In this document: positions 1 to 21,881 of the stretch, piece after piece
How positions within the stretch are numbered: position 1 is the stretch's first letter
How the letters are laid out: every line of letters begins with the position of its first letter
Source of the DNA: a virus
Taxonomy: Duplodnaviria > Heunggongvirae > Uroviricota > Caudoviricetes
Virus record (IMG/VR): IMGVR_UViG_2671180357_000006
Span: 1-21,881 of that record
Strand: one strand, 5' to 3'
Length of the DNA: 21,881 nucleotides
The notes under the pieces: generated by a model
What the model was told of the DNA's origin: nothing
The model's database searches: none
The model's input: the letters and a program-made list of their open reading frames with translations, nothing else
Made by a program: the position numbers and the translations under genes

Positions 1-121
1 TAAGTTGGAGTCATTACCCTAAATCCCCCGCATAGCATCAGGCGGTTATGAGCGATAAGCAGAAGTTCTCAATGGCTTCCGCTGTTAATGGTGTATCCTA
101 ATTAGCGGGAGCGGGTCATGG

Positions 122-535
122 TTAGTCTGCATAGCTTTTCAGAAAATCTTCTTCAGAAAGAGCTAGGTCATTTTTTATTAAAAATTCCAATAAATTATAC
201 TGAGCTTCTATTCGGTGTTGGCGGAGCGCGCCCATTTTCTGATTAAGAAGTATGTTTTTTATCAACTCTCTAGTGACTACATGCCGAGGGTGCTTTTTTA
301 AGTCAGCGATCCATTTTGGCATTTTATCATTAATTTCCTGCTGTCTTTTTTTTGGCAGCGAATCTATCCCGCCTCCAGCGCCTGGGAACATTACTCTTTT
401 AGAGTGTTCGAGTTCCTCAAATACGTTAGTTAATTTTGTTAATGCATTACCAAGTGCGATTTGAGAGAAAATACCAAAGACCATGTTTTCTTCCTCATGT
501 GGAAACTGTTCGGTCAAGGAGAGCTGATTAATCAT
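122..535 (-). CDS. hypothetical protein (137 aa), no recognisable motif
   Basis: ORF from the six-frame track in an AT-rich segment; ordinary amino-acid composition; the overlapping plus-strand ORF 252..464 looks like antisense noise. Function unknown. Confidence 0.45.
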   Translation of the reverse strand: MINQLSLTEQFPHEEENMVFGIFSQIALGNALTKLTNVFEELEHSKRVMFPGAGGGIDSLPKKRQQEINDKMPKWIADLKKHPRHVVTRELIKNILLNQKMGALRQHRIEAQYNLLEFLIKNDLALSEEDFLKSYAD

Positions 536-744
536 ATGCTAATTTTAGATTGCTATTGATATCAAAGAGTATTCTTAGCAAGGTAAGCGAGCATAATTGA
601 GAGCTTGTTAAATCATATTATTCAATTATAGCTTATTAAGAACATAGGCTGAATGTACCGACCTCGCTACTTAACGCTGTGCAGGCTTATCAACGTCCGT
701 TTCTGGCACATAGCAGTCCTAGAGACTGAATCGCCACGGATAAT

Positions 745-942
745 CTAGACACTTCCGAGCCGTTGATAATACTGGTTTTCATATTCTGTCGGTGACATCT
801 GTTCGCTAGAACCATGCCGACGCTTACTGTTATAAAACATTTCGATGTAATCAAAAATATCACTGCGGGCTTCTTCCCGCGTTCCGTAGATCTTTTTCTT
901 TATCCGTTCGCGTTTCAACCAGCAAACAGTAGATGAAAACTA
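745..942 (-). pseudogene. IS3-family transposase (OrfB / rve integrase core) C-terminal fragment, about 65 codons, no upstream remainder
   Basis: Hand translation of the minus strand gives FSSTVCWLKRERIKKKIYGTREEARSDIFDYIEMFYNSKRRHGSSEQMSPTEYENQYYQRLGSV bounded by stops at 940-942 and 745-747. The YIE-FYN-KRRH-SP-YE pattern matches the conserved C-terminal tail of IS3-family transposases. Not in the ORF track because it is short. Confidence 0.5.
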
Positions 943-1050
943 CAGATATACCTGTAGCCACTGCCATCAGATAGAGTTTGATCATGTGTTTTCCTATGTG
1001 GCTATTGTGTGTAGATGATAAGTAGGTGCTTATATATTTTCAAGGTATAA

Positions 1051-1070
1051 AGGCGTCCATTCGGACGCCT
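1051..1070 (-). terminator. hairpin immediately 3' of the RecA-like gene; weak candidate terminator
   Basis: Perfect 8-bp stem AGGCGTCC / GGACGCCT with a 4-nt loop, 5 bp after the stop codon. On the minus strand it is followed only by TTTATACC, a weak U-tract. Confidence 0.35.
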
Positions 1071-1075
1071 GAAAA

Positions 1076-3415
1076 TTAATCTTCTAATTCATCTGTCGGT
1101 GATGTCTTCTCGCGCCTGTCATCTATTGCCTGTAACGCAGCAATGATTTCAGCTAATGGCTTCTCCCGGTACATCTCGACGATCTGTGATTTGGTGTATT
1201 TCTTCTCGCCAATTTCCACACGCCCGCTGGCGCTCTTGGGCAGGTATCCTTCCTCCAGCATGTATTCGACCAGAGACTCGACGACGTCCAGCCCGCGAGT
1301 CGGGTCGAAGTAGAATTTCCATGAGCATTTGCCAAACGGAGGCGCGACTTTGTTTTTAATGCACTCGGCGCCAACGTCCTGTCCGATCTTCTCTTTGCCA
1401 TCCTTCATGACGGATGCACCCAGACGGATGCGCACCGACGCGTAGAACTTCGGAGAGTCGCCACCCGGAGACGTAGTCGGATCGCCAAACATCACACCAA
1501 TTTTGGTACGCACCTGGTTCAAGAAGATGATGCACGCGTTGTACTTACGCGCCCAAAGCGCCAGAGTAGGGAAGTTCGCACTTGTCGCGCGCGCCAGCGC
1601 CGTGTTGTCGTTCATGTTCAGCTGATCTTTGTCCTTCGCAGTGCCTTCTGCCATCTTGTCGAACTTCTCAGCCTTCGAGTTCGGAACCATCGACGCCAGA
1701 GAGTCGGCTACGATGCAGATAGGGGCTGTTTCCGGAATAAGCTCTTCGTCGCGCACCAGCTTGAGGATTGTGCCGATCAGCTCTACGGAGTCTTCGAAGG
1801 TATCCGGCTGTTTGTAGACCCACTGACCGTCGTCTTCGTCGGCGTTCAGTCCGTTCGCTACCGCCAGACCAACGTCGAAACTGTTTTCGTGGTCAAGGAA
1901 TACGGCCAGACCATCCTGTTTTTGTGCTGACACCATCGCAGCCGTCGCGAGGAATGTGTTGTGGCTGATAATCCCGTTAGACCAGAAAGAGTGTGTTTCC
2001 GGCATCGCTACGTCGAACGTTGGTGCTTCACCTTCCTCAATAGCCACGACTTCGTCGTAGAACAAGTTAGAGTCAATTACCGCTGCCAGTTGTGCAAACA
2101 GATGCTCGTTAAAACGATTCTTTCTGCCAATGAAGGAGACATAGATTTCTCGCAGTTTGTCTATTCCGACACGATCGCCGCGGCCAATAACGTGATCTAC
2201 CAGAACGTAGTCTTTACGAGAGGTCTTGGTGAGTGACTCGTAGAGTGATTTCACTAAGCCGCTGATGTGCGGAACGTAGCCTAAATAAGTGCGGTCAAAA
2301 CTAATGTCCCGTTTGGTTGCCACTGCTAAACGAGCCGGAGACTCGAACCCAATCGTTGACAGGAAAAGGTCGTAGTTAGAGCCACTGAATGACAGCCGGT
2401 AATATATGTTTTTATAACCTGCGACGTGTTTTTCAGAGATAGTTGACGTAATCCCCAGATTCAGGAGCATGAGGCGAATTTGCTGTAGCAGCAGCCCACT
2501 CGCGCTCACAACCTCAATGCAGCGACCATCATTGACGTGGCATTCCAGCTCAAAGTAGCCGCGAAGGAATGCAATTTGAGCCTCGCTATTGGCGCGACGC
2601 ACACTCAACGGAACCTGCTTGCCAGCAGCTTTCTCATACTCCAGACCATATTCTTTAAAAAGCAGCGAACGCACCTCTTTGCTAAACAGCACATGGTCTT
2701 CCGAGCCGTTATGTTTTCTCGTAACTGGCATCTTGTCTGATACCAGCGAAATGAGGCGGTAGTACTCATCCTTGATGAATGGATCTGTGTTAGAAACATG
2801 CACAGAATTTTCAGAGGCCACGTATCCGTCAGCAATTAAATAGCCCATCAGTTTTGCGATATTGGCATCCAAGTGCTGATCGCCGAATTGATGTGTGCCA
2901 ACCATTGAAGGAATAGTGTCGCCTACACTGATTTTTTCAGCATACCGCCAGACGATATTGCCTAAGTCGTCAACCACACGAATTGGGTGACGGAACGTAG
3001 CCTCGATGTAACCCCCTGATGCCAGCTTAATGCGCTTGAATTTGCGACGGTTGTTCCATGTCAGGTGTGAGGTCTTCTCTATCACGCCATTTTCATTGAT
3101 GAGTCCAACGTTATGCTCTACATCGCGAGTAGTGCATGTTGCTTTGTGCCCCTCAATCTCAAACAGTTCTTTCACTGTTACCATTCCACGCTCCGTCAGC
3201 AGCATGGTGTCTGCGGTAACACATTTCCCCGCGCTTGGTGGCCCGAAGACTTCAACGATACGCCCACATGGAAAACCACCGTCGTAACGTCCGGAAATGG
3301 CTTTGTTCAGTGGAGGGAAACCGGAGTCAATCCAGTGGGAGACCTTCTGAATCTCGTCATTGCTGCCGATTTTCTTTTTCAGCGCCAGTGCCAGTGCGGA
3401 TTTGCCTTTTGCCAT
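1076..3415 (-). CDS. RecA-family recombinase interrupted by an intein (779-aa precursor; exteins total 357 aa)
   Basis: N-extein ends GRIVEVFGPPSAGK and the C-extein starts TFLATAAMV, which rejoin to a Walker A motif GPPSAGKT. The C-extein carries FLNQVRTKIGVMFGDPTTSPGGDSPKFYASVRIRLG, closely matching the bacterial RecA core [36 protein letters not shown]. AGGAG RBS 7 nt upstream of the ATG. Confidence 0.9.
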   Translation of the reverse strand: MAKGKSALALALKKKIGSNDEIQKVSHWIDSGFPPLNKAISGRYDGGFPCGRIVEVFGPPSAGKCVTADTMLLTERGMVTVKELFEIEGHKATCTTRDVEHNVGLINENGVIEKTSHLTWNNRRKFKRIKLASGGYIEATFRHPIRVVDDLGNIVWRYAEKISVGDTIPSMVGTHQFGDQHLDANIAKLMGYLIADGYVASENSVHVSNTDPFIKDEYYRLISLVSDKMPVTRKHNGSEDHVLFSKEVRSLLFKEYGLEYEKAAGKQVPLSVRRANSEAQIAFLRGYFELECHVNDGRCIEVVSASGLLLQQIRLMLLNLGITSTISEKHVAGYKNIYYRLSFSGSNYDLFLSTIGFESPARLAVATKRDISFDRTYLGYVPHISGLVKSLYESLTKTSRKDYVLVDHVIGRGDRVGIDKLREIYVSFIGRKNRFNEHLFAQLAAVIDSNLFYDEVVAIEEGEAPTFDVAMPETHSFWSNGIISHNTFLATAAMVSAQKQDGLAVFLDHENSFDVGLAVANGLNADEDDGQWVYKQPDTFEDSVELIGTILKLVRDEELIPETAPICIVADSLASMVPNSKAEKFDKMAEGTAKDKDQLNMNDNTALARATSANFPTLALWARKYNACIIFLNQVRTKIGVMFGDPTTSPGGDSPKFYASVRIRLGASVMKDGKEKIGQDVGAECIKNKVAPPFGKCSWKFYFDPTRGLDVVESLVEYMLEEGYLPKSASGRVEIGEKKYTKSQIVEMYREKPLAEIIAALQAIDDRREKTSPTDELED
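1958..3223 (-). other. intein (422 aa) with LAGLIDADG homing-endonuclease domain, inserted in the RecA P-loop between K and T of GPPSAGK/T
   Basis: Starts with Cys (CVTADTMLL) and ends SHN, followed by Thr as the +1 extein residue. Two LAGLIDADG-type motifs inside (LMGYLIADGYV and FLRGYFELECHV). Removing it restores a canonical RecA P-loop. Confidence 0.8.
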
Positions 3416-3417
3416 GA

Positions 3418-3690
3418 TTAGGCTCCTTTTGATTCGTTGATTCGCTTCGAAGCAGCGGCTTCGTCAAACTTGATTGCGTCGTGGTTCAGGTGTTTGGCGA
3501 CGCGAGCGATGATCTTCACGACCTGCTCACTGACCAGCGCGAACTCACGCTCAGTAGCAGAAATGCCAGCAGCGCCCAGAATGTTCGGCAGCGCTACCAC
3601 AGCGTGCTCGCCGTGGCAGAAAACAATCTCCTTTGCCAGCATGGTTGGCGTAGTTGCCCCGCCATTAATGATGGATTTCAGCATCAGCAA
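3418..3690 (-). CDS. hypothetical small protein (90 aa)
   Basis: ORF in operon context; its start overlaps the stop of the upstream FEN gene by 7 bp and its stop lies 3 bp before the RecA-like start. No recognisable motif. Confidence 0.5.
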   Translation of the reverse strand: MLMLKSIINGGATTPTMLAKEIVFCHGEHAVVALPNILGAAGISATEREFALVSEQVVKIIARVAKHLNHDAIKFDEAAASKRINESKGA

Positions 3691-4628
3691 TACCTCTCAA
3701 ACGGCAGAACAAACACTTCCAGATCTTCCAGAAACGAACGGAAATTCAGCTCGTAACACATCTGTTCAAAGGCGCTCATATCGCGTGCGCCTTTAATCGA
3801 CTCGATTTCGCTGGGTGGGAATTTTGTGTCGATAAGGTTCATCAGCATCATGTTGCGCTTAAAGGCTTCGAGCATCCGGCAGCCCGTCTTCTCGTTGAAG
3901 GCGTTCTTTGCCAGCTTGTTGAATGCCGTCTTATAGCGACCTTTGTTGATGACAATGGAACCGTCGTTAATGCCGCGTACCATTGCGGCCACGCTTCCCC
4001 ATTCATGAAGCAGCTCTTTCGCGCCACCATCACCAATGCCACCTACGCCTTTGATGTTGTCCGAGTTATCGCCCTGCAATGCTTTCGCTTCCAGAAACGC
4101 GCGTGGGGTCGGCAGACCGGTCAGCTCTGCGAACTGTTCGAAGTTCACCTGCTTGTGCTTGGCGTCTTCACGCAGGCTTATCCAGCTCACGTTCTCACGA
4201 ACAAGCTGGAGCCAGTCGCCATCGCCCGTTAGCAGATAGATATGGTCAACAGTCGGCTGCGGAGCCAGACGAGAGACCAGCATTCCAGCCAGGTCATCCG
4301 CTTCTGCGTCCTTTGCAATGAGTTGGTTAACGCCCAGCGCGGTCATCATTTTCAAGATGTACGGCTTCTGGATGGCAAAGCCTTCTTTCATCTTCTTCAT
4401 GTCCGGGTCGTCGTCGCGGTTCGCTTTGTACTCCGGGTAGAAGTCGCGACGTTTGTCGCTGAATCCATCCCACAAGATCATTGGCCGGGCATGGAGAATT
4501 GAGGCGTAACGACGAACGTTCTTCACGAAGCCAAAAGCCGCCTGAACTTCCATCTCGCCGTTGTGTAATTTGTCGGATTGCTGGTGGTAATAGCCCAGGC
4601 TGTTACCGTCCACAAAGAGATAATTCAC
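3684..4628 (-). CDS. 5'-3' exonuclease / flap endonuclease (FEN family, Xni / T5 D15-like)
   Basis: Motifs YLFVDGNSLGYY (N-terminal nuclease motif), LLTGDGDWLQLV and ALQGDNSDNIKGVGGIG (helix-hairpin-helix region). Start reassigned to the GTG at 4626-4628, which has an AAGGAG RBS 7 nt upstream; the track's ATG at 4679 would place a terminator hairpin inside the coding sequence. Confidence 0.8.
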   Translation of the reverse strand: MNYLFVDGNSLGYYHQQSDKLHNGEMEVQAAFGFVKNVRRYASILHARPMILWDGFSDKRRDFYPEYKANRDDDPDMKKMKEGFAIQKPYILKMMTALGVNQLIAKDAEADDLAGMLVSRLAPQPTVDHIYLLTGDGDWLQLVRENVSWISLREDAKHKQVNFEQFAELTGLPTPRAFLEAKALQGDNSDNIKGVGGIGDGGAKELLHEWGSVAAMVRGINDGSIVINKGRYKTAFNKLAKNAFNEKTGCRMLEAFKRNMMLMNLIDTKFPPSEIESIKGARDMSAFEQMCYELNFRSFLEDLEVFVLPFERYC

Positions 4629-4643
4629 CGGTACACTCCTTCC

Positions 4644-4672
4644 AAAAAGTAAGGCGTCCGCAGACGCCTTAC
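4644..4672 (-). terminator. rho-independent terminator downstream of the SSB-like gene
   Basis: Perfect 10-bp stem GTAAGGCGTC / GACGCCTTAC with a 4-nt loop, followed on the minus strand by TTTTT; 17 bp after the stop at 4689. Confidence 0.65.
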
Positions 4673-4688
4673 TGGTCACGTTATGGGA

Positions 4689-5705
4689 TTACAGAGCGTC
4701 CAGTTCAGCCAGCAGGTTATCGAGACCTTCATCAGCTGGTACAGATGCAGCGGCAGCAGATGCTGAAGCACTTGCGGCTTCGGTGGCTTCCGGAGCTTTC
4801 GCTTCTTCCGGTTTGAACTCAGCTTCAGCGGCACGCAGGATCTCTTCATCAACCAGGCTGGTGGACTCTGGCGCCGGAGTATGTGCTGTAGCGACAGCAG
4901 CTGCGCCTTCCGTATGACCAGTGATAGAGCCAAAGCCTGGCAGTCCAGCTGCGGCTGATTTTGCAGCGGAAGAAATGGCTGGTGAGGACATAGTTGCTGC
5001 CGGAGCCGCAATACCAATCAGACGACCCATAGTGCGAGCCGTGGACAGCAAACGAGTTTCGTCAGCCTGGTTCGCATATGCGATCAGATCGTGTTGGGTA
5101 GTCCAGAGCTTCTCAGGAATGTCGCCTTTGTAGACTTTACGTTTCGGGGATACGTCGTACTTGGTGTCACGACCGGAACCGGTGCGTTTAATCAGGAACG
5201 CATAGCCTTCTTCTTTGCTCAGTGGGTTGCCAATATCGTCCGCAATATCTTCGGACATCACTTTGCAGATATCGTCGAAGACCGTAGACGGCAGCTCAAT
5301 CAGCTGGCATTTCTCTGCGTCCGCAAAGTCTTCACGCGCAGACAGAACACCGTTGACCAGATAACGCGGCGTAGCACGCATACTATTAATGCGCTCTTCC
5401 ATCGCTTTGTTGCCCTTAAAGCGAGCGCGACCTTCCATAACCATCTCACACAGCTGGCAAGCGTGGCCGTGGGTGTGTTGTTCGCAGATATAGGCGGTGG
5501 TTACATCTTTGCCTTCCTCATTCTGATGCTTAACGTAGTGCATACCGAAAGTCTGGAAGAACACGCCATTCGGATCGTCCTTGTTCGGAAAAATGCGCAG
5601 ATAGTTATTGCCATCTTTCAGACGGGTCAAATCAATGTTATTGCCACGTTTGGAAGCAATATCGCCACGGGTCTTGTTAAGCAGATCAAGTAATGACTTA
5701 GACAT
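4689..5705 (-). CDS. ssDNA-binding protein, T4 gp32-like (338 aa)
   Basis: Segment YLRIFPNKDDPNGVFFQTFGMHYVKH resembles gp32 [26 protein letters not shown]; a His/Cys cluster (CEQHTHGHACQLC) as in the gp32 zinc site; Ala/Ser-rich linker and acidic C-terminal tail DNLLAELDAL. AAGGAG RBS upstream. Confidence 0.65.
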   Translation of the reverse strand: MSKSLLDLLNKTRGDIASKRGNNIDLTRLKDGNNYLRIFPNKDDPNGVFFQTFGMHYVKHQNEEGKDVTTAYICEQHTHGHACQLCEMVMEGRARFKGNKAMEERINSMRATPRYLVNGVLSAREDFADAEKCQLIELPSTVFDDICKVMSEDIADDIGNPLSKEEGYAFLIKRTGSGRDTKYDVSPKRKVYKGDIPEKLWTTQHDLIAYANQADETRLLSTARTMGRLIGIAAPAATMSSPAISSAAKSAAAGLPGFGSITGHTEGAAAVATAHTPAPESTSLVDEEILRAAEAEFKPEEAKAPEATEAASASASAAAASVPADEGLDNLLAELDAL

Positions 5706-5824
5706 GTATTTCTCCTTGTTGTGATTGTGGCCATTGGCGCTATGCGCATTGGGCGTTCGTTTGTTCGTGGCTCTTTCGAGCGAGAAGAATGATAGATCAG
5801 TACTTACTTACTATATAGCATAAA

Positions 5825-6298
5825 TTAACGGGGTAAATGGAATCGTTCGGCCCCCAGACGCTCTATCTCTACGATAGCCATCTTCGACGCCTGGACAATC
5901 ATATCGCGGCGGTGGGAGAAGGCGGCTACAGCGTGCTTGTACAGGTCTGCAATGTGTCGAGCATCGTCGAGTTTCTGGCGCTTTGCGAGGTATTGCGGGT
6001 TGGTTCTAACCTTCGCTTCCAGTACGGATTCATTAAACTTAATTCCATTCATACTCAAGCTCTTACGCTCGTTGTCATAGATTTTTGCCTCGATCGCGTC
6101 GAGAGAGAGTTTTGCATCTGCAACCTCACGTTCTGCCCGTGCCAGCTTAGAGCCATACTCCATCAACAGACGCGGTTGCTGACGCCAGACTTCCTCCAGA
6201 TTGTCGCGGTCGAACTCCAGATCGGACATGATTTTTTCGTAGATATCGGTGCTCATAATGTTATCTATATACTTATTTTCGCATATCAATTTTATCAT
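5825..6298 (-). CDS. hypothetical protein, charged and probably coiled-coil (157 aa; may start at the internal Met at 6256)
   Basis: K/E/R/D-rich composition typical of a real protein, whereas the fully overlapping plus-strand ORF 5837..6346 is Cys-rich and low-complexity. No clear Shine-Dalgarno at either candidate start. Confidence 0.45.
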   Translation of the reverse strand: MIKLICENKYIDNIMSTDIYEKIMSDLEFDRDNLEEVWRQQPRLLMEYGSKLARAEREVADAKLSLDAIEAKIYDNERKSLSMNGIKFNESVLEAKVRTNPQYLAKRQKLDDARHIADLYKHAVAAFSHRRDMIVQASKMAIVEIERLGAERFHLPR

Positions 6299-6365
6299 GT
6301 TGGAATCAGGCGGTGGAGCTGGCTTGCTGAAGAACTTGAGGGCTGACGTAGATAAGCTGATGTAA

Positions 6366-6926
6366 ATGGGGATAATTCTGATAACCTGTAGTCAGTACTG
6401 CGTAGTCGCAGATGCTCTGTATAGCCACGGTTGCGATGATGCGCTCATTTGCTACTACGGAAACTCAGTGTATGTAGAATTTGACCGAGAAGCTAAATCT
6501 TTAGATGAAGCAATCGAATCGGCAATCCTTGATATTGAAACAGCAGGCATTGGCGCAGTGGTGGAATCGGTAGATTCAGCACTGGTAGGCTTGAGCGATA
6601 TTGCTCAACTCTCTGGCTTAACGCGCCAGGCTATTACTCTGCTTAAAGACGGATTACGTGGCAAAGGTGATTTTCCTTGCCCTGTTCAGCGTATCAGCGG
6701 TCAGTCTCCACTCTGGGACTGGGCGGAAGTCGCTAAATGGTTGAACGACTGCGGTCGTCTTGACAGCAAAGACGAAAAAGCACGGGAAGAACTGGTGCGT
6801 AACGCGCGCACATTGAGTACGTGGAATCTTGCCCTGCGTATAAGATCGTTGGGCGACATTCATGAGGTGGAGAGAGTTACTCGCTCACTCAGTCACTCGC
6901 AAGACTGCGAAAAAATTTGCGCATAA
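6366..6926 (+). CDS. putative HTH DNA-binding protein, possibly HicB-like antitoxin fold (186 aa)
   Basis: The only plus-strand gene inside the minus-strand module. Central segment GLSDIAQLSGLTRQAITLLKDG looks like a helix-turn-helix; the N-terminal part loosely resembles HicB-type antitoxins. Ends at a strong bidirectional terminator. Confidence 0.5.
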   Translation: MGIILITCSQYCVVADALYSHGCDDALICYYGNSVYVEFDREAKSLDEAIESAILDIETAGIGAVVESVDSALVGLSDIAQLSGLTRQAITLLKDGLRGKGDFPCPVQRISGQSPLWDWAEVAKWLNDCGRLDSKDEKAREELVRNARTLSTWNLALRIRSLGDIHEVERVTRSLSHSQDCEKICA

Positions 6927-6953
6927 AACCCGCCAAATGGCGGGTTTTTCTTT
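6925..6953. terminator. bidirectional rho-independent terminator between convergent genes
   Basis: AAAA-CCCGCC-AAAT-GGCGGG-TTTTTCTTT: 6-bp GC stem with an A-run on one side and a T-run on the other, lying between the plus-gene stop (6926) and the DnaE stop (6955). Confidence 0.8.
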
Positions 6954-6954
6954 A

Positions 6955-9900
6955 TTACTTATTTATCGTCTCCGCAATATCAGTCAGAATGGCCTCCAGT
7001 CGCTCTCCTTCTTCCGGTCGGAAGTAAAGGATATTCGGGTTAAATCCGTAGAAAACGGTCGCATCCAGCTCCGGCAGATACTCTTTGCGTCCAACCAGGT
7101 CGGATGGTTTGCTCTTGTTGTTGAAGAGCGACGTCGCCCGGCTGCCACACGTCAGCACATAGGTCGGACGCACCAGATTTATCTCTTCACGCATAAAGTC
7201 GGTGAACTGGCCGATCTCGTCTTTGGTGTAGTCCTTCTCTTTGTCCTTCACCTTTTTGCACACGCCTGTGACGTAGAGATCGCCCATGCGCAGATCGCCT
7301 GCAGTAAGCAACTTCGCCTTAAAGTCGTCGTAGCCGTTCTCCATGAAGTAGCCGGTACGCCCATCATTGCCGTTCGCGTTGTCCAGAATGACCATGATTT
7401 TCGGCTTAATGCCAATGCTTGGGCGGATCAGGTCGTCTCCCAGACCCATTTCGGCCGCCATGCGAGTCATCAGTACATTCACCTCGGCAGAGCGCTTAGG
7501 GTTCATCTCGAACGGTCGAGAGGCTTTTACAGCGTCGATCACCAGATTGCCCATCAACTCTGCCTGGTCGCGCAGTCGTTCCGGATCTGTCGCTGGCAGA
7601 CTGCCAGACTCAATCGATGCGAACGCACCGACTTTTTGCAGCGACTCGCGTACCCGGCTGTTACATGCACGCTTCTCGACCGCTTCCTCAAATTGCGCCA
7701 GTGATTCGAATTTGCCGCCAACTTTCTCACGCGCTCTCATGATGGCCTGGCAACCATTCTCAGAGCAGCCTTTCACAGCAGAGAATGGTGCATACAGAAC
7801 CTGACTGCCGTCTTCCAGCGTGCGGATCTCAATTCGGTTAGATGACACGTTAACGTCTGGTGGCAATACGCGAATGCCATAGGTCAGCGCATCTTTAACC
7901 AGCCCCTGGTGCTTATCCTCGCCCAGAATGGTGAGCGCAGCAGCGAAGAACTCAGCAGGGTAATGTGTCTTTAACCACATAGACTGATAGCTGATTAAAG
8001 AATAAGCAACACTGTGTGATTTGTTGAAGGCATATCCACCGAACTTCTCAAAGGCGTCCCATATTTCTTGGGCTTTTTTCTTACTGAGACCTTCTTGTTC
8101 AGAGACGATCTCCACGTAGTCTATGCCGTCACTAATAGCCTCGCTGTAGCTTCTACGCTTACCGTCTGAGCAATCCAGTTTTGCGTGTTTGTGAACCTCT
8201 ACAGTACCTCCATTTTTGAGTGACAGTGTCACCCAGCCTGCTTGTGCTCGTTCTACAAAATCGCTGCCGATCGCTTTCATCTTATCCATGTTCTTTTTAC
8301 CGATAGCGGAACGCAGAGCGTCTGCTTCGGCCATAGAGAACCCGGCAAGTACTCGGGAACTTTGCATGATTTGTTCCTGATAGAGCAAAACACCATTAGT
8401 CTCCCGGGTGACTTCCTCAAGACGCGGATGAATTGAATGTGGAGCCATGAAGCCTTTGGCCACGGAGACATAGTCGTCCAACATGCCGGATTGGATCGGG
8501 CCAGGTCGGAAGAGTGCGGTCGTGGCGACAACGGTTTTGAAGCTCATTGGCTCAATGCCACCGCCCAGATCTTTAAGCAGCTTGCGCATGGGGCCGGACT
8601 CCAGCTGGAATACGCCCTGCGTGTACCCTGCAGCGAACCCATCCAGAACCTTACGATCGTCCAGTGGAATAGCATCGAGATTGATGTCTTCCCCGGTACT
8701 CTCTTTGATGTAGCGTTTCGCGCTATCCAGCAGATCGAGCGTTGCCAGACCGAGAACGTCCAGCTTAATCAGCCCCATCGCCTCGCAGTAACGTTTATCG
8801 AACGCAATACAGCGAGCGTTGCCACGCAGCTCGACGGGCGTGCGCTCTACCAGTGGAACGCCAGCGACGATCATCCCCGCAGCGTGACGACCAAAACCAC
8901 GCATCAGGCTTTGCAGCTTACACGCCGCTTTGAACGCTTCCGGGTTTTTCGTGGCGTATTTGTCCAGGCTGGCCAGTTGCTCGCGCAGCTCTTCCAGAGA
9001 CAGGCTATCGTCTTCCAGATTCTTGAACTCTTTGGATACCGCCATATCCGCAGCGTCGACACCGTAAATACGCGCAGTGTCTCGCAGCGCAGAAGCGGCG
9101 CCCAGATAGGTGAAGTTTGGAATACCGGCAACGTAATCTTCGCCATAGCGTTCATTCAGATACTCGATCACCTCATGACGACGTGCCTGGCTGAAGTCCA
9201 GATCCGCATCCGGTAAGTCAAGACGTTCAGGGTTGATGAAACGCTCAAACAGAAGACCGTGACGGATAGGATCGACGTTGGTTATGCCTATGCACCACGC
9301 CACCAGAGAACCGGCAGAGGAACCACGACCTGGCCCAACCGGTATTCCTGTTTCACGGCAGTGATTCATCAGATCGCGTACCATCAGGAAGTAGCCACAG
9401 AAGCCCAGACGGGTCAGTGTGTCCATTTCGTACTTCAGTCGCTCAACATACACTCGGTGCTCAGAAGCCGGTGGTGTGTAGCCAAACTCTTTAGTAGTTA
9501 GACGCTTGCGTAGCCCCGCGACAGCCAGCTTCATCAGCGTTGCAGGCTCGTCGTCTGCCATCTTGGGCAGTGCTGGTGGCAGTTCATGCCAGCGCCATGT
9601 GCAGGCTTCAATAATGGTGTCCTGCGTTGTTGAGACCATTGCAGCTGTTACCGGTACGCCCATGCGAACGGAGAAGGCTTTCAGCGCTTCAAGGAGATGG
9701 CGACGACCATTAACAGCGTTATCTCGCTGGTGGGGGATGCGCAGACGATGCGGCTGGTCGATTTTGATGTTGTTCGTAACCATGTGCGCAATGTCTTTAA
9801 TGTCAGCGTCGTCGATCGCTTCGTAATAAGCGGGATAGAACGCCACTGGCTCTATTTTCAGTGCGCTCGCCACTTTCATCGCCCGGACGTTAATCTGGTC

Positions 9901-10461
9901 GTAGAATGGGGTAGGGTGCGGATAAACCACGCTGTAGAAGTTATCGCGTCCTCCAGCTGTCACCAGCGTCCCGATAATCTTTGCGAAGTCCCGGCGCTGG
10001 AATACACTGCCAATGTCGGACGTCAGCAGGATGATGTTGCCTTTGGCATATGCGGCCGCCAGCTGGTCAAGTGCCAGACGCGGAACAAAGTAGAATTGCT
10101 CGCGCTTGTTGGCTAAGGTCATCAGTTCGCACACGTCGCGATAACCTTGCTCATTCTTTATCAGTGCCGTGAAGCAGTAGCTTCGATCACGCACCAATGA
10201 TTCCATACATCCTCCTGACTCTTTCGCCAGGCGGGCGCGATGCTCGTATGTCGGATCGTCGACCACATTCAGCTTAACACCACAAATAACCGCCATGTCG
10301 TCGCCAGCGGCACGCTGCAGGGGGATCACACTGGCAATGTTCATGCTGTCAGCGGAAATGACAGCGGTGTAGCCAGCGTCTCTCGCGATTTTCACCGCGT
10401 TTTCTGCTTTTAGAGCTGACTCTCCCAGGGAGAAGTCAGTTCTGACCATCAGAGCCTTCAT
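6955..10461 (-). CDS. DNA polymerase III alpha-type (DnaE family, C-family polymerase), 1168 aa, with a non-canonical C-terminal domain
   Basis: Strong DnaE motifs: [10 protein letters not shown]...[27 protein letters not shown]...[21 protein letters not shown] (palm with catalytic aspartates), FRPGP, [42 protein letters not shown]. The N-terminal PHP-like region lacks the His pairs. Confidence 0.92.
   Translation of the reverse strand: [1168 protein letters not shown]
6958..7404 (-). other. C-terminal ~150-aa domain of the DnaE-like protein resembling a family-4 uracil-DNA glycosylase fold with degenerate catalytic motifs
   Basis: [18 protein letters not shown]...LYVTGVCKK...[17 protein letters not shown]...[14 protein letters not shown] aligns by eye with family-4 UDG (LVLVGEGPGEEEDKTGRPF...VYITNIVKCRPP...IVPLGAVAA...FPMFHPAYLLRNP); GEGPG is replaced by DNANG and HP by NP. 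It sits where bacterial DnaE has its OB-fold and tau-binding region. Confidence 0.55.
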
Positions 10462-10639
10462 GTGCTTTTACCTTTCTGGTTTTCTTGATTTTGTCATTGG
10501 GGAAGCCAACGAACTTCCCATACATCGAAATCGCAACCTCTTTGGCTGACTGGTGGCACTCGGGTCTATCCGGACATGCCAAACAAGCACTGCCAGTTTC
10601 AGACGCTGCGATAAGAGAGCCGAAACATCCTTTACGCAC
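10436..10639 (-). CDS. possible small Cys-rich protein (67 aa, GTG start)
   Basis: ORF filling the 180-bp gap between the CobS-like stop and the DnaE start; contains CLACPDRPECH; overlaps the DnaE start by 26 nt. Could instead be non-coding leader. Confidence 0.25.
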   Translation of the reverse strand: MRKGCFGSLIAASETGSACLACPDRPECHQSAKEVAISMYGKFVGFPNDKIKKTRKVKAHEGSDGQN

Positions 10640-10641
10640 GA

Positions 10642-11877
10642 TTAACCAAAGATCTTCTGAACCACTTCACGCGCTGCCTGTGCAGACGTGGATGGAAGTT
10701 TATTGATAAACGACTTTTCGATGCCGGCAGAGAAATCACCGCGCATCATTCCGATTTTGGCGGACAGCAGCAGCTCACGAGGCCCGATTGGCTGGCTAAT
10801 CTGATGCTTTTCATAACCTTCACGGATAAGATTCGCGAACTTCACCATCTTCTCGGCGTATTCGCGGATGACGCCTGCTTCAGCCAGCATGTTGACTTCT
10901 GCCTTCGTACTCATGTACTTCACGTTTGAAACAATGCCAAAACGCGAGAAGTTCGCTGCGTTCTGGATGTTTGTGCCTTGATAGAGACCTGTTTCGTCGC
11001 CAGAGCCGTTAGTGTTGCCAGTGCCAATGAAGGCAAAGCGTTTATGCGGGGTGATGCGGCGCCAGTCCGCAGTTGCCTCTTTGATGATCAGCGGCTCTCC
11101 TTCAAGAACTGGCTGATACACACCCAGAATCTGCGGGAACGCGAAGTCATATTCATCAGCGAGGTAAACCCAACCATTTTTCATCGCCAGCGCTAGTAAA
11201 CCCGGTTCGAAATAGGTGGAACCATCGCGAGCGAGGATCTGGCCTGTAACGTGCGCTTCCTCCATAGACGCCGTATGCTGGGCGCGGATCAGTGGTCGAT
11301 TTAGCAGGGCACATAGCTGCGTAGGAAGAGAAGATTTACCGGTTCCTGCATGGCCCCAGAGATAACCCGGGATTCCGATTTCCAGCATCATGAAGATGTC
11401 TTTAATCAGGTCGAAGTCGCCATACACATAGTTCTTCTTCGCTTCCGGTACGAACTCCGGATATGGCGTGTTGACGTTGACTGTCACCTGTAGTGGCTTT
11501 CCGCGTGGCGTTCCCAGCTCTTTGATCGTTATGCCAAGCAGCTCGTGCGCGGCCACCAGTTCGGTCTTGTATTCGACCGTTCCTGCGTAGCCCGGATGTG
11601 CGCTAATCTCCGCTACTTTTCCTTCGCCTGAATGCTTTTCGGCACGCTTCTCATTGAGTTTGGCCAGTGCCGTGCGAGAGATCGTTGGTTCATCTGGAAA
11701 CGCAGAGGTGTACATCTTCACCACTTCGTCCACGTCCAGACCCTTCGCAGACTCAGGAATATTCTCGCAACGGCCCATAGAGATATGGGATTTCAGGTAA
11801 TGAAAGGATTTGCCACACCACTTGCAGACGATGGCTTCCGGCAAATGTTCTTCTTGCTGTAGTGCAGTAGCGGTCAT
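10642..11877 (-). CDS. CobS/MoxR-like AAA+ ATPase with N-terminal zinc-finger-like extension (411 aa)
   Basis: Walker A GHAGTGKSS, Walker B region VYLADEYDFAFPQILGVYQPVLEG, sensor region TNIQNAANFSRF as in CobS/MoxR. N-terminal CKWCGKSFHYLKSHISMGRC Cys/His cluster. TAAGGA RBS upstream. Confidence 0.8.
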   Translation of the reverse strand: MTATALQQEEHLPEAIVCKWCGKSFHYLKSHISMGRCENIPESAKGLDVDEVVKMYTSAFPDEPTISRTALAKLNEKRAEKHSGEGKVAEISAHPGYAGTVEYKTELVAAHELLGITIKELGTPRGKPLQVTVNVNTPYPEFVPEAKKNYVYGDFDLIKDIFMMLEIGIPGYLWGHAGTGKSSLPTQLCALLNRPLIRAQHTASMEEAHVTGQILARDGSTYFEPGLLALAMKNGWVYLADEYDFAFPQILGVYQPVLEGEPLIIKEATADWRRITPHKRFAFIGTGNTNGSGDETGLYQGTNIQNAANFSRFGIVSNVKYMSTKAEVNMLAEAGVIREYAEKMVKFANLIREGYEKHQISQPIGPRELLLSAKIGMMRGDFSAGIEKSFINKLPSTSAQAAREVVQKIFG

Positions 11878-11974
11878 GTGTTTTTTCCTTACTGTTTGTC
11901 GTTCGTGGGGTATATCTTATATAAATATATTAGGCTGTATAGTAAGTGATTACTTATTTTTACGGGTAAAGCTA

Positions 11975-14206
11975 TTACCCAAGAATGATACGAGATAGCT
12001 CAGTGACAACTGACGGCCCTAACTCTTCTACGCTGTTTACCAGCGCGTAATTTTTGTAGAAACGTCGTGGCTCGTCGGTCAGAATCCCGATAGCCATCAG
12101 ATCGATGTCGCTCAAGGTCTCAATTTCTTTGGTGACGGTTCGTAAATGCTGATGGAATCCACTACCTGTAGCACATGGCTCCCCATCACTCATAACCAGC
12201 ATGATCTTTTTGTCCTCCATTCGCCCTGCAAACAGGGTAGCCAGTTGCGCGATACTCTCACCATCGACGTTATTGAGCAGGGGGAACGTCTCACATACGC
12301 ATCCCATGCGAGCACGGATCTCTGGAGAGTTTGCTTTCTCATTCCAGTTTTTGATAATGGGCAGCATGAGCGCCTCGAAGCGTGTAAACCCGCGCTTCGA
12401 CCTAGTTTCATAATCTGGGCTACCGAACGTGGTAAAGCCGGTGATGATGTTGGGGACATTGATACGATCTAAAGCATCCGTAATGGTATAGGCACTGGCT
12501 AGGGCCAGTTGAATCTTCACGCCATCCATTGAGCCGGACAAGTCGATGACCTGCTGGACACACGCGTTCACCGCTCTATGGTCTTCCTTCTTGCGGAACA
12601 CTCGGTCGTCGTTCATTGCCAGACGATACAGGCTCGCGCCATGTATCCGCCCACGCCTCTGACCAGGTATAAACTGAACTCGGTTGCGGCTGGCGATGGC
12701 CCGCTCTAGGTCTTTGGCCAGCGTCGAAGAAACGCCTGCAGACAGATGTTTTTCGATTTTCAGTTCAAAGAGTTTTCTGCCTTCTGGCACCATACGGTAG
12801 CGGTCGACTGGTGAGTGCATTGGTATTGCACCGAACGTCTTTCTGGTGCGCTTCACATGCTCTTCGGCTCCATCAATCAACCCGATAAAGTCGTATGATC
12901 GATCGTATGGCCGATAATCAGAAGGTGAGACGCTCATAAGCTCTTTGCTGATGGTGGCCGACAGTGCGTCTTCGGTCATTTCACCGATTCCGTCTTCCAT
13001 CTCGTCGAGCGCCTTTAGCGCCTCCTCCAGAGTCATTTCATCCGGCGCAGGAACAAAGCCAGACTCACTGTCTTTGGGCACTTCCGCACCATCTTTATTT
13101 TTTTTGCCTTCGACGTCTTCTTCTTCAGTTTCCCCACGATCAGTATCGGAGTCCTCACCGCCATCACCATCGGTGTCAGAGTCACTTGATTTCATGCCGA
13201 TAGCATCGGATTCTGGGGTGTCTCCTGACTCTTCGTGGCCTGCTTCTGTATATTTACTTTCTGTATCACTAATATCTTTAACGTGTGTAGGTAAGTCCTT
13301 ATCTAACGAATCAGGCAAATCGGAATCCCCAGAATCTTCCTCTTCTGATGCATCATCTTCTCGTTCTTCCTTGTCATCGCCTTCGCCTTTGGCAGGCTTA
13401 GATGCAGAGTCACCATGAGACGGTTCGTCACCTGATTCTGGCGTTTCCTCGGACTCGTCTTTGCTCTCCGACGGCTTTCTGGAAGATGATTTAAGTTCTG
13501 GTAATTTGCCCTCTGGCTTGTCTTTCATATCCTGCATGATTTGGGCTATAGCAGCAGCGACCTTCACGCAATCCTCAGTGTTCGACATATTGCGAACGGC
13601 CACGTCTATACCATGCTCCTTTAGTAAGGCTACCGGCCTCTCGATAAGGCGCCAGTGTTCTTCCATAAAATCGATGAAGGGGCTTTGTCCATCCCAGGCG
13701 CGGACGACCGGGCAAAGGAAGAATTTCAAAAACAATTCACGCTGGTCTCCGTGACAGGCTAAAACCGCTTCTGGTACTTTATTCCTGAAGTATTTGTCGA
13801 TAACCAGACTCTGTGTTGCAAGTAAATTACGCCGGGTTCCGTTAAAGACCTGCCCCATTCTGCGTTCAATAAAAACGTCTTCCAGCGCATTCCAAAGCCC
13901 CGTAGACGGAGCCTTTCCTCTTTCGTGCATCTGCATTGCGACTTTCGGTTCAGTAAAGAGAATATGGGCCACCTCATGGTCGAGAAAACCACGCACTGCG
14001 TTCATGAGGGTTGGCGACGCGTCGTCCGGTATAGATGGGATGTTTACCAGCACTGGTTCGCCGCGCCGGTTATAGCGGACATATGCTTCATTGCCTCGTT
14101 CTGCAACAGGTATCTGTTTACCTGAAAGCATCGCTACAACTCGTTTTACACAGTCGCGAAAATCCTGCACCTCTTTCAGTACAGCTTTGGTGGTTTTTTT
14201 GGACAT
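11975..14206 (-). CDS. CobT-like von Willebrand factor A (vWA) protein with HExxH motif and long acidic linker (about 744 aa from the RBS-supported start)
   Basis: C-terminal vWA domain with MIDAS DLSGSM and SDGEP; central ~145-aa Asp/Glu/Ser-rich low-complexity region; N-terminal LDHEVAHILF (HExxH). Start reassigned to the ATG at 14204-14206 preceded by AAGGGA; the track's ATG at 14275 lies inside an inverted repeat. Confidence 0.8.
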   Translation of the reverse strand: MSKKTTKAVLKEVQDFRDCVKRVVAMLSGKQIPVAERGNEAYVRYNRRGEPVLVNIPSIPDDASPTLMNAVRGFLDHEVAHILFTEPKVAMQMHERGKAPSTGLWNALEDVFIERRMGQVFNGTRRNLLATQSLVIDKYFRNKVPEAVLACHGDQRELFLKFFLCPVVRAWDGQSPFIDFMEEHWRLIERPVALLKEHGIDVAVRNMSNTEDCVKVAAAIAQIMQDMKDKPEGKLPELKSSSRKPSESKDESEETPESGDEPSHGDSASKPAKGEGDDKEEREDDASEEEDSGDSDLPDSLDKDLPTHVKDISDTESKYTEAGHEESGDTPESDAIGMKSSDSDTDGDGGEDSDTDRGETEEEDVEGKKNKDGAEVPKDSESGFVPAPDEMTLEEALKALDEMEDGIGEMTEDALSATISKELMSVSPSDYRPYDRSYDFIGLIDGAEEHVKRTRKTFGAIPMHSPVDRYRMVPEGRKLFELKIEKHLSAGVSSTLAKDLERAIASRNRVQFIPGQRRGRIHGASLYRLAMNDDRVFRKKEDHRAVNACVQQVIDLSGSMDGVKIQLALASAYTITDALDRINVPNIITGFTTFGSPDYETRSKRGFTRFEALMLPIIKNWNEKANSPEIRARMGCVCETFPLLNNVDGESIAQLATLFAGRMEDKKIMLVMSDGEPCATGSGFHQHLRTVTKEIETLSDIDLMAIGILTDEPRRFYKNYALVNSVEELGPSVVTELSRIILG

Positions 14207-14259
14207 TAGAATTCCCTTGTTGTTAAAACAATTTGTTTTCTGATGTGCGTAATTTATCA

Positions 14260-14292
14260 CTGTACGAACAGGCATCTAATCTGTTCGTACAG
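14260..14292. promoter_or_regulatory. perfect 12-bp inverted repeat (candidate operator) in the promoter region of the CobT/CobS/DnaE gene block
   Basis: CTGTACGAACAG-N9-CTGTTCGTACAG, 54-86 bp upstream of the CobT-like start, overlapping a plausible -35/-10 on the minus strand. Confidence 0.4.
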
Positions 14293-14310
14293 GCGCTAGA
14301 GAGGATGGGA

Positions 14311-14318
14311 GGGGGGGG
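14311..14318. repeat. G8 homopolymer tract (C8 on the coding strand of the flanking operon)
   Basis: Directly visible run of eight G between the stop of the 70-aa gene (14319) and the inverted repeat. Confidence 0.9.
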
Positions 14319-14531
14319 TTAAATTGTGCGGACGGCTACTGAACCGCAGCCGGTATTGATGAGAGTGAAGCACTTGCCCTTTAGCTCAAAGATGTATGCG
14401 GTTGCGTCTTTCATGTCAAGTAACAAAGACTTTGTTGGCAGTTCAGTGAGTATGGCTGCTGCCCCATCATCGTCAATTGAAATCGTATGTCCGACCTCAA
14501 GGGCGATCAAATTAGAAGTTATTTTTTTCAT
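14319..14531 (-). CDS. hypothetical small protein (70 aa)
   Basis: First gene transcribed leftward from the divergent AT-rich control region; GGA-type RBS; the antisense ORF 14326..14655 is less plausible. Confidence 0.4.
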   Translation of the reverse strand: MKKITSNLIALEVGHTISIDDDGAAAILTELPTKSLLLDMKDATAYIFELKGKCFTLINTGCGSVAVRTI

Positions 14532-14787
14532 TTCATATCATCCAACTGAACACGTAAATACCTTGCAATACTACTACCTATTGTATCAATACGGAATACT
14601 TATGTATCAAATACAACTTAGTTTTAAGTTCTTAAATGAGTTATTTTTTAGATAGTTGTCTATTAGTGAAGCCTTTTGCGGTCAGTAAACCTATGTAAAA
14701 AAATAGATAAGTCTTTACAACACTAACCTTTGATGTAATATCAGTAAGCACTTACCAAATAAAATCAAAACACGCAGGTTGATAATT

Positions 14788-15177
14788 ATGGCTACCAACG
14801 AAACAAAAGAAGCTAAAGTAAGTCGCTACGCTGCTTACATTGACGCTTTAATCGCGATTTCTCCGAAAAGCCAGGCGACCATCGCGAAAGAAGCAGGCTA
14901 TAAAAACCCTAACAATCTTTCACTTATCAAGAGCGGCAAAATCCCGCTTCCGATCGACAAGGTCAGAGCGTTGGCTAAAGCATTGGATGCCGATTCGGTC
15001 CGATTGATGCTAATGGTGCTGGAAGAGCGTCATCCAGAGCTGTTAGCGTTTTTTCGCGACGAAGGCACAGCCCCTCTGACTAAAGATGAAAAACTAGTTC
15101 TGGAAGCCTTCCGTCGACGTTTCGGTGACCAACGTGGTGCGTCGGAGCGGGTTGTTGAGGCAATCAAGTCGCTATGA
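14788..15177 (+). CDS. putative HTH transcriptional regulator (130 aa from ATG; the track's TTG start at 14779 is less likely)
   Basis: SQATIAKEAGYKNPNNLSLIKSGKIPLPIDKVRALAKAL looks like a helix-turn-helix; AGG 9 nt upstream of the ATG; transcribed divergently from the 70-aa gene across a 256-bp AT-rich region; stop overlaps the integrase stop. Confidence 0.6.
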   Translation: MATNETKEAKVSRYAAYIDALIAISPKSQATIAKEAGYKNPNNLSLIKSGKIPLPIDKVRALAKALDADSVRLMLMVLEERHPELLAFFRDEGTAPLTKDEKLVLEAFRRRFGDQRGASERVVEAIKSL

Positions 15178-16275
15178 GAAATTTACACGGATTAGCTCAG
15201 TAGCGAGTCGATCTCCCTTGAACTTATGATCTATCTCCTCTAAATCCTGTTTCTCTACGATTGATGCGATGTACGCCGAAAAACTGTTTAAGGCGTCTCG
15301 CATCTCGTCTATATAATCGTGTCGATCGTATACTCGATCTATCCCCTCAAGACTGTGGTTCATAATTTTGCGGGATACCTCCTGACTTATGCCTAACGCG
15401 GGGAAGTAACTACGCGCAGTACGACGCAAATCTCGGGGAGTAAATGGCTCAAGCTCCATCAACTCTGGACGTTCTAAAATCCTTCTCAACGCCTGTGATA
15501 TGGCCACCTTAGACATTGGCACATCCTCACCCTGTTTCTTGTTTGAAGGAACAAGCCACTGGCTGCCTTTTCCGTATTTGATCAGCTCCTCAACACATTT
15601 GCGCATTAGCGGGCTTAATGGTAACGAGTGCTGGCGAGCCGATTTATTCCTCGTTCCTTGATTCCATAAATTATATTCGAGGTTGAATTCTGATCTTTTA
15701 GCTCGGAGCACTTCATCTGGTCGTCTGGCCGCTACAAGACATAATCTGGCCGCCCACTTTGTACCCTCACATACGTTGAAGTAGTCCCATACATTCCAAA
15801 AGACCCAGACCTCTGCGTCGGTCAGTTTGCGCTCGCGAGGCGTGGGCTTCGCGCCACCGGCTACTCTGTTAAGCGACATATCGTTCAATGGGGATGTATC
15901 AATTAAGCCCTGAAATGCACACCAACTGAGAAACTGCTTCATCAGCGAGAACACACGTCTGCCCTGGACGATCTTGCCCTCAAGTATTAATGGGTTCACC
16001 AGCTGGTTGACTAAAACCCTACTAATGTCACTTACTTTTACTTCACAGATATGCGGCATTACATGTATCAAAATACAATGAACAGCTATTTCAGGTCGAC
16101 GTCTCGTTATCAGCAAAGATAAGCGAGTGAATAACATGAATGCGGAAGAAAACGACATGTCACCGTCGAAATTGGTGGTCGACACTGCTGACAAGCCGGA
16201 AGCGCGTTCGAGATACTCGATGGCTTCTCTAGAGGTGTTTTCTGCTGCGCGTGCTTTATCAAAAGTGTTTTTCAT
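15172..16275 (-). CDS. int: tyrosine recombinase / integrase, P4-type catalytic domain; N-terminal arm-binding domain not recognisable
   Basis: Catalytic-domain motifs LTDAEVWVFWN, RLCLVAARRPDEVLRAKRSEFNL, TPRDLRRTARSY, IMNHSLEGIDRVYDRHDY (R..H-x-x-R..Y). The first ~70 residues do not resemble the usual P4-type N-terminus. Confidence 0.85.
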   Translation of the reverse strand: MKNTFDKARAAENTSREAIEYLERASGLSAVSTTNFDGDMSFSSAFMLFTRLSLLITRRRPEIAVHCILIHVMPHICEVKVSDISRVLVNQLVNPLILEGKIVQGRRVFSLMKQFLSWCAFQGLIDTSPLNDMSLNRVAGGAKPTPRERKLTDAEVWVFWNVWDYFNVCEGTKWAARLCLVAARRPDEVLRAKRSEFNLEYNLWNQGTRNKSARQHSLPLSPLMRKCVEELIKYGKGSQWLVPSNKKQGEDVPMSKVAISQALRRILERPELMELEPFTPRDLRRTARSYFPALGISQEVSRKIMNHSLEGIDRVYDRHDYIDEMRDALNSFSAYIASIVEKQDLEEIDHKFKGDRLATELIRVNFS

Positions 16276-16303
16276 AGTCCACTCACTGAGTGAAGCCTGT
16301 TTT

Positions 16304-16323
16304 TACTGTATTTATAAACAGTA
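16304..16323. promoter_or_regulatory. LexA (SOS) box-like palindrome over the putative integrase promoter
   Basis: TACTGTATTTATAAACAGTA matches the gammaproteobacterial consensus TACTGTATATATATACAGTA at 18 of 20 positions (CTGT-N8-ACAG). It lies 29 bp upstream of the integrase ATG, abutting a -35 TTGATC, 16-bp spacer, -10 TAATAT on the minus strand. Confidence 0.55.
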
Positions 16324-16372
16324 TATTAGGCCTAAGTTTTGTATGATCAACAGTAAAATAGACTGTTTTTGA

Positions 16373-16407
16373 AAATGATTCCATACCTTACAAGTATGGA
16401 ATCATTT
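16373..16407. repeat. perfect 14-bp inverted repeat / hairpin in the integrase-cassette intergenic region
   Basis: AAATGATTCCATAC-N7-GTATGGAATCATTT. No clean U-tract on either strand, so terminator, recombinase-binding site and att core are all possible. Confidence 0.4.
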
Positions 16408-16574
16408 ATATAGCTTACGTAAATTCTGAATAAATTATGTAGACAAACCATCTTAAACGCTAAATAGTAAAAAGCGCCTAATAACGCCAACTTTGGAATG
16501 CCATCTGAGCCAGATTGATGAGAATGATTTGTTAGAAGAAAAAGAATGATGAAGAAGATGACGATCGCTAAAGT

Positions 16575-16991
16575 TCAGCTAGAATGGAAACCTTCTGCGA
16601 CTTCAGCGAAGTAGCTGAGCAACCTAGTATCTCTTGCTGGCATACGATCGTGAGCTGGAGTGACTAGCCCCATCAGCAAAAAACGCCCGCTATCCCACAT
16701 GTGCTCGGTATAAACGAGATAGTGGTTTGAGGTTCGGTTGTAGTTCTCTTGCCTTGCGTTCCAGGTAAGCTGGAAATGCAAATTGACGTGAATATGCTGG
16801 ACATTAGCATCAACGGCGAACGGCGGGAAGTCAAATGGTGCATCTCGTCCAAGAAGATTAGATGGTGCGCCAGTTGATTTGTAAGTAATGAACTCGGATT
16901 TGAGCTGACTTTCTAGGTCAGGGTAAACGACAAAAGTGGGCTGAAAAAAATCATCCCACGTAACTTGACTGTATTCAGCCGTTAATGCCAT
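16575..16991 (-). CDS. hypothetical protein (138 aa), second gene of a two-gene cassette
   Basis: ORF with ordinary composition; start overlaps the stop of the upstream 182-aa gene by 10 bp (translational coupling). No recognisable motif. Confidence 0.5.
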   Translation of the reverse strand: MALTAEYSQVTWDDFFQPTFVVYPDLESQLKSEFITYKSTGAPSNLLGRDAPFDFPPFAVDANVQHIHVNLHFQLTWNARQENYNRTSNHYLVYTEHMWDSGRFLLMGLVTPAHDRMPARDTRLLSYFAEVAEGFHSS

Positions 16992-17530
16992 TTAGCCGCA
17001 GCCTTGTTGCCAGTCTCTAATAGATGGTTCATGGCTAAAAGGTTGACACCAGAGTCACGCACTACAGAAGTGCGTGTAATCTGATCAATCAGATTGAGAT
17101 AGTTTTTGGTCGCAATACTGACCATTTTAATAGCCTTAAAAAACGCAAACTCAACAGTGTTTTTTTCGTAAGACATGATGACGTCTTTTTCAGGTAACAT
17201 CAAAACAAAAGATTCTGCGATACCGGCTACATGAATAGTTTGATTCTTAATTTCTTCCGCTACTTTGATAGCAGCAAAGAAGTCAGTGTCAGCATAATGA
17301 GCAAGTTCAGCGCGGCTTGAACGCAGTTCTTTAGCCAATTCATTGAGAGCAGCTGTAAGATCACTGATGTCGGTTTTGTTGACTCTAGCGCCCATCTCAT
17401 AAACCCGTTCGACAATCGTAGGCTGACACGCAACCGCTTTGGGTTGCGGCTGGATACTGGCAAGAACCAGTGCCACTGCTGCCTGCAAATGCTGGATTTT
17501 AAATTTCACGATAGACTCCATAATCGTCAT
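16982..17530 (-). CDS. hypothetical protein (182 aa), first gene of a two-gene cassette
   Basis: ORF downstream of the tRNA terminator, co-oriented with the 138-aa gene. No recognisable motif. Confidence 0.5.
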   Translation of the reverse strand: MTIMESIVKFKIQHLQAAVALVLASIQPQPKAVACQPTIVERVYEMGARVNKTDISDLTAALNELAKELRSSRAELAHYADTDFFAAIKVAEEIKNQTIHVAGIAESFVLMLPEKDVIMSYEKNTVEFAFFKAIKMVSIATKNYLNLIDQITRTSVVRDSGVNLLAMNHLLETGNKAAAKWH

Positions 17531-17609
17531 TTCTCGACGAAGCGTAGCATTCTACTACTGAACTTAACTATAAGCTAAAAAAAGTTGGTTGCATATGCGA
17601 CTTGATAGC

Positions 17610-17631
17610 AAAAAGGGGCCGAAGCCCCTTT
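17610..17631 (-). terminator. rho-independent terminator downstream of the tRNA
   Basis: Minus-strand reading gives GGGGC-TTCG-GCCCC followed by TTTTT (GC stem with a UUCG tetraloop). Confidence 0.65.
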
Positions 17632-17705
17632 GGATTTTGCGCTGAAAAAAGTGTTGCTACGATGCTTAGAAGCAATGGTTAAAAAACGTCTGCCGTGTCT
17701 ATCAC

Positions 17706-17780
17706 AGCGCTGAACGGTCTGGCGACATTTGCGGAGTCTTTCGTTCGGACGGTGATGGCGAATCCAAACCGTTCAGCGCT
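17706..17780. repeat. 13-bp perfect inverted repeat flanking a 49-bp spacer, directly 3' of the tRNA
   Basis: AGCGCTGAACGGT (17706-17718) and ACCGTTCAGCGCT (17768-17780); the tRNA CCA end is at 17785-17787. Confidence 0.5.
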
Positions 17781-17784
17781 ATGT

Positions 17785-17859
17785 TGGCGATGGTGGGTGG
17801 ACTCGAACCACCGACCAGTTGATTAACAGTCAACCGCTCTACCACTGAGCTACACCATC
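17785..17859 (-). tRNA. tRNA-Asn (anticodon GTT)
   Basis: Minus-strand sequence GATGGTG-TA-GCTC-AGTGGTA-GAGC-G-GTTGA-CTGTTAA-TCAAC-TGGTC-GGTGG-TTCGAGT-CCACC-CACCATC-G-CCA folds as a canonical cloverleaf with perfect 7-bp acceptor, 5-bp anticodon and 5-bp T stems, a TTCGAGT T-loop and encoded CCA. Confidence 0.88.
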
Positions 17860-17952
17860 ATTTTCGCGGCGGTACTAGCTTATGGACAACCAGGCAGCCA
17901 GAAACTTTCCCGTAACTTGCACTTTACGTTAGTGCCAGACGAGGTATGTGGC

Positions 17953-17968
17953 TCGCTCATATGAGCGA
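17953..17968. repeat. 16-bp perfect palindrome TCGCTCATATGAGCGA
   Basis: Self-complementary 16-mer centred on CATATG, about 95 bp upstream of the tRNA 5' end and 39 bp outside the transposon IR. Confidence 0.5.
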
Positions 17969-18006
17969 AGATCTCGAATCTTTCTCGGTGGTTGATTGCC
18001 GTTAGA

Positions 18007-18044
18007 GGGGGAACCGCAGAATTCGGAAAAAATCGTACGCTAAG
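18007..18044 (+). repeat. 38-bp terminal inverted repeat of the Tn1721-like transposon (outer end at 18007)
   Basis: GGGGGAACCGCAGAATTCGGAAAAAATCGTACGCTAAG: Tn21-family IR signature including the EcoRI site known from Tn1721 ends. Flanking 5 bp outside are TTAGA. Confidence 0.85.
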
Positions 18045-18144
18045 CTAACGGTGTTCTCGTGACAGCTCTTTGACTAGGCTTTCTAAGGCCATTCTGATAG
18101 CCCTGACTTCCTGAAAAGCCATGGCTAAAATTTGTGCGGCTAAA

Positions 18145-18176
18145 AGGGATAACCGATGGTAAAGTAAGTTATCCCT
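18145..18176 (-). terminator. hairpin 3' of mcp; weak candidate terminator
   Basis: 9-bp stem AGGGATAAC / GTTATCCCT with a 14-nt loop, about 20 bp after the mcp stop; only TTTA follows on the minus strand. Confidence 0.35.
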
Positions 18177-18195
18177 GTCGAGATACTGAAAAGCG

Positions 18196-19773
18196 TTATC
18201 CTCGTTTTTCCCAAAACTGTTTTGCCAGTTCGCTCAGAGCGCTAGTTAACTGAGCGACAGATTTCGCACTTTGCAAATTATTCTGCCCGGTCTGTACATT
18301 GGTATCAGCAGCATCGCGTATATTGATAATACTGCGGTTTATGTCTTCACTTACTGCTCCCTGCTGCTCGACCGCAGTCGCTATTTGCGCGTTCATGTCG
18401 GTAATTTCGTTAACGCGTTGGCCAATTCCATCAAGAGCTGTAGCTGCTTCCTCTGCGTGAGCTACACTCGTGTGCGCTTGCCGACTACTTTGCTCCATGA
18501 CTGTAACAGCGGATTGCGCTCGCTCTTGTAGAGCGCTGATCATGCTTTGAATATCCGTTGTCGATTGCTGTGTGCGAGCAGCAAGACTGCGAACCTCATC
18601 GGCGACAACAGCAAAACCACGCCCCTGCTCACCAGCACGCGCGGCCTCAATTGCTGCGTTGAGTGCCAACAAATTCGTTTGCTCGGCGATCCCTCGTATA
18701 ACGTCAAGAACTTTTGATATCTCGTTACTTTGACCTTCAAGCTCATGAATAACCTGAGTGGCTTGCCTAATTTCACCTTCAAGGGCAGTGATTGACTGGC
18801 TTGTGTGGGCTACCAGACGCTGGCCAGATGCCGTCTCAGTGTCTGCTCTTCCGGCCGCATCTGCAGCATGCTGTGCATTGCTCGCAACCTCTTGAATGCT
18901 TGCCACCATTTGGTTTACTGCCGTTGCTATTTGATCTGTCTCTGCCTGCTGCTCAACTGTAAGTACATTGCTTGACTCAATATCCTTTAGTAGGCCTCGG
19001 GTGTGTTCGCTAAGCCGATTTGATGCATCACCTATGCGACCTACTATGGCGCCTGTTTCAGCTTGCATCATTCGTAAAGCAAACTCTATTTGGCCAAACT
19101 CATCGGTGCGCCCAGTGTAGAGGGATTGACTTAATGGGTTATTGGAAATATTCCTGGCTCTTTCAACCAGTCTTCCAAGAGGAGAGAGAATAGCCAAAAC
19201 ACTAACAGAGCTTAAGCTTCCTGACATTAAAGTGGCTAACAATAAGCTGCTTATTGATGTATCAGTAAGCATGCCGGCAGCCATTGCGCTTGATATAATA
19301 CTACCCCATATGAGCAAGAGTATTTTCACGGAAAAGCTAGCAGCCAATTTCGGCCTCGCGGCCTTCCCGCTTCTCAATTGAGCATATAATTTTTCCGCAG
19401 CCAAAACCTGCTCAGGTTCAGGCTTGGTCCTTACAGACTGGTATTCAACAATCGAACCATTCTTAGCTATTGGCGTTACATAAGCACTTACCCAATAGTG
19501 GTCGCCATTTTTACAGCGATTTTTTACTAGCCCCATCCATGAGCGGCCAGATTTTAATGTACTCCACATATGCTCAAATGCAGCAGGCGGCATATCTGGG
19601 TGTCTTACGATGTTGTGAGGCTGGCCTAATAGTTCTTCCTCAGTGAAACCACTGATTTTAATGAAGTCAGGATTAACGTATGTGATATGGCTTTGAGGGG
19701 AGGTAGTCGAAAGAATATTGGCATCTTTTGGGAGTTCTAAGTTTCGACCCGTCACTGGTAAATTCTGGCGCAT
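18196..19773 (-). CDS. mcp: methyl-accepting chemotaxis protein with N-terminal PAS domain (Aer-like); transposon passenger gene (525 aa)
   Basis: N-terminus [75 protein letters not shown] parallels the E. coli Aer PAS region; the MCP signalling domain has [32 protein letters not shown]; hydrophobic segment in the middle; GAGG RBS upstream. Confidence 0.9.
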
Positions 19774-19924
19774 AAGAACCTCAAGGGTTGGCTGTTTTAT
19801 TTTATTGTTTTCGGCATTAAGCCCAATTTCTTGAGCGTTACGATAAAGCTAGCATGGAAACGATAGGTGCAAGCAAGTTAAGGGTTGCATCGCGCATGTC
19901 AATCTAGGCTATACCCTAACTTGA

Positions 19925-20075
19925 TGTCAGGCAGGGCCGCGCCGCTTCGTCAGAATAGAGTCTGCTTTCCCATTTTTTGACACATGCCCGCGAAGGTTAT
20001 AGATTTCAGCCTGACAGAAATGGGCTTTGAGGCACAACGGAACAGAAAGTGCACTTAAGCCGCCTTCAACCAAGG
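19925..20075. promoter_or_regulatory. res (resolution) site and tnpR promoter region of the transposon
   Basis: Clustered imperfect TGTCA/TGACA-type half-site pairs (TGTCAGGCAGG...CGTCAG, CGTCAGAATAGAGTCTG...TTGACA, TGACACATGCCC...CAGCCTGACA) between mcp and tnpR, as expected for Tn21-family res subsites; followed by an AAGGAG RBS before the tnpR GTG. Confidence 0.5.
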
Positions 20076-20082
20076 AGACATC

Positions 20083-20643
20083 GTGCAGGGGCACCGCATC
20101 GGCTACGTCCGGGTCAGCAGCTTTGACCAGAACCCGGAACGCCAGCTGGAACAAACCCAGGTGAGCAAGGTGTTCACCGACAAGGCATCGGGCAAGGACA
20201 CCCAGCGCCCCCAGCTCGAAGCGCTGCTGAGCTTCGTCCGCGAAGGCGATACAGTGGTGGTGCGCAGCATGGATCGGCTGGCCCGCAACCTCGATGACCT
20301 GCGTCGCTTGGTACAGAAGCTGACTCAGCGCGGCGTGCGCATCGAGTTCCTGAAGGAGGGCCTGGTGTTCACTGGCGAGGACTCGCCGATGGCCAACCTG
20401 ATGCTGTCGGTGATGGGGGCCTTCGCTGAGTTCGAGCGCGCCCTGATCCGCGAGCGGCAGCGTGAGGGCATCGCCTTGGCCAAGCAGCGTGGCGCGTACC
20501 GGGGCCGCAAGAAAGCCCTGTCCGATGAGCAGGCTGCTACCCTGCGGCAGCGAGCGACGGCCGGCGAGCCCAAGGCGCAGCTTGCCCGCGAGTTCAACAT
20601 CAGCCGGGAAACCCTCTACCAGTACCTCCGCACGGACGACTGA
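20083..20643 (+). CDS. tnpR: serine resolvase TnpR (Tn21/Tn1721 subgroup), GTG start
   Basis: MQGHRIGYVRVSSFDQNPERQLE... with the catalytic serine region, and C-terminal HTH ISRETLYQYLRTD; near-identical by recollection to Tn1721/Tn501-type resolvase. Confidence 0.95.
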   Translation: MQGHRIGYVRVSSFDQNPERQLEQTQVSKVFTDKASGKDTQRPQLEALLSFVREGDTVVVRSMDRLARNLDDLRRLVQKLTQRGVRIEFLKEGLVFTGEDSPMANLMLSVMGAFAEFERALIRERQREGIALAKQRGAYRGRKKALSDEQAATLRQRATAGEPKAQLAREFNISRETLYQYLRTDD

Positions 20644-20646
20644 CAC

Positions 20647-21881
20647 ATGCCGCGTCGCTTGATCCTCTCGGCCACGGAGCGGGACACCCTGCTTGCGCTG
20701 CCGGAAAGCCAGGATGACCTGATCCGCTACTACACCTTCAACGACTCCGACCTGTCGCTGATCCGCCAGCGACGCGGCGACGCCAACCGCCTCGGCTTCG
20801 CCGTGCAGCTCTGCCTGCTGCGCTACCCCGGTTACGCGCTGGGAACCGACAGCGAGCTGCCCGAGCCGGTCATCCTGTGGGTGGCGAAGCAAGTCCAGGC
20901 CGAGCCGGCGAGCTGGGCAAAGTACGGCGAGCGCGACGTGACCCGTCGCGAGCATGCCCAGGAACTGCGCACCTACCTGCAACTGGCCCCGTTCGGCCTG
21001 TCCGACTTCCGCGCCCTGGTGCGCGAGCTAACCGAGCTGGCCCAGCAGACCGACAAAGGCTTGCTGCTGGCCGGTCAGGCCCTGGAGAGCCTACGGCAGA
21101 AACGACGCATCCTGCCGGCGCTGAGCGTGATTGACCGGGCCTGCTCGGAAGCCATTGCGCGAGCCAATCGGCGGGTCTACCGCGCCCTGGTCGAACCACT
21201 CACGGACTCGCATCGGGCCAAGCTGGACGAGCTGTTGAAGCTCAAGGCCGGCAGCAGCATCACCTGGTTGACCTGGCTGCGCCAGGCACCGCTGAAACCC
21301 AACTCTCGGCACATGCTGGAACACATCGAGCGGCTGAAGACATTTCAGTTGGTGGACTTGCCCGAAGGCCTGGGCCGGCACATCCACCAGAACCGCCTGC
21401 TCAAGCTGGCCCGCGAGGGTGGGCAGATGACGCCCAAAGACCTCGGTAAGTTCGAGCCGCAGCGCCGCTACGCGACCCTGGCCGCCGTGGTGCTGGAGAG
21501 CACCGCGACCGTGATCGATGAGCTGGTCGATCTGCATGACCGCATCCTGGTCAAGCTGTTCAGCGGCGCGAAGCACAAGCATCAGCAGCAGTTCCAGAAG
21601 CAGGGCAAGGCGATCAACGACAAGGTGCGCCTGTACTCCAGGATCGGCCAGGCGCTGCTGGAAGCGAAGGAAAGCGGCAGCGACCCCTATGCCGCCATCG
21701 AGGCGGTGATTCCCTGGGACGAGTTCACCGAGAGCGTCAGCGAGGCCGAGCTGCTGGCCCGGCCGGAAGGCTTCGACCACCTGCACCTGGTCGGCGAGAA
21801 CTTCGCCACCCTGCGCCGTTACACGCCGGCCTTGCTGGAGGTGCTGGAACTGCGCGCCGCGCCGGCCGCGCAAGGCGTGCT
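20647..21881 (+). CDS. tnpA: Tn3-family transposase TnpA, 5' partial (first ~411 codons; runs off the window end)
   Basis: ATG at 20647, 3 nt after the tnpR stop; translation [44 protein letters not shown]...[12 protein letters not shown]...[10 protein letters not shown]... matches the Tn21-family TnpA N-terminus. Absent from the ORF track because no stop is reached. Confidence 0.92.

Follow-up and report, generated by a model that had tools for sequence, protein, structure and literature searches.

Insertion of an intein between Lys and Thr of the P-loop has been termed 'classic' (Kelley et al., 2016; PMC5050341). In RecA, an intein at this position, designated insertion point c2 and covering residues 65-486, has been described in E. 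coli, Enterobacter and Salmonella (Topilina et al., 2015, NAR 43:6631, Table 1; PMC4513877). The c2 point is the same P-loop position as that of the archaeal RadA inteins, and independent invasions of RadA and RecA have been inferred for these P-loop inteins (PMC4513877). With regard to the E. coli RecA intein, Topilina et al. refer to unpublished modelling only (PMC4513877), and our literature search revealed no splicing or DNA-cleavage experiment on the c2 RecA intein.

The window analyzed here, i.e., the entire stretch of 21,881 nucleotides of the Caudoviricetes record IMGVR_UViG_2671180357_000006, encodes on the minus strand (1076..3415; all features described below are on this strand) a precursor of 779 aa and 86.6 kDa which, according to the open reading frame list and Pfam, is an intein-interrupted RecA-like recombinase of an E. 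coli phage-plasmid. The N-extein (aa 1-64, 3224..3415), delimited by alignment with the SSU5 orthologue, ends with the Walker A residues GPPSAGK, and the C-extein (aa 487-779, 1076..1957; Pfam RecA match at aa 484-703) comprises the remaining RecA core and a C-terminal tail. The Pfam RecA profile matches the precursor at 126.9 bits (cut-off 27), with the match split around the insert; in the PHROG search, the precursor is matched over its full length by phrog_9666, and its exteins by phrog_97 ('UvsX-like recombinase'; 3e-83). PDB RecA chains match the C-extein at 1e-27, with query residue 489 corresponding to residue 76 of E. coli RecA, and these alignment offsets place the insertion point at K72/T73 of the latter. 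The equivalog model of bacterial chromosomal RecA, TIGR02012, yields 135 bits, below its cut-off of 325, which, together with the Pfam RecA and phrog_97 matches and the location of all copies on plasmids or phages, implies that the extein is a phage-type recombinase of the RecA family. The original prediction, which assigned the 779-aa product to a RecA-family recombinase of a mobile element, is thus borne out by both the Pfam match and the plasmid or phage location. The gene shares 99.9% identity with its counterpart on the E. coli plasmid NZ_CP101235.1, and all 64 residues of the N-extein are identical to those of the intein-less SSU5 RecA.

The insert itself (1958..3223; precursor aa 65-486) consists of 1266 nt encoding 422 aa (47.6 kDa), with a LAGLIDADG endonuclease nested in a HINT domain. 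Cys65 of the precursor begins at window base 3223 and Asn486 finishes at 1958; the junctions read ...EVFGPPSAGK/CVTADTMLL... on the N side and ...FWSNGIISHN/TFLATAAM... on the C side. Accordingly, the previously proposed coordinates of a 422-aa insert splitting GPPSAGK/T at 1958-3223 are exact, and the cut falls between Lys and Thr. All splicing blocks are recognizable. Block A (CVTADTMLLTERG, 3185..3223) starts with Cys1, the first nucleophile, is detected by TIGR01445 (intein_Nterm; 35.8 bits, cut-off 24.5), and its C-x-T-A-D-T signature is kept in the alignment of relatives. Block B (GGYIEATFRHPIRV, 2975..3016), assigned by motif reading and alignment, contains the TxxH motif T76-F-R-H79 (Thr76 and His79 in intein numbering), which is kept in all eight aligned relatives that cover this block, with variable adjoining residues. 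Block F (PTFDVAMPETHSFWSNG, 1973..2023), assigned by motif reading, includes Asp404 and His411 and is the best-conserved stretch in the alignment of relatives. Block G (IISHN, 1958..1972) provides the penultimate His421 and the terminal Asn422 and is detected by TIGR01443 (intein_Cterm; 17.9 bits, cut-off 15.6), whereas the splicing domain as a whole is recognized by Pfam Intein_splicing (44.6 bits, cut-off 35.8). Downstream of Asn422, sequence reading identifies the Thr+1 codon ACA (1955..1957), which encodes the Walker A Thr and the expected nucleophile of the second splicing step; the junction peptide expected from spliced RecA is GPPSAGKTFLATAAM. The G+C content of the intein is 47.9%, against 53-54% for the exteins. 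In addition to Cys1, there are two cysteines nearby, Cys50 of the extein and Cys30 of the intein.

Two LAGLIDADG motifs were located by alignment with PI-PkoII (2cw7). The first, LMGYLIADG (intein aa 125-133; 2825..2851), aligns with the first motif of PI-PkoII and carries Asp132 at motif position 8. The second, LRGYFELEC (aa 220-228; 2540..2566), aligns with GYFIGDG of PI-PkoII, carries Glu227 at position 8 and, at position 9, has Cys where Gly is typical. The region is also matched by Pfam LAGLIDADG_3 (precursor aa 279-356; 65.3 bits, cut-off 22.5). The hallmarks listed in the original prediction, namely the N-terminal Cys, the terminal His-Asn, Thr+1 and two LAGLIDADG motifs, are therefore all present, with the profile scores above their cut-offs, and its own refuting scenario, an insert devoid of blocks A, B, F and G, does not apply given that all four were found with intact catalytic residues.

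The AlphaFold2 model of the intein (pLDDT 87.1, pTM 0.88) is compatible with this assignment. In the model, beta-rich segments 1-107 and 387-422 flank a helical insert, as in the HINT fold, and in the region of approximately aa 120-300 the predicted helices alternate with strand pairs, as expected of an alpha-beta-beta-alpha-beta-beta-alpha core. The best Foldseek match is the TliVMA intein-endonuclease (7qss; E = 7e-25, TM 0.73), and other top matches are PI-PfuI (1dq3), PI-PkoII and PI-SceI. The splicing part also matched the GyrA mini-intein 1am2 and the mini-intein 4oz6, and the endonuclease part matched I-DmoI and I-Tsp061I (target-normalised TM 0.63-0.73). An ordinary non-intein domain insertion was ruled out by the intein blocks, the fold and the exact gap described below.

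Comparison with the known RecA and RadA intein sites shows that the allele is not new. Its coordinates, 65-486, were derived independently and coincide with those of c2, as do the genera and the site in the P-loop, so that the identity is judged from these shared features rather than from a direct comparison of the sequences. The allele, its coordinates and the equivalence with the RadA site were thus already published in 2015, and PGAP already labels some copies 'intein-containing recombinase RecA'. The difference lies in the context: the c2 paper describes 'bacterial E. coli RecA' and makes no mention of phages or plasmids, whereas every copy in the complete genomes of E. coli resides on an SSU5-type plasmid, and our literature search yielded nothing that links the c2 intein to SSU5 or to phage-plasmids. 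The added value of the present analysis is this context, i.e., that the intein referred to in the literature as the first of E. coli rides on SSU5-like phage-plasmids and not on the chromosome.

The RadA intein of P. horikoshii (Pho RadA, point c1) shares with the intein in the window the insertion point at the end of the Walker A motif, Thr+1 and an extein of the RecA/RadA superfamily. However, it is a mini-intein of ~170 aa that lacks an endonuclease, the similarity between the two is marginal (PDB 4e2u, E = 0.1), and conditional splicing is known for the Pho RadA intein but not for the one described here. The RecA inteins of Mtb and M. leprae are likewise of the LAGLIDADG type and share the PGAP product name with some copies, but are inserted where the monomers contact each other, at sites a and b (residues 252 and 206), rather than at residue 65. 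An Mtb-type RecA intein was ruled out given the different site and a score of 93.1 bits with NF007072 ('intein-containing recombinase RecA'; cut-off 1024). The two-domain architecture of HINT and LAGLIDADG is shared with the inteins of the archaeal RFC small subunit and aIF2 and with TliVMA, PI-PfuI, PI-PkoII and PI-SceI. Among these, the RFC-S and IF2 inteins are placed in the GxxGxGK/T loop, like the P-loop intein studied here, and the matches of the respective NCBIfam models (1e-21) cover N-extein residues 53-64 together with the first ~300 residues of the intein (precursor aa 53-368). Nevertheless, the exteins and hosts of the RFC-S, aIF2 and structurally solved intein-endonucleases are different, and the sequence identity is only 15-21%, with Foldseek TM values of 0.6-0.73. 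The intein also shows a weak PHROG match to a terminase intein, phrog_17415; the TerL1-a P-loop inteins of mycobacteriophages differ in having a terminase rather than a recombinase as the extein and actinobacterial hosts (PMC5050341).

Alignment with the SSU5 orthologue, the exteins of which are 96% identical, reveals a single clean gap of 422 residues, from C65 to N486. The same clean gap is found in all six intein-less orthologues (SSU5, Yersinia pestis pMT, both pSLy3 and AVS0968 of E. coli, Klebsiella and Enterobacter), each of which reads GPPSAGK-TFLATAAM without any gap or added residue. At the DNA level, the empty site reads ...GCCGGTAAA/ACCTTTTTG... in SSU5, ...GCTGGCAAA/ACCTTCCTG... 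in the Klebsiella recA and ...GCAGGGAAA/ACGTTCCTT... in the pSLy3 recA. The base-by-base reading took in 13 alleles only: the seven that contain the intein are all intact ORFs of 779-780 aa with the Thr+1 codon ACA, and the six intein-less alleles have ACC or ACG at this position.

The host recA occurs at 179 plasmid places and at no chromosomal one in a set of 5,426 complete genomes of E. coli, which rules out an origin from the chromosomal recA; what harbors the intein is the recA of SSU5-like phage-plasmids. The intein is polymorphic. It is carried by ~240 of the ~709-755 PLSDB plasmids with this recA, counting matches that span at least 80% of the intein length, and by 114 of the 178 recA-carrying E. 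coli plasmids. About two thirds of the related PLSDB plasmids lack it, among them all 63 Yersinia records and 48 of the 49 Salmonella records. The cluster at 90% identity has 1,496 members. Furthermore, 11 metagenomic relatives were aligned (28-45% identity), and every one in which the junction is present has it at the same point of the RecA P-loop. Isolated lesions were observed as well: the recA of E. albertii is interrupted by IS911, and the distant relative L017 has an in-frame TGA within block F. Recoding of this codon was considered, but the neighbouring genes are intact and a simple nonsense mutation is more likely.

Taken together, these features make it highly probable that the insert is a class-1 intein with a nested two-motif LAGLIDADG endonuclease, located at Walker A Lys/Thr of the RecA of SSU5-like phage-plasmids of Enterobacteriaceae and corresponding to the catalogued c2 allele, which is predicted to splice, cleave DNA and home. 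Because GPPSAGK and T are separated by 422 residues, the 86.6-kDa precursor would be unable to bind or hydrolyse ATP, so that, from the split Walker A motif, it can be soundly inferred that the recombinase should be inactive before splicing. Splicing would involve an N-S acyl shift by Cys1, an attack on the thioester by Thr+1, i.e., the Walker A Thr, and cyclisation of Asn422 helped by His421 and residues of blocks B and F. The products would be the free intein (47.6 kDa) and RecA (39.0 kDa), the latter with its GPPSAGKT loop made contiguous again; the masses estimated in the original prediction (~47 and ~39 kDa) agree with these calculated values. When two related phage-plasmids co-reside, the free intein is expected to cut the intein-less recA at GGxAAA/ACx, and double-strand-break repair would then copy the intein, plus a short flanking stretch of the extein, into the cut allele. 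Given that the second LAGLIDADG motif is atypical (ELEC instead of D-x-D-G), the activity of the endonuclease cannot be taken for granted. One might further speculate that recombination is gated post-translationally, as an analogy to Pho RadA and Mtb RecA would suggest.

The proposed homing is consistent with the divergence pattern of the alleles. Genes with exteins that share 82-86% identity contain intein DNA that is 96.8-99.8% identical; in the same gene pairs, the intein dS is 0.003-0.094 compared to ~0.9-2.2 for the exteins, i.e., at least 10-fold lower. Differences between matched intein-containing and intein-less genes almost all adjoin the junction, which lies between spliced nucleotides 192 and 193: these are 3 of the 7 differences in the Klebsiella pair (spliced nt 186, 189 and 195) and 8 of the 18 in the Enterobacter pair (inside spliced nt 186-213), and in S. 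sonnei the replaced tract is spliced nt 186-234. At least three extein backgrounds show such junction co-conversion footprints, from a few bases to ~45 bases long, which, combined with the low intein divergence across diverged exteins, suggest recent homing. These comparisons of sequences show that the intein has spread laterally among related phage-plasmids in recent times. The same patterns might be explained if splicing is intact but the endonuclease has lost its activity or is decaying, with the intein passing between co-resident elements solely through ordinary homologous recombination or gene conversion. Low intein divergence could in principle arise from general recombination when mosaic phage-plasmids share a cell, and such recombination is frequent, given that blocks of intein SNPs are combined differently among alleles and recA itself is clearly mosaic, for example, in pSLy3. 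However, very short tracts centred exactly on the insertion point, in several extein backgrounds, are what break repair predicts, and are hard to obtain by crossover in flanks that are only ~84% identical. Loss of the endonuclease would fit the Cys in place of Gly in the second motif, the ECGC that relatives P0004 and P0007 read, without the position-8 acid, and the degenerate or absent endonuclease region of P0011, P0015, P0017 and P0018, but in the present copy Asp132 and Glu227 are both kept, and the dN/dS of ~0.16 across the whole element, including the endonuclease, implies purifying selection. We therefore consider movement without an active endonuclease to be unlikely.

Alternatively, the intein might be maintained as a conditional switch, whereby splicing and RecA activity answer to redox state, single-stranded DNA, DNA damage or temperature and couple recombination to the transition from lysogeny to the lytic cycle. 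This possibility, which would be an added layer compatible with the homing intein favored here, is suggested by analogy with the Pho RadA intein, which occupies the equivalent P-loop point and is known to splice conditionally (PMC4513877; PMC5238726), and with Mtb RecA, for which conditional splicing has been reported (bioRxiv 10.1101/2024.04.15.589443), as well as by Cys1 with the nearby extein Cys50 and intein Cys30 and by the frequency of the intein on E. coli plasmids. Still, it seems quite improbable, considering that, according to Topilina et al. (2015; PMC4513877), the extein-intein lock modelled for Pho RadA could not, for steric reasons, form in the precursor of E. coli RecA, that most of the related plasmids, including nearly all those of Yersinia and Salmonella, manage without the intein, and that the signature of a recent sweep fits selfish spread that needs no host benefit. 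The notion of a domain insertion that does not splice, or of a pseudogene, either of which would leave the phage-plasmid without a working RecA, could invoke the decaying copies in E. albertii and L017 but is highly implausible: the catalytic residues of blocks A, B, F and G and Thr+1 are all intact, the boundaries match the gap in intein-less orthologues to the residue, the predicted fold resembles splicing-competent inteins, and against a pseudogene stand the seven intact intein-containing alleles out of seven and the 240 PLSDB plasmids with at least 80% coverage of the intein. Beyond the homing intein as such, a broader and rather doubtful scenario can tentatively be outlined in which it is an active gene drive among SSU5-like phage-plasmids that recently invaded Escherichia, Klebsiella, Enterobacter and Citrobacter, and in which cleavage and repair, or conditional splicing of RecA, would have a measurable influence on recombination between co-resident elements and on their mosaicism.

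The SSU5-like phage-plasmid family includes pHCM2 and pMT1, and its members often bear resistance and virulence cargo in clinical Enterobacteriaceae. Being polymorphic, clearly marked by recent lateral spread and present in a tractable host, the intein offers a convenient natural system for measuring homing, and the same system is suited for testing whether P-loop inteins regulate recombinases.

Upstream of recA and in the same orientation, a replication and recombination module identified with Pfam (3418..10461) comprises a small ORF, a 5'-3' exonuclease (3684-4679), a gp32-like SSB (4689-5705) and DnaE (6955-10461). This gene order is common to SSU5, Y. pestis pMT1, Klebsiella and Enterobacter plasmids and the distant relative L017. 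Collinearity of the window with the plasmid that provides the best recA match, NZ_CP101235, holds over parts only; taken as a whole, the window is closest to the plasmids NZ_CP079776 and NZ_CP141793.

The intein-containing recA gene lies on the minus strand of the window (1076..3415) and encodes a precursor of 779 aa. The N-extein (residues 1-64) ends in EVFGPPSAGK; the intein starts with Cys65, the codon of which begins at window base 3223, and ends with His-Asn (residues 485-486), the Asn codon finishing at 1958; Thr487 and FLATAAM open the C-extein. The original prediction, an intein of 422 aa (1266 nt) at 1958-3223, is borne out exactly by the codon positions at both junctions. In a profile search of the precursor, the Pfam RecA model (126.9 bits) matches in two pieces on either side of the insert, and Intein_splicing (44.6 bits; cut-off 35.8), LAGLIDADG_3 (65.3; cut-off 22.5), TIGR01445 and TIGR01443 (each above its own cut-off) are all recovered, scores that put the intein assignment beyond chance. 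The insert contains the full set of intein blocks, namely block A (CVTADTMLLTERG), block B (GGYIEATFRHPIRV, with TxxH), LAGLIDADG-1 (LMGYLIADG), LAGLIDADG-2 (LRGYFELEC), block F (PTFDVAMPETHSFWSNG) and block G (IISHN, then Thr+1). Blocks and profile matches agree with the hallmarks noted originally (Cys1, His-Asn, Thr+1 and two LAGLIDADG-like motifs); the observation is confirmed and its interpretation supported. The calculated masses are 86.6 kDa for the precursor, 47.6 kDa for the intein and 39.0 kDa for the spliced RecA.

The insert also behaves as a discrete element. Alignment of the window protein with the RecA of Salmonella phage SSU5 leaves one gap only, which spans C65 to N486, and extein identity is 96%; five further intein-less alleles (E. 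coli pSLy3, E. coli AVS0968, Y. pestis pMT, Klebsiella ZRKP02 and Enterobacter OSU) read GPPSAGK-TFLATAAM without interruption, and the 1266-nt insert is common to seven intein-containing alleles, that of the window included. An AlphaFold2 model of the insert, built from an alignment of 12 sequences (pLDDT 87.1, pTM 0.88), has beta-rich ends (residues 1-107 and 387-422) with a helical, alpha/beta middle between them. The first Foldseek matches of this model in PDB are the intein-endonucleases TliVMA (7qss; E 7e-25, TM 0.73), PI-PfuI, PI-PkoII and PI-SceI, followed lower down by mini-inteins, which match the splicing part, and by I-DmoI, which matches the endonuclease part.

This intein allele is already known. 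The survey of RadA/RecA inteins by Topilina, Novikova, Stanger, Banavali and Belfort (NAR, 2015; PMC4513877) distinguishes five insertion points, a to e, and its Table 1 lists, under "c2 (65-486)", eight E. coli strains, two Enterobacter strains and Salmonella enterica 557928; the residue numbers obtained here are the same, which settles whether the P-loop site was a known one. The same authors inferred independent invasions for the c2 RecA and RadA P-loop inteins because the two are dissimilar (PMC4513877). Kelley et al. (2016; PMC5050341) describe the Lys/Thr position as the "classic" one for intein insertion into a P-loop, and Novikova et al. (2016; PMC4760082) show that P-loops are the main hot spot for inteins. 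The window allele is neither that of Mycobacterium tuberculosis RecA (site a, residue 252) nor that of M. leprae RecA (site b, residue 206), both of which lie at other sites; NF007072 gives 93 bits against a cut-off of 1024. The exact window protein occurs on 59 contigs of the protein collection, its 90%-identity cluster has 1,496 members, and PGAP names individual copies either "intein-containing recombinase RecA" or "LAGLIDADG family homing endonuclease". The 2015 survey never brings up a phage or plasmid setting (PMC4513877), and a link of this intein to SSU5-like elements was not found in the literature searched; what the present case offers is the phage-plasmid context and a clean homing signature in a tractable host.

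Judged by sequence, the extein is a RecA-family recombinase belonging to an SSU5-like phage-plasmid. It contains a Pfam RecA domain, aligns to RecA chains of known structure at 1e-27, also matches phrog_97 ("UvsX-like recombinase"), and falls well short of the bacterial RecA equivalog (135 bits against a cut-off of 325). The window recA is 99.9% identical to genes on ~105-115 kb E. coli plasmids (e.g., NZ_CP101235.1) and 92-93% identical to those of phages Cyrano, PhiR41_1 and vB_KpnS_p4727; the match to SSU5 is limited to the two extein pieces. The surrounding genes encode a small ORF, a 5'-3' exonuclease, a gp32-like SSB, DnaE, an AAA_5 ATPase, CobT and an integrase, and the order of the first three, which are nearest to recA, is kept in SSU5, Y. 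pestis pMT1 and plasmids of Klebsiella and Enterobacter. A search of 5,426 complete E. coli genomes gave 179 matching places, every one of them plasmid-borne and not one chromosomal. Given the family-level matches, the sub-equivalog score and the plasmid-only location, "mobile-element RecA" was an apt description.

The intein DNA is present in 248 PLSDB plasmids, at full length in 240 (Escherichia 123, Klebsiella 71, Enterobacter 41, Citrobacter 6, Salmonella 1); with the recA gene or the spliced extein sequence as query, 709-755 plasmids match, among which Yersinia accounts for 63 records and Salmonella for 49. Among complete E. coli genomes, 114 of the 178 carriers contain the intein. Identity of the intein DNA to that of the window is 99.8% for Klebsiella and 99.7% for Enterobacter, and lies at 96.8-97.6% for the remaining lineages (other E. 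coli, Shigella and E. marmotae); the exteins of the same genes are 82-86% identical, save the Enterobacter allele at 96-98%. By the Nei-Gojobori method, dS is ~0.9-2.2 for the extein and 0.003-0.094 for the intein, with dN/dS of ~0.01-0.02 and ~0.16, respectively. These values bear the clear signature of an intein that would have spread laterally and recently.

Repeated repair of a break at the insertion site predicts co-conversion footprints centred on the junction (between nt 192 and 193 of the spliced gene), and such footprints are found. The Thr+1 codon is ACA in all intein-containing alleles and ACC or ACG in all intein-less ones. Intein-containing and intein-less Klebsiella alleles differ at 7 of 1020 extein positions, three of which are spliced nt 186, 189 and 195; in the corresponding Enterobacter comparison, 8 of 18 differences fall at nt 186-213; in the S. 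sonnei allele, a tract of donor sequence extends over nt 186-234; and nt 195 is the sole difference between E. coli 2013C and AVS0968 near the junction. The footprints imply that the intein has invaded independently at least three or four times, and that its endonuclease would tolerate wobble differences among these sites. Variant sites within the intein form four blocks (intein positions 57-84, 192-280, 420-444 and 804-1151), the combinations of which differ among S. sonnei, Cyrano, E. marmotae and E. coli 2013C, indicating that intein alleles themselves recombine. The intein-less recA of E. coli pSLy3 (NZ_CP015915.1, 2501-3574 of the locus) is a mosaic, with the first ~330 nt matching the diverged AVS0968-type allele and the remainder all but identical to the window C-extein (one difference in ~690 nt); this would fit gene conversion by an empty allele, with loss or replacement of the intein, or simply a backbone of recombinant origin. 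In the most diverged copy (92% nt identity; E. albertii p2014C-4015-1, NZ_CP034165.1, ~2309-5300), recA is intact up to the end of the intein, after which an inserted IS911 cuts the C-extein short; the gene lacks annotation and the plasmid is reduced to 63.8 kb.

Eleven aligned metagenomic relatives (28-45% identity) share the RecA P-loop insertion point wherever the junction is present, and their hosts include a canonical bacterial RecA on a contig of 550 kb, a phage-like contig of 102 kb and a distant SSU5-like element in which the gene order is unchanged. A 542-aa metagenomic RuvB-like AAA+ protein (P0019) carries a related mini-intein at the equivalent P-loop position (GPPGLGK/C…HN/T), which suggests that the intein lineage has moved between different P-loop ATPases. 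In the distant SSU5-like element (ENA ERZ27257820 k141_7541, 8001-10388; order CobT-AAA_5-DnaE-gp32-exonuclease-RecA), the intein is 43% identical to that of the window at the same P-loop point, and the Trp of block F is replaced by an in-frame TGA (HSF*SNGFISHN/T), so that the gene is called as two ORFs; this is probably a nonsense mutation, TGA-as-Trp recoding being less likely since the neighbouring genes are intact.

The catalytic residues are arranged as in a class-1 intein. From the established biochemistry of that class, splicing would involve an N-S acyl shift at Cys1, attack by Thr+1 and cyclisation of Asn422, helped by His421 and residues of blocks B and F, and would restore GPPSAGKT. 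Since the Walker A Lys and Thr are 422 residues apart, the precursor should be unable to bind or hydrolyse ATP. The population data point to homing by the LAGLIDADG domain (Asp132, Glu227). Regulatory gating of the recombinase by splicing, as originally suggested, is possible by analogy with Pyrococcus horikoshii RadA, which has a P-loop intein, and M. tuberculosis RecA; however, the intein is missing from many related plasmids, the c2 precursor, as Topilina et al. (2015; PMC4513877) remark, does not allow an extein-intein lock of the Pho type to be modelled, and a sweep-like signature needs no benefit to the host.

The window and NZ_CP101235.1, which has the closest recA, are not collinear across the first ~1 kb of the window. 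Downstream of recA, the latter plasmid (2652-11698 of the locus) encodes an SNF2-related protein, DUF4391, a DNA methyltransferase and a DEAD/DEAH helicase, a block that resembles a restriction or defence island; in SSU5, pMT1 and others, this position is taken by membrane-protein and SPFH genes. Elsewhere in the window, a gene for a type II toxin of the YafO family lies on the minus strand at 16575-16991 (Pfam 1e-19); an upstream 182-aa ORF (16982-17530), which has no Pfam match and may be its antitoxin partner, overlaps it by 10 bases. The phage-plasmid backbone, 99.5% identical to NZ_CP079776, ends at 18006, and the right end (18007-21881) is a Tn3-family TnAs1/Tn1721-like transposon, 99.9% identical to >5,000 plasmids of many genera, which carries a gene for a PAS-HAMP-MCP "chemotaxis receptor" (minus strand, 18196-19773), a transposase fragment and a gene annotated elsewhere as "recombinase family protein".

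Follow-up and report, generated by a model that had tools for sequence, protein, structure and literature searches.

A T4-flavoured replication and recombination module in an SSU5-like phage-plasmid of Escherichia coli

The stretch of DNA analysed here (21,881 nt; the window) very probably comes from an SSU5-like siphovirus phage-plasmid of the SSU5/pHCM2/pMT1 supergroup, a low-copy Escherichia coli plasmid of ~106 kb, and its interval 1076-10461 holds that element's replication and recombination module, for which a T4-like lytic mechanism is inferred. Positions 1-18006 match the complete E. coli plasmid pBL12EC-1 at 99.5% identity; against Salmonella phage SSU5, identity is 93.7% over the shared parts, with the genes in the same order. 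The structural and packaging genes that the first-pass annotation had proposed to look for are found on pBL12EC-1, which carries a full head, tail and packaging set (among them terminase, portal, major capsid, tape measure and tail fibre genes) together with ParB and RepA. Furthermore, a scan of 5,426 complete E. coli genomes placed dnaE in 245 of them, at 251 places that are all on plasmids. We concluded from the near-identity, the phage genes and the plasmid-only location of dnaE that the element belongs to the family that also holds pHCM2 (Salmonella Typhi) and pMT1/pFra (Yersinia pestis) and that has already been described (PMC7969092). Thus, the genes are real, but the module is well known for SSU5-type phage-plasmids and the finding is an ordinary one. 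Carriage of DnaE, which had been called unusual, is found in 817 PLSDB plasmids (DnaE identity at least 60%), mostly non-mobilizable; the few records examined are of ~105-120 kb.

Table 1. Features of the window, with the evidence on which each assignment rests.
Feature	Position	Strand	Evidence
RecA/UvsX-like recombinase precursor, 779 aa	1076-3415	-	Pfam RecA 1.2e-36
Class-1 intein with LAGLIDADG homing endonuclease, 422 aa, in Walker A (between GPPSAGK and T)	1958-3223	-	Pfam LAGLIDADG_3 6.3e-18, Intein_splicing 1.7e-11
orf88, conserved 88-aa ORF, coupled to exonuclease and RecA genes	3418-3684	-	phrog_2207 3e-58
FEN/T4 RNase H-type 5'-3' exonuclease, 314 aa	3684-4628	-	Pfam 5_3_exonuc_N 2.1e-24, 5_3_exonuc 4.4e-12
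T4 gp32-like single-strand DNA-binding protein, 338 aa	4689-5705	-	Pfam gp32 9e-72; phrog_1192 5.3e-120
UvsY-fold recombination mediator candidate, 143 aa	5825-6256	-	AlphaFold pLDDT 92.3 and Foldseek
HTH regulator, 186 aa, AlpA/excisionase-like family	6366-6926	+	phrog_2620 4.6e-85; orientation opposes neighbours
C-family DNA polymerase DnaE, 1168 aa	6955-10461	-	Pfam DNA_pol3_alpha 7e-73, finger 2.4e-46, HHH_6, PHP
CobS-like AAA+ (MoxR/AAA_5) ATPase	10642-11877	-	Pfam AAA_5 4.5e-15; phrog_249 3.4e-108
CobT-like VWA protein, AAA+ ATPase partner	11975-14206	-	Pfam CobT_C 5.4e-107, CobT 5.1e-35
3.4-kb segment without counterpart in SSU5	14337-17742		alignments to SSU5
orf70	14319-14531	-	3.4-kb segment
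HTH129 putative repressor	14788-15177	+	Cyrano homologue annotated "putative repressor"
Tyrosine recombinase (integrase)	15172-16275	-	Pfam Phage_integrase 6.5e-9; Cyrano homologue annotated "Integrase"
Integrase upstream control region	16304-16406	-	LexA-box-like site and palindrome
YafO toxin	16575-16991	-	Pfam YafO 1.1e-19
YafO upstream partner	16982-17530	-	3.4-kb segment
tRNA-Asn (GTT), phage-plasmid-borne	17785-17859	-	ARAGORN; Rfam 76 bits
Left part of Tn1721-type (Tn3-family) transposon, 147 bp upstream of tRNA	18007-21881	+	pBL12EC-1 homology ends at 18006
Transposon IR, 38 bp	18007-18044		read from sequence
MCP/aerotaxis-like gene in transposon	18196-19773	-	Pfam MCPsignal
tnpR	20083-20643	+	Resolvase 9.5e-39
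tnpA, 5' part	20647 onwards	+	DUF4158 1.8e-54

As the first-pass annotation had reported, the genes for the RecA-like recombinase, the flap endonuclease, the gp32-like protein and DnaE lie together, all four on the minus strand. Its picture of tight or overlapping junctions holds for RecA, orf88 and the exonuclease (a 2-nt gap and a 1-nt overlap); the remaining junctions are 60-180 nt, and the plus-strand HTH gene interrupts the minus-strand block. Canonical AGGAG-type ribosome-binding sites (RBSs) precede RecA (AAGGAG), the exonuclease (GGAAGGAG) and gp32 (AAGGAG), and DnaE has AAAGG. That first reading had missed the RecA intein, the UvsY fold and the uracil-glycosylase (UDG)-like end of DnaE.

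The RecA-like protein matches phrog_97 ("UvsX-like recombinase," 3.3e-83) and, over its full length, phrog_9666. Because it scores 135 bits against TIGR02012, for which the cutoff is 325, it does not count as orthologous to the RecA of bacteria. Its 779 aa are due solely to the intein: the exteins (aa 1-64 and 487-779) correspond to the 358-aa RecA of SSU5, in which the intein site is empty, and the C-extein is 96% identical to that protein. The intein matches TIGR01445 (intein N-terminal region), and all splicing residues read from the sequence are kept (Cys1, a TFRH block B, C-terminal HN and +1 Thr). Between this element and its relative Cyrano, extein identity is 96-97% in protein and 86% in DNA, a sign of purifying selection. 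The intein itself is 97.2% identical to that of Cyrano at the nucleotide level, against 86% for the exteins, and appears to be spreading horizontally.

Upstream of RecA, orf88 has homologues in SSU5-like plasmids only, and its AlphaFold model is helical and of low confidence (pLDDT 67). The exonuclease starts at a GTG (4628) behind its RBS, the longest ORF extending to 4679, and is annotated at equal length in pBL12EC-1, SSU5 and Cyrano. For the ORF at 5825-6256, the top 19 Foldseek matches in the PDB are all T4 UvsY (4zwq and 4zwt; TM 0.66-0.91, rmsd 1.7-5.3 Å; best 0.73-0.91 and 1.7-3.1 Å), and the next fold in that list has a TM of 0.51. A search for a sequence-level signal of UvsY gave none, and hhalign was not significant. 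We therefore call the product a UvsY-fold candidate by its modelled fold only (Foldseek E ~2e-3); the Cyrano homologue carries the annotation UvsY. For the 186-aa HTH gene, the annotation is HTH transcriptional regulator in pBL12EC-1 and AlpA-like in SSU5.

DnaE matches phrog_405 (1203 bits) and Pol III alpha structures in the PDB (1e-113 to 1e-124). It was first described as a full C-family polymerase, but only aa 4-947 are homologous to E. coli DnaE (31% identity). The order of domains is PHP, palm/fingers, HhH and then a C-terminal UDG-family-4-like domain (aa ~1048-1164, nt 6970-7320), which matches TIGR00758 at 7e-7 (29 bits, below the curated cutoff of 125). OB and tau-binding domains are absent from DnaE, and this degenerate uracil-glycosylase-like domain stands in their place. 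This is the architecture in which UDG replaces OB and CTD, described for the extra DnaEs of Y. pestis and Salmonella enterica (Timinskas et al. 2014, PMC3919608). A Y. pestis plasmid encodes a DnaE that is 92.4% identical.

Comparison with DnaE-encoding phages, another proposed check, found SSU5 and Cyrano alike in gene order. SSU5 (JQ965645) shares RecA, the 88-aa ORF, the 5'-3' exonuclease, the gp32-like, UvsY-like, HTH, DnaE, CobS-like and CobT-like genes and tRNA-Asn. It differs in having a RecA without intein and additional small ORFs beside DnaE and in lacking both the 3.4-kb orf70/HTH/integrase/YafO segment and the Tn1721-type insertion. Cyrano (pLF82, OV696614) shares the intein-bearing 779-aa RecA, the exonuclease, gp32-like, "UvsY," DnaE, CobS/CobT-like, orf70, putative repressor and integrase genes and tRNA-Asn; outside the intein, its DNA is 73-88% identical, HicAB replaces the 186-aa HTH gene, and it has three tRNAs and other cargo between integrase and tRNAs. 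The CobT-like start (14206) has an AAGGGA RBS and agrees with the annotation.

The element had first been read as integrase associated, with a P4-type integrase beside a tRNA; by this reading it would be an integrative element (prophage, ICE or island) put at a host tRNA-Asn with its own replication kit. A tyrosine recombinase does lie 1.5 kb from tRNA-Asn, with the YafO toxin pair between, short CCGTCCG(A/C)AC repeats (14326-14336 and 17743-17754) border the 3.4-kb segment, and one GenBank record of a 5.2-Mb E. coli sequence (CP125919.1) holds a fragmented copy of the module. However, the repeats lie 31-42 nt past the tRNA and are no copy of its 3' end. The tRNA gene and its flanks are alike in SSU5, pBL12EC-1 and Cyrano, with SSU5-type DNA on both sides; its sequence differs from the host asn genes, and 794 of its 803 E. 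coli matches are plasmid borne. The integrase region occupies 281 places in the 5,426 complete genomes, none chromosomal, as for dnaE. Full-length relatives of the integrase are confined to ~100-kb contigs and SSU5-like phages (one, on a 108-kb Y. pestis contig, is 92% identical). The integrase scores 31 bits with the P4-type model PRK09692, a weak match given the cutoff of 434, and no DUF4102 arm domain was found in it. Integrase and tRNA-Asn belong to the phage-plasmid and do not signal an attachment site in a chromosome. Since SSU5 has the module and the tRNA without the integrase, a context named beforehand as counterevidence, and since tRNA-Asn belongs to the phage-plasmid, the integrative reading fails; it is largely refuted already and highly improbable. 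Among the alternatives first offered, phage-plasmid was the correct one.

Within the 3.4-kb segment, the integrase and HTH part is conserved in ~250 E. coli plasmids and the YafO part in only 28. Upstream of the integrase we observed a LexA-box-like sequence, TACTGTTTATAAATACAGTA (16304-16323), and a perfect 13-7-13 palindrome, AATGATTCCATAC-N7-GTATGGAATCATT (16374-16406), both invariant across six divergent SSU5-like elements, whose mutual homology stops at the palindrome. A 12-15-mer half-site is dispersed. Phage P1 is a plasmid prophage with a tyrosine recombinase, Cre, that acts on the 13-8-13 palindrome lox, and it has asymmetric C1 repressor operators scattered genome-wide. The palindrome beside the recombinase gene and the dispersed half-site resemble that layout, and any roles for them are putative; no sequence relationship was seen, and the integrase had no PDB recombinase match at E<=0.01.

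The phage-plasmid DNA is interrupted by a transposon part that we take to be of Tn1721 type; a P1-like phage record matches it at 99.9% identity. A possible, though doubtful, reading that is compatible with our main explanation is that this copy is a decaying, virion-incompetent phage-plasmid, its module a conserved relic without current function. Besides the transposon, the window holds an IS3 fragment (745-918), and the twin pBL12EC-1 has IS1, ISKpn26, a ligase gene broken by an internal stop and a tail-tip fibre gene with a frameshift. With such lesions, this particular lineage may not be a functional phage. Yet every module ORF in the window is intact with a good RBS, and the kept splicing residues and conserved exteins likewise speak against decay.

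The T4 flavour noted at first became stronger with the UvsY-fold protein. Each of UvsX, UvsY, gp32, RNase H, gp46/47 and gp49 has a predicted counterpart here, four in the window (UvsX-like, UvsY fold, gp32 family and FEN) and the SbcCD-like and RuvC-like ones on the twin plasmid. The earlier term "self-contained" overstates the case, since other parts of the plasmid hold further replication genes: pBL12EC-1 carries an Mre11-like phosphoesterase, an SMC/Rad50-like ATPase, a DnaQ-like (proofreading) exonuclease, a DnaB-like helicase, a Toprim primase and an SF2 helicase and, by annotation, ligase and RuvC. Helicase and primase, for which a search had been proposed, were thus found, but equivalents of the gp59 loader, clamp (gp45) and clamp loader (gp44/62) were not identified. 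Against the T4 analogy, the polymerase is a bacterial-type C-family enzyme with a UDG-like tail, whereas T4 gp43 is B-family, and the element, unlike T4, is a temperate plasmid prophage.

The module might instead serve mainly the plasmid state, in repair, damage tolerance or stress-driven copy-number amplification. Lacking a tau-binding domain, DnaE cannot enter the host holoenzyme by the normal route; pBL12EC-1 has a HumD (UmuD-like) gene, and the region contains the LexA-box-like site. Many family members, pHCM2 and pMT1 among them, are known solely as stable plasmids and not as producers of virions; pMT1 also has additional plasmid and virulence cargo. We nevertheless consider this role unlikely: the set resembles a phage replisome with presynaptic proteins, genes for thymidylate synthase, DHFR and a pyrophosphohydrolase domain, typical of lytic replication, are linked to it, and it is kept in SSU5, which was isolated as an infectious phage without the repressor/integrase segment. 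Furthermore, the moron table of PMC9928086, in which expression is set against the local prophage background, lists the adjacent "putative repressor" of Cyrano, CYRAN_45, but none of its replication genes (CYRAN_47-55).

A literature search found no experimental study of how any SSU5-like element replicates; by analogy, we infer lytic replication primed by recombination, as in T4, as the best mechanism. In the prophage state, the element would replicate from its Rep3-type RepA origin. Cyrano makes virions, has 5.5 copies per cell and is induced 39-fold by ciprofloxacin (PMC9928086); a comparable SOS induction would turn on the leftward operons for the CobT/CobS-like proteins, DnaE-UDG, the UvsY-like, gp32-like and FEN proteins and, once its intein is spliced, the RecA/UvsX-like recombinase. 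DnaE would have as partners the element's own DnaQ-like exonuclease, DnaB-like helicase and DnaG-like primase, with the beta clamp probably supplied by the host. Single strands would be coated by gp32 and the recombinase loaded by UvsY, and its filament would enter another genome copy, where the 3' end primes synthesis. FEN would remove primers and flaps, ligase would seal nicks, and the RuvC-like and SbcCD-like enzymes would process ends and branches, yielding concatemers for packaging by terminase.

The stretch belongs, almost certainly, to a phage-plasmid of the SSU5 supergroup (SSU5_pHCM2 group). Positions 1-18006 of the window are 99.5% identical to the 106-kb Escherichia coli plasmid pBL12EC-1, and E. 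coli plasmids of 105-115 kb form a series that matches at 98-99%. Identity is 93.7% to Salmonella phage SSU5, which keeps the same gene order, and 82.8% to Escherichia phage Cyrano (80-83% to Cyrano and Klebsiella phage-plasmids together), so that of the identities offered in the first-pass annotation, which had suggested comparing gene order with known DnaE-encoding phages, the phage-plasmid was the right one, on both near-identity to pBL12EC-1 and SSU5 and plasmid-only location. Synteny and gene repertoire are those of the SSU5_pHCM2 group. Plasmid replication and partition genes lie outside the window but are present on pBL12EC-1, which encodes RepA (Rep3_N, 2.4e-11) and ParB, and the same plasmid carries structural and packaging genes (terminase, portal, major capsid, tape measure, and tail fibers), for which a search beyond the window had been suggested; the window itself has none. 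It also encodes, away from the module, a DnaB-like helicase, a Toprim primase, a ligase, a DnaQ-like exonuclease, an Mre11/Rad50-like pair, and RuvC, together with thymidylate synthase and DfrA51. The supergroup was defined by Pfeifer et al. 2021, who placed recombination genes in its persistent genome (PMC7969092). For the relative Cyrano, infectious virions and plasmid lysogeny are both established, with siphovirus particles made, 39-fold induction by ciprofloxacin, and 5.5 copies per cell (PMC9928086).

Such elements are common. Among 5,426 complete E. coli genomes, 245 have the dnaE gene; its 251 places in them are without exception on plasmids, and SSU5-like phage-plasmids are present in ~4.5% of complete E. 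coli genomes. DnaE at an identity of at least 60% is encoded by 817 PLSDB plasmids (from Klebsiella, Escherichia, Enterobacter, Yersinia, Salmonella, and Citrobacter), and the version carried by Acinetobacter phage-plasmids is 37-40% identical. The possibility that these are chromosomal housekeeping genes was rejected on the plasmid-only places of dnaE and on the comparison of DnaE with that of E. coli described below.

We drew the map of the window from an ORF listing, a tRNA scan, and Pfam, PHROG, and NCBIfam scans; an Rfam scan of the window gave no match besides the tRNA. The identities of the module genes, their linkage, and their location on plasmids are directly observed. The four genes originally singled out (RecA-like, SSB, exonuclease, and DnaE) are real and co-oriented, and each has a good Shine-Dalgarno sequence upstream; the tight junctions ascribed to them hold for the RecA-orf88-exonuclease stretch only and not for the rest of the module. 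No homologues of the 88-aa ORF (orf88) were found outside the SSU5-like family, and its AlphaFold model reaches a pLDDT of only 67. The CobS-like/CobT-like pair sits between the region around the integrase and dnaE in all relatives, and both proteins score far under the cobaltochelatase equivalog cutoffs. Positions 1-1075 are low in GC and hold a 137-aa ORF with no assigned function (122-535, minus strand) and a fragment of an IS3-family transposase (~745-918), and in SSU5 and Cyrano, SPFH/stomatin and other genes take the place of this content.

Features of the window, with positions and strand
Feature	Position	Strand
RecA/UvsX-like, 779 aa	1076-3415	-
88-aa ORF	3418-3684	-
FEN-type 5'-3' exonuclease	3684-4628	-
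gp32-like SSB	4689-5705	-
143-aa ORF (UvsY-like)	5825-6256	-
HTH regulator	6366-6926	+
DnaE	6955-10461	-
CobS-like AAA+ ATPase	10642-11877	-
CobT-like VWA protein	11975-14206	-
orf70	14319-14531	-
HTH protein, 129 aa	14788-15177	+
Tyrosine recombinase	15172-16275	-
YafO toxin	16575-16991	-
YafO partner	16982-17530	-
tRNA-Asn	17785-17859	-

The first-pass annotation had described an integrase-associated element beside a tRNA and had framed it as integrative, and this framing is wrong. None of the 251 places of dnaE in E. coli genomes and none of the 281 places of the integrase region (all on plasmids) is chromosomal, the tRNA is itself plasmid borne, and SSU5 has the module with no integrase gene, which is the integrase-independent context that had been named as contrary to the proposal. 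The tRNA-Asn, with ~40 nt of 3' flank and ~150 nt of 5' flank, is common to the window, SSU5, and pBL12EC-1, and past it both SSU5 and pBL12EC-1 continue into more phage-plasmid genes, such as that for ligase. This type of tRNA-Asn, which the host asn genes do not match, has 803 matches in E. coli, 794 of them on plasmids. A search for att sites found no repeat of the tRNA 3' end within 14200-18100. The integrase does not have the architecture of a P4-type enzyme (Phage_integrase, 36 bits; Phage_int_M, sub-threshold; PRK09692, 31 bits against a cutoff of 434). Its full-length relatives, at 80-92% amino acid identity, occur only in SSU5-like phages and in ~100-kb contigs of Yersinia pestis, Kluyvera, and Buttiauxella, and after these come lambdoid, Gifsy, and Stx integrases, with 23-30% identity. 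The gene is a conserved plasmid-prophage gene and not evidence of integration; by analogy with P1 Cre, its product may serve in dimer resolution. A copy of the module, many of its genes truncated, does lie at 418-438 kb of CP125919.1, a low-quality 5.2-Mb E. coli "chromosome" record (comparison locus L018), with the ends of the element falling outside the 20 kb fetched, and this copy is either a rare integration or the product of poor or chimeric assembly.

Relative to SSU5, the window has an extra 3.4-kb segment (14337-17742) carrying orf70, the putative repressor, the recombinase, and the YafO pair. It is bounded by CCGTCCG(A/C)AC repeats of 11-12 nt (14326-14336 and 17743-17754), 31-42 nt past the tRNA, which are equally compatible with insertion or deletion. 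Because the integrase and HTH genes are kept across genera (the trio with orf70 is present in E. coli, Salmonella, Klebsiella, and Yersinia members), we favor, as the simplest reading, a loss of the orf70/HTH/integrase segment from SSU5, which may be a deletion derivative without the lysogeny and recombinase module. The YafO-family toxin gene overlaps that of its upstream partner (175-182 aa, no assigned family), and the cassette occurs in only 28 of ~250 related E. coli plasmids; other members have glutaredoxin, PhoH, or HicAB cargo at this position instead. Directly 3' of tRNA-Asn, at 17703-17783, lies a 20-nt inverted repeat, 90% complementary with a 41-nt loop, of which SSU5 has only the tRNA-proximal arm.

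The T4-like recombination kit was borne out by the UvsX-like, gp32, and UvsY-fold proteins. The 143-aa ORF between the gp32-like and HTH regulator genes has no family match, and neither T4 UvsY nor the PDB gave a significant match to it by phmmer, profile, or hhalign comparison. When its AlphaFold model (pLDDT 92.3) was used for a fold search against the PDB, the best 19 matches were all T4 UvsY (TM 0.66-0.91, rmsd 1.7-5.3 Å), the best chains reaching a TM of 0.91 at an rmsd of 1.7 Å and the next fold a TM of 0.51; the annotators of Cyrano had also named its homologue UvsY. The predicted structure thus points to a T4 UvsY fold for this protein, which would complete the UvsX/UvsY/gp32 trio, and the three are encoded together (phrog_97, 3.3e-83, for the recombinase; Pfam gp32, 9e-72; UvsY by fold only). 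The T4 replisome, in contrast, is built on the B-family polymerase gp43 with the gp45 clamp, the gp44/62 loader, and gp59, whereas the polymerase here is a C-family DnaE. The annotation of pBL12EC-1 includes no clamp, loader, or gp59, and of the helicase, primase, and clamp genes that were to be looked for beyond the window, the first two are present on that plasmid.

The DnaE protein has the PHP domain, polymerase core, and (HhH)2 domain of DnaE1 (Pfam PHP, DNA_pol3_alpha, finger, and HHH_6) and lacks its OB fold and tau-binding domain. It is 31% identical to E. coli DnaE over aa 4-947, with no alignment past residue 947, and scores 691 bits against NF004226, for which the cutoff is 1002. The C-terminal ~120 residues (aa ~1048-1164, window 6970-7320) give a weak match to family-4 uracil-DNA glycosylases (UDGs) (7e-7, 29 bits against a cutoff of 125). 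Family-4 UDGs have the motifs GE(A/G)PG and HPS, and both, as read from the sequence, are absent from this domain. We read the C terminus as a degenerate family-4 UDG-like domain that replaces the OB and tau-binding domains. A UDG domain in place of the OB fold and C-terminal domain was reported in 2014 for an extra DnaE of Y. pestis and S. enterica, an unusual variant termed "DnaEX" (PMC3919608). Because the sequence QAELMG near aa 970, ~20 residues past the HhH domain, resembles the internal clamp motif QADMFG of E. coli, the polymerase may well use the host clamp. Compared with E. coli DnaE, aa 741-787 (window 8101-8241, minus strand) form a 47-aa insertion. In Klebsiella and Enterobacter relatives, dnaE is split at the position of this insertion into ORFs of 787 and 397 aa by a gene for a 231-aa NUMOD4-HNH endonuclease (2661-3362 of comparison locus L019), and an Rfam scan of the split gene from the Klebsiella relative detected no intron.

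Residues 65-486 of the RecA-like protein (window 1958-3223, minus strand) are a 422-aa class-1 intein with a LAGLIDADG endonuclease (Pfam and TIGRFAM matches), inserted between K and T of the Walker A motif, GPPSAGK|T. The splicing residues can be read from the sequence (Cys1 at C65, block B TFRH, terminal HN486, and the +1 Thr, T487), as can the LAGLIDADG motifs LIADG and FELEC. An intein-free allele completes the features expected of this class, the SSU5 recA having an empty site with a contiguous GPPSAGKT. Of the 245 E. coli genomes with the dnaE, 120, or about half, have the intein. Because its DNA is far more alike between the window and Cyrano (97.2% identity) than is that of the flanking exteins (86%; other genes, 73-88%), it appears to be spreading, recently or currently, by horizontal homing. 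Distant relatives (33%) lie in helicase and RecA genes of Twort-like and Bacillus phages, and PHROG 9666 spans the entire intein-bearing precursor.

The integrase ATG is preceded, at a distance of ~100 nt, by a perfect 13-7-13 palindrome, AATGATTCCATAC-N7-GTATGGAATCATT (16374-16406). Across six divergent phage-plasmids its arms are invariant and its spacer varies, and its outer edge is where homology among these elements stops; a lox-like site and an operator are both possible roles for the palindrome. A LexA-box-like 20-mer, TACTGTTTATAAATACAGTA (16304-16323, minus strand), that agrees with 18 of 20 consensus positions lies in the interval from the palindrome to the ATG. It sits downstream of a weak promoter seen by eye (TTGATC-16-TAATAT, 8 of 12 positions), which falls under the threshold of a promoter and terminator scan of 14250-18010 whose counts equaled chance. 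CTGT-N8-ACAG is conserved in all six relatives; its single occurrence in the window is not significant as a count (one or more turned up in 26 of 100 shuffles), so the LexA box owes its weight to where it lies and to being conserved. A 12-15-mer, the palindrome half-site ATGATTCCATAC(ATC), occurs as a single copy inside dnaE (10197-10211, plus strand) and, in relatives, upstream of tRNA-Asn and of the ligase block (comparison loci L001 at 33024 and 34044; L002 at 14868 and 20419; L007 at 14546, 22742, and 23754), with no copy elsewhere in pBL12EC-1. These dispersed half-sites, which are ATGATTCCATACATC sites, may be an operator or promoter element.

We tentatively propose, as a joint reading of four parts that we think less probable than its failure, that orf70, the 129-aa HTH protein, and the recombinase form the lysogeny and induction switch of SSU5-like phage-plasmids. 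The LexA box would put leftward transcription from the recombinase to DnaE directly under SOS control, the invariant palindrome would be the lox-like site of the recombinase, for dimer resolution and for swapping the adjoining variable cargo, the dispersed half-sites, including the one within dnaE, would form an operator regulon like that of P1 C1, and phage SSU5 would be a natural deletion derivative without the switch.

The remainder of the window, 18007-21881, is the end of a Tn3-family transposon, which we take to be of the Tn1721 type, with a 38-bp IR, an MCP-like gene, tnpR, and tnpA, at 65% GC. Copies in P1-like phage-plasmids match it at 99.9% identity, and the insertion lies 147 bp upstream of tRNA-Asn, ~21 bp from a copy of the dispersed motif seen in the uninterrupted plasmid pBL12EC-1.

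We see an even chance that recombination-dependent replication is the main lytic mode of these elements. Replication of the prophage would start from RepA; after SOS induction, a DnaE-based replisome would act with T4-style presynaptic proteins (gp32, UvsY, and the UvsX-like RecA), the SbcCD-like, FEN, RuvC-like, and ligase enzymes would process ends and branches, and the product would be recombination-primed, concatemeric DNA for packaging. A literature search found no experimental paper on the lytic replication mode of such elements and no open-access papers tying SSU5 to UvsX or pHCM2 to DNA polymerase III. That the module serves instead in repair or amplification in the plasmid state is less well supported, as the Cyrano homologues do not appear in the table of morons, which gives expression relative to the local prophage background (PMC9928086). 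Decay of the window's copy, suggested by an internal stop in the ligase gene of pBL12EC-1 and a frameshift in its tail-tip fiber gene, is likewise the less supported reading, the module ORFs being intact and under purifying selection.

Taken together, the original observation is confirmed and its interpretation was partly right: the element is a phage-plasmid with a T4-like recombination kit, not an integrative element. The family is already described and very common, so that the finding is a rediscovery, and its interest is low because both the element and its odd DnaE were known. Its value lies in correct labeling, in that the proximity of a tyrosine recombinase to a tRNA is not enough to call an element integrative, and a plasmid-borne DnaE of this kind is the mark of a phage-plasmid. 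Because SSU5-like elements carry resistance genes and transposons (here, one of the Tn1721 type), their induction and copy-number control are of practical relevance, and the control region beside the integrase looks experimentally tractable.

What the first reader, a model, noticed from the sequence alone, without database searches (positions are those of the whole stretch)
10642..14206. CobS-like AAA+ / CobT-like vWA pair with added Zn-finger and HExxH features inside a replication module
Two adjacent genes encode a MoxR/CobS-class AAA+ ATPase and a vWA protein with MIDAS motif and long acidic linker, the architecture of aerobic cobaltochelatase CobS/CobT. Here they sit immediately upstream of the polymerase, with no cobalamin genes nearby. 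The ATPase has an N-terminal Cys/His cluster and the vWA protein carries an HExxH metallopeptidase-like motif. The function of such pairs in mobile elements is unresolved; AAA+/vWA pairs also occur in defence and chaperone-like systems.
Basis: partly seen in the sequence, partly recalled or inferred. Interest (0 to 1): 0.6.

Follow-up and report, generated by a model that had tools for sequence, protein, structure and literature searches.

The report
Phage CobS/CobT-like ATPase–adaptor gene pair
Two neighbouring genes of an SSU5-type phage-plasmid of E. coli encode a motor ATPase and its adaptor related to the cobalt-chelatase subunits CobS and CobT; the pair is already known to be common in phages, almost certainly does not make vitamin B12 here, and its real job is still unknown.

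Summary
On the minus strand, 14206-11975 encodes a 743-aa CobT-like protein: an M48-like domain with HEVAH, an acidic linker, a shaft and a vWA/MIDAS domain. 11877-10642 encodes a 411-aa CobS-like MoxR-class AAA+ ATPase. It lies 180 nt upstream of dnaE.

The window is an SSU5/pHCM2-type phage-plasmid of E. coli, where the pair is routinely annotated "porphyrin biosynthesis protein". Phage cobST clusters and phage MoxR + peptidase-vWA pairs are already published.

What I add:
- HExxH is not an addition. Canonical CobT has the same fold but lacks the motif, whereas 148 of 150 representative relatives keep it.
- The Cys/His cluster is a Ros/MucR-type zinc finger (hhalign 94%). It is conserved in the DnaE-linked clade and absent from canonical and cyanophage CobS.
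- The order CobT-like, CobS-like, DnaE, gp32, FEN, RecA holds in 8 of 8 distant relatives.
- No cobN or cobalamin gene occurs in the window or the SSU5 genome, and both proteins score far below the NCBIfam CobS/CobT cut-offs.

Most likely it is a CobST-like motor-adaptor complex retargeted to a non-CobN client, probably one associated with DNA. Function is inferred, not shown. Interest is moderate.

The parts
11975..14206 (-). CobT-like adaptor gene (743 aa; a longer ORF is open from 14275)
   Evidence: Pfam CobT E 5e-35 and CobT_C E 5e-107. RefSeq annotates it as 'cobaltochelatase CobT-related protein'.
13502..14206 (-). N-terminal M48-like (gluzincin-like) domain, aa 1-235
13964..13978 (-). 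HEVAH motif (aa 77-81)
   Evidence: H77, E78 and H81 are invariant in the 48-sequence alignment A1 and 99-100% conserved in a 127-sequence alignment. HExxH is present in 148 of 150 representative clusters.
13865..13891 (-). NALEDVFIE helix (aa 106-114) carrying E109, D110 and E114, candidate third zinc ligand
   Evidence: E109, D110 and E114 are invariant. The equivalents of E109 and E114 are also kept in canonical CobT.
12932..13501 (-). Acidic linker, presumably disordered (aa 236-425)
   Evidence: 66 Asp/Glu and 27 Ser in 190 residues. The canonical CobT linker is disordered in cryo-EM.
12569..12721 (-). Segment equivalent to the CobT 'shaft' that enters the CobS ring pore (about aa 496-546)
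   Evidence: It aligns to canonical CobT upstream of the vWA domain. It is conserved in consensus A1. The shaft is described.
11978..12568 (-). vWA domain with MIDAS (D555, S557, S559, N646, D674)
   Evidence: 28% identity to canonical CobT over the shaft plus vWA region, E 2e-21.
10642..11877 (-). CobS-like MoxR-class AAA+ ATPase gene (411 aa)
11638..11844 (-). N-terminal Ros/MucR-type zinc-finger domain (aa 12-80; C18, C21, H26, H31, C37; Y56, P61, S67)
   Evidence: hhalign against real MucR proteins gives Prob 93.6% and 94.2%, E about 1e-7. There are weak Pfam ROS_MUCR hits in 7 of 10 relatives. The residues are invariant in A4 and A6. AF2 pLDDT is 89-97.
10645..11385 (-). AAA+ core and lid (aa 165-411); Walker A at 11332-11355, Walker B at 11146-11163
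   Evidence: Invariant residues include G175, G178, G180, K181, D241, E242, N288 and R312.
10436..10639 (-). 67-aa Cys-containing ORF between the CobS-like gene and dnaE (same position as SSU5_051); it is not conserved in distant relatives
6955..10461 (-). DnaE-type polymerase (PHP, pol3 alpha, finger, HHH and a UDG-like tail), the conserved downstream neighbour

Best explanation
The two genes encode the phage version of the CobS/CobT motor-adaptor complex.

Shown by homology:
- The CobS-like protein is a MoxR-class AAA+ ATPase with intact ATPase motifs.
- The CobT-like protein has the four canonical CobT modules. An M48-like N-domain docks on the ATPase lid in the solved CobST. An acidic linker is disordered there. 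A 'shaft' enters the ring pore. A vWA domain faces the client through its MIDAS.

Inferred:
- In this element the client is not CobN and the product is not cobalamin.
- The complex is a core, probably co-transcribed, part of the phage-plasmid's DNA replication and recombination block. It most likely remodels a DNA-associated protein during phage DNA replication, or loads or unloads a metal on such a protein.
- Two lineage-specific features fit that reading. A Ros/MucR-type zinc finger on the ATPase would place the ring on DNA. The intact HExxH...E site on the adaptor could cleave the captured client.
- The identity of the client and any proteolysis are unproven.
For: Identity:
- Pfam, PDB and PHROG matches.
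- Polar CobS-contact residues of canonical CobT_N, R76, D80 and N130, correspond to R72, D76 and N127 here. D76 and N127 are invariant in the phage clade.
- The MIDAS residues and the shaft segment are conserved.

Not a chelatase:
- NCBIfam equivalog scores are 85 against a cut-off of 558 for CobS, and 69 against 759 for CobT.
- No cobN or cobalamin gene occurs in the window or in the whole SSU5 genome. SSU5's own ribonucleotide reductase is annotated as the aerobic NrdA/NrdB type, which I take from my own knowledge to be B12-independent.
- E. coli is not a B12 producer and Salmonella uses CbiK (PMC10206600).
- The gene order is reversed relative to four cellular cobS-cobT loci.
- HExxH is kept in 148 of 150 clusters but is absent from four canonical CobTs.

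Replication link:
- The synteny CobT-like, AAA_5, DnaE, gp32, FEN, RecA holds in 7 of 8 representative relatives with 31-44% N-domain identity. The eighth contig ends before the polymerase gene can be identified.
- It also holds in phages BUCTxx99 and phiK7B1.
- In the T4-like cyanophage S-PM2 the pair lies between gp46 and gp45. In Vibrio phage JSF23 it lies upstream of the helicase and PolA genes.
- No minus-strand terminator-like site lies in either intergenic gap; the only minus-strand hit is a weak 5-pair stem inside the CobT-like ORF, and the scan found fewer sites than its shuffled controls.
- In SSU5 the structural module is elsewhere, at 1-26 kb.

Zinc finger.
Against: - There is no experimental datum on any phage CobST-like pair.
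- Synteny within one large phage lineage may reflect ancestry. Placement among early and middle genes may reflect timing rather than function.
- The zinc finger is absent from the cyanophage, Vibrio-phage and canonical CobS sequences aligned here.
- The His ligands of HExxH are replaced in BUCTxx99 (REVST) and phiK7B1 (SEISK). Neither feature can therefore be essential to the core function.
- Iyer et al. proposed a virion-assembly role for the homologous pair in jumbo phages (PMC7824862).
Confidence: 0.45

Rival explanations
1. It is a genuine auxiliary metabolic gene pair. The phage CobS and CobT join a host CobN to raise cobalt insertion and cobalamin supply. This is the hypothesis of Liu et al. 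2021 for viral cobST clusters.
For: There is real homology to CobS and CobT, including the lid contact, shaft and MIDAS. The hypothesis is published (PMC8651126). Many annotations say 'porphyrin biosynthesis'.
Against: - The hosts of this clade lack the aerobic pathway. E. coli makes no B12 and Salmonella uses CbiK; that Klebsiella and Yersinia also lack CobN is my own knowledge and was not tested.
- No cobN occurs in the window or in SSU5.
- The scores are far below the equivalog cut-offs.
- The catalytic-looking HExxH is conserved but has no role in a chelatase.
- SSU5 carries an aerobic NrdA/NrdB reductase, of the kind I know to be B12-independent.
Confidence: 0.06
2. It is a virion-assembly chaperone and protease. 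The MoxR-vWA pair would help assemble and process structural proteins, as proposed for T4-like jumbo phages and shown for the tail of Acidianus two-tailed virus.
For: Iyer et al. 2021 describe the same architecture, a MoxR ATPase plus a vWA protein with an N-terminal metallopeptidase, and propose this role. MoxR-vWA pairs are generic assembly chaperones.
Against: In SSU5-type genomes the pair is separated from the structural module and embedded in the replication block. The same holds in S-PM2, where it lies between gp46 and gp45. A DNA-binding-type zinc finger is not expected for a capsid or tail chaperone.
Confidence: 0.12
3. It is a host-takeover or counter-defence device. The machine would capture and cleave, or strip off, a host protein such as a nucleoid-associated silencer or a defence protein bound to phage DNA.
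For: It combines an intact zincin motif, a MIDAS capture domain and an AAA+ motor. The MucR-type finger belongs to a family of AT-rich DNA binders. The pair lies among early or replication genes.
Against: There is no match to known defence or anti-defence models. Conservation as a single-copy core gene across very different hosts argues for a phage-internal client. HExxH is lost in two lineages.
Confidence: 0.15
4. It is a metal-cofactor insertase for a phage replication or nucleotide enzyme, for example the di-metal site of NrdB, the PHP domain of DnaE or the zinc site of the gp32-like SSB. It would act by analogy with NorQ/NorD and CbbQ/CbbO.
For: The closest characterised relatives all deliver or remodel metal sites or active sites (CobS, CbbQ, NorQ). 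SSU5 encodes NrdA/NrdB, a PHP-bearing DnaE and a gp32-like protein.
Against: There is no specific evidence for any client. A protease-type active site is not needed for metal insertion. Phages with B-family or A-family polymerases also carry the pair.
Confidence: 0.12

Closest known systems
Aerobic cobaltochelatase motor-adaptor CobS/CobT (CobSTN; PDB 9ujv, 9uka; preprint 10.64898/2026.07.21.739949)
   Same: - A MoxR-class AAA+ ATPase.
- The adaptor has an M48-like N-domain, an acidic linker, a shaft and a vWA-MIDAS domain.
- Two or three of the four polar lid-contact residues and all MIDAS residues are conserved.
   Different: - No CobN partner or cobalamin pathway.
- Scores are 7- to 11-fold below the equivalog cut-offs.
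- HExxH is intact here and absent in the four canonical CobTs examined.
- The ATPase carries an extra zinc finger.
- The gene order is reversed.
- The linker is about 190 aa against about 90 aa.
Phage cobST cluster, also described as MoxR + peptidase-vWA pair (T4-like cyanophage 'CobS' + 'Peptidase'; PMC8651126; PMC7824862)
   Same: - Adjacent genes in the order adaptor then ATPase.
- HExxH N-domain, vWA domain, and location in the replication and recombination gene region.
- Function unknown (PMC9983427).
   Different: - The cyanophage ATPase has no zinc finger.
- The cyanophage adaptor's vWA domain is much more diverged, with BLASTP E 0.036 against 2e-21 to canonical CobT.
- The neighbouring polymerase is B-family gp43 rather than DnaE.
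MoxR-vWA remodelling pairs NorQ/NorD and CbbQ/CbbO
   Same: An AAA_5 hexamer plus a vWA adaptor. By the literature as I recall it, the adaptor's MIDAS grips a client, and the pair works as an ATP-driven remodeller or metal-site maturase (sequence matches only).
   Different: Similarity is much weaker (E 6.5e-8 and 1.9e-4). Those adaptors have no zincin N-domain and no DNA-binding finger, and their clients are respiratory or carbon-fixation enzymes.
Ros/MucR prokaryotic zinc-finger DNA-binding domain (Pfam PF05443)
   Same: The motif I-x-C-x2-C-G...H-L...H...E-Y and the following aromatic/Pro segment align. hhalign gives 94% probability, E about 1e-7.
   Different: - It is fused to an AAA+ ATPase instead of the MucR oligomerisation domain.
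- It has an extra invariant His26.
- In the SSU5 subgroup the last His is replaced by Cys37.
- Pfam scores are below the gathering cut-off, and there is no structural match.
M48/M56 gluzincin metallopeptidases (Ste24/ZMPSTE24, BlaR1)

Membership tests
Cobaltochelatase CobS/CobT (functional equivalogs) | Sequence reaches the curated equivalog scores (TIGR01650 and TIGR01651) | tested here: not met
   85.3 bits against a cut-off of 558.55, and 69.4 bits against 759.05.
Cobaltochelatase CobS/CobT (functional equivalogs) | A CobN partner and the aerobic cobalamin pathway in the same genome or host | tested here: not met
   None is present in the window or in the complete SSU5 genome. E. coli is not a B12 producer and Salmonella uses CbiK (PMC10206600). 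Host chromosomes were not scanned directly.
Cobaltochelatase CobS/CobT (functional equivalogs) | ATP-dependent cobalt insertion into hydrogenobyrinic acid a,c-diamide | not testable with these tools
   This needs a biochemical assay.
CobS/CobT superfamily (homology and architecture) | A MoxR-class AAA+ ATPase with Walker A and B motifs, plus an adaptor made of N-domain, acidic linker, shaft and vWA-MIDAS | tested here: met
Phage MoxR + metallopeptidase-vWA pair (phage cobST cluster) | Adjacent AAA_5 and vWA genes in a phage genome, with an HExxH N-terminal domain on the vWA protein | tested here: met
   Described in PMC7824862 and PMC8651126.
Gluzincin (M48-like) metallopeptidase | HExxH plus a downstream Glu on the following helix, both conserved | tested here: met
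   H77, E78, H81, E109 and E114 are invariant in 48 aligned sequences (A1) and 99-100% conserved in 127. The model places them on consecutive helices.
Gluzincin (M48-like) metallopeptidase | Significant fold or profile match to a peptidase family | tested here: inconclusive
Gluzincin (M48-like) metallopeptidase | Zinc binding and peptide-bond hydrolysis | not testable with these tools
   This needs biochemistry. The motif is replaced in BUCTxx99 and phiK7B1.
Ros/MucR zinc-finger domain | Cys2-His2 ligands in the MucR register with the flanking H-L and E-Y motif | tested here: met
   C18, C21 and H31 are invariant. H36, or C37 in the SSU5 group, sits at the MucR fourth-ligand position.
Ros/MucR zinc-finger domain | Pfam PF05443 gathering score | tested here: not met
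   The best relative scores 23.2 bits against 25.4. The window protein itself has no hit. Profile-profile comparison nevertheless gives 94%, so I call it MucR-type, not a Pfam member.
Ros/MucR zinc-finger domain | Ros87-like fold and DNA binding | tested here: inconclusive
Known anti-phage defence AAA+/vWA systems | Match to a PADLOC model | tested here: not met
   No hit for either protein.

The most novel reading that the evidence does not exclude
The SSU5-type pair may be a DNA-tethered AAA+ plus zincin machine. The zinc finger would park the ring on DNA, the vWA MIDAS would seize a DNA-bound protein, and the ATPase and the HExxH site would extract and cleave it. That would clear roadblocks or silencers from the replicating phage genome. 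It would be a bacterial-virus analogue of the eukaryotic Cdc48/p97 with Wss1/SPRTN system, and the ancestral activity from which the cobalt chelatase motor was later recruited.
Probability: 0.12. Interest if true: 0.8.

Novelty: new variant of a known kind. Interest (0 to 1): 0.4.

Why it matters
"cobS" is a near-universal single-copy gene of marine T4-like cyanophages and is widely counted as a vitamin-B12 auxiliary metabolic gene, although nobody has shown what it does (PMC9983427). The same pair sits in more than a thousand roughly 100-kb phage-plasmids of Klebsiella, E. coli, Acinetobacter, Salmonella and Yersinia.

E. coli and Salmonella, which are genetically tractable, do not use the CobN pathway: E. 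coli makes no B12 and Salmonella inserts cobalt with CbiK. The SSU5, Cyrano and pHCM2 elements are therefore a clean system in which to find the real client and role. If the role turns out to be in DNA replication, many "porphyrin/cobalamin biosynthesis" annotations and AMG tallies in viromics would need correcting.

The comparison also suggests that the chelatase adaptor CobT derives from a metallopeptidase-bearing ancestor.

Tried and rejected
- The first whole-database protein search with the CobT-like protein returned only 99-100% identical E. coli entries and gave no diversity. The representative-cluster search replaced it.
- The search for related loci with the CobS-like protein returned only SSU5-like contigs at 80% identity or more.
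- tblastn with the ATPase N-terminus alone found only SSU5-like phages.
- A Pfam scan of 48 adaptor relatives at E up to 1 gave no peptidase family.
- PADLOC gave nothing.
It was redone with database proteins.
- I considered reading C-x2-C-x4-H-x4-H as a retroviral-type zinc knuckle. I dropped this in favour of the MucR-type assignment, which has profile support.
- The AAA_5 genes of Herelleviridae and of Acinetobacter phage Ab15 were checked as further context examples. They belong to a different, more distant pair, with the ATPase followed by a protein of about 290 aa, so they were not used.
- The promoter and terminator scan gave fewer sites than shuffled controls. It was used only to note that no terminator-like site lies in the gaps between the three genes.
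- Literature searches found no experimental work on the pair in SSU5-type elements and no mention of a MucR-CobS fusion.


Full report
**What the window is.** The 3.6-kb region is 99.8% identical to 106-kb plasmids of E. coli such as pBL12EC-1. It occurs in 34 of 5426 complete E. coli genomes, always on plasmids, and is 92.5% identical to Salmonella phage SSU5. The window is therefore a piece of an SSU5/pHCM2-type phage-plasmid. Its minus strand carries a long co-directional replication and recombination block: CobT-like, CobS-like, a 67-aa ORF, DnaE, then (after one plus-strand HTH gene) a gp32-like SSB, a 5'-3' exonuclease and a RecA-like recombinase interrupted by an intein.

**Check of the observation.**
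- The CobT-like ORF (14206..11975, 743 aa from the start with a ribosome-binding site) matches Pfam CobT (E 5e-35) and CobT_C (E 5e-107).
- It has HEVAH at residues 77-81 and a 190-residue linker that is 35% Asp/Glu. Its MIDAS residues D555, S557, S559, N646 and D674 align with those of the solved CobT.
- The CobS-like ORF (11877..10642, 411 aa) is an AAA_5 ATPase. Its best solved relative is cobaltochelatase CobS (E 1.5e-25), ahead of midasin, CbbQ and NorQ.
- Walker A, Walker B, sensor and arginine positions are invariant in a cross-family alignment. The Cys/His cluster is C18, C21, H26, H31 and C37.
- dnaE begins 180 nt downstream of the CobS-like stop codon.

**How ordinary the pair is.** CobS-like matches occur in 792 phage records, among them cyanophages, Vibrio, Rhizobium, Klebsiella and Pseudomonas phages. 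CobT-like vWA matches occur in 1021 PLSDB plasmids, mostly elements of about 100-115 kb from Klebsiella, Escherichia, Acinetobacter, Enterobacter, Yersinia and Salmonella.

The adaptor's N-domain alone has 953 representative clusters at E of 1e-3 or better. PHROGs files the ATPase under "porphyrin biosynthesis".

The literature already states three things:
- The cobST two-gene cluster is widespread in tailed viruses, and cyanophage cobT is often called a peptidase (PMC8651126).
- T4-like jumbo phages have a MoxR ATPase plus a vWA protein fused to an N-terminal metallopeptidase (PMC7824862).
- The function of cyanophage cobS is unknown, although the gene is present at about one copy per myo-cyanophage (PMC9983427).

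The pair is thus a known kind of thing.

**The HExxH domain.**
- An AlphaFold model of residues 1-245 is confident (pLDDT 90.3). It shows a helix, a three-stranded sheet, the HExxH helix, and a following helix carrying E109, D110 and E114.
- A July 2026 preprint on the CobSTN holoenzyme independently describes the crystal structure of canonical CobT_N with exactly this topology and calls it M48C-like. It also shows that CobT_N docks on the CobS lid, that a shaft preceding the vWA domain enters the ring pore, and that CobN sits between CobT_N and the MIDAS face.
- H77, E78, H81, E109, D110 and E114 are invariant in the 48-sequence alignment A1 and 99-100% conserved in a 127-sequence alignment. 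HExxH is present in 148 of the 150 best representative clusters.
- Four canonical CobTs (Shinella, Pandoraea, Cereibacter, Sphingomonas) instead have D-SMAL, D-AAAL or D-AFAL at that position, while keeping the two Glu residues.
- The motif is therefore not something added to a chelatase subunit. The chelatase subunit is the form without the motif.
- The motif is also replaced in two phage lineages, BUCTxx99 (REVST) and phiK7B1 (SEISK), so catalysis is not universally required.
- Of the canonical residues that contact CobS, R76, D80 and N130 correspond to R72, D76 and N127 here. D76 and N127 are invariant in the phage clade, which argues that the phage proteins form the same kind of complex.

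**The Cys/His cluster.**
- In eleven ATPases of the DnaE-linked clade, 22-39% identical in this region, I16, C18, C21, H31, Y56, P61 and S67 are invariant and H26 nearly so.
- In a further set of 119 full-length relatives, all but one N-terminally truncated sequence carry C-x2-C-x4-H-x4-H by my inspection; a stricter pattern that also required the last ligand matched 107.
- Seven of ten relatives give weak hits to the zinc-finger part of Pfam ROS_MUCR, with E from 7.6e-5 to 0.05, all below the gathering score. Four database relatives carry a precomputed PF05443 hit.
- I fetched five real MucR genes from plasmids. Profile-profile comparison then gives 93.6% and 94.2% probability (E 2e-7 and 1e-7) with two almost independent phage alignments. 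The aligned segment runs from the CxxC through the H-L...H to the E-Y motif.
- The finger is absent from canonical, cyanophage, Vibrio-phage and Staphylococcus-phage ATPases.
- I found no paper that mentions this fusion.

**Against a chelatase role here.**
- Both proteins score far below NCBIfam's equivalog cut-offs: 85 against 558, and 69 against 759.
- Neither the window nor the full SSU5 genome has cobN or any cobalamin gene. SSU5 carries an aerobic NrdA/NrdB reductase, thymidylate synthase and DHFR. That this reductase type does not need B12 is my own knowledge.
- E. coli does not make B12, and Salmonella inserts cobalt with CbiK (PMC10206600).
- In four cellular loci the order is cobS then cobT. 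In every phage examined it is adaptor then ATPase.

**Context.**
- Eight representative adaptor clusters with 31-44% N-domain identity were looked up. All eight show CobT-like followed by AAA_5.
- In seven of them a DnaE gene follows after zero to three small genes, often with a UDG tail, then gp32 and the 5'-3' exonuclease, with RecA next wherever the contig extends far enough. The eighth contig ends inside a 573-aa product that was not looked up.
- A tyrosine integrase often lies just upstream.
- BUCTxx99 and phiK7B1 have the same arrangement.
- In S-PM2 the pair lies between gp47/gp46 and gp45/gp44. In Vibrio phage JSF23 it lies a few genes upstream of the helicase and PolA genes.
- The association with replication genes thus crosses three polymerase families. 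It could still reflect a shared expression class rather than a shared function.

**Verdict.** The finding is real and correctly described, but it is a known, widely annotated phage gene pair of unknown function.

My best reading (confidence 0.45) is a CobST-like motor-adaptor complex working on a non-CobN client, probably one associated with DNA, in support of phage replication. The zincin site and the MucR-type finger would be lineage-specific elaborations.

The rivals are a cobalamin auxiliary gene pair (0.06), a virion-assembly chaperone (0.12), a host-takeover device (0.15) and a metal insertase for a replication enzyme (0.12). None can be excluded without experiments.

Noticed in passing
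window 1076-3415 (-): The RecA/UvsX-like recombinase is interrupted by a LAGLIDADG intein directly after the Walker A motif GPPSAGK. SSU5's orthologue has no intein.
   Followed up: partly
window 6955-7680 (-), C-terminus of DnaE: The polymerase ends in a UDG-superfamily domain. Pfam E is 0.003 here, and the domain is clear in distant relatives. In some relatives the gene is split, in one case by an HNH/NUMOD4 endonuclease gene.
   Followed up: partly
window 15172-16275 (-) and loci L092, L093, L095, L097, L098: A tyrosine integrase lies just upstream of the CobT-like gene, both here and in five of eight distant relatives. This is a conserved position for a recombinase in plasmid-like phages.
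   Followed up: no
window 16575-17530 (-): A YafO-family toxin gene (E 1e-19) with an overlapping upstream partner gene, as in pBL12EC-1. tRNA-Asn lies at 17785-17859.
   Followed up: no
window 18196-21881: The right end departs from pBL12EC-1. It has a PAS-HAMP-MCP chemoreceptor gene (18196-19773) and a serine resolvase (20083-20643), and GC rises to 65%. It looks like a transposon insertion.
   Followed up: no
window 10436-10639 (-): A 67-aa ORF with a CLACPDRPEC motif lies between the ATPase gene and dnaE and overlaps the dnaE start. It matches the position of SSU5_051. The small genes at this spot differ between relatives, and some resemble sigma-70 region 2.
   Followed up: no
L082 6997-8982; L083 6841-8925: The adaptors of Stenotrophomonas phage BUCTxx99 and Pseudomonas phage phiK7B1 have lost both His residues of HExxH (REVST, SEISK). 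They keep the Glu residues, the zinc finger on the ATPase and the DnaE synteny.
   Followed up: partly
L087, L089, L090, L091 versus all phage loci: Cellular loci have cobS before cobT, and two of them sit next to BolA and J-domain genes. Phages always have the adaptor before the ATPase.
   Followed up: no
L085, L107, L108: In Herelleviridae (Staphylococcus and Listeria phages) and in Acinetobacter phage Ab15, the AAA_5 gene is followed by a protein of about 290 aa and lies among small unknown genes. This appears to be a different, more distant MoxR-type pair that is also labelled 'porphyrin biosynthesis'.
   Followed up: no
phage record OV696614.1 (Escherichia phage Cyrano): The ATPase is annotated 'cobalamin synthetase'. 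I read this as a mix-up between the Pseudomonas nomenclature (CobS as chelatase subunit) and the Salmonella nomenclature (CobS as cobalamin synthase).
   Followed up: no

Follow-up and report, generated by a model that had tools for sequence, protein, structure and literature searches.

The window, a stretch of 21,881 nucleotides of DNA, is part of an SSU5-like phage-plasmid of Escherichia coli: it shares 99.9% identity with the plasmid pEC21Z137-115K (NZ_CP101235, 115.2 kb), and its CobS and CobT genes are 92% identical to those of Salmonella phage SSU5. In the neighborhood considered here all genes lie on the minus strand, the one for an XRE regulator excepted. A block of replication-associated genes begins with a CobT-like gene (11975-14206; Pfam CobT and CobT_C) and continues with genes for a CobS-like AAA ATPase (10642-11877) and DnaE (6955-10461). 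The CobT-like ATG (14204-14206) is preceded by the Shine-Dalgarno sequence AAGGGAA at 14212-14218, and 14206 is also the start chosen by PGAP in a 99.5%-identical plasmid. Upstream of CobT lies a minus-strand gene for a protein of 70 residues (14319-14531, with its stop codon at 14319-14321), which is divergent from the plus-strand gene for the XRE repressor (14788-15177). The latter converges with the gene for a tyrosine recombinase (integrase, 15172-16275), the two overlapping at 15172-15177. The 70-residue protein belongs to phrog_2627, a family of unknown function; Pfam and PHROGs searches with it returned no functional family, only phrog_2627, and an AlphaFold2 model built from a 10-sequence alignment was too poor to use (mean pLDDT 46). 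The homologue of the XRE protein in the phage-plasmid Cyrano, CYRAN_45, is expressed both in lysogeny and upon ciprofloxacin induction in the LF82/Cyrano transcriptome, and is regarded as the master repressor of this element, which is induced by ciprofloxacin (PMC9928086).

The intergenic region between the 70-residue protein gene and CobT contains a perfect inverted repeat (14260-14292) composed of the arms CTGTACGAACAG (14260-14271) and CTGTTCGTACAG (14281-14292), each 12 bp long and of the form CTGT-N4-ACAG, around the 9-nt spacer GCATCTAAT (14272-14280). The repeat with its N9 spacer had been recorded at exactly this place in a first-pass annotation, whose distances are likewise exact: the repeat lies 54-86 bp upstream of the minus-strand CobT start at 14206, and a G8 tract (14311-14318) lies 19 bp away from it. 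In the minus-strand RNA, which is the sense strand for both flanking genes, the repeat reads CUGUACGAACAG-AUUAGAUGC-CUGUUCGUACAG and would form a hairpin with a folding energy of about -18.5 kcal/mol (z = -5.5 against shuffles), 26 nt from the stop codon of the 70-residue protein gene. By the measure of 300 dinucleotide shuffles, a window would have 0.027 perfect inverted repeats with arms no shorter than 12 bp and a loop of 3-20 nt, and 1.7% of the shuffles contained any; the repeat is therefore more than a product of chance. It is also solitary. A search for further copies of the 12-mer, the check proposed along with the initial description, found none in the window at up to two mismatches and none in the whole of the 115.2-kb NZ_CP101235, where the sole match with one mismatch is a lone arm within coding sequence; this counts against an operator. 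No resemblance was seen to the repeats in the divergent region between the XRE and 70-residue protein genes. A scan of viral contigs with the 14-base core CGAACAG-N9-CTGTTCG gave 119 matches, of which 5 have the full CTGTA/TACAG arms; the others stem from unrelated contigs with unpaired flanks and are mostly due to chance. An Rfam search of 13900-15000 at E <= 5 recovered no family and one spurious miRNA match. An RNase III site is considered unlikely, as the stem has only 12 bp. The LF82/Cyrano transcriptome paper has nothing on this hairpin (PMC9928086).

Alignments of relatives point to a promoter interleaved with the repeat. A -35-like hexamer, TTAGAT (14274-14279, minus strand), would lie within the hairpin loop, and an extended -10, TGaTAAATT (14251-14259, minus strand), directly 3' of the hairpin, from which we infer a transcription start near 14244. 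The features of a sigma-70 extended -10 are present, namely TGn and TAnnnT, suitably spaced from the gene: none of the SSU5-clade variants examined departs from the T, A and final T of TAnnnT, TGn precedes them in most, and the plasmid has 10 or more further promoters whose -10 is in register with this one. The hexamer in other SSU5-type lineages is TTGGCC, TTTGAT or TTAGTC; together with TTAGAT, these retain a TTnG core in the 9-nt loop, 15-17 bp upstream of the -10. In a Xenorhabdus clade the hexamer is TTGACT. A local consensus scanner that needs 9/12 matches did not flag this promoter. Relative to the predicted start, the repeat would span about -48 to -16 with its center at about -32, such that the -35 has the 5' arm on its upstream side and is itself contained in the loop, the 3' arm fills the spacer and the -10 follows next. 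Hence, dyad symmetry overlaps the core elements of the putative promoter, which probably serves the CobT/CobS-like AAA/DnaE block, and the earlier proposal of a repeat overlapping a plausible promoter is borne out by the invariant TAnnnT and the TTnnnn of the loop. An ATG within the loop (14275) was considered as an alternative start of CobT or of a leader and rejected: it is absent in most lineages, and the Shine-Dalgarno sequence and the 14206 ATG are conserved.

Twenty bp downstream of the repeat, at about +6 to +20 of the predicted transcript, lies a second symmetrical element, the palindrome AAAACAA-T-TTGTTTT (AAAACAAATTGTTTT, 14225-14239). In the 115-kb plasmid, AAACAAnTTGTTT occurs in 17 copies at <=1 mismatch (0.12 expected), most of them 10-60 bp upstream of gene starts. 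These sit about 13 nt after a -10-like gATAATa/TATTAT, with a TTTGnn -35 further up, and their number and placement suggest that AAACAAnTTGTTT is likely to be a multi-copy operator. This shared placement makes the region upstream of CobT one member of a promoter family. The inverted repeat is an extra element of the CobT promoter only, and no other member of the family has a comparable hairpin over its -35.

A distant-mode search recovered the region in 286 plasmids of Enterobacter, Yersinia, Salmonella, Escherichia, Citrobacter, Cronobacter and Klebsiella, with unchanged synteny in pMT1, pHCM2, and the Enterobacter and Cronobacter plasmids. The repeat is present in every relative examined, always between the 70-residue protein gene and CobT (in SSU5 without the former), and the position of the hairpin is constant in E. 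coli, Salmonella pHCM2, Y. pestis pMT1, Enterobacter, Klebsiella, Cronobacter, Kluyvera and Buttiauxella. A near-invariant block extends in the alignment from the outer arm to the CobT start codon; in diverged relatives homology stops at about 14294, just beyond the outer arm. The arms are invariant in sequence across lineages with CobT proteins 61-85% identical, and the variation falls in loop and spacer positions. Such a pattern is equally expected of a sequence-specific binding site. In the phage SSU5, the repeat is intact and both the 70-residue protein gene and the integrase have been lost from the locus; a tblastn search of the SSU5 record found no homologue of the XRE repressor. As SSU5 keeps the repeat without these three proteins, the repeat is independent of them.

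CobT protein searches of viral and genome collections revealed four clades, each with a stem of its own in this position. The first, with the stem CTGTACGAACAG/CTGTTCGTACAG, comprises the window, SSU5, pMT1, pHCM2, Klebsiella and others; the second, with CTGCGCGAATGG/CTGTTCGCGCAG, is the Cyrano type; the third, with TGCGCGtCAATG/CATTGCGCGCA, comprises the relatives L295-L298, with CobT proteins 47-49% identical; and the fourth, with AAAAGCGTAYAG/CTRTACGCTTTT, is found in Xenorhabdus szentirmaii, X. hominickii, Morganella psychrotolerans and the relative L082, with CobT proteins 37-52% identical. One clade has a loop of 8 nt and the other three have loops of 9 nt; a -35-like TTnnnn is present in the loop in three of the four.

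The change of stems between clades is accompanied by retention of pairing. In a gap-free alignment of 20 distinct hairpins from the first, second and fourth clades (the L295-L298 type was examined separately), 98.8% of the aligned cells form standard pairs and 7 of the 12 pairs are changed on both sides; controls in which the partner was slid by 1-3 columns gave 26-48% pairing. Single-sided deviations, as read on the sense strand, comprise seven G.U events (in Kluyvera sichuanensis, Cronobacter, the Cyrano type at two positions, Morganella, L082 and L296) against two A.C events (in L043 and L258), both of the latter at the loop-closing pair. This strand asymmetry of the wobble pairs (p ~0.04-0.09) weakly favors a hairpin in sense-strand RNA or in single-stranded DNA; the folding energies of the two strands are similar.

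The fourth clade gives the clearest indication of what such a hairpin might be. The element there reads AAAAAAA-GCGTATAG-CTTGACTGC-CTATACGC-TTTTTTT-ATTAT, with the consensus AAAAAA-GCGTAYAG-nTTGACTnC-CTRTACGC-TTTTTTT-ATTAT across Xenorhabdus, Morganella and related contigs. An A-run on one side and a T-run (T7-T8) on the other enclose a stem of 9 bp, which is how a bidirectional intrinsic terminator is built. In its loop and inner seven stem pairs the element is recognizably homologous to that of the window. The loop consists of a near-consensus -35, TTGACT, and the T-run merges into TATTAT; in both Xenorhabdus loci the scanner scores TTGACT-16-TATTAT as a sigma-70 promoter (10/12). In one relative (L076) the synteny is as in the window, with an XRE-like gene, a divergent homologue of 71 residues, the hairpin and CobT. 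This type of hairpin occurs once per contig in a scan and is hence not a multi-copy element. Remoter CobT loci of alpha- and beta-proteobacteria likewise have a terminator just upstream of CobT.

The window's own element resembles intrinsic terminators in part. A stable, GC-containing stem-loop lies shortly past a stop codon, at the boundary of two transcription units, and its Xenorhabdus/Morganella homologue has the full complement of A-run, stem and T-run. Conversely, the U-rich tract expected 3' of the stem (about five or more U in 8 nt) is missing in the window, whose stem is followed by UGAUAAAUU, and among the four clades is present in the Xenorhabdus/Morganella homologues only; the loop of 8-9 nt is long for a terminator, typical loops having 3-5 nt; and the element is interleaved with a promoter, whose -35 falls in the loop and whose -10 lies right past the stem. 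A terminator scanner found nothing in 13900-15300, its loop limit of 8 nt leaving it blind to 9-nt loops, so that the Xenorhabdus/Morganella homologues cannot be flagged by it either. Canonical U-tract terminators occur elsewhere in the same plasmid, which, together with the lack of a U-tract here, makes efficient intrinsic termination at this hairpin doubtful. With the U-tract lost, termination in the window would be partial or conditional, and it is probably weak.

Taken together, the retained pairing, the sense-strand G.U deviations and the terminator-like distant homologue favor a hairpin over a sequence-specific operator. We tentatively propose, with a confidence just short of even, that the repeat is a hairpin of terminator origin, interleaved with the promoter of the CobT operon, by which the upstream transcript is ended or insulated. 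The hairpin of the sense-strand transcript would mark the end of a small immunity-side unit represented by the 70-residue protein gene, which is always directly upstream of it, and, folded onto the promoter of the replication operon (CobT/CobS/DnaE), the same hairpin would insulate that promoter. What has been observed in favor of this proposal is that the element is conserved, that its pairs covary, that its position does not change, that it has a homologous terminator and that the -10 is conserved. The element may descend from, or share ancestry with, a canonical intrinsic terminator like that of Xenorhabdus and Morganella; the simplest history would be a terminator-plus-promoter cassette at the junction of the 70-residue protein gene and the replication operon, of which three clades lost the U-tract and kept the stem. 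Alternatively, the hairpin might cause RNA polymerase to pause, or shield the upstream RNA at its 3' end. Under the proposed division of labor, transcription would begin near the predicted start, some upstream transcription would actually end at the hairpin, and day-to-day repression would more likely be exerted via the multi-copy palindrome at about +6 to +20. That the repeat is unique in the plasmid and the Xenorhabdus-type hairpin is found once per contig fits positional punctuation better than an operator of a regulon. The C-rich spacer between the stop codon and the hairpin may be a short Rho-loading region, may serve to avoid pairing with the stem, or may pair with the purine-rich Shine-Dalgarno sequence.

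The most serious competitor is the reading of the repeat as an operator, or an activator site, that a dimeric regulator binds as double-stranded DNA, centered at about -32 and occluding the -35 and spacer of the CobT-operon promoter, which we consider unlikely, if still deserving of attention. It would account well for a perfect dyad that lies over the predicted -35 and spacer and whose half-sites keep a constant distance (9 nt in three clades), for arms that are invariant in many lineages while loop and upstream spacer vary, and for the missing U-tract; furthermore, the -35 is weak in the clade of the window, making extra control plausible. The differences between the stems of the clades would then be the outcome of co-evolution of protein and site. 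In these respects, the repeat, as a perfect dyad over the -35 and spacer, recalls dyad-symmetric operators that overlap a promoter, such as the LexA box and the OR/OL sites of lambdoid phages, and its arms, like a LexA box, start with CTGT and end with ACAG. It differs from them in being present in a single copy per genome and in having stems that co-vary through G.U intermediates. Several related sites would be expected and one was found in 115 kb, and no candidate binding protein was identified. The element's multi-copy operator-like motif is a different palindrome 20 bp downstream; the repeat has no likeness to those between the XRE and 70-residue protein genes; and SSU5 retains it without the XRE regulator, the integrase or the 70-residue protein. 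Mismatches that are mainly sense-strand G.U and a Xenorhabdus-clade homologue with terminator-typical flanks also speak against it. Thus, of the dimeric-operator geometry suggested in the first-pass annotation, the overlap of the dyad with the promoter stands, while the lack of other copies, the pairing covariation and the terminator-like homologue speak against the operator itself; a conserved hairpin of terminator ancestry fused to a promoter explains the data better.

The same annotation had noted that the repeat is not a standard LexA box, and rightly so: its arms are CTGT-N4-ACAG, as against the CTGT-N8-ACAG of the gammaproteobacterial LexA box (consensus TACTGTATATATATACAGTA), and a genuine LexA (SOS) box, TACTGTATTTATAAACAGTA, is found at 16304-16323, 2 kb from the repeat and about 30 bp upstream of the integrase start. 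Its core (16306-16321) is the sole CTGT-N8-ACAG in both the window and the plasmid, and the box is kept in Cyrano, pMT1, pHCM2, and the Enterobacter and Cronobacter relatives. One may speculate that SOS-induced transcription of the integrase would run antisense through the XRE gene, towards the 70-residue protein gene and the hairpin, and that this antisense transcription might be a link to ciprofloxacin induction.

Another conceivable parallel is offered by the late promoters of phage P1, which combine a -10 with a 9-bp inverted repeat near -22, are activated by Lpa, and carry a motif present in multiple copies. In both cases an inverted repeat of a phage-plasmid replaces or overlaps a weak -35 beside a TAnnnT -10; however, the repeat of the window is unique and centered at about -32, whereas that of P1 lies nearer to -22.

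A more elaborate version of the proposed arrangement, which we think improbable, would have the hairpin and promoter act as one device, in which the loop-held -35 gates the DnaE operon of the phage-plasmid itself. The gating structure might be an RNA hairpin in read-through transcripts from the SOS- or immunity-controlled unit, a DNA cruciform, or a hairpin bound by a specific factor, for which the always-adjacent 70-residue protein would be a candidate. The variant acting at the level of DNA, wherein a supercoiling-driven cruciform or a factor-bound hairpin melts the -35 and spacer and thereby gates the promoter of the replication operon, is to our mind a long shot. It would make sense of the near-fixed loop length and of a -35 that three of the four clades place precisely within the loop, the 12-bp perfect stem is long enough to extrude, and DNA hairpins too tolerate G.T wobbles. 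Set against this, unaided extrusion would be kinetically unfavorable given a 9-nt loop and a stem of 50% GC, and the terminator-like flanks in one clade can be explained more simply.

The possibility that the repeat is a lox-like 12-9-12 core site, at which the nearby tyrosine recombinase would act in multimer resolution or integration, is very slight. The repeat does share with loxP, FRT and dif a size of about 33 bp, two inverted arms around a short spacer and uniqueness in the replicon, its geometry resembles the 13-8-13 of such sites, and the recombinase gene is about 900 bp away. Yet recombinase core sites have arms of 11-14 bp around a variable 6-8-bp spacer, whereas the 9-nt spacer here keeps the conserved, promoter-like TTnG positions and does not behave as a free crossover region; the arms show a G.U-type asymmetry, the Xenorhabdus homologue has T-run and A-run flanks, and SSU5 keeps the repeat with no integrase at the locus. 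A better candidate, moreover, is AATGATTCCATAC-N7-GTATGGAATCATT (16373-16407), about 100 bp upstream of the integrase gene, in which 13-bp arms are conserved and the 7-bp spacer is variable in all relatives examined.

In sense-strand RNA the G8 tract reads C8 and begins where the stop codon of the 70-residue protein gene ends, forming part of the spacer between that codon and the hairpin (14293-14318, minus strand), which is hypervariable, C-rich and G-poor: its length ranges from 12 to 27 nt among relatives, and 27 distinct variants contain 47% C and 11% G on the sense strand. The run is best described as a lineage-specific extreme of this composition; a G8/C8 run appears in 16% of shuffles, so the run alone is unremarkable. 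The tract length does vary between close relatives, as the proposed comparison across isolates shows (C7 in NZ_CP101235, C8 in the window and C9 in the relative L061), and other near-identical E. coli elements have the A-interrupted forms CACCCCCC, CACACCCC or CACCACCCC, the tract being absent in other lineages. The tract lies at about -67 to -74, some 32 bp upstream of the predicted -35, and thus neither in coding sequence nor between the -35 and -10, where a contingency locus would be expected; being outside the promoter spacer and after a stop codon, its length alters neither promoter spacing nor reading frame. The suggestion that slipped-strand mispairing here alters promoter spacing is thereby contradicted, and a phase-variation switch of the CobT promoter is scarcely credible: length differences among near-identical E. 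coli plasmids speak for it, but the position of the tract, its interruption by A in close relatives, its absence in other lineages and its frequency in shuffles do not, and homopolymer differences of 1 nt are a common assembly error too.

Returning to the terminator-derived hairpin, a parallel in layout is offered by the lambda nutR/tR1 region, located after cro and before the replication genes O and P: both loci combine a divergent repressor and a small first gene, a hairpin or termination signal, and replication genes. The parallel is one of layout only. No boxA- or boxB-like motifs or N-like protein were identified, and the stem has 12 bp as against 5.

A review published in 2024 is silent on any regulatory circuit of SSU5-type elements (PMC11652158). 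For this clinically widespread plasmid family, our analysis offers a map of the control region that precedes the replication genes, on which are placed a promoter-fused hairpin, the 17-copy palindrome as operator candidate, the conserved LexA box and, by the integrase gene, a lox-like site. The last three are by-products of more use than the repeat itself, and the G8 tract is without apparent consequence. If the hairpin is merely a decayed terminator, then the finding is an ordinary one. If, on the other hand, it adjusts how much transcription reads through into the DnaE operon, it would matter for the copy number of these elements and for their switch to lytic replication. Among the SSU5-like phage-plasmids are Y. 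pestis pMT1, S. Typhi pHCM2 and many resistance-carrying elements of E. coli, Klebsiella and Enterobacter; were the more elaborate gating device to prove true, it would constitute a switch between plasmid-mode and lytic-mode replication common to pMT1, pHCM2 and the resistance-carrying phage-plasmids of E. coli.

Upstream of the CobT gene we observed a palindrome, AAACAAnTTGTTT (14225-14239), which recurs across the complete 115-kb plasmid pEC21Z137-115K (NZ_CP101235), where 17 copies, including the site in the window, are found at no more than one mismatch, as against an expectation of 0.12. The 16 further sites lie at positions 43915, 46847, 74662, 74687, 83530, 84294, 85969, 86460, 86838, 87969, 89533, 89584, 91285, 91601, 95327 and 96525 of that plasmid (in the coordinates of L010-L012). 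Most of the copies are followed by a gene start 10-60 bp downstream and preceded, by about 13 nt, by a -10-like element, and the genes with the palindrome upstream include those for a DnaB-like helicase and an AAA ATPase, along with many small genes at 83-97 kb. The palindrome is also present in the CobT upstream region of the clade represented by loci L295-L298, whose CobT proteins are only 47-49% identical. AAACAAnTTGTTT looks like the operator of a regulon spanning the whole phage-plasmid.

The stretch separating the 70-aa gene from the divergent gene for the XRE regulator contains a different set of repeats, the direct repeats TAT(T)TGATACA (14585-14615, minus strand); these are unrelated in sequence to the inverted repeat at 14260-14292 and are candidates for the operators at which the XRE repressor would act. 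The spacer that separates the hairpin from the stop codon of the 70-aa gene (14293-14318 in the window) varies in both sequence and length, mostly 12-27 nt, across the window and its homologues (L001-L086). Its sense-strand composition is consistently rich in C and poor in G (47% C and 11% G across 27 variants).

A canonical LexA box, TACTGTATTTATAAACAGTA (16304-16323), precedes the integrase start by about 30 bp and is the sole occurrence of CTGT-N8-ACAG across the 115-kb plasmid. The box is retained, with a variable spacer, in the related phage-plasmids Cyrano, pMT1 and pHCM2 and in relatives from Enterobacter and Cronobacter, and its presence could account for the reported induction of Cyrano by the SOS response. 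A LexA-controlled integrase promoter would direct transcription antisense through the XRE repressor gene. The integrase gene, on the minus strand, and the XRE gene, on the plus strand, are convergent and overlap by 6 bp (15172-15177).

Further from the integrase, about 100 bp upstream of its gene, we found an inverted repeat with perfect 14-bp arms around a 7-nt spacer, AAATGATTCCATAC-TTGTAAG-GTATGGAATCATTT as read on the minus strand (16373-16407). Among the relatives examined the 13-bp arms never change, while the spacer does, with TTGTAAG, CTATTAA and CTACTAT as its minus-strand variants. This element could serve the adjoining tyrosine recombinase as a lox-like core site, or it could terminate transcription of the YafO operon. 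Past the YafO toxin-antitoxin genes there is another inverted repeat, with 20-nt arms CACAGCGCTGAACGGTCTGG and CCAAACCGTTCAGCGCTATG (17703-17783) that are 90% complementary and separated by 41 nt.

Salmonella phage SSU5 (L001, 7322-7486) has no XRE regulator or integrase at this locus, and all that is left of the 70-aa gene is its final ~25 nt, after which comes a tRNA-Asn; nor did tblastn recover an XRE homologue from the SSU5 record. Hence, this type phage looks like a deletion derivative that lacks the module.

Elsewhere in the window, a canonical bidirectional terminator, AAAACCCGCCA-tt-TGGCGGGTTTT (6925-6948), lies between the gene for a phrog_2620 DNA-binding protein (plus strand) and dnaE (minus strand), showing that the phage-plasmid employs normal U-tract terminators at other positions. 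The 779-aa ORF at 1076-3415 (minus strand) is annotated as 'recombinase RecA' in the near-identical plasmid CP099103 versus 'LAGLIDADG family homing endonuclease' in NZ_CP101235, a difference which suggests a RecA-like gene split by an intein or homing endonuclease.

Among more distant CobT loci, those of alpha- and beta-proteobacteria (L093, L094, L096 and L099) display a terminator followed by differing palindromes ~20-120 bp upstream of CobT. For instance, Paraburkholderia, Massilia and a Pseudomonadota MAG carry AGTCA-N5-TGACT, and Roseospira carries AATCAAATTTGATT. An arrangement of terminator, promoter and palindromic operator ahead of CobT may be general.

Follow-up and report, generated by a model that had tools for sequence, protein, structure and literature searches.

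A divergent control region of an SSU5-type phage-plasmid, with TGTATCA repeats at a putative early promoter and a dispersed palindrome as its probable operator

The locus and its phage-plasmid relatives

The DNA analyzed here (the window) is a stretch of 21,881 nucleotides from a virus of the class Caudoviricetes (positions 1 to 21,881 of IMG/VR record IMGVR_UViG_2671180357_000006). We focused on the spacer between two divergently oriented genes. The original prediction that positions 14532-14787 separate a leftward 70-aa open reading frame from a rightward 129-aa helix-turn-helix (HTH) open reading frame was confirmed. The main features of this part of the window are:

14319 to 14531, minus strand: 70-aa open reading frame, first gene of the leftward operon (from the list of open reading frames; phrog_2627, function unknown)
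14532 to 14787, no strand assigned: divergent control region, conserved across 14 lineages in two blocks but not in the middle
14788 to 15177, plus strand: 129-aa XRE-type HTH protein, probable prophage repressor (phrog_8 transcriptional regulator, E = 1e-10)
15172 to 16275, minus strand: tyrosine recombinase ("integrase"; Pfam Phage_integrase and phrog_1)

Leftward from position 14531, the 70-aa gene is followed by genes predicted to encode a CobT-like VWA protein, an AAA_5 (CobS-like) ATPase, a DnaE-type polymerase, a gp32-like SSB, a 5'-3' exonuclease, and an intein-bearing RecA. A perfect stem-loop of 12 bp at 14260-14292 lies between the 70-aa gene and the CobT gene. Rightward of the spacer are the genes for the HTH protein and the tyrosine recombinase (int), followed by a YafO toxin-antitoxin pair and a tRNA-Asn. 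A protein of phrog_2620, annotated as "excisionase and transcriptional regulator", is encoded at 6366-6926, and from position 18007 onward the window consists of the end of a Tn1721-type transposon.

Megablast placed the window in the SSU5 phage-plasmid family, with SSU5 itself at 94% identity followed by Cyrano and Klebsiella phage-plasmids. Thus, the window is part of an SSU5/pHCM2/pMT1-type phage-plasmid. In PLSDB, 826 plasmid records match the 2.2 kb around the control region, including S. Typhi pHCM2 and Y. pestis pMT1, and SSU5-type elements are kept as plasmids. For comparison we used NZ_CP101235.1, a complete plasmid of 115 kb that is 99.7% identical over this region. We also gathered 97 related loci, which represent 14 lineages that are 64-93% identical over window positions 14308-16476.

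The AlphaFold (AF2) model of the 129-aa protein is a confident five-helix XRE fold with C.AhdI, C.BclI, and 434 Cro as its best PDB matches, and it has a recognition helix, NNLSLIKSGK, that is conserved throughout the family. The protein had no Pfam hit, hence no S24 cleavage domain was found; in place of the C-terminal S24 peptidase of repressors of the lambda CI type, its C-terminus is helical in a low-confidence model. A search of 5.8 billion proteins for distant homologues returned only hits within the same phage-plasmid family. The 70-aa protein has only five homologues, and its AF2 model is poor (all-beta, pLDDT 52), too poor for a fold search.

Expression data are available for Cyrano, which in E. 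coli LF82 is induced 39-fold by ciprofloxacin (PMC9928086). In the lysogen, the HTH-gene homologue CYRAN_45 has an expression level about 10-fold above background, and it is described as a putative (lysogeny) repressor (PMC9928086). From LB to macrophages at 6 h, log2 expression changes from 6.6 to 9.9 for the repressor gene, from 5.6 to 10.3 for int, and from 2.9 to 5.9 for the CobT gene (PMC9928086, S1 table). CYRAN_46, the homologue of the 70-aa gene, rises from 4.3 in LB, which is near background, to 10.8 in macrophages at 6 h, or about 85-fold (PMC9928086). These gene-level RNA-seq values suggest that the first leftward gene is strongly inducible, with polarity before CobT. The 129-aa XRE-type protein is a probable prophage repressor, and the control region is a temperate-phage immunity region, a known kind of system.

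Copies of the TGTAT motif

The original prediction noted repeated TGTAT-N-ATACA motifs, of which it named three copies. Each of these is present exactly where it had been placed (TGTATCAATAC at 14582-14592, TGTATCAAATACA at 14603-14615, and TGTATCAAAATACA at 16064-16077), and a fourth copy, TGTATCAA at 15895-15902, had been overlooked. All four are on the plus strand. Numbered from left to right, with conservation given as the majority-base fraction, they are:

14582 to 14592, plus strand: copy 1 (TGTATCAATAC), left 7-mer conserved at 0.90, right ATAC at 0.77
14603 to 14615, plus strand: copy 2 (TGTATCAAATACA), left 7-mer conserved at 0.92, right half at 0.65
15895 to 15902, plus strand: copy 3 (TGTATCAA) inside int, conserved at 0.79; this form occurs in 5 of the 14 lineages and is probably coincidental
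16064 to 16077, plus strand: copy 4 (TGTATCAAAATACA) inside int codons 67-71, nearly invariant (0.97 in 14 lineages)

We compared the frequency of the motif with shuffled expectations. The window contains four occurrences of TGTATCAA where 0.61 are expected, a count reached in 2 of 100 shuffles, and two occurrences of TGTAT-N(0-8)-ATACA where 0.08 are expected. We applied look-elsewhere corrections because the motif had been picked after being seen. Of 200 dinucleotide shuffles of the window, 19 contained an 8-mer with at least four same-strand copies in 1.5 kb, and a repeated 8-mer was found in 56-62% of simulated random 256-nt sequences with the composition of the spacer (71% A+T). Thus, the named motif does exceed its simple expectation, but the corrections for look-elsewhere and composition leave the evidence from repeats in the window marginal. 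TRTATCAR is not enriched in the 115 kb of NZ_CP101235.1 (20 occurrences, 18 expected).

These numbers bear on the possibility that the repeats are a by-product of AT-rich composition with no shared function, block A (described below) being conserved for other reasons and copy 4 through its coding role. Such an origin agrees with the ease with which random spacers repeat an 8-mer, the look-elsewhere p of about 0.1, the lack of enrichment in NZ_CP101235.1, the lack of conservation of copy 3, and the presence of only two invariant degenerate codons under copy 4. We nevertheless consider it improbable. Conservation within block A is highest at the 7-mers, and two further observations, on the recurrence of TGATACAAT and on the codons under copy 4, speak against it below.

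In the alignment of the 14 lineages, conservation of the spacer is concentrated in two blocks. The majority-base fraction averages 0.82 in block A (14566-14615), which holds both intergenic TGTATCA copies, and is 0.90 in block B (14700-14760). The middle of the spacer between them (14616-14699) scores 0.55. The two blocks, together with a sigma-70 promoter for the HTH gene and an XRE-type repressor candidate, bear out the original view of the spacer as a switch-like divergent control region. Within block A the most conserved parts are the left halves, TGTATCA (consensus TRTATCA), and the right (ATACA) halves are weaker in both copies, as listed above; copy 2 reads TATATCAGAT(A/G/T)n in most relatives. 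Because their right halves are not conserved, the copies are not palindromes. Copies 1 and 2 are instead conserved as direct-repeat 7-mers 21 nt apart. The close resemblance of copies 2 and 4 is peculiar to the sub-lineage of the window.

This pattern did not support the proposal that TGTAT and ATACA are palindromic operator half-sites with a variable spacer, since the ATACA halves are not conserved although the recognition helix is. The half-sites are separated by 2, 3, and 4 nt in the three copies rather than by a fixed distance, which makes them ill-suited to one rigid dimer. An operator of the repressor would be expected over the repressor's own promoter, and the HTH promoter is without any TGTAT-N-ATACA copy; the lack of TRTATCAR enrichment in NZ_CP101235.1 also speaks against operators of this kind. 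The more distant plasmid pKqq_SB1124_3 encodes a 101-aa HTH protein that is roughly 40% identical and has the same recognition helix at the same position, yet TRTATCA is absent from its whole control region and int, which argues against the TGTATCA boxes as the operator of this HTH family. As to host proteins, no copy of the motif fits the consensus sites of IHF (WATCAANNNNTTR), CRP, FNR, TyrR, or DnaA.

A dispersed palindrome and two putative promoters

The promoter of the HTH gene lies in block B. Directly after its -10 element is a GTAAGCACTTAC palindrome (14744-14755), and a related sequence, ATAAGTCTTTAC (14707-14718), overlaps its -35 element. Both fall within copies of a longer palindrome of 20 bp, for which the aligned sites give the consensus ATAGGTAAGTACTTACCTAT. 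The promoter and the palindrome copies in this part of the element, scored where indicated with a weight matrix (PWM) built from the aligned sites, are:

14714 to 14741, plus strand: HTH-gene promoter, TTTACA-16-TAATAT, from a promoter scan; both hexamers are invariant in 14 lineages
14703 to 14722, no strand assigned: distal palindrome copy (ATAGATAAGTCTTTACAACA), overlapping the -35 of the HTH promoter; PWM score 15.2, RTAAGNNNTTAC core, conserved in most lineages
14740 to 14759, no strand assigned: proximal palindrome copy (ATCAGTAAGCACTTACCAAA), running from the end of the -10 over the expected start site; PWM score 21.0
13287 to 13306, no strand assigned: palindrome copy within the CobT-like gene, retained in SSU5 and in many of the loci
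11938 to 11957, no strand assigned: palindrome copy between the CobS-like and CobT-like genes, from a motif match and the PWM
5792 to 5811, no strand assigned: palindrome copy upstream of the gp32-like gene; PWM score 21.4

The window contains six matches to RTAAGNNNTTAC where 0.11 are expected, a number reached in none of 100 shuffles. In NZ_CP101235.1 we found 14 distinct RTAAGNNNTTAC sites (about 1.5 matches expected on both strands) and four GTAAGNNCTTAC sites (about 0.07 expected), and the weight matrix gave about 29 palindrome sites in this plasmid. Nearly all of the sites are in short intergenic gaps, in early and late gene clusters alike. All related loci that extend over the proximal copy have its GTAAGNNCTTAC core. 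One sequence is thus over-represented at many intergenic sites that include the repressor promoter, as is characteristic of a dispersed operator. These sequence patterns suggest that the 20-bp palindrome, and not the TGTAT motif, is probably the operator of the control region. The palindrome had previously gone unremarked in the literature searched.

The 129-aa protein is a candidate for the palindrome binder. The plasmid pKqq_SB1124_3 keeps palindromes of the same type, together with the LexA box and the core recombination site described below; its palindromes are compatible with an operator role for this sequence and do not discriminate between readings. SSU5, which was isolated as a lytic phage, is without the whole 70-aa/HTH/int module, and its tRNA-Asn directly abuts CobT. 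Palindromes occur between late structural genes as well, and they persist in SSU5 where the HTH gene is missing, which leaves room for another palindrome-binding regulator. If SSU5 is a recent deletion derivative, its palindromes are uninformative about the binder.

We then considered the two TGTATCA copies in block A as parts of a leftward promoter, which we call P_L. Its putative elements are:

14580 to 14588, minus strand: putative extended -10 element of P_L (TGATACAAT on the bottom strand), overlapping copy 1; TGnTAnnnT in 10 of the 14 lineages
14605 to 14610, minus strand: putative -35-like hexamer of P_L, TTGATA on the bottom strand (CTGATA in most relatives), read from the sequence
14575 to 14581, minus strand: palindrome half-site ATAGGTA (bottom strand), fused to the -10 of P_L and identified against the consensus ATAGGTAAGTACTTACCTAT; TACCTAT is conserved in most lineages

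At copy 1 the bottom strand fits the extended -10 pattern TGnTAnnnT at a suitable distance from a gene, with TGATACAAT 49 nt upstream of the start codon of the 70-aa gene (ATG at 14531). The four lineages that are without a strict TGnTAnnnT at this position, which are Cyrano-type and Klebsiella-type, either deviate at the last base or are missing the TG. The -35-like hexamer in copy 2 lies 19 nt upstream of the -10, which is longer than optimal. P_L therefore resembles known extended -10 sigma-70 promoters (TGnTATAAT) in its TGATACAAT element and in its position about 50 nt before the 70-aa start, with a -35 that is poor and over-spaced, and differs from them in the four lineages just mentioned. 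In NZ_CP101235.1, TGATACAAT occurs only three times, at P_L, upstream of a helicase operon (78225), and at 99562. All three sites lie between genes, no more than about 25 nt from a palindrome copy, and this specific recurrence at palindrome-associated intergenic sites counts against a purely compositional origin of the repeats.

Based on these observations, we lean toward the reading that intergenic TGTATCA copies 1 and 2 are core elements of the early leftward promoter P_L. The spacer would then be an immunity control region with two back-to-back sigma-70 promoters. The rightward promoter, bracketed by two palindrome copies, would drive the XRE-type repressor gene. P_L would drive the 70-aa gene and, beyond the stem-loop, the replication genes. 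On the bottom strand, copy 1 would supply an extended -10 fused to the half-site ATAGGTA, and copy 2 would supply the TTGATA -35-like hexamer. Repression of P_L is a presumed part of this model; since P_L bears only a palindrome half-site, its repression by a palindrome-binding protein is not evident.

The conservation of copy 2 is above the need of a weak -35 in an extended -10 promoter, which hints at an additional protein-binding site. This leads to a second reading, in which a regulatory protein binds the TRTATCA boxes and couples P_L and int in the manner of Cox or Apl by occluding or activating P_L; the phrog_2620 protein, the 70-aa product, and the HTH repressor are candidates. The boxes would suit such a protein in being same-strand direct repeats with a spacing of 21 nt, or two helical turns, over P_L, with a third box in int (16064) that, like copy 2, is conserved beyond the need of its other role, here as coding sequence. 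The phrog_2620 protein is encoded by the element, and the homologues of int and the 70-aa gene rise together in macrophages. P2 Cox and 186 Apl are recombination directionality factors that also regulate their switch through direct repeats (PMC7498355). The present locus is similar in having direct short repeats at the switch and near the recombinase gene as well as an encoded phrog_2620 protein. It differs from these systems in having only two boxes, 21 bp apart as opposed to about 10.5 bp, that are missing in a distant relative.

Several other observations oppose a protein-binding role of the boxes. Arrays for recombination directionality factors usually contain at least three sites at about 10-11 bp, and the switch here has two. 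The boxes are not enriched in NZ_CP101235.1, they are absent from pKqq_SB1124_3, where the HTH helix, LexA box, and core site are all retained, and the resemblance between copies 2 and 4 is confined to the sub-lineage of the window. Copy 1 also coincides exactly with a -10 element that is common to two other promoters. We therefore regard this second reading as possible but doubtful, and P_L core elements remain our preferred interpretation of copies 1 and 2.

The recombinase gene and its upstream region

Copy 4 lies well inside int. Its sequence TGTATCAAAA is invariant in the 14 lineages, and int contains just one other invariant run of 10 nt or more. The copy is located in a local peak of synonymous-site conservation (z about 2.7), and a stronger peak adjoins it at 16114-16143. 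The codons for L69 and I70, the rare TTG and ATA, are invariant in 14 lineages, and only 19 of 237 comparable codons (8%) are invariant; the invariance of these rare codons argues against composition as the source of the repeats. Copy 4 is a separate, nearly invariant element within a coding region, and it counts against the promoter model in that the model does not account for it. Copy 3, by comparison, is probably coincidental.

Other explanations for the conservation at copy 4 were considered. An overlapping gene was rejected because the open frame on the antisense strand lacks a start codon and is stop-poor, as this frame usually is, and an internal Int start at M73 was rejected because the residue is not conserved. 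By inspection, we saw no conserved -35/-10 pair for an internal promoter around 16040-16150. A search against Rfam RNA families found only the tRNA-Asn, and a sub-threshold GAIT match was spurious. Searches of solved structures for Int and the HTH protein yielded nothing useful.

Two further features are located upstream of int:

16306 to 16325, no strand assigned: LexA (SOS) box (TACTGTATTTATAAACAGTA) beside the putative int promoter, conserved in 14 lineages and in the pKqq plasmid
16373 to 16407, no strand assigned: 14-7-14 inverted repeat, candidate core recombination site, with invariant arms and a variable 7-bp spacer, present in 90 of 97 loci

The LexA box is near-consensus, is the only CTGT-N8-ACAG in the 115 kb of NZ_CP101235.1, and overlaps the putative int promoter (bottom strand TTGATC-16-TAATAT, 16325-16352). 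Homology within the family ends just beyond the 14-7-14 repeat, and the cargo past the repeat differs by lineage. In Y. pestis pMT1 this cargo includes caf1, about 0.6 kb beyond the repeat.

The presence of a plausible core upstream of int, with copy 4 only 300 bp away, makes it reasonable to ask whether the motifs are arm-type sites for the N-terminal domain of the recombinase, as had also been proposed, and join the 16373-16407 core in an attP-like or resolution complex. A family-specific N-terminal extension of 70 aa in the recombinase could be in keeping with such a role but has no match to a known arm-binding domain. The arrangement of the sites makes this very improbable. Arm-type repeats would be expected on both arms within roughly 150 bp of the core, and all of the copies (16064, 15895, 14603, and 14582) are on one side of the candidate core at distances of 0.3 to 1.8 kb, far outside usual arm lengths. 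What does recur, both close to the core and at other places, is the core arm itself (GATGTATGGAATCAT) and not TGTATCA. In addition, these elements are maintained as plasmids, and pKqq keeps the core site but is without the boxes.

Relation to known immunity systems and significance

Bacteriophage P1 is also a plasmid prophage, and its immunity is based on the C1 repressor, which acts at many operators dispersed over the prophage, and on a small anti-repressor, Coi, encoded beside c1. The P1 operators are asymmetric 17-mers. The element studied here is like P1 in having a short sequence at many intergenic sites across about 100 kb, among them the promoter of the repressor gene itself, and in the small gene (about 70 codons) beside the repressor gene. 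It differs in that the candidate sites are 20-bp palindromes, some of which are between late structural genes. The 129-aa protein has an XRE fold with its best matches to phrog_8, C-proteins, and 434 Cro, and it is set apart from C1 on these grounds rather than by direct sequence comparison.

The locus also resembles the OR switch of lambda and 434 in having a repressor gene divergent from a lytic operon, an HTH fold like that of 434 Cro, and operator-like palindromes over the repressor promoter. By contrast, about 150 bp with an unconserved middle separates the two promoters here, which have no tripartite operator in common, the repressor is without an S24 autocleavage domain, and the first leftward product is not like a Cro-type HTH protein, as judged from a low-confidence model. 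LexA-controlled induction modules are known from plasmid prophages such as N15, with its antirepressor, and GIL01 (reviewed in PMC11652158). A non-cleavable repressor, a single strong LexA box 1.5 kb from the control region, and the induction of Cyrano by ciprofloxacin are points of similarity with these modules. By contrast, what the LexA box precedes here is a lox-like site and the gene for a tyrosine recombinase, and not a recognizable antirepressor.

Our literature searches found neither SSU5-type operators nor the DNA-damage induction route of SSU5-type phage-plasmids described, and the palindrome sequence was in no paper found. It is conceivable, although we hold it only as a tentative and rather unlikely proposal, that these elements have an undescribed immunity circuit in which a non-cleavable XRE repressor acts on about 29 dispersed 20-bp palindromes, a single LexA box provides an SOS input ahead of the recombinase gene and its lox-like site, and a second factor couples the system through the TGTATCA boxes at P_L and inside int. 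If this is true, the circuit would operate in elements that include S. Typhi pHCM2, Y. pestis pMT1, and resistance-carrying elements of E. coli and Klebsiella, and the second factor (Int, the 70-aa protein, or the phrog_2620 protein) would couple expression of the recombinase to firing of the early promoter.

By itself the TGTAT motif adds little and is most likely a mark of the early promoter. SSU5-type phage-plasmids are common in Enterobacteriaceae and carry resistance transposons, as does the window. Locating the repressor promoter, the putative P_L, and the likely operator in these elements provides a map for work on their induction, superinfection immunity, and curing or silencing.

Putative core site and lineage-dependent genes

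Directly upstream of the recombinase gene (int) there is an inverted repeat with the appearance of a core site of the lox/dif type and of a cargo junction. This 14-7-14 arrangement is present in 90 of 97 related loci. In the 14 lineages to which these loci were reduced (64-93% identical over window 14308-16476), the 7-bp spacer is variable and the arms are invariant.

Putative core site and associated features
16373-16407: 14-7-14 inverted repeat, AAATGATTCCATAC-cttacaa-GTATGGAATCATTT, just upstream of the recombinase gene
Window 10198-10208 and 15659-15669; NZ_CP101235.1 29636 and 30657: additional stand-alone copies of the core-site arm (GATGTATGGAATCAT / TGATTCCATAC)
Cyrano locus, 3772-4326: CYRAN_43, a hypothetical gene just past the core site, adjoining the lox-like site

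The core-site arm TGATTCCATA was observed in 6 copies versus 0.33 expected, and the extra arm copies sit within dnaE and within int as well as at two intergenic positions in NZ_CP101235.1, a complete 115-kb plasmid that is nearly identical to the window. Family homology ends just past the 16373-16407 repeat, and the genes found beyond it depend on the lineage and include a YafO toxin-antitoxin pair, a CYRAN_43-like gene, a colicin-E1-family immunity gene, and caf1, which encodes the F1 capsule and lies approximately 0.6 kb past the inverted repeat in Y. pestis pMT1. In the lysogen of Cyrano, a homologous phage-plasmid of E. coli LF82, CYRAN_43 is expressed far more strongly than any other Cyrano gene, at approximately 720-fold above background (PMC9928086). 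In the window, the YafO pair occupies the position of CYRAN_43.

Family homology in the window continues to 18006 and then stops. The sequence starting at 18007 opens with GGGGGAACCGCAGAATTCGGAAAAAATCGTACGCTAAG, which we take to be a Tn1721/Tn21-type terminal inverted repeat. Next come a PAS/HAMP/MCP chemotaxis-receptor gene and transposon sequence that is GC-rich (63-68%). The stretch from 18007 to 21881 shares 99.9% identity with regions of P1-like and SJ46 resistance phage-plasmids. At the other end of the window, a RecA-like gene (1076-3415) is split by an intein carrying a LAGLIDADG homing endonuclease domain.

Putative promoter and coding sequence of int

Features upstream of int
16325-16352, bottom strand: inferred int promoter, TTGATC-16-TAATAT
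16306-16325: near-consensus LexA box, TACTGTATTTATAAACAGTA, immediately downstream of the inferred promoter

The 115-kb relative has CTGT-N8-ACAG nowhere but at this LexA box, which is conserved as far as the more distantly related plasmid pKqq. The presence of the box suggests that the recombinase is under SOS control. Expression of int in Cyrano is increased approximately 25-fold in macrophages.

Within int, synonymous-site conservation is strongest at 16114-16143 (codons 45-54), where GATAAGCG is invariant. This peak is approximately 40 nt away from the TGTATCA-type motif copy at 16064-16077 and contains AGATAAG, which resembles the left arm of a palindrome dispersed through the phage-plasmid.

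Dispersed palindrome, stem-loop, and the module missing from SSU5

Repeated elements
1018-1037, 5792-5811, 11938-11957, 13287-13306, 14703-14722, 14740-14759: copies of the 20-bp palindrome in the window
14260-14292: stem-loop of 12 perfectly matched base pairs and a 9-nt loop (CTGTACGAACAG...CTGTTCGTACAG), in the gap separating the 70-aa gene from the CobT-like gene

The palindrome (consensus ATAGGTAAGTACTTACCTAT) is spread across the entire phage-plasmid with approximately 29 sites in NZ_CP101235.1, almost all of them in short intergenic gaps of early and late gene clusters alike. It is also found in the family phage SSU5 and in pKqq, and the literature that could be searched yielded no account of it. 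The stem-loop occurs in SSU5 as well. RNA-seq of Cyrano reveals strong polarity here, so the stem-loop may serve as an attenuator or as a processing site.

Phage SSU5 lacks the entire module of 70-aa gene, HTH gene, recombinase, core site, and toxin-antitoxin genes (NC_018843.1 42525-42761 versus window 14319-17785), and its tRNA-Asn directly adjoins the CobT-like gene. This fits a view of SSU5 as a derivative without a repressor.

Follow-up and report, generated by a model that had tools for sequence, protein, structure and literature searches.

Why a gene annotated as a site-specific integrase should encode an enzyme with no recognisable arm-binding domain, and what such an enzyme would recombine, are the questions raised by the int gene in the viral DNA stretch of 21,881 nt considered here (the window). 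In a preliminary description of the locus the product was taken for a clearly P4-type integrase whose first ~70 residues do not resemble the usual arm-binding domain, with either an internal Met as the true start or a replaced N-terminal domain, and with an altered recognition of arm-type sites in either case. The answer towards which we lean, with some reserve, is that int and an adjacent palindrome form a self-contained Cre/loxP-like module, an arm-less derivative of the P4/SXT-type integrases that likely resolves plasmid multimers.

The int gene and its start

15172..16275, minus strand: int, tyrosine recombinase gene, 367 aa, with the ATG at 16275-16273 and the stop at 15172-15174

The gene is a real ORF, neither a chance one nor an annotation artefact, and its product begins MKNTFDKARAAENTSREAIEYLERASGL, as was quoted in the preliminary description. 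More than 100 clusters of the int family, mostly of 340-395 aa, keep the same architecture and the same start at identities down to 43%. Met1, the first start codon of the ORF, is the true start, because codons 1-39 are, as judged from their substitution pattern, under purifying selection, Met40 is not conserved (Klebsiella has Leu in its place), and the DNA just before Met1 contains a conserved predicted promoter. Thus, dN/dS in codons 1-39 was ~0.03-0.16 in most of the computable pairwise comparisons among six orthologues, the values across codons 1-70 were 0.03-0.18, and against the copy of pMT1 codons 1-39 show eight synonymous differences and one non-synonymous difference. The internal Met start has, therefore, to be given up, the more so with the invariant -35 and -10 hexamers and the LexA box standing before Met1.

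No normal N-terminal domain was found for int under another start or frame, and the 300 nt upstream of the gene are intergenic, rich in AT and free of any arm-like ORF. A pseudogene or a frameshift masking a normal N-terminal domain was considered and rejected, since Met1 is the first start codon and the architecture is family-wide. Judging by the family alignments, the arm-less state is a selected architecture throughout the int family and not a peculiarity of the present copy.

Domain architecture and descent of the enzyme

16162..16275, minus strand: family-specific N-terminal segment, residues 1-38, occupying the place of the relatives' arm-binding domain
15871..16161, minus strand: core-binding domain (residues ~39-135), a homologue of the SAM-like domain in the centre of P4/SXT-type integrases
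15175..15255, minus strand: family-specific C-terminal extension, residues 341-367, delimited by alignment

The Pfam search of the int protein gave PF00589 at residues 173-319 (E 6.5e-9, 36.2 bits with a cut-off of 27.1) and PF22022 at residues 71-133 (E 6e-4, 20.4 bits), the latter below its 27-bit cut-off; a precomputed PF22022 match is present in many members of the family. The arm-binding domain PF13356 (DUF4102 / Arm-DNA-bind_3) was absent from the protein by Pfam even at E<=1; in P4 Int this domain covers residues 7-93, with 91.8 bits for P4 Int and 64.5 bits for P0115. The NCBIfam model PRK09692 aligns to int through its profile positions 137-394 of 413 only. By hhalign, int was matched to the arm-bearing relatives with a probability of 100%, at 29% identity and with the whole core-binding domain covered, and the alignment starts with int residue 39 opposite residue 106 of a 417-aa arm-bearing relative, leaving the N-terminal segment unaligned. 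About 105 residues of the nearest relatives, comprising the arm-binding domain and the linker, are missing from int. Since a segment of ~38 residues replaces them, the product is, on this domain reading, a two-domain enzyme with core-binding and catalytic parts.

The idea of a replaced N-terminal domain was, thus, essentially right in domain terms, a ~38-residue segment standing where ~105 residues are absent. The remark on an N-terminus unlike an arm-binding domain agrees with the lack of PF13356, but the unmatched part is ~38 residues long and not ~70. As for the label "clearly P4-type", PF00589 is matched, but the wording is overstated, the identity being 22% with P4 Int and 29% with the nearest arm-bearing relatives; the proposed alignment with P4 Int extends over 214 residues of the core-binding and catalytic regions and has no N-terminal match.

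The N-terminal segment is predicted to form three short helices (7-13, 16-26, 30-34) around the conserved motif AAEN...I.YL, and its AlphaFold pLDDT is 78-89 in residues 1-30 and 70 in residues 31-40. The search of the N-terminal 43 residues against 1.84 billion representatives revealed no homologue outside the family, its matches being limited to a fragment of int itself and two proteins of repetitive sequence. In the core-binding domain the modelled helices are 42-57, 61-71, 86-98 and 102-122, the first two spanning residues 42-71, and the PDB sequence match to int is 2kj5, a phage integrase domain. The whole model (mean pLDDT 85, pTM 0.76) has as its top PDB fold matches lambda Int 75-356 on core DNA; the structures of Cre stand far below lambda Int, and also below Tn1549 Int, Xer and IntI, at E 0.016 or worse, and no Cre match was obtained by sequence. 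The C-terminal extension, predicted with low confidence (pLDDT 45-50), is absent from the arm-bearing relatives and kept in the family with a dN/dS of 0.01-0.18.

The putative catalytic set consists of R185, K211, R281, R284, H307 and Y316, five of them invariant in 56 family members and H307 kept in at least 90%. The His-II position is Arg281 throughout the family (RDLRRT versus HDLRRT in the arm-bearing relatives), and this family-wide Arg counts against resolution. The motifs ARRPDE, DLRRT and YDRHDY are common to int and the arm-bearing relatives. Since the nearest listed outgroup proteins almost all have PF13356 (one cluster of three shorter sequences has PF00589 only), the arm-less state looks derived, and the int family most likely, as far as its domains tell, descended from P4/SXT-type integrases through loss of the arm domain.

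A palindromic site beside the gene

16375..16405, no strand: candidate recombination site, perfect palindrome ATGATTCCATAC - 7-bp spacer - GTATGGAATCAT

The palindrome lies 100 bp upstream of int, and its arms reach 14 nt if 16373-16407 is taken. The full pattern is present in a single copy in the window, in a single copy on the complete related plasmid, and in zero copies in shuffled sequences. In six diverged orthologous regions the arms are invariant and the spacer is variable; the latter keeps a constant length of 7 bp, and its sequence variants are found in both orientations. Two clades differ at two arm positions, symmetrically in both arms (TGATTCCATAC versus TGACTCCAGAC), and the loci with the arms TGACTCCAGAC are referred to as class 2.

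The gene and the site travel together. The family gene follows 47-218 nt downstream of the palindrome in 56 of the 58 GTDB loci retrieved by the site, the remaining two being cut by the locus edge, and the palindrome stands 97-101 nt upstream of the ATG in 79 of the 80 IMG/VR loci retrieved by the protein. This pairing extends to the non-phage megaplasmids of Pantoea and Rahnella, with ~20 nt between the palindrome and the ATG in Pantoea. Because the distance varies over 47-218 nt, a recombination site fits better than a positioned operator, and the palindrome is presumably the cognate site bound and recombined by the int product. Every full palindrome found in 185,579 species genomes adjoins the int-family gene, so that there is no separate attB-like copy among them; integrated copies would lose the palindrome and could not be found by a site-based scan. 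The chromosomes checked directly were those of E. coli.

The inverted and direct repeat search around int revealed no arm-type repeat family flanking the core, and the flanks, where arm-type repeats had been suggested to be sought, contain short pairs at the chance level only; the supposed change in arm-type site recognition falls away, with no arm-type sites at int to recognise. The conservation around the core ends within ~25 nt on one side.

Predicted promoter and LexA box

16323..16350, minus strand: predicted int promoter, -35 TTGATC at 16345-16350, 16-nt spacer, -10 TAATAT at 16323-16328
16304..16323, minus strand: LexA (SOS) box TACTGTTTATAAATACAGTA, 18/20 consensus positions

The promoter was inferred by reading the sequence, a simple consensus scan not having listed it, and both of its hexamers are invariant in the alignment of six orthologous regions. 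The LexA box, the consensus of which is TACTG(TA)5CAGTA, is predicted to overlap both the -10 hexamer and the point where int transcription begins; the pattern CTGT-N8-ACAG occurs once in the window, and the CTG and CAG triplets of the box are invariant in the six regions. The box was found in 76 of 80 IMG/VR loci and in none of the 49 class-2 loci, and within this set it is limited to the phage-plasmid clade. From its position, int is probably repressed by LexA: a box over the -10 predicts a low expression in unstressed cells, and an overlap with the promoter predicts a rise of recombination under DNA damage. A housekeeping resolvase would not be expected to be expressed so weakly without stress; very small amounts of a Cre-type enzyme are, however, active.

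The element and its carriage

14779..15177, plus strand: HTH regulator gene, 132 aa, convergent with int and overlapping its stop by 6 nt, PHROG transcriptional regulator
17785..17859, minus strand: tRNA-Asn (ARAGORN), phage-plasmid-borne, context only and not an attachment site

The window represents an SSU5/pHCM2/pMT1-like phage-plasmid and not a tRNA-linked island. The int product is 92% identical to the copy of Yersinia pestis pMT1 and 91% identical to that of Salmonella Typhi pHCM2, and the complete relative pBL12EC-1 carries repA and ParB-family genes together with terminase, portal, capsid and tail genes. All 281 int copies of E. coli are on plasmids, with none chromosomal in 5426 complete genomes, and the family is present on 933 PLSDB plasmids, 900 of them non-mobilizable. 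Tyrosine recombinases belong to the persistent genes of the SSU5 supergroup (PMC7969092). The 132-aa HTH gene, whose product is annotated as a regulator or repressor, keeps its synteny with int throughout the SSU5-like elements but is missing next to the Pantoea and Rahnella copies, which are borne by megaplasmids as the int-family gene alone among non-phage genes. The member of the family in Biostraticola tofi is solitary, between housekeeping-type genes of a 905-kb contig, and counts against the module that we favour.

The tRNA-Asn is separated from int by the YafO toxin pair (16575-17530); it is annotated in the plasmid relatives and has no chromosomal match in the 5426 E. coli genomes, and the related element Cyrano contains an Asn-Thr-Ser tRNA array. 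An island integrated at tRNA-Asn was, therefore, rejected, all E. coli copies being plasmid-borne and the tRNA gene lying on the phage-plasmid two genes away from int. No excisionase was recognised among the int neighbours. On the complete related plasmid no XerCD cer/dif-like site was detected (the best candidates had 5 mismatches, which is the chance level) and no other site-specific recombinase is annotated. An experimental study of the int recombinase was not found in the literature searched.

Outlying copies of the arm sequence

10197..10211, plus strand: outlying arm copy ATGATTCCATACATC, an exact 12-mer, antisense inside a dnaE-like gene, directed towards the core
15659..15669, plus strand: degenerate outlying arm copy TGATTCCATAA, antisense inside int, codons LWNQ

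Four outlying arm copies (TGATTCCATACAT[C/T], 14 bp) are placed about 0.7-7 kb from the core, and all of them point at it. The copy at 10197-10211 occupies the same place in the pBL12EC-1, Citrobacter, Klebsiella and pHCM2 elements, with varying flanking bases, and the counterparts of the copy at 15659-15669 match exactly (TGATTCCATACAT[C/T]) in the orthologues of pMT1, pHCM2, Klebsiella and Citrobacter. Isolated half-sites overlap a small-ORF start codon and are located upstream of the tRNA array. Since their spacers are non-identical and two of them are inside the essential genes int and dnaE, an inversion switch, or any shufflon-like inversion between the half-sites, is unlikely.

These four conserved half-sites are unaccounted for by a simple resolution model. 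They could act at long range, as accessory or loading sites; they could trap forks in the manner of Ter; or they could, like KOPS, guide recombination, focusing or controlling it at the resolution site of the plasmid. That int and the palindrome are the hub of a larger, undescribed architecture of SSU5/pHCM2/pMT1-type phage-plasmids, in which an SOS-controlled arm-less integrase derivative uses dispersed core-type arm copies instead of arm-type sites, is possible, though on the unlikely side.

Probable multimer resolution and the competing explanations

In the module that we favour, which would function like Cre/loxP or ResD/rfsF, two int monomers would occupy the two 11-12-bp arms of the 31-bp palindrome, and strand exchange would proceed across its 7-bp spacer, with no need for arm-type sites or an excisionase. 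The module would be carried along with large low-copy plasmids and phage-plasmids, where int would convert plasmid multimers to monomers for segregation, instead of inserting them into the chromosome; in the SSU5-like phage-plasmids the expression of int would be additionally placed under LexA (SOS) control. Multimer resolution is the probable role of the gene. Against it stands that a bare palindrome has no topological selectivity, so that int would fuse plasmid copies too. The arm-binding domain is known as a strong, and the best, predictor of integrative mobility (PMC8138268).

Fusion is central to another explanation, in which int has an SOS-induced lytic role, fusing copies into packaging concatemers or cyclising the incoming terminally redundant DNA, and resolution is secondary. 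Cre/loxP can cyclise incoming P1 DNA, and simple sites recombine both ways. The 18/20 LexA box over the -10, invariant in six diverged elements, present at 76/80 IMG/VR loci and confined to the phage-plasmid clade (0/49 class-2 loci), would suit such a role, as would the 39-fold induction of the related phage-plasmid Cyrano by ciprofloxacin (PMC9928086). However, the Pantoea and Rahnella megaplasmids keep the module with no phage genes nearby and no LexA box, which suggests that the ancestral role was not phage-specific, and on pBL12EC-1 a long distance separates the palindrome (25.5 kb) from the terminase genes (85.7 kb). The lytic role is, on balance, unlikely.

The enzyme could also be a genuine integrase of an element that alternates between the plasmid and integrated states, with the palindrome as a minimal attP acting on a putative attB. 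The P4/SXT-type descent, the annotation as integrase everywhere and the solitary Biostraticola tofi copy on its 905-kb contig are in line with this, and pMT1/pFra has reportedly been observed integrated in the chromosome of Y. pestis. Phage-plasmids may, moreover, alternate states via recombinases (PMC7969092). Nevertheless, no chromosomal copy exists in the 5426 complete E. coli genomes, the arm-binding domain, which best predicts integrative function (PMC8138268), is lacking together with arm-type repeats at the core and a recognised excisionase, no attB-like copy appears among the full palindromes of the 185,579 species genomes, which all adjoin the gene, and the tRNA-Asn is plasmid-borne and does not adjoin int. 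An integrating role, therefore, has little to be expected of it.

A similarly small chance is left to a platform for cargo exchange, where the core site would swap or capture variable cargo between related plasmids and so explain their differing upstream DNA. The homology of diverged elements does start at, or within ~25 nt of, the left arm, beyond which unrelated cargoes follow (the caf1 capsule operon in pMT1, the YafO pair and tRNA in the window, a colicin-immunity-like gene in Klebsiella), and the spacer variants occur in both orientations. But ~25 nt left of the arm are common to four of the six elements, which places their breakpoints outside the spacer; no cargo ends, on its far side, in a second full site or a spacer-matched partner, and the neighbourhood is rich in IS elements. 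The window and pBL12EC-1 part at window position 18006, beside an outlying half-site and not within it, and a site-specific crossover as the source of the window-specific cargo beyond 18006 was rejected, the breakpoint being just outside the 31-bp half-site unit and not in the spacer.

It is very improbable that the palindrome and its outlying copies are operators, bound by the int protein or another factor as a regulator or architectural protein and not a recombinase, for although isolated half-sites over the small-ORF start codon and upstream of the tRNA array and the Arg in place of His-II would agree with it, the nucleophile Tyr, both Arg, the Lys and the last His (at least 90%) are kept across 56 diverged members, and the palindrome has the canonical tyrosine-recombinase geometry (11-12-bp arms, 7-bp spacer) and accompanies the gene on unrelated backbones at variable distance.

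Comparison with known systems

The closest detectable relatives of int are the P4/SXT-type integrases (the IntSXT subgroup, with P4 Int, CP4-57 IntA and HPI Int), whose core-binding and catalytic domains are homologous to its own. Unlike them, int has neither PF13356 nor arm-type sites, adjoins no chromosomal tRNA attB, is plasmid-carried and never chromosomal in E. coli, and contains Arg for His in H-x-x-R and a C-terminal extension of ~27 residues; the P4 record has annotated arm repeats, whereas none flank the int core.

With Cre/loxP of P1 (and with Dre/rox, Panto/pox and Nigri/nox) int has in common a two-domain enzyme, one short palindrome near the gene, carriage by phage-plasmids or plasmids, and the presumed roles in multimer resolution and cyclisation. 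However, int has no sequence relationship to Cre, its site is 11/12-7-11/12 in contrast to 13-8-13, and it has a predicted LexA-controlled promoter and outlying half-sites. Looking for recombinase genes that have an intergenic inverted repeat close by, as here, is a discovery logic validated experimentally for Panto and Nigri (PMC4957104); Panto/pox was rejected as the same system, since Panto is homologous to Cre and its site is 13-8-13 (PMC4957104).

Another arm-less plasmid enzyme is Rci, which has an additional domain at its C-terminus and whose sfx sites combine one conserved arm of 12 bp, a spacer of 7 bp and an arm that is not conserved. In its C-terminal extension and in the outlying half-sites, int resembles the Rci system. 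Rci of the IncI plasmid R64 shufflon is a plasmid-borne, arm-less, non-integrating derivative of a complex integrase (PMC8138268), and int is likewise an arm-less plasmid derivative. Rci belongs, however, to the IntP2 subgroup and int to IntSXT, int has one full palindrome per replicon, and multiple inverted sites with identical spacers bounding invertible segments, as in a shufflon, were not found at int.

XerCD at dif/cer are also arm-less tyrosine recombinases acting at a resolution site, and the polar Ter/KOPS elements of the E. coli chromosome point towards dif from both sides, as the outlying arm copies point towards the int core; the differences are one recombinase instead of two, an unrelated site, and polar elements that are arm copies, two per side. 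The integron integrase IntI resembles int in the LexA box overlapping the recombinase promoter, but the enzyme subgroup and the substrates of int are unrelated to it, and the box of int is found only in the phage-plasmid clade.

Significance

On over 900 sequenced plasmids, among them the Y. pestis virulence plasmid pMT1, S. Typhi pHCM2 and the SSU5-like phage-plasmids, the latter spreading resistance genes in E. coli and Klebsiella, int carries the annotation "site-specific integrase". If its role is maintenance by multimer resolution, these annotations are misleading, and the tools using integrases to mark integrated elements would miscall such replicons. Being compact, with a 31-bp site that is defined and arm specificities of two natural kinds, the enzyme is a candidate for a new orthogonal tool in genome engineering; the polarity of the outlying half-sites is an oddity concrete enough to be tested. 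The LexA box would tie plasmid recombination to the SOS response. On the favoured reading, int would be the second case, besides Rci, of a complex integrase that reverted to a simple plasmid recombinase, and its module would be the counterpart, in the SSU5 supergroup, to the Cre/loxP of P1.

Domain composition and start of the recombinase

The tyrosine recombinase gene int was preliminarily described as a clearly P4-type integrase with an atypical N-terminus:

15172-16275, (-) strand: int ORF, 367 aa, ATG start, with the N-terminal sequence as first quoted

In Pfam, the catalytic domain PF00589 was matched at residues 173-319 (E 6.5e-9), the central domain PF22022 at residues 71-133 with a score below threshold, and the arm-binding domain PF13356 was not matched; the NCBIfam model PRK09692 is matched only from its position 137 of 413. 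For comparison, P4 Int carries PF13356 at 7-93, PF22022 at 104-198 and PF00589 at 227-388, and its alignment with int covered only residues 70-264, at 22% identity. These three comparisons show that the arm-binding domain is truly absent from int, as the preliminary description had noticed. In a search of 5.8 billion proteins, the int family was found to be compact, mostly of 340-395 aa, with identity down to 43% and PF13356 in no member, while the next relatives (at most 33% identity) are mostly of 417-464 aa, nearly all with PF13356.

The profile-profile alignment of 56 family sequences with seven arm-bearing relatives, at a probability of 100%, begins at int residue 39, equivalent to residue 106 of a 417-aa relative. 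The AlphaFold model (mean pLDDT 85, pTM 0.76) contains three short helices (7-13, 16-26 and 30-34), with core-binding helices from residue 42 on, and the PDB folds most like it are those of lambda integrase bound to core DNA, the arm-less 75-356 construct among them. Therefore, the family-specific N-terminal segment comprises about 38 residues rather than the ~70 formerly regarded as atypical, residues 39-70 being ordinary core-binding domain. Searched by themselves against 1.84 billion representatives, the 43 N-terminal residues matched no homologue beyond the family. A C-terminal extension of about 27 residues is conserved in the family, which carries Arg281 in place of the His of the H-x-x-R motif of the relatives; R185, K211, R284 and Y316 are invariant, and H307 is present in at least 90% of members.

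The translation start was assessed in six orthologues (the window, pMT1, pHCM2, Cyrano, a Klebsiella plasmid and a Citrobacter plasmid). In most pairs for which dN/dS was computable, its value over codons 1-39 is 0.03-0.16; between the window and pMT1 there are 8 synonymous differences and 1 non-synonymous, and the Klebsiella orthologue has Leu at the position of Met40. Met1 is thus the correct start, and the internal Met, raised earlier as one of two alternatives, is rejected.

Palindromic core site

A candidate recombination site lies upstream of int:

16375-16405: core site ATGATTCCATAC-N7-GTATGGAATCAT, a perfect palindrome 100 bp upstream of the int ATG

Two arms about a 7-bp spacer are the classic geometry for a tyrosine recombinase. 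The palindrome is single-copy in the window; in six diverged orthologous upstream regions its arms are invariant and its spacer variable. Sequence similarity among the six starts at the left arm or within ~25 nt of it, and unrelated cargoes stand upstream, such as the caf1 capsule operon in pMT1. In the latter (L008, locus coordinates 147-3241), the F1 operon caf1M, caf1A, caf1 stops ~630 bp before the core site, so that virulence cargo abuts the recombination module. The Pantoea/Rahnella copies have the same layout with different arms, TGACTCCAGAC-N7-GTCTGGAGTCA, the two arm classes differing at two positions, symmetrically in both arms.

When 185,579 species, each represented by a single genome, were scanned with TGAYTCCAKAC-N7-GTMTGGARTCA, 58 loci with one site apiece were found; in 56 of them the family gene begins downstream at 47-218 nt, in the same orientation, and in the remaining 2 the site lies at an end of the retrieved stretch. 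Of 80 IMG/VR loci retrieved by protein, 79 have the core site ahead of the ATG, at a distance of 97-101 nt. Relative to the gene, the spacer was seen either way round, as TTAATAG and as CTATTAA. Gene-site linkage across unrelated backbones, symmetric co-variation of the arms and the geometry argue for the palindrome as the recombination site of the enzyme itself. The arm-type repeats sought in the flanks do not accompany it, either in the repeat search of the window or in the six aligned upstream regions.

A solitary site and recombinase module was also seen on a 905-kb contig of Biostraticola tofi (L030, locus coordinates 4108-5312), between oligopeptidase-A-like, YjbD-like and PTS permease genes, with the sole asymmetric arm pair seen, TGACTCCATAC ... 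GTCTGGAGTCA.

Outlying arm copies

SSU5-like elements have the core-site arm again in four conserved positions, as the 14-mer TGATTCCATACAT(C/T):

Upstream copy: overlapping the start codon of a small membrane ORF that follows the ligase gene; missing from the window
Upstream copy: ~200 nt before the tRNA array; missing from the window
15659-15669: antisense inside int (codons VWNQ), degenerate in the window
10197-10211: antisense inside dnaE, exact in the window

All four are within ~7 kb of the core and have the polarity of its nearer arm on either side, and therefore all point at the core. On the complete 106-kb plasmid pBL12EC-1, all six matches to the 11-mer at no more than 1 mismatch lie within 22.8-31.7 kb (1.4 per plasmid in the shuffled control), with no arm copies elsewhere. 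The same layout was found in Klebsiella, pHCM2 and Citrobacter elements; class-2 (Pantoea/Rahnella-type) loci and Chimaeribacter lack the copies. Their flanks are mutually unrelated, the adjacent bases varying about a constant motif, and their "spacers" are unlike one another and the core spacer, so that they look like sites for binding, not for crossover. Nothing else in the int locus is as novel.

Carrier elements and neighbouring genes

The 3.3 kb around int matched 254 E. coli records in 281 places, all on plasmids, and no chromosome among 5426 complete genomes. The best match, pBL12EC-1, encodes repA, ParB-family, terminase, portal, capsid and tail genes with dnaE-, CobT- and CobS-like genes. 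Full-length orthologues (80-86% identity) occur in the SSU5-like phage-plasmids Cyrano, CMS-2020a, PhiR41_1 and several Klebsiella phages. In PLSDB, the family is on 933 plasmids, 900 of them non-mobilizable, including Y. pestis pMT1 (92% identity) and S. Typhi pHCM2 (91%); Pantoea/Rahnella megaplasmids of 0.3-0.7 Mb have a homologue (46-48%) solitary among non-phage genes. The neighbouring features are as follows:

1076-3415, (-): RecA-like recombinase, 779 aa, split by an intein with LAGLIDADG homing endonuclease; uninterrupted (~358 aa) at the same position in pHCM2
14260-14292: perfect 12-nt inverted repeat CTGTACGAACAG-N9-CTGTTCGTACAG over the CobT-like gene start (ORF start 14275), which may be an operator
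14779-15177, (+): HTH regulator, convergent with int and overlapping its stop by 6 nt
16575-17530, (-): YafO-family toxin (138 aa) and overlapping upstream 182-aa partner, between tRNA-Asn and the core site
17785-17859: tRNA-Asn, part of the phage-plasmid, separated from int by the YafO-type pair
18196-19773, (-): Aer-like chemoreceptor (PAS, HAMP and MCP signalling domains), cargo within 18007-21881

The HTH regulator keeps its place beside int in every SSU5-like element; its Cyrano copy is annotated as a putative repressor, with expression in the lysogen reported in the literature. About 440 bp including the toxin gene are absent from some otherwise 99%-identical plasmids (two-piece matches, 87% coverage). 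Homology to most E. coli relatives stops at 18006, and the MCP gene was on one listed plasmid only, NZ_CP195970.1. An island integrase adjoining its attB was rejected, int being on plasmids and the tRNA-Asn phage-plasmid-borne and apart from int; Cyrano has an Asn-Thr-Ser tRNA array.

Predicted promoter and probable function

Between the core site and the int ATG, three elements are without variation in six SSU5-like sequences:

16345-16350: -35 hexamer TTGATC
16323-16328: -10 hexamer TAATAT
16304-16323: putative LexA box TACTGTTTATAAATACAGTA, overlapping the -10 and matching 18/20 consensus positions

The box CTGT-N8-ACAG is present in 76/80 IMG/VR loci and, in GTDB, in 4/7 class-1 (arms of the window type) and 0/49 class-2 loci, which suggests that SOS control was added in the phage-plasmid clade alone, where the int promoter is predicted to be LexA-controlled. 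Cyrano was induced 39-fold by ciprofloxacin (PMC9928086). An SOS-induced lytic role, in concatemer formation or cyclisation, would accord with such a promoter, the box being absent from class-2 loci; it is considered unlikely.

The int gene and core site would most likely form a self-contained module of Cre/loxP-like action that serves primarily to resolve multimers, since the enzyme is arm-less, its lone simple site adjoins it, the family is carried only by large low-copy plasmids and phage-plasmids, the module has no recognised excisionase, and the complete plasmid has neither a cer/dif-like XerCD site above chance nor another annotated site-specific recombinase. No feature predicts integrative mobility better than the arm-binding domain, and a plasmid-borne recombinase, Rci, is known to derive from a complex integrase while lacking that domain (PMC8138268); dimer resolution may be what phage-plasmids carry recombinases for, and tyrosine recombinases are among the persistent genes of the SSU5 supergroup (PMC7969092). 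These works support the logic of this reading, not int specifically, no experimental study of which was found in the literature searched. True integration, to which the homology with integrases would lend itself, is improbable beside the missing arm-binding domain and the plasmid-only carriage in E. coli. Cargo exchange at the core site, consistent with the unrelated cargoes upstream, is held equally improbable beside the one site per locus. A purely regulatory role, for which the isolated arm copy at a start codon and Arg281 might speak, is the least probable, R185, K211, R284 and Y316 being invariant.

The anomaly first noticed is thus real, and its frame of reference was wrong: "clearly P4-type" is generous at 22% identity to P4 Int. 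With neither arm-binding domain, arm sites nor tRNA integration found, int falls outside the P4-type integrases; it appears to descend from P4/SXT-type integrases as a conserved arm-less form, best filed as a simple tyrosine-recombinase module. Its candidate cognate 31-bp palindromic site is newly defined, and in phage-plasmids int also has the predicted LexA-controlled promoter.

Follow-up and report, generated by a model that had tools for sequence, protein, structure and literature searches.

The tyrosine recombinase gene of the phage-plasmid DNA studied here, annotated as an integrase (int), carries a near-consensus LexA box at its predicted promoter, and a perfect inverted repeat lies just upstream of that promoter. 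We consider it likely that these elements make up an SOS-controlled module of the Cre/lox type, in which a LexA operator sits on the sigma-70 promoter of a recombinase that probably resolves multimers. The conservation of the predicted box and the published expression data of a relative argue that the box is functional, and the gene is very probably expressed only once DNA has been damaged.

The window, i.e. the whole stretch of 21,881 nucleotides that was analysed, shares 99.7% identity with E. coli plasmids of 106–115 kb, which are typed as IncFIB and non-mobilizable. Its DNA is about 74% identical to that of Escherichia phage Cyrano, which is the phage-plasmid pLF82 carried by E. coli LF82, and weaker matches are found in about 800 PLSDB plasmids from Klebsiella, Escherichia, Enterobacter, Yersinia (pMT1), Salmonella (pHCM2), Citrobacter and Cronobacter. 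A block of genes for replication and recombination encodes an intein-bearing RecA, a 5'-3' exonuclease, a gp32-like SSB, DnaE, and CobS-like and CobT-like proteins. Among the plasmid functions of the element are repA and parAB, and its replicon type is IncFIB.

The window comes from a phage-plasmid of the SSU5/pHCM2/pMT1 type, whose host has a LexA protein that recognizes CTGT-N8-ACAG. The sequence-only reading had taken the box to suggest a gammaproteobacterial host with a LexA of this class, and the match to E. coli plasmids bears it out; relatives occur in Salmonella, Yersinia, Klebsiella and Enterobacter. From position 18007 onward the window consists of a TnAs1 transposon of the Tn3 family, which carries a PAS-MCP gene. 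The loss of homology to the relatives at 18006 was considered as a junction made by the recombinase, and this was rejected because it coincides with the end of the transposon.

Table 1. Features of the window discussed in the text; positions are counted from its first nucleotide.
Feature	Position	Strand	Remarks
PHROG 'excisionase and transcriptional regulator' match	6366-6926		
Extra exact copy of a repeat arm, AATGATTCCATACAT, inside dnaE	10196..10210	+	antisense; conserved DNA, non-conserved DnaE segment
70-aa gene of unknown function, CYRAN_46 homologue	14319..14531	-	phrog_2627; downstream of int
XRE-type regulator gene ('putative repressor' in Cyrano)	14779..15177	+	phrog_8; 132 aa
Tyrosine recombinase gene ('integrase', int), 367 aa	15172..16275	-	Pfam PF00589; phrog_1 integrase
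Predicted LexA (SOS) box, TACTGTATTTATAAACAGTA	16304..16323	.	sequence, score, conservation
-10 hexamer of the predicted int promoter, TAATAT	16323..16328	-	conserved in relatives
-35 hexamer of the predicted int promoter, TTGATC	16345..16350	-	16-nt spacer to -10
Perfect inverted repeat AAATGATTCCATAC-CTTACAA-GTATGGAATCATTT, candidate lox-like core site	16373..16407	.	22 nt upstream of -35
Terminator-like hairpin and T-run closing the upstream yafO toxin operon	16473..16488	-	
yafO toxin gene	16575-16991		Pfam PF13957

The predicted LexA box and the recombinase promoter

E. coli-type SOS boxes have a 16-bp CTGT-N8-ACAG palindrome as their core, with an AT-rich spacer and, as a rule, TA/TA on the flanks, and the site fits this description. 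As the sequence-only reading claimed, it departs from the consensus TACTGTATATATATACAGTA at two spacer positions only (9 and 14), and it is the sole box of this kind in the window. Indeed, an exact CTGT-N8-ACAG occurs once, and the longer motif TACTGT-N8-ACAGTA, allowing at most one mismatch, matches only this site, compared to 0.01 matches expected from shuffled sequences.

Scoring with a position weight matrix, which that reading proposed as a check, gives the same picture. Every 20-mer of the window was scored with a heterology-index matrix made of 27 known E. coli LexA boxes, which is not a curated one. On this non-curated matrix the site has an index of 2.0, within the 0.8–9.5 range of those boxes and thus of proven operators (umuD 0.8, sulA 3.7, recA 5.2), and the second-best site of the window has an index of 12.3. 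The best index obtained in 3000 random windows generated with a first-order Markov model is 6.05, none of the 3000 having an index of 5 or less.

The two hexamers of the int promoter were read from the sequence; they match the consensus at eight of twelve positions, which is under the threshold of the promoter scan, and both are conserved in relatives. The order of the elements on the minus strand is the repeat (16407-16373), 22 nt, the -35 (16350-16345), 16 nt, the -10 (16328-16323) and the box (16323-16304). The final base of the -10 is therefore the first base of the box, and the box lies 28 nt before the ATG of int (16275-16273). This position, abutting the predicted -10, agrees with the initial proposal that the box adjoins a sigma-70 promoter of the recombinase gene. 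On the other side, the hairpin at 16488-16473 ends the yafO operon, so that the int promoter looks like an independent unit, which the hairpin would shield from upstream transcription.

The conservation of the region was assessed in 79 IMG/VR loci, chosen by the adjoining inverted repeat and not by the box, to which loci from plasmids and genomes were added. An exact CTGT-N8-ACAG is present in 82 of the 86 related loci that could be oriented, and the remaining four have CTGT-N8-CCAG or CTGG-N8-CCAG. Deviations of this type occur in genuine LexA boxes, such as those of dinI, ruvA and cho. The tetramers are fixed while the spacer between them exists in at least seven versions (ATTTATAA, ATAAGTAA, ATGCATGA, ATGTATAA, GTTTATAT, ATGTTTGT and ATATATAA). 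Similarly, the column profile of 73 distinct sequences shows that the half-sites, the -10, the -35 and the repeat arms are conserved and that the flanks and the centre of the spacer are variable. Purifying selection thus follows the LexA motif, with fixed half-sites, a free spacer and tolerated variants.

The promoter is conserved along with the box: ATATTAGG, in the -10 region, is kept in most relatives, and GATCAA (the -35 read on the opposite strand) is at least 90% conserved among the 73 distinct relatives. A Serratia homologue, whose protein is 59% identical, has the same layout, with TACTGTATATAAATACAGTT (index 0.8) directly after TTGACG-17-TAACAT. Seven close relatives have a weaker -10 (TAACAT, TAACAC or CAACAT), and both the box and the -10 are degenerate in loci of the Buttiauxella type. 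No box was found next to the Nissabacter-like homologues or next to the 45–48% identical ones from Pantoea, Rahnella, Xenorhabdus and Providencia. The fact that the box is missing or degenerate in some relatives indicates that LexA control is specific to a clade and dispensable for the recombinase; it is therefore a clade-specific layer over an older module.

The whole replicons of two complete relatives, pGS04EC-1 (106,228 bp) and Cyrano (108,379 bp), were scanned for boxes. Each of them has exactly two strong ones, at int and at a gene for a HumD/UmuD'-like protein. In pGS04EC-1, the int box has an index of 2.0 and the second box, TACTGTATACGTATACAGTA, has an index of 4.3 and lies 16 nt before the HumD/UmuD'-like gene, whose product is a 129-aa S24 peptidase starting with MGFPSPAADY. 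In Cyrano, the indices are 4.6 for int and 2.4 for the humD-like gene, and the distance between box and humD-like gene is 16–17 nt across the two replicons. The sharing of a two-gene SOS regulon between elements of 74% DNA identity speaks against coincidence.

Expression values for Cyrano were taken from S1 and S4 Tables of Misson et al., who re-analysed RNA-seq data of E. coli LF82 (GSE154648) (PMC9928086). The authors describe macrophages as a genotoxic niche where the SOS response is induced, and they show that ciprofloxacin brings about the induction of Cyrano (PMC9928086). The mean log2 expression of Cyrano int (CYRAN_44) is 5.6 in LB, 7.9 and 6.1 after 1 h and 6 h in medium, and 8.9 and 10.3 after 1 h and 6 h in macrophages (PMC9928086). 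For the humD-like gene (CYRAN_98), the same series reads 7.2 in LB, 9.7 and 9.1 in medium, and 11.3 and 12.2 in macrophages. From medium to macrophages at 6 h, int rises by 4.2 log2 units (about 19-fold), inside the range of 2.6–4.8 spanned by the host genes sulA (2.6), umuC (3.0), dinI (4.3) and umuD (4.8), and the humD-like gene rises by 3.1.

Ranked by this rise, int is eighth of the 123 Cyrano genes, and dnaE and repA are nearly flat. The genes hicAB and CYRAN_60/61 are induced as much as int, yet they have no strong box, and int is also up after 1 h in medium, where sulA and umuD are not. The profile of Cyrano int is as expected of a LexA-repressed gene, but it is not specific to such genes and it was measured in Cyrano, whose DNA is about 74% identical to that of the window. 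Taking sequence, conservation and expression together, we regard it as highly probable that the site at 16304-16323 is a real LexA operator.

The recombinase and the adjoining inverted repeat

The int product matches the Pfam Phage_integrase family (PF00589) with an E-value of 6.5e-9. Among its homologues, the residues aligned with R185, K211, R284 and Y316 are invariant, an arginine (R281) stands in for the first His, and H307 is almost invariant. Since the catalytic residues are invariant, the enzyme should be active. The AlphaFold2 model of the protein (pLDDT 86.8) predicts an all-helical N-terminus on a two-domain body like those of lambda Int, XerH and Cre, and the PDB entries that resemble it most are those of lambda Int, Tn1549 Int, IntI, XerH and Cre. 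The protein thus combines the R...K...H/R-x-x-R...H...Y catalytic set of tyrosine recombinases with their two-domain fold, as predicted by the model. A PDB search by sequence gave nothing useful.

Homologues down to 42% identity consist of PF22022 and PF00589 only, and the arm-binding domain PF13356 is seen solely in those that are at most 33% identical. The alignment of the recombinase shows a gap where this domain would fall. The N-terminal domain by which classical integrases bind arm-type DNA sites is therefore missing.

The inverted repeat has a 14-7-14 layout in the window. Arms of 13 bp are invariant in relatives and flank a spacer of 7 bp, which is specific to each lineage (CTTACAA, ATAGTAG, TTAATAG, CTACCAA and others). 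A repeat lies upstream of the recombinase gene in every homologue examined. Beside homologues that are 45–48% identical, the arms are TGACTCCAGAC/GTCTGGAGTCA, at the same position and with the same 7-bp spacing. Two groups of arms can thus be distinguished, TGATTCCATAC versus TGACTCCAGAC, and the latter includes megaplasmids without phage genes. Indeed, two of the 45–48% homologues are found on megaplasmids of Pantoea (508 kb) and Rahnella (723 kb), among ordinary neighbours and with no phage or XRE genes.

This organization is that of simple recombination sites, which have inverted arms of 11–13 bp around an asymmetric spacer of 6–8 bp. The gene and its 13-7-13 site are inherited together and vary together, as if their specificities co-evolved, which is the signature of a recombinase with a simple core site. 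Two other explanations of the repeat were rejected. It is not an intrinsic terminator: relatives have no conserved T-run on either strand, and the arms are invariant, not compensatory. It is not an operator of the XRE repressor either, as it follows the recombinase onto the Pantoea and Rahnella megaplasmids, which lack the XRE gene.

There is one full repeat in pGS04EC-1 and one in Cyrano, i.e. one full site per replicon. Single-arm copies (ATGATTCCATACATC) are also observed: one in dnaE and, in relatives, two more to the right of the cargo region, 992–1039 bp apart. Their number is far above chance and their positions are conserved. The half-site in dnaE is not explained by conservation of the protein, since this segment of DnaE is not conserved. 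Neither version of the arm was found as a half-site in the Xenorhabdus and Providencia relatives. The single-arm copies may be extra binding sites of the recombinase; a simple resolution model does not account for these three half-sites.

Other readings of the locus

It is extremely improbable that the palindrome is a chance match or the site of another protein, and the gene free of LexA. Matches to the bare CTGT-N8-ACAG with one mismatch are common (5 are found in the window, for 7.4 expected) and several homologues work without the box, but the full 20-mer is far beyond chance, its conservation mirrors the LexA motif down to the tolerated variants, and the second box of the replicon lies at a HumD/UmuD'-like gene, a type of gene with a known link to SOS. 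What LexA would control is a separate matter. The sequence-only reading assigned the recombinase to excision and integration, which amounts to a classical phage integrase whose integration into and excision from the chromosome are tied to DNA damage. Pfam and PHROG do call the protein an integrase, its nearest relatives with annotated domains are integrases of the P4/CP4-57 type (NCBIfam PRK09692; homologues P0114-P0120, at 24–33% identity), and the window has a gene that PHROG matches to 'excisionase and transcriptional regulator'. We nevertheless find this very unlikely. The 253 copies of the recombinase in complete E. coli genomes (252 of 5426 genomes) are all on plasmids and none is chromosomal; the repeat itself is found in plasmids only, with no attB-like copy in any E. 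coli chromosome, E. coli being the species surveyed. In addition, the element carries its own repA and parAB and is typed as IncFIB, PF13356 is missing, and homologues occur alone on non-phage megaplasmids. Control of excision or integration is the one claim of that reading which is not supported. Because both the element and its lox-like site, which travels with the gene, are plasmid-borne, the likely output of the SOS response is recombination at a plasmid site and not excision of a chromosomal prophage, and the recombinase seems to serve in plasmid maintenance and not as a chromosomal integrase.

Two further readings keep the LexA box and assign it another output. The promoter could be mainly the SOS input of the lysis-lysogeny switch, with the recombinase as a passenger: the transcript would run through int, antisense across the XRE gene and on into the 70-aa gene, which might encode an antirepressor. 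We think this unlikely, although several observations fit it. In all phage-plasmid relatives, int and the XRE gene converge with a 6-nt overlap of their ends, an arrangement kept in those from Serratia, Nissabacter, Xenorhabdus and Providencia, and nothing resembling a terminator was found from the end of int to the 70-aa gene. In macrophages, no Cyrano gene is induced more strongly than CYRAN_46, whose profile follows that of int (r=0.98). The XRE protein has no match to a peptidase family, so that an indirect link to SOS is needed; ciprofloxacin induces Cyrano (PMC9928086), and pGS04EC-1 and Cyrano have only their two strong LexA boxes. However, upstream of the 70-aa gene lies a separate, strongly conserved region that contains elements resembling promoters and operators, and this weakens the case for read-through from int as the sole source of CYRAN_46 transcripts. 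The XRE mRNA goes up in macrophages, not down, no Cyrano virions are made there despite the induction of int and CYRAN_46 (PMC9928086), and the Xenorhabdus, Providencia and Nissabacter relatives keep the gene order without the box. The other reading takes the recombinase and the repeat for an SOS-triggered platform which captures or exchanges cargo as integrons do. A variable region of 1.2 to 6.7 kb begins directly past the repeat. The window has the YafO toxin there, pMT1 of Y. pestis has the caf1 operon for the F1 capsule, Cronobacter an omptin, a chorismate mutase and an S6 peptidase, and Shigella an esterase. The two motif copies that come next lie at the fixed spacing given above, and LexA control parallels that of integrons (PMC3108266). 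Against such a platform, the internal boundaries of the cargo bear no copies of the repeat and no recombination scars, the right-hand copies are half-sites with differing adjacent 7-mers, unlike the products of a crossover, the insertion that ends the homology in the window is an ordinary Tn3-family transposon, and hot spots beside recombinase genes are common for other reasons. We therefore give this reading little credence. In a looser form, in which SOS would drive the acquisition, loss or exchange of cargo at the lox-like site, and perhaps genome rearrangement through the conserved half-sites in dnaE and near the tRNA cluster, after the manner of integrons or shufflons, it is still quite unlikely.

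A proposed SOS-controlled resolution module in phage-plasmids

In the SOS-controlled Cre/lox-like module that we favour, four points are inferred from the features of the locus: that LexA binds the box, where transcription starts, that the recombinase acts on the repeat, and that it resolves multimers. A LexA dimer on the box would cover the -10 at its final base, together with the site at about 16316 on the minus strand where transcription is expected to start, leaving the gene nearly silent. Upon DNA damage, RecA would be activated, LexA would cleave itself and the int promoter would open. The product would be a simple two-domain tyrosine recombinase, whose cognate site is most likely the 13-7-13 repeat.

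By analogy with Cre/loxP of P1 and XerS/difSL, the likely job of the enzyme would be the resolution of plasmid or phage multimers, or circularisation. For this part of the reading, that the recombinase acts at the repeat in resolution or circularisation, we see the chances as evenly balanced. The SOS response would bring active RecA, more homologous exchange and, in this element, the onset of lytic replication, all of which would give rise to multimers. Keeping the recombinase off otherwise would limit unwanted recombination, as argued for integron integrases (PMC3108266).

Integrons offer a close regulatory parallel. The promoters of intI1 and of V. cholerae intIA have an E. coli-type LexA box that partly overlaps the -10 of a tyrosine recombinase gene carried by a mobile element, with the site of recombination beside the gene, and LexA control has been lost in some lineages, all as here (PMC3108266). 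Unlike in integrons, the recombinase described here is P4-like without the arm domain and not an IntI, the element is a phage-plasmid, and the site is a double-stranded 13-7-13 repeat instead of attI/attC. There is no cassette array, and no repeated sites bound the cargo genes.

XerS/difSL and XerH/difH each consist of a single recombinase linked to an adjoining site and inherited with it as a module, as is the case here (PMC2731167, PMC2965235), and XerH is among the structural matches of the predicted model. The Xer systems resolve chromosome dimers and are coupled to FtsK, whereas the present module is found on plasmids and phage-plasmids and has an SOS box in one clade. The P4/CP4-57 integrases differ in having the PF13356 arm domain and integrating at tRNA genes; the present recombinase lacks this domain and has no chromosomal copy in the complete E. 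coli genomes surveyed.

Cre/loxP belongs to P1, a phage that lives as a plasmid; its recombinase has no arm domain, its site has two inverted 13-bp arms around a short asymmetric spacer, and it serves in multimer resolution and circularisation. The cre gene is not known to be under LexA control. Cre is also a structural match of the predicted model, and the two systems share an armless recombinase, inverted 13-bp arms and the phage-plasmid lifestyle. They differ in the length of the spacer (7 bp in the candidate site here, 8 bp in loxP), and no sequence relationship to Cre is detectable.

The direct use of the host LexA as a damage sensor by extrachromosomal prophages is documented for the N15 antirepressor and for GIL01 (PMC11652158). 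There, the target of LexA is an antirepressor or the lytic promoter itself; the predicted target in the present case is a recombinase gene, for which a link to prophage induction is only a rival hypothesis.

LexA boxes on the promoters of mobile-element recombinases are already established for integrons (PMC3108266). The present case involves another lineage of recombinase, another kind of site and another kind of element. In the searchable literature, we found no earlier mention of a LexA site for SSU5, pMT1, pHCM2 or pLF82, and no description of damage sensing in SSU5-type elements or of how their replicon, a low-copy one of about 110 kb, is kept as a monomer.

Phage-plasmids of the SSU5 type are common in clinical Enterobacteriaceae, and the family includes pMT1 of Y. 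pestis and pHCM2 of S. Typhi. The module is present in 252 of the 5426 complete E. coli genomes and in about 800 plasmids of PLSDB. The candidate pair of recombinase and site is directly testable and could serve as a tool. If the reading in terms of cargo were true, SOS would drive the exchange of the F1-capsule operon of Y. pestis, of toxin-antitoxin genes and of virulence genes. If the box works, site-specific recombination in these plasmids would be turned on by antibiotics that trigger the SOS response (quinolones and trimethoprim, for example), and it would fall beside the region that carries virulence and resistance cargo.

A repeat beside the int promoter and the adjoining cargo

The int promoter is adjoined by a perfect inverted repeat, the arms of which do not vary among the relatives and, across distant homologues of the recombinase, change together with the enzyme. 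This repeat is a candidate lox-like site. Lone copies of one arm are far more frequent than expected by chance, and they recur at conserved places: in the antisense orientation within dnaE, where a small gene begins, and roughly 200 bp before the tRNA cluster.

The DNA directly past the repeat (window 16408-18006, with its counterparts in the related loci L001-L011) is a hot spot for cargo, which differs between elements (see table). In the E. coli chromosome, the yafNO module belongs to the LexA-controlled dinB operon, but the YafO copy of the window has no LexA box ahead of it. The window ends in a transposon that carries a gene for a PAS-domain methyl-accepting chemotaxis protein and is 99.9% identical to copies found on thousands of plasmids.

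Features of the window and of related elements
Feature	Coordinates	Strand
Inverted repeat, perfect 14-7-14	window 16373-16407	
Lone arm copy ATGATTCCATACATC, inside dnaE	window 10196-10210	antisense
Lone arm copies, examples	L017 (a related locus) 17699-17714, 18719-18734	
Lone arm copies, examples	Cyrano (pLF82) 37802, 38814, 47010	
Cargo: YafO-family toxin gene and upstream 182-aa partner without an assigned family	window 16575-17530	(-)
Cargo: caf1 F1-capsule operon	Y. pestis pMT1	
Cargo: omptin/chorismate mutase/S6 peptidase	Cronobacter	
Cargo: sialate esterase	Shigella	
Cargo: colicin-immunity gene	Klebsiella	
Tn3-family TnAs1, terminal repeat GGGGGAACCGCAGAATTCGG...	window 18007-21881	
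RecA homologue split by an intein with LAGLIDADG homing endonuclease domain	window 1076-3415	(-)
186-aa protein, match to phrog_2620 "excisionase and transcriptional regulator" (4.6e-85)	window 6366-6926	(+)
XRE promoter TTTACA-16-TAATAT, then palindrome GTAAGCACTTAC	window 14714-14760	
Hairpin CTGTACGAACAG-N9-CTGTTCGTACAG, between 70-aa and CobT-like genes	window 14260-14292	
Second strong LexA box	L018 31006-31025 (pGS04EC-1 81006-81025)	
Second strong LexA box	Cyrano 89275-89294	
Group II intron and its reverse transcriptase	L011 563-2500	as int

Elements around the XRE and 70-aa genes

The XRE promoter is strongly conserved, and the palindrome that follows it is likely to be an operator; repeated GTATCA(A)ATAC motifs lie at the opposite side of this intergenic region. 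The hairpin downstream of the 70-aa gene is not a LexA box. In Cyrano, expression falls sharply across the corresponding point (from 10.8 to 5.9 log2). Elsewhere in the window, the 186-aa protein, which has no Pfam match, is encoded by a gene whose neighbours lie on the other strand.

A second LexA box and an intron upstream of int

Besides that of int, pGS04EC-1 and Cyrano each have a single strong LexA box, located 16-17 nt upstream of a gene for a HumD/UmuD'-like S24 peptidase, which begins MGFPSPAADY.... Like int, the Cyrano copy of this gene is induced in macrophages.

In K. pneumoniae p377C1 (L011), the insertion of the group II intron separates the LexA box from the start codon of int. 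The placement and strand of the intron fit with transcription of the stretch from the box to int in the direction of int.

Follow-up and report, generated by a model that had tools for sequence, protein, structure and literature searches.

The DNA analysed here, a stretch of 21,881 nt (positions 1 to 21,881 of IMG/VR virus record IMGVR_UViG_2671180357_000006; in the following called the window), carries two small adjacent genes, ORF-A and ORF-B. We consider it probable that these form a mobile, type II-like toxin-antitoxin cassette with a candidate new antitoxin family, located in the accessory region of a phage-plasmid. This view builds on the assignment of ORF-B to a toxin family and a fold class, on the linkage, co-divergence, and coupling of the two genes, on the portability of a unit of ca. 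1 kb, and on the phage-plasmid context. The features of the region are collected in Table 1.

Table 1. Features in and around the ORF-A/ORF-B cassette. Coordinates refer to the window.
Feature	Coordinates	Strand	Remarks
Tyrosine recombinase/integrase	15172..16275	(-)	Pfam Phage_integrase, 36 bits; syntenic neighbour of the pair
Terminator-like hairpin with T-run	16473..16488	(-)	ca. 90 nt downstream of ORF-B; from a consensus scan only
ORF-B	16575..16991	(-)	138 aa; YafO-family toxin; predicted ribosome-dependent mRNA endonuclease
ORF-A/ORF-B overlap, ATGGCATTAA	16982..16991	(-)	10 bp; read directly from the sequence
ORF-A	16982..17530	(-)	longest ORF from ATG 17530, 182 aa; probable true start GTG 17509, 175 aa; candidate antitoxin
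Promoter/leader travelling with the pair	17510..17597	(-)	T-tract, hexamers, and GGAG; predicted promoter
GGAG	17519-17516	(-)	6 nt upstream of GTG 17509
TA[G/A/C]AAT	17554-17549	(-)	conserved in 10 loci
TATAGT	17572-17567	(-)	invariant; conserved in 10 loci
GC-rich hairpin with T-run	17612..17631	(-)	between the tRNA gene and the ORF-A promoter; perfect 8-bp inverted repeat, 4-nt loop, then TTTTT
tRNA-Asn(GTT)	17785..17859	(-)	ARAGORN; same place on sister plasmids

An earlier note on this DNA had described two co-oriented, overlapping ORFs between a tRNA gene and an integrase gene, and this arrangement was confirmed, with both ORFs on the minus strand. At the junction (AAATGGCATTAA), the ATG of ORF-B is embedded in the final Lys-Trp codons of ORF-A, and the ORF-A stop codon follows 7 nt downstream of that ATG. 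Judged from this overlap, the two genes are translationally coupled. Antitoxin-first gene order, translational coupling, and a promoter of their own are typical of type II modules. For ORF-A, the start codon is most likely the GTG rather than the upstream ATG, because GGAG is found at a suitable position, the GTG, TTG, or ATG of the homologues occurs at exactly the same codon, and the RefSeq CDS has a length of 528 bp. The pN/pS values are 0.29 for ORF-A and 0.19 for ORF-B (8 loci, pS ca. 0.7). Because of these values, and because the pair recurs in ca. 90 fetched loci (both sampling directions taken together, see below), ORF-A and ORF-B are genuine genes under purifying selection and not chance ORFs.

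ORF-B is assigned to the YafO family on the basis of profile comparisons. It matches Pfam family PF13957 (YafO_toxin) with 70.8 bits (gathering cut-off 25), the match extending over residues 36-136 of 138 and profile positions 2-100 of 101. The score against phrog_1651 is 80 bits, while that against NCBIfam NF007377 (52.1 bits) is under the equivalog cut-off of 153. YafO from Escherichia coli K-12 shows 31% sequence identity (E-value 1e-11). In an alignment of 28 diverse family members (canonical and phage-type, ORF-B included), 12 residues are invariant, and ORF-B keeps all of them (L30, F34, K38, G48, D50, H68, L92, Y94, P112, H114, A132, and F135). On sister plasmids, exactly this protein is named "type II toxin-antitoxin system YafO family toxin" in RefSeq. 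Those YafO proteins which are partnered with A-type proteins have an N-terminus of ca. 30 residues in common (MALTAEYS..FF.PTF..YP.LE), which is absent from the canonical YafN-partnered YafO proteins. ORF-B is acidic (pI 5.3), which is unusual in a ribosome-binding RNase.

The AF2 model of ORF-B (pLDDT 89.9, pTM 0.86) predicts a RelE-like fold class. The top PDB matches obtained with Foldseek are YoeB, YafQ, RelE, and HigB2, and the matches are almost exclusively RelE-superfamily toxins; the scores are modest (best E-value 0.056, none below 0.001; probability up to 0.84; TM-score up to 0.67 on target length). A profile-versus-PDB sequence search with ORF-B was negative, and no YafO structure was found when the PDB was searched by sequence. 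The predicted fold agrees with the previous placement of YafO in the RelE superfamily, which was based on secondary-structure prediction (PMC2814082). YafO from strain K-12 is a ribosome-dependent endonuclease; it binds to the 50S subunit, and its cleavage sites in mRNA are located 11-13 nt behind the start codon (Zhang et al., 2009, as summarised in PMC7781912).

ORF-A, which is larger than its toxin, did not significantly match any family in Pfam, NCBIfam, PADLOC, or PHROGs, nor did it have a relative in the PDB, whether searched by sequence or by fold. Among 1.84 billion representative proteins, only 24 relatives were detected. ORF-A could not be aligned to YafN at E-values up to 100 and has no Phd/YefM match in Pfam. 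We searched ORF-A and its relatives for HTH, RHH, AbrB, and Phd domains, and none was found. A weak match to RHH_1 (E-value 0.07) was dismissed, because it was confined to 1 of 14 diverse relatives and because the AF2 model has one continuous helix in that region. The AF2 model of ORF-A (pLDDT 79) is all-helical, with a helical bundle. Superfamily-wide, the best-conserved stretch is the C-terminal helix (A[LM]xxLxxxG[NT]xAA). As this conservation extends to loci without the ORF-A/ORF-B overlap, the constraint acts on the protein. We consider it probable that ORF-A binds ORF-B via the helical bundle and this conserved helix. Charge complementarity between ORF-A and ORF-B showed no consistent pattern. 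More distant relatives are found in phages: HK639_17 scores 31.5 bits against the ORF-A profile, and phrog_8416 connects HK639_17, R656_gp093, and the ORF-A relative P0045. The 205-aa protein gp0104 of phage pJN2-26, encoded upstream of a distant YafO gene, reached only 5 bits and was left out of the family.

The earlier note had seen no recognisable motif in either protein. This still applies to ORF-A, for which there is no family and no solved fold, but was wrong for ORF-B, which scores far above the Pfam cut-off and is already annotated in RefSeq. The remote homology searches and structure predictions that had been proposed there thus led to YafO and a RelE-like fold for ORF-B, and to neither a family nor a fold relative for ORF-A. 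Among the defence models of PADLOC-DB 2.0, no family matched ORF-B or ORF-A at E-values up to 1.

The linkage between the two genes was analysed from both sides. When loci were sampled via ORF-A, a YafO-family gene was found directly downstream in Pseudescherichia, Leclercia, Erwinia, Pantoea, Kluyvera, Enterobacter, and several phage-plasmids, and this persists down to 22-30% sequence identity of ORF-A. To avoid bias, 60 viral and metagenomic loci were additionally sampled via ORF-B. Upstream of every intact ORF-B with readable upstream sequence, an A-type ORF is encoded, the exception being locus L066, which is from a noisy assembly. The identical 10-bp overlap is seen in nearly all of these 60 loci, down to 29% sequence identity of ORF-A. 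In the most divergent loci (L012, L034, and L095), it is replaced by a short gap and a Shine-Dalgarno sequence of ORF-B's own. Pairwise distances of ORF-A and ORF-B are correlated (21 distinct pairs; r=0.94; Mantel test, 0 of 5000 permutations), with ORF-A diverging ca. 1.2-fold faster. Because the distance matrices correlate to this extent, partners have not been swapped between A and B lineages.

When copies from unrelated neighbourhoods are compared, homology always extends from ca. position 17597 to ca. position 16585. This unit of ca. 1,013 bp comprises ca. 88 nt of upstream DNA, ORF-A, and ORF-B. It occurs in at least five unrelated neighbourhoods, next to exbBD in Pseudescherichia, ilvBN/MFS genes in Leclercia, an MCP gene in Erwinia, near efflux pumps, and on phage-plasmids. 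Neither a tRNA gene nor an integrase gene is found near the chromosomal copies. By the extent of its homology, the pair is a portable, co-inherited, promoter-bearing two-gene module. Portable two-gene modules of this type, bearing a promoter, are a hallmark of toxin-antitoxin cassettes. The supposition that the two genes are cargo of the toxin-antitoxin or defence type thus gained support, both from the YafO family membership of ORF-B and from the portability and co-inheritance of the pair.

The upstream DNA which travels with the pair would act as its promoter, and we note that a consensus scan called no promoter on the minus strand there. Operator palindromes were sought in this region; only short ones were seen (11 nt, 82% complementary; 9 nt, 89% complementary), none of them convincing. 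TAGC...GCTA arms were considered as an operator and rejected, as symmetric substitutions are not seen in Erwinia. The best match to a LexA box in the promoter has 3 mismatches in 8 positions, so that no such box is recognised. Classical autoregulation by ORF-A is unsupported because the protein has no recognisable DNA-binding domain. As judged from its structure, the GC-rich hairpin upstream of the promoter insulates the cassette from transcription of the tRNA gene.

Several copies of the module have decayed. In two Pseudescherichia genomes, ORF-B is deleted and ORF-A is kept, while both genes are frameshifted in Erwinia mediterraneensis. A deletion of 436 bp, corresponding to positions 16588-17023 of the window, removes ORF-B together with the last 13 codons of ORF-A. 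It is found in ca. 12 of the 29 complete E. coli plasmids which carry ORF-A, and also in locus L030, and its endpoints show 4-nt ATGG microhomologies. The module is dispensable, having been deleted in many sister plasmids. In our tally, which is restricted to clean deletions in genomes and plasmids, lesions take ORF-B or both genes; ORF-A alone is never lost with ORF-B intact. This asymmetry, although based on few independent events, fits the logic of an antitoxin and its toxin. Five metagenomic loci were set aside as likely assembly noise: L066 with a broken ORF-A and an intact ORF-B, and L076, L085, L087, and L096 with a broken ORF-B. These show 6-17 indels per kb, one of them at a homopolymer run.

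Positions 14000-18006 of the window are 99.7% identical to many circular IncFIB plasmids of 106-115 kb from E. coli and E. fergusonii. The left part of the window codes for an intein-containing RecA-like protein, a 5'-3' exonuclease, a gp32-like SSB, DnaE, and CobS/CobT-like proteins. A sister plasmid additionally codes for a ligase, a primase, a DnaB-like helicase, and a phd/doc pair. By replicon identity, the phage replication module, and CobS/CobT, the window is assigned to an SSU5/pHCM2-type phage-plasmid of E. coli, a type which has been described previously (PMC7969092). The same synteny is found in Klebsiella phage records of 110 kb. The virion genes are located outside of the window. 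The gene order A-B-int-...-CobT-CobS is kept in loci L009 and L029, in Klebsiella loci L031-33, and in phage pJN2-26. In these relatives, the pair is located downstream of genes of the anti-defence type (Acb2/Tad1-hairpin, Sequestin), because of which we consider the region around the pair to be a conflict/accessory region. The recombinase is more plausibly the phage-plasmid's own enzyme, which by analogy may serve, e.g., in dimer resolution; the roles of recombinases in phage-plasmids, dimer resolution included, have been treated in general terms (PMC7969092).

The tRNA gene was analysed in the context of the alternative that the pair is cargo of an island which integrated at a chromosomal tRNA-Asn gene by means of the adjacent integrase. 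The order of tRNA gene, cargo, and integrase gene, all with the same orientation, resembles that of tRNA-linked islands, and the GC content is lower (0.40-0.45) between 15.9 and 17.7 kb. However, circular phage-plasmids are collinear with the entire region. The tRNA gene, when compared with 5,426 complete E. coli genomes, matches plasmids only, the sole chromosomal matches being CRISPR spacers, and a direct repeat of the tRNA 3' end, as expected for an att-type site, was sought within the window and not found. Also, the synteny of pair and integrase gene is kept in the Klebsiella relatives, which have no tRNA gene near the pair, and in a diverged relative an Asn-Tyr-Thr-Ser tRNA array is located 3 kb away from it. 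The chromosomal copies lack both the tRNA and the integrase gene. By these comparisons, the tRNA-Asn gene is the element's own and not a target of integration, and we consider such an island to be highly improbable. The description of the locus as an island between tRNA and integrase, given in the earlier note, was thus not borne out. The co-occurrence of the pair with integrases, which that note had proposed to check, is seen in all SSU5-type relatives, where the integrase gene is a syntenic neighbour, but not in the chromosomal copies. Neither protein turned out to be a homologue of housekeeping genes found at this tRNA locus in genomes devoid of the element.

Alternatively, the pair might not be a toxin-antitoxin system at all. 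ORF-B could be a domesticated, non-toxic, YafO-like RNA-binding protein, with ORF-A as an unrelated phage protein, structural or regulatory in function, which happens to share the operon. The low score of ORF-B relative to the NCBIfam equivalog cut-off, its acidity, the lack of an antitoxin-like domain in ORF-A, and the deletion of the cassette in many sister plasmids without obvious consequence would agree with this. However, strict co-inheritance and coupling are maintained over deep divergence, and the stand-alone, promoter-bearing module of 1 kb enters bacterial chromosomes, where it needs no phage function. Moreover, ORF-B retains all residues that are invariant in canonical YafO toxins, and there is no clean case with ORF-A lost and ORF-B intact. 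We thus regard this alternative as quite unlikely.

The N-terminus of ORF-A raises the issue of a connection to the membrane. In every lineage, a K/R-rich start is followed by 10-14 hydrophobic residues. Across the superfamily, the best 11-residue Kyte-Doolittle window reaches 1.8-2.7, and the best 19-residue window 0.9-1.6, which does not exceed the value usually required of a membrane-spanning helix (ca. 1.6). Behind these residues, small-x-small motifs are often seen (ALA|G, AGA|H, AGA|A, LAS|I). The N-terminus thus resembles a Sec signal peptide because it combines a basic n-region with small-x-small motifs and with a hydrophobic run of less than the usual transmembrane length. ORF-A might accordingly be sent to the Sec pathway or the inner membrane and not be a simple cytosolic antitoxin; export would in fact preclude such a function. 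The pair could then be an envelope-triggered sensor-effector system acting in superinfection exclusion or abortive infection, or lability of ORF-A could be brought about by export and not by proteolysis. The related pairs from HK639 and from a Pseudomonas phage (see below) are encoded in moron positions, which often harbour genes for exclusion at the membrane. Contrary to what is typical for signal peptides, however, constraint on ORF-A within the close family is strongest at the N-terminus (column identity 0.92; pN/pS 0.16, compared to the value given above for the whole protein, with ample synonymous change). AF2 models it as a helix (pLDDT 70-80). In addition, an export signal is absent from ORF-B, whose homologue has the ribosome as its site of action. 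We consider a membrane-directed ORF-A to be unlikely. The segment may form a helix that is buried or located at an interface, or it may serve as a degron or as a genuine targeting signal; with a targeting signal, the system would be mechanistically unusual. A similarly unlikely extension is that ORF-A founds a phage-associated antitoxin superfamily, together with phrog_8416 and phrog_22162, in which the N-terminus couples neutralisation of a YafO-type RNase to Sec or the inner membrane. If so, temperate phages and phage-plasmids would carry an envelope-linked switch for abortive infection or addiction and not a classical, protease-controlled type II system. A spanin-like interpretation, suggested by the hydrophobic N-terminus, the helical domain, and the overlapping second gene, was rejected since ORF-B lacks a lipoprotein signal and is homologous to YafO.

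For the cassette as a type II-like toxin-antitoxin system, we propose the following mechanism. ORF-A and ORF-B would be co-transcribed from the module's own promoter, with ORF-A made first. Ribosomes which terminate on ORF-A would reinitiate at the overlapping ATG of ORF-B, and synthesis of ORF-B would thus be tied to that of ORF-A. By homology to YafO, ORF-B would arrest translation: bound to the ribosome, it would cleave mRNAs a short distance behind their start codons. As long as the element is present and expressed, ORF-A would keep ORF-B silent, probably through direct binding. We infer that ORF-B is toxic, that it is neutralised by ORF-A, and that ORF-A is labile. Upon loss of the plasmid-prophage, or upon host shut-off by an infecting phage, ORF-A would be depleted, and free ORF-B would stop the cell. 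The outcome would be post-segregational killing and/or abortive infection. The biological role of the cassette would probably be in plasmid-prophage maintenance and/or in abortive infection.

On the toxin side, the system represents a known family. What appears to be new is its partner, probably an uncharacterised and apparently phage-associated family of candidate antitoxins. YafO is among the less understood RelE-like toxins, and YafN is its only studied partner. A constant partner family of 175-190 aa would supply the antitoxin that is missing from phage-borne "orphan" YafO genes, and the repertoire of antitoxins would gain an uncharacterised fold. It would also correct the annotation of hundreds of "hypothetical proteins" on SSU5/pHCM2-type phage-plasmids, which are clinically common in E. 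coli, Klebsiella, and Salmonella. Furthermore, it would provide a simple system in which a role of such modules in the stability of plasmid prophages, or in keeping out competing phages, could be tested. As the toxin side is known and partner swapping is an established theme in type II systems, we regard the practical interest as moderate.

Our literature search did not retrieve a description of the ORF-A partner family or of a YafO module on SSU5-type elements. In the survey by Leplae et al. (2011), the partners of YafO were of the Phd type or unvalidated, and no YafO was found on plasmids or phages (PMC3141249). Prophage surveys list a YafO gene without an antitoxin (PMC10449497).

Among characterised systems, YafN-YafO from E. 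coli K-12 (dinB-yafN-yafO-yafP) is the one with a toxin from the same family. The motifs FIxYK, GRD, HIH, RTS..LVY, and P.AH are common to both toxins, as is the antitoxin-first order of the two genes, and by analogy ribosome-dependent mRNA cleavage is expected for the pair in the window. The toxins differ, however, in the N-terminal ca. 30 residues, and YafN is a 97-aa protein of the Phd/YefM type, whereas the partner in the window is an all-helical protein of 175 aa without similarity to it. While yafNO is SOS-regulated within the chromosomal dinB operon, the pair in the window is carried by a phage-plasmid and has neither dinB nor yafP nearby, nor a LexA box. Because partner, regulation, and equivalog score all fail to agree, the system is, by these comparisons, placed outside the K-12 YafNO type.

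Of the type II modules of the RelE superfamily, RelBE, YefM-YoeB, DinJ-YafQ, and HigBA resemble the pair in operon logic and translational coupling, and the predicted fold of ORF-B is nearest to YoeB, YafQ, RelE, and HigB2. ORF-B is, however, longer by ca. 45 residues, and ORF-A is unlike RelB, YefM, DinJ, and HigA, having no RHH, Phd, or HTH domain. In epsilon-zeta/PezAT, an all-helical-bundle antitoxin neutralises the toxin by binding, and epsilon is not known to have a DNA-binding domain. Neither a sequence match nor a fold match to these systems was detected, and their toxin is a kinase and not an RNase. The phd-doc system of P1 is likewise a two-gene toxin-antitoxin system on a phage that lysogenises as a plasmid, and it confers post-segregational killing (PMC7969092), but its families are unrelated to those of the pair.

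The architecture of the cassette recurs in two uncharacterised pairs from integrating siphoviruses, gp17-gp18 of HK639 and gp093-gp092 of Pseudomonas phage YMC11/02/R656 (phrog_8416/phrog_22162 and YafO). These are encoded in moron positions in the tail-gene or immunity region, and their genes are 8 nt apart, whereas those in the window overlap. Sequence identity to the proteins in the window is 22-35%. As in the window, a hypothetical protein of 180-190 aa is encoded first and followed by the YafO gene, and this protein resembles ORF-A in its hydrophobic segment at the N-terminus and in an L..LA..GT motif at the C-terminus.

A clean 436-bp deletion (positions 16588-17023 of the window) is present in approximately 12 of the 29 complete E. 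coli plasmids that carry ORF-A, the gene for the candidate antitoxin. It is bounded by 4-nt ATGG microhomologies and removes the YafO-family toxin gene ORF-B except for its final 4 codons, together with the final 13 codons of ORF-A. Annotations still list the shortened ORF-A, at 164 aa, as a hypothetical protein. The 243 kb metagenome contig VOFL01000099.1 carries the A-B module twice (L076 and L087), with ORF-B apparently truncated in both copies, which may reflect either real decay or assembly noise.

ORF-A also contains 32 nt which are 100% identical to a type I-E CRISPR spacer found in 6 of 5,426 complete E. coli chromosomes, the spacer-bearing array being located between queD and queE. 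Directly after the protospacer, the + strand reads CTT, which corresponds to the canonical AAG PAM. The spacer match in combination with this PAM shows that CRISPR has naturally targeted this family of phage-plasmids.

In related phage-plasmids, the genes upstream of the A-B pair code for a Colicin_M-domain protein, an Acb2/Tad1-hairpin protein, Sequestin, glutaredoxin, and PhoH. They represent an anti-defence and conflict cluster adjoining the TA module.

Coordinates of features in the window and in related loci (L-numbers, own coordinates)
Feature	Position	Strand	Remarks
RecA-like recombinase split by an intein, 779 aa	1076-3415	-	Pfam RecA, Intein_splicing, LAGLIDADG_3
132-aa ORF	14779-15177	+	weak HTH (XRE-like) matches
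Spacer-matching sequence	17214-17248 (within ORF-A); L099 1201-1232		match to CRISPR spacer
13-bp inverted repeat	17695-17780	-	AGCGCTGAACGGT ... ACCGTTCAGCGCT, loop ~50 nt
End of Tn3-family TnAs1/Tn1721-type transposon	18007-21881		
38-bp terminal inverted repeat of this transposon	18007-18044		
PAS-domain methyl-accepting chemotaxis gene, carried by this transposon	18196-19773		
Stretches upstream of the A-B pair	L031-L033 1744-3166; L009 1063-1753		L031-L033: Klebsiella SSU5-like elements

The 132-aa ORF is convergent with the integrase gene and overlaps its 3' end by 6 bp. Since it is kept beside the integrase in related elements, this putative HTH protein could function as a recombination directionality factor or have a regulatory role. 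The intein within the RecA-like ORF bears a LAGLIDADG homing endonuclease, and the RefSeq name of the complete ORF is solely "LAGLIDADG family homing endonuclease".

The 13-bp inverted repeat adjoins the 3' side of tRNA-Asn, directly downstream of the gene. It overlaps a terminator-like site (17692-17708) and precedes a GC hairpin (17612-17631).

Towards the right end of the window, position 18006 is exactly where homology to uninterrupted sister plasmids ends; the tRNA lies some 150 bp away. The transposon which follows also carries resolvase/transposase genes that are GC-rich (0.65-0.68). SSU5-like elements with Tn3-like insertions near tRNA loci have been described in a 2025 preprint.

What the first reader, a model, noticed from the sequence alone, without database searches (positions are those of the whole stretch)
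17706..17780. 13-bp perfect inverted repeat enclosing 49 bp directly 3' of the tRNA
Integrases of the P4 type usually target tRNA 3' ends, yet here the integrase is ~1.5 kb away with two genes in between. This inverted-repeat structure sits 4 bp after the tRNA CCA and before the real terminator at 17610-17631. It could be a recombination site or footprint (att remnant), a miniature inverted-repeat element, or a processing or structural element in the tRNA 3' trailer.
Basis: seen in the sequence. Interest (0 to 1): 0.4.

Follow-up and report, generated by a model that had tools for sequence, protein, structure and literature searches.

The report
Conserved RNA hairpin after phage tRNA
The inverted repeat is real, but it is not an integration scar: it most likely encodes a conserved, unannotated RNA hairpin that opens a ~175-nt structured tail of a tRNA transcription unit carried by SSU5-like phage-plasmids of enterobacteria.

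Summary
A perfect 13-bp inverted repeat (17706-17718 / 17768-17780) extends to 20 bp (17703-17722 / 17764-17783) and starts 1 nt after the CCA of tRNA-Asn.

The window is an SSU5-like phage-plasmid, 100% identical here to E. coli pBL12EC-1. It is not a chromosomal tRNA locus carrying an island.

The hairpin is the first part of a ~175-nt module: a 20-bp stem, a top carrying the near-invariant motif AAGACUCCGC, a ~70-nt linker and a near-invariant intrinsic terminator. I found the module in 87 related loci.

Its position does not depend on tRNA-Asn. It follows tRNA-Asn, tRNA-Ser, a spacer or a 203-aa ORF, depending on the lineage. Four stem pairs show compensatory changes, and 97% of cells are paired.

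It occurs once per replicon and never on E. coli chromosomes. No flipped copy and no Rfam match were found. The 367-aa "integrase" is a syntenic core gene of the family, and the tRNA 3' end is not duplicated in the window.

Best reading: an RNA-level structural or processing element, possibly part of a stable small RNA. It is not an att remnant or a MITE. Its function was not tested. Interest is moderate.

The parts
17785..17859 (-). tRNA-Asn (anticodon GUU) with encoded CCA. It is the last, and here the only, tRNA of the unit.
   Evidence: ARAGORN. Rfam tRNA, 76.2 bits.
17860..18006 (-). Residual 147 nt of the native 5' leader. In relatives the leader is about 740 nt, ORF-free and highly structured. 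Here it is cut by a transposon end at 18007.
   Evidence: Homology to pBL12EC-1 ends at 18006. Leader anatomy in relatives.
17764..17783 (-). 5' arm of the hairpin in RNA sense (CAUAGCGCUGAACGGUUUGG).
17723..17763 (-). Top of the hairpin, 41 nt. Predicted to hold a variable inner mini-hairpin plus a small GAC/GUC stem that presents a UCCGC-containing loop.
   Evidence: MFE folds of seven lineage variants. Alignment.
17731..17740 (-). Motif AAGACUCCGC (GCGGAGTCTT on the + strand). It is near-invariant and always in the same orientation.
   Evidence: It is altered only in L084, L086 and L088.
17703..17722 (-). 3' arm of the hairpin (CCAGACCGUUCAGCGCUGUG). It holds the perfect 13-mer at 17706-17718.
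17632..17702 (-). Conserved linker (GAUAGAC..ACGGCAGACGUU..AACC.., internal U-run, AGCGCAAAAUCC).
   Evidence: Covered by covariance model R1.
17610..17631 (-). Intrinsic terminator AAAGGGGC-UUCG-GCCCCUUUUU that ends the unit. Homology between lineages stops right after it.
   Evidence: helix 2, 99% paired.
17609..17785 (-). The whole module (hairpin + linker + terminator) as one covariance-model match.
   Evidence: R1 match, 175.4 bits, E = 6.5e-38.

Best explanation
The inverted repeat encodes an RNA hairpin. It is transcribed on the - strand together with tRNA-Asn. The hairpin is the first domain of a conserved ~175-nt 3' trailer, running from 1 nt after the CCA to the intrinsic terminator at 17610-17631. 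The trailer belongs to a noncoding transcription unit of SSU5-like phage-plasmids.

Shown here:
- The module is a discrete, length-conserved, single-copy unit.
- Its 20-bp stem is kept by compensatory substitutions.
- Its top carries a near-invariant AAGACUCCGC motif in a fixed orientation.
- It always ends at the same terminator.
- It sits 3' of whatever cargo the lineage carries: tRNA-Asn, tRNA-Ser, a spacer hairpin or a 203-aa ORF.

Inferred:
- A 20-bp helix abutting the CCA leaves no single-stranded landing site. Release of the tRNA 3' end would then need an endonucleolytic cut in or next to the helix, for which RNase III is the obvious candidate, followed by exonucleolytic trimming.
- The same cut would free a trailer RNA, or a ~60-nt hairpin top, protected by the stem at one end and the terminator at the other.
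- The exposed UCCGC loop and the U-run/terminator pair look like recognition surfaces for a protein or an RNA partner. No partner was identified.
For: Replicon identity: 100% match to E. coli plasmid pBL12EC-1 and many 100-115 kb plasmids, and a partial match to phage SSU5. In PLSDB, 596 plasmids cover at least 80% of the stretch from terminator to tRNA.

Conservation: 87 loci carry the hairpin and 47 distinct full modules were recovered, all about 170-182 nt except one terminator-less copy (L071). Homology between lineages ends right after the terminator.

Position independent of tRNA-Asn:
- after tRNA-Ser in phage Cyrano and Klebsiella phage 1825-KPC53;
- after a 203-aa ORF with no tRNA in the locus (L081 and similar);
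- after tRNA-Asn, tRNA-Ser and that ORF in L088.

Pairing: on 24 diverse sequences the stem is 97.3% paired. Four pairs have changes on both sides (10/84 UA/CG, 11/83 UA/AU, 14/80 GC/AU, 18/76 UA/GC), giving 24 compensated cells. No shuffle of 500 reached the observed covariation score or percentage paired. Slid controls give at most 56% paired.

Strand: an internal U.G pair (19/75) is kept in 23 of 24 sequences and would be A.C on the other strand. Alifold energy is -45.3 on the tRNA strand against -39.4 on the antisense.

All variants fold as a long stem with a structured top, z = -3.4 to -9.8. The module is co-oriented with the tRNA and terminator.

Sister hairpins with covariation fill the ~740-nt ORF-free leader of relatives: z = -8.1, 122 consensus pairs, 17 with compensatory changes.
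Against: There are no expression data, so transcription, processing and stability are all inferred.

The covariation comes from about six lineages, so there are few independent events. The shuffle control does not correct for relatedness.

Some intermediates fit the wrong strand: C.A at pair 10/84 in 4 sequences and at terminator pair 190/195 in 2. For pairs shared by both strand predictions, G.U and A.C counts are about equal. The strand call rests mainly on one conserved wobble and on context.

Eleven of 20 stem pairs never vary. Three different hairpins share the termini CACA(A/G)CG...CG(Y)UGUG. This sequence constraint goes beyond pairing and could also reflect a DNA-binding protein.

Reference phage SSU5 lacks the distal arm, linker and terminator and is a viable phage, so the module is dispensable at least for lytic growth.

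No complementary target of 12 nt or more exists in the 106-kb plasmid. The 11-mer count (9) equals my own back-of-envelope chance estimate (~8.6).
Confidence: 0.6

Rival explanations
1. A DNA-level element. The two arms would be recognised in double-stranded DNA by a symmetric protein, or the repeat would extrude or fold in single-stranded DNA during replication. Examples are an operator-like or origin-associated site, a primosome or single-strand initiation signal, or a recombination hotspot for module exchange.
For: Arm sequence is more conserved than pairing alone requires: 11 of 20 pairs are invariant. Hairpins H2, H4 and the second Klebsiella hairpin share termini. In one contig (L050) the interior of sister hairpin H2 is inverted, so such repeats can recombine as DNA. 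A variable cargo slot and a tyrosine recombinase lie just downstream. G.T wobbles are also tolerated in single-stranded DNA hairpins.
Against: Arms 41-49 bp apart that vary by compensatory changes are unusual for a protein site. The element is bracketed by a tRNA and a near-invariant terminator on the same strand. The interior motif has a fixed orientation in all 87 loci. These are double-stranded DNA siphovirus-like phage-plasmids with a RepA replicon about 20 kb away. A different, much better candidate protein site exists elsewhere in the window (16373-16407).
Confidence: 0.17
2. The module is mainly a trans-acting small RNA, derived from a 3' external transcribed spacer and possibly Hfq- or ProQ-dependent. 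Its UCCGC loop would base-pair with a host or phage RNA. The hairpin would be its 5' stability domain rather than a tRNA-processing device. This is a sub-variant of the best explanation.
For: The module is a discrete unit of conserved length. It has a near-invariant loop motif, an internal U-run and a terminator with a U-tail. It is kept even where no tRNA is present, as in L081-type loci, which argues against a role limited to tRNA maturation.
Against: No target was found. Complementarity to the whole plasmid is at my estimated chance level. There is no Rfam relative. In Cyrano-type variants the motif is not presented in a loop. SSU5 lacks most of the module.
Confidence: 0.25
3. An att remnant or recombination footprint left by a tRNA-targeting (P4-type) integrase, or an invertible switch run by the nearby tyrosine recombinase.
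For: A tyrosine recombinase gene lies 1.4 kb away. A sister repeat (H2) is found flipped in one contig.
Against: There is no duplicate of the tRNA 3' end in the window. The recombinase is a core, syntenic gene of a plasmid-borne phage. The hairpin follows different upstream partners in different lineages. The spacer of 41-49 bp compares with 6-8 bp in known core sites (from my own knowledge). No flipped H4 was seen among 87 loci or in PLSDB, where the best full-length match to a synthetic flipped query is 88%.
Confidence: 0.03
4. A miniature inverted-repeat transposable element inserted beside the tRNA.
For: It has terminal inverted repeats of 13-20 bp beginning CA...TG and a small size of 81 bp.
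Against: There is one copy per genome in 36 E. coli genomes, all on plasmids and none on chromosomes. The arms have no other copy in the window. I saw no target-site duplication in the flanks. The element sits at the same relative place in all lineages.
Confidence: 0.01

Closest known systems
3' external transcribed spacer RNAs of bacterial tRNA operons, e.g. 3'ETS-leuZ of E. coli glyW-cysT-leuZ (recalled from my own knowledge, not checked in a paper here)
   Same: It lies between the last tRNA and the operon's intrinsic terminator. It would be released by tRNA processing, and it is a conserved discrete unit ending in a terminator hairpin with a U-tail.
   Different: It is about three times longer. 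It starts with a 20-bp helix abutting the CCA. It is carried by a phage-plasmid. It is also found after a protein-coding gene with no tRNA present. There is no evidence of a sponge or regulatory role, and no sequence similarity.
Stable small RNAs encoded in the phage T4 tRNA gene cluster (species 1 and 2, also called RNA C and D) (own knowledge)
   Same: They are phage-borne structured RNAs of unknown function, co-transcribed with and processed from a tRNA precursor.
   Different: No sequence or structural relationship was detected, and there was no Rfam hit. The phage family is different (a temperate plasmid-prophage).
RNase III processing hairpins of phage early transcripts and rRNA operons, e.g. 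T7 R-sites and lambda sib (own knowledge)
   Same: There is about two turns of double-stranded RNA placed at the boundary between functional RNAs. Several such hairpins occur in one noncoding transcript (H1, H2 and H4 in relatives).
   Different: Cleavage was not tested. The top of the hairpin is large (41-49 nt) and carries a conserved sequence motif, which classical RNase III sites lack.
ROOL and GOLLD large ornate ncRNAs, which are phage- or prophage-associated and often next to tRNA genes (own knowledge)
   Same: It is part of a ~1-kb ORF-free, strongly structured, tRNA-associated region of a phage genome.
   Different: There is no match to those Rfam models. The hosts are enterobacteria. 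The tRNA lies inside the unit. The architecture is a string of hairpins rather than a demonstrated compact fold.
P1/P7 c4 and P4 CI immunity antisense RNAs (own knowledge)
   Same: They are small structured RNAs of plasmid-prophages, cut from a longer transcript by tRNA-processing enzymes, with recognition sequences in loops.
   Different: The Rfam search returned no hit to any such model. No complementary target was found on the plasmid. The genomic context differs, being the replication and early gene cluster.

Membership tests
att site or remnant of a tRNA-targeting (P4-type) integrase island | A direct repeat of the tRNA 3' end marks the far end of the element. | tested here: not met
   The 20-nt tRNA 3' end occurs once in the window, allowing 3 mismatches.
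att site or remnant of a tRNA-targeting (P4-type) integrase island | The integrase belongs to an accessory island inserted into a host tRNA gene. | tested here: not met
   The replicon is a phage-plasmid. The recombinase is syntenic in more than 40 related loci at 62-100% identity. It scores 31 bits against a 434-bit cut-off for PRK09692.
Tyrosine-recombinase core site (lox/FRT/dif/attP-core type) | Inverted binding arms flank a 6-8 bp overlap region. | tested here: not met
   The arms are separated by 41 bp (20-bp arms) or 49 bp (13-bp arms). A site with that architecture exists elsewhere, at 16373-16407.
Invertible DNA switch (inverton) | Both orientations of the segment between the repeats are found among copies. 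| tested here: not met
   The motif orientation is identical in 87 loci. A synthetic flipped query finds no full-length match better than 88% in PLSDB. Within-population heterogeneity could not be tested.
MITE or REP-like repeat | Multiple dispersed copies, with target-site duplication. | tested here: not met
   One place per genome, 0 on chromosomes, 36 of 5,426 E. coli genomes. No other copy in the window. I saw no duplication in the flanks.
Integron attC site | R''(RYYYAAC)...R'(GTTRRRY) order, extrahelical bases and an IntI-type integrase. | tested here: not met
   By inspection of the arms, the motif order is reversed in Cyrano-type arms and one base off in the window's arms. The stem has no bulges. 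The recombinase matches only the generic Phage_integrase domain.
Intrinsic (Rho-independent) terminator | A short GC-rich hairpin with a small loop, directly followed by a U-run. | tested here: not met
   The hairpin has a 41-nt top and no adjacent U-run. The unit's terminator is the separate element at 17610-17631.
Any curated Rfam family | A covariance-model match at or near the gathering score. | tested here: not met
   Only tRNA passes. The remaining hits are generic hairpin matches at 15-20 bits against cut-offs of 66-245.
Structured 3' trailer (3' ETS) element of a tRNA operon | It lies on the tRNA strand between the last tRNA and the operon terminator. | tested here: met
Structured 3' trailer (3' ETS) element of a tRNA operon | The structure is conserved through compensatory change. 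| tested here: met
   Four pairs with double changes, 97.3% paired, no shuffle of 500 reaching the observed covariation score. There are few independent lineages.
Structured 3' trailer (3' ETS) element of a tRNA operon | It is transcribed and processed out of the tRNA precursor. | not testable with these tools
   No expression data are available here.
RNase III substrate | About 20 bp or more of uninterrupted double-stranded RNA. | tested here: met
   A 20-bp helix including two G.U pairs, and 19-22 bp in other lineages.
RNase III substrate | Cleavage by RNase III in vivo or in vitro. | not testable with these tools
   This needs an experiment.

The most novel reading that the evidence does not exclude
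The hairpin would be the 3' bracket of a previously undescribed ~1-kb noncoding RNA cassette of SSU5-like phage-plasmids. The cassette would consist of a promoter, a ~740-nt leader with conserved covarying hairpins (H1, H2, H3), exchangeable cargo (one to three tRNAs or a 203-aa ORF), the H4 hairpin with its UCCGC loop, and a terminator. The family of hairpins sharing CACARCG...CGYUGUG bases would then be a dedicated RNA-processing or recognition system, or a large multi-domain ncRNA. It could act in lysis-lysogeny control or in counter-defence.
Probability: 0.25. Interest if true: 0.65.

Novelty: new member of a known kind. Interest (0 to 1): 0.38.

Why it matters
SSU5-like phage-plasmids (pHCM2-, pMT1- and pKpn-type) are common in clinical E. 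coli, Klebsiella, Salmonella and Enterobacter and can carry resistance genes. Their regulation is largely unknown.

A conserved, unannotated structured RNA attached to their tRNA genes is a concrete, testable candidate for tRNA maturation control or for a phage-plasmid small RNA.

For annotation, the result prevents a wrong call. A tRNA, a nearby integrase and an inverted repeat do not make a genomic-island junction here.

Tried and rejected
- **Rfam:** scans of the window region, of two other lineages and of the full leader found nothing beyond tRNA.
- **Antisense target:** I searched all k-mers of the module against both strands of the complete 106-kb plasmid. There was no match of 12 nt or more. 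The nine 11-mer matches equal my own chance estimate, and none involves the AAGACUCCGC motif. The window alone gave the same result.
- **Inversion switch:** synthetic flipped versions of H4 and H2 found no true flipped record in PLSDB. Only one IMG/VR contig (L050) has H2 flipped.
- **MITE:** rejected on copy number.
- **att duplication:** rejected.
- **Attenuator idea:** the scan found a small terminator-like hairpin overlapping the 3' arm (GCUGUG-AUAGA-CACGGC plus a U-run). The U-run exists only in the window's sublineage; other lineages have GUUCUU. I dropped it as a general mechanism.
- **Coding potential:** I saw no ORF or start codon in the loop or on the + strand that recurs across the lineages.
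- **More distant relatives:** loci around recombinase homologues at 47-59% identity (Chimaeribacter, Pantoea, Rahnella, Hafnia) have no module by covariance model or BLAST. Y. pestis pMT1 keeps only the H1-H2 part of the leader.
- **Published Y. pestis sRNAs:** sR082 and sR083 on pMT1 (PMC3770706) lie elsewhere.
- **Literature:** text searches for SSU5, phage-plasmid, tRNA and ncRNA terms, and for the motif strings, found no description.
- **Strand test:** comparing G.U with A.C counts on pairs shared by both strand predictions was inconclusive.

Full report
**1. Observation**

The window holds one tRNA gene, tRNA-Asn(GUU), at 17785-17859 on the - strand, with an encoded CCA. Directly 3' of it lies the reported inverted repeat. 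The perfect 13-bp arms are 17706-17718 and 17768-17780, 49 bp apart. The repeat extends to 20-bp arms (17703-17722 / 17764-17783) with two mismatches. Both mismatches are C.A on the + strand and therefore G.U on the tRNA strand. As RNA the - strand forms an uninterrupted 20-bp helix that starts 1 nt after the CCA, at -39.1 kcal/mol and z about -5.4 to -6.1. Markov-simulated windows contain 0.04 such perfect repeats on average.

**2. What the window is**

The stretch 17400-18006 is 100% identical to E. coli plasmid pBL12EC-1 (106 kb). It is 99% identical to many plasmids of 100-115 kb, and part of it matches Salmonella phage SSU5 and Klebsiella phage-plasmids. pBL12EC-1 encodes terminase, portal, capsid and tail genes together with RepA, ParB-like proteins, DnaE and a DnaB-like helicase. 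The window is therefore a piece of an SSU5-like phage-plasmid, and the tRNA is phage-borne. At 18007 homology stops. A sequence that I recall as a Tn1721-type 38-bp terminal repeat begins there, followed by a PAS/HAMP/MCP ORF at 18196-19773.

**3. The hairpin is part of a conserved module**

Two exact-pattern scans of IMG/VR were anchored outside the arms. Together with annotated phage records they gave 87 loci with the hairpin and 47 distinct full modules. All have the same plan and nearly the same length, about 170-182 nt. The one exception is L071, which lacks the terminator. The plan is:
- a 19-22 bp stem;
- a 38-49 nt top whose only conserved sequence is AAGACUCCGC, usually followed by UAAC;
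- a linker of about 70 nt with conserved blocks and an internal U-run;
- a near-invariant terminator.

Sequence similarity between lineages ends within a few bases after the terminator's T-run.

The upstream neighbour differs by lineage:

| Upstream neighbour of the module | Example |
|---|---|
| tRNA-Asn | the window, Kluyvera, Buttiauxella |
| tRNA-Ser at the end of an Asn-Thr-Ser array | phage Cyrano |
| tRNA-Ser after tRNA-Asn and a 146-nt spacer | Klebsiella phage 1825-KPC53 |
| that spacer, without tRNA-Ser | L007, L063 |
| a 203-aa coiled-coil ORF, with no tRNA in the locus | L081 and similar |
| tRNA-Asn, tRNA-Ser and then that ORF | L088 |

Where a tRNA precedes the module, the helix begins 1-2 nt after the CCA. 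Phage SSU5 itself has a deletion. It keeps only the tRNA-proximal arm and half of the top, joined to the CobT-like gene.

**4. Evidence for selected pairing**

On an alignment of 24 diverse modules, RNAalifold recovers the stem and the terminator. Counting on the stated structure gave these results:
- the stem is 97.3% paired;
- 11 pairs never vary;
- four pairs show changes on both sides (UA/CG, UA/AU, GC/AU, UA/GC), giving 24 compensated cells;
- no shuffle of 500 reaches the observed covariation score or percentage paired;
- structures slid by 1-3 columns drop to 21-56% paired with 0-1 compensated cells.

An internal U.G pair is kept in 23 of 24 sequences. Consensus energy is better on the tRNA strand, -45.3 against -39.4.

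Three caveats apply. The changes come from about six lineages. A few intermediates are C.A on the tRNA strand. A strand test restricted to pairs predicted on both strands is a draw.

Folds of seven variants agree on a long stem capped by a variable mini-hairpin. In most lineages they also show a 3-4 bp stem (A/U)GAC...GUC(U/A) presenting a UCCGC-containing loop. There is one apparent compensation, AGAC/GUCU against UGAC/GUCA. This is a prediction only.

**5. Context: a string of related hairpins**

In relatives with an intact locus, the 740 nt between the upstream gene and tRNA-Asn have no ORF longer than 71 aa. They fold with z = -8.1. This leader contains further conserved long hairpins:
- H1, at L090 23512-23596;
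- H2, at L090 23667-23782, with arms CACAACGTTGAG.. closely resembling the H4 arms CACAGCGTTGAG..;
- a weaker H3.

Klebsiella lineages have yet another 18-19 bp hairpin directly after their tRNA-Asn. A 12-sequence alignment of the leader gives 122 consensus pairs, 17 of them with compensatory changes. In the window this leader is truncated to 147 nt by the transposon. No Rfam family matches any part except the tRNAs.

**6.

- **att remnant.** The tRNA 3' end is not repeated in the window. The 367-aa recombinase, its divergent 132-aa neighbour and the CobT-like gene are syntenic core genes in more than 40 loci. A variable cargo slot of 0.3-3.5 kb separates the module's terminator from them; here it holds a YafO toxin and a 182-aa ORF. 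The recombinase is only a weak generic Phage_integrase match.
- **MITE.** There is one copy per genome, only on plasmids, in 36 of 5,426 E. coli genomes, and no other copy of the arms in the window.
- **Inversion switch.** The interior motif has one orientation in all 87 loci. A synthetic flipped query finds no true match in PLSDB. Sister hairpin H2 is flipped in a single contig, which shows that DNA-level events at such repeats occur but are rare.
- **Trailer structure.** This reading is supported by sections 3 to 5.

**7. How it most likely works**

Shown: the module is a discrete, single-copy, structure-conserved element on the tRNA strand, ending at a terminator and independent of which cargo precedes it.

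Inferred: it acts as RNA. A 20-bp helix abutting the CCA leaves no single-stranded RNA for the usual 3' processing entry. An endonucleolytic cut in or at the helix is therefore expected, with RNase III as the natural candidate for two turns of double-stranded RNA. Trimming to the CCA would follow. The cut would also release either a hairpin top of about 60 nt or a trailer RNA of about 175 nt. The conserved loop, U-run and terminator suggest that this RNA is recognised by a protein or RNA partner.

I could not find a partner. Complementarity to the plasmid is at my estimated chance level. Two facts argue for a role broader than tRNA maturation: the module persists where no tRNA is present, and similar hairpins bracket the cargo on the 5' side. 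That role could be a processing or stability cassette, or a multi-domain ncRNA. I put 0.6 on the RNA structural or processing reading. That figure includes the small-RNA variant, which I rate at 0.25. I put about 0.17 on a DNA-level role and a few percent on recombination or transposon readings.

**8. Comparison with known systems and novelty**

The element works most like a 3' external transcribed spacer RNA or a phage RNase III processing hairpin. It recalls the stable RNAs of the T4 tRNA cluster and, for the whole locus, the tRNA-associated ROOL and GOLLD RNAs. These comparisons rest on my own knowledge and were not tested beyond the negative Rfam scans. It is not a member of any curated family. 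Text searches of the held literature found no description.

I file it as a new member of a known kind: a conserved structured RNA element of a phage tRNA unit. Interest is moderate at 0.38. It is not surprising in principle, but it is widespread in clinically common phage-plasmids, unannotated and directly testable.

Noticed in passing
window 18007-18044 and 18196-19773: Homology to related phage-plasmids stops at 18006. A 38-bp Tn3-family end begins there (GGGGGAACCGCAGAATTCGGAAAAAATCGTACGCTAAG; Tn1721-like, from memory), followed by a PAS/HAMP/MCP ORF on the - strand. The insertion removes about 600 nt of the native leader, including a promoter-like site. tRNA-Asn and the hairpin module may now depend on read-through from the transposon.
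   Followed up: partly
window 16373-16407: A perfect 14-bp inverted repeat AAATGATTCCATAC / GTATGGAATCATTT with a 7-bp spacer lies about 100 bp upstream of the recombinase gene. The arms are invariant in 47 loci, including Yersinia and Chimaeribacter, while the spacer varies by lineage. Single copies of ATGATTCCATAC occur elsewhere (window 10197; L090 22831, 23851, 31678). One overlaps a promoter-like TTGCCC-N16-TATGAT 178 nt upstream of tRNA-Asn. It is a candidate repressor operator, promoter element or lox-like core site.
   Followed up: partly
L090 23286-24028 (pBL12EC-1) and the equivalent in L096, L002, L004: The leader upstream of tRNA-Asn is about 740 nt and ORF-free. It folds at z = -8.1 and holds conserved hairpins H1, H2 and H3. 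The consensus has 122 pairs, 17 of them with compensatory changes. There is no Rfam match. It may be an undescribed large structured RNA locus.
   Followed up: partly
L050 about 7837-7950 (IMGVR_UViG_2823367306_000002): The roughly 80-bp interior of leader hairpin H2 is inverted relative to all other loci, while the flanks keep their orientation. No flipped copy was found in PLSDB with a synthetic query.
   Followed up: partly
L004 1821-1912 (Klebsiella phage vB_Kpn_1825-KPC53): A second long hairpin (arms CACAACGGTAAGGG.. / ..CCCTTACCGTTGTG, 19-bp stem, -57 kcal/mol for the 153-nt spacer) sits directly 3' of tRNA-Asn in lineages that have a spacer before tRNA-Ser. Its architecture and terminal bases match the hairpin studied here.
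   Followed up: partly
window 16575-17530: The slot between the module's terminator and the recombinase gene holds a YafO-family toxin (16575-16991) and an overlapping 182-aa ORF with no family match (16982-17530), probably its antitoxin partner. Other lineages carry different genes in this slot.
   Followed up: partly
L003 1470-1545 (phage SSU5, JQ965645): The reference phage SSU5 lacks the distal arm, linker, terminator, cargo slot and recombinase. The deletion joins the middle of the hairpin top to the CobT-like gene region.
   Followed up: yes
L081 4828-5439, L088: In some lineages a 203-aa coiled-coil ORF with its own non-terminating GC hairpin lies between the leader or tRNAs and the module. 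In L081-type loci it replaces the tRNAs altogether.
   Followed up: partly
window 17785-17859: The phage-plasmid tRNA-Asn is about 90% identical to the tRNA-Asn of P1-like phages and about 92% identical to that of N4-like phages. None of those phages shares the trailer.
   Followed up: no
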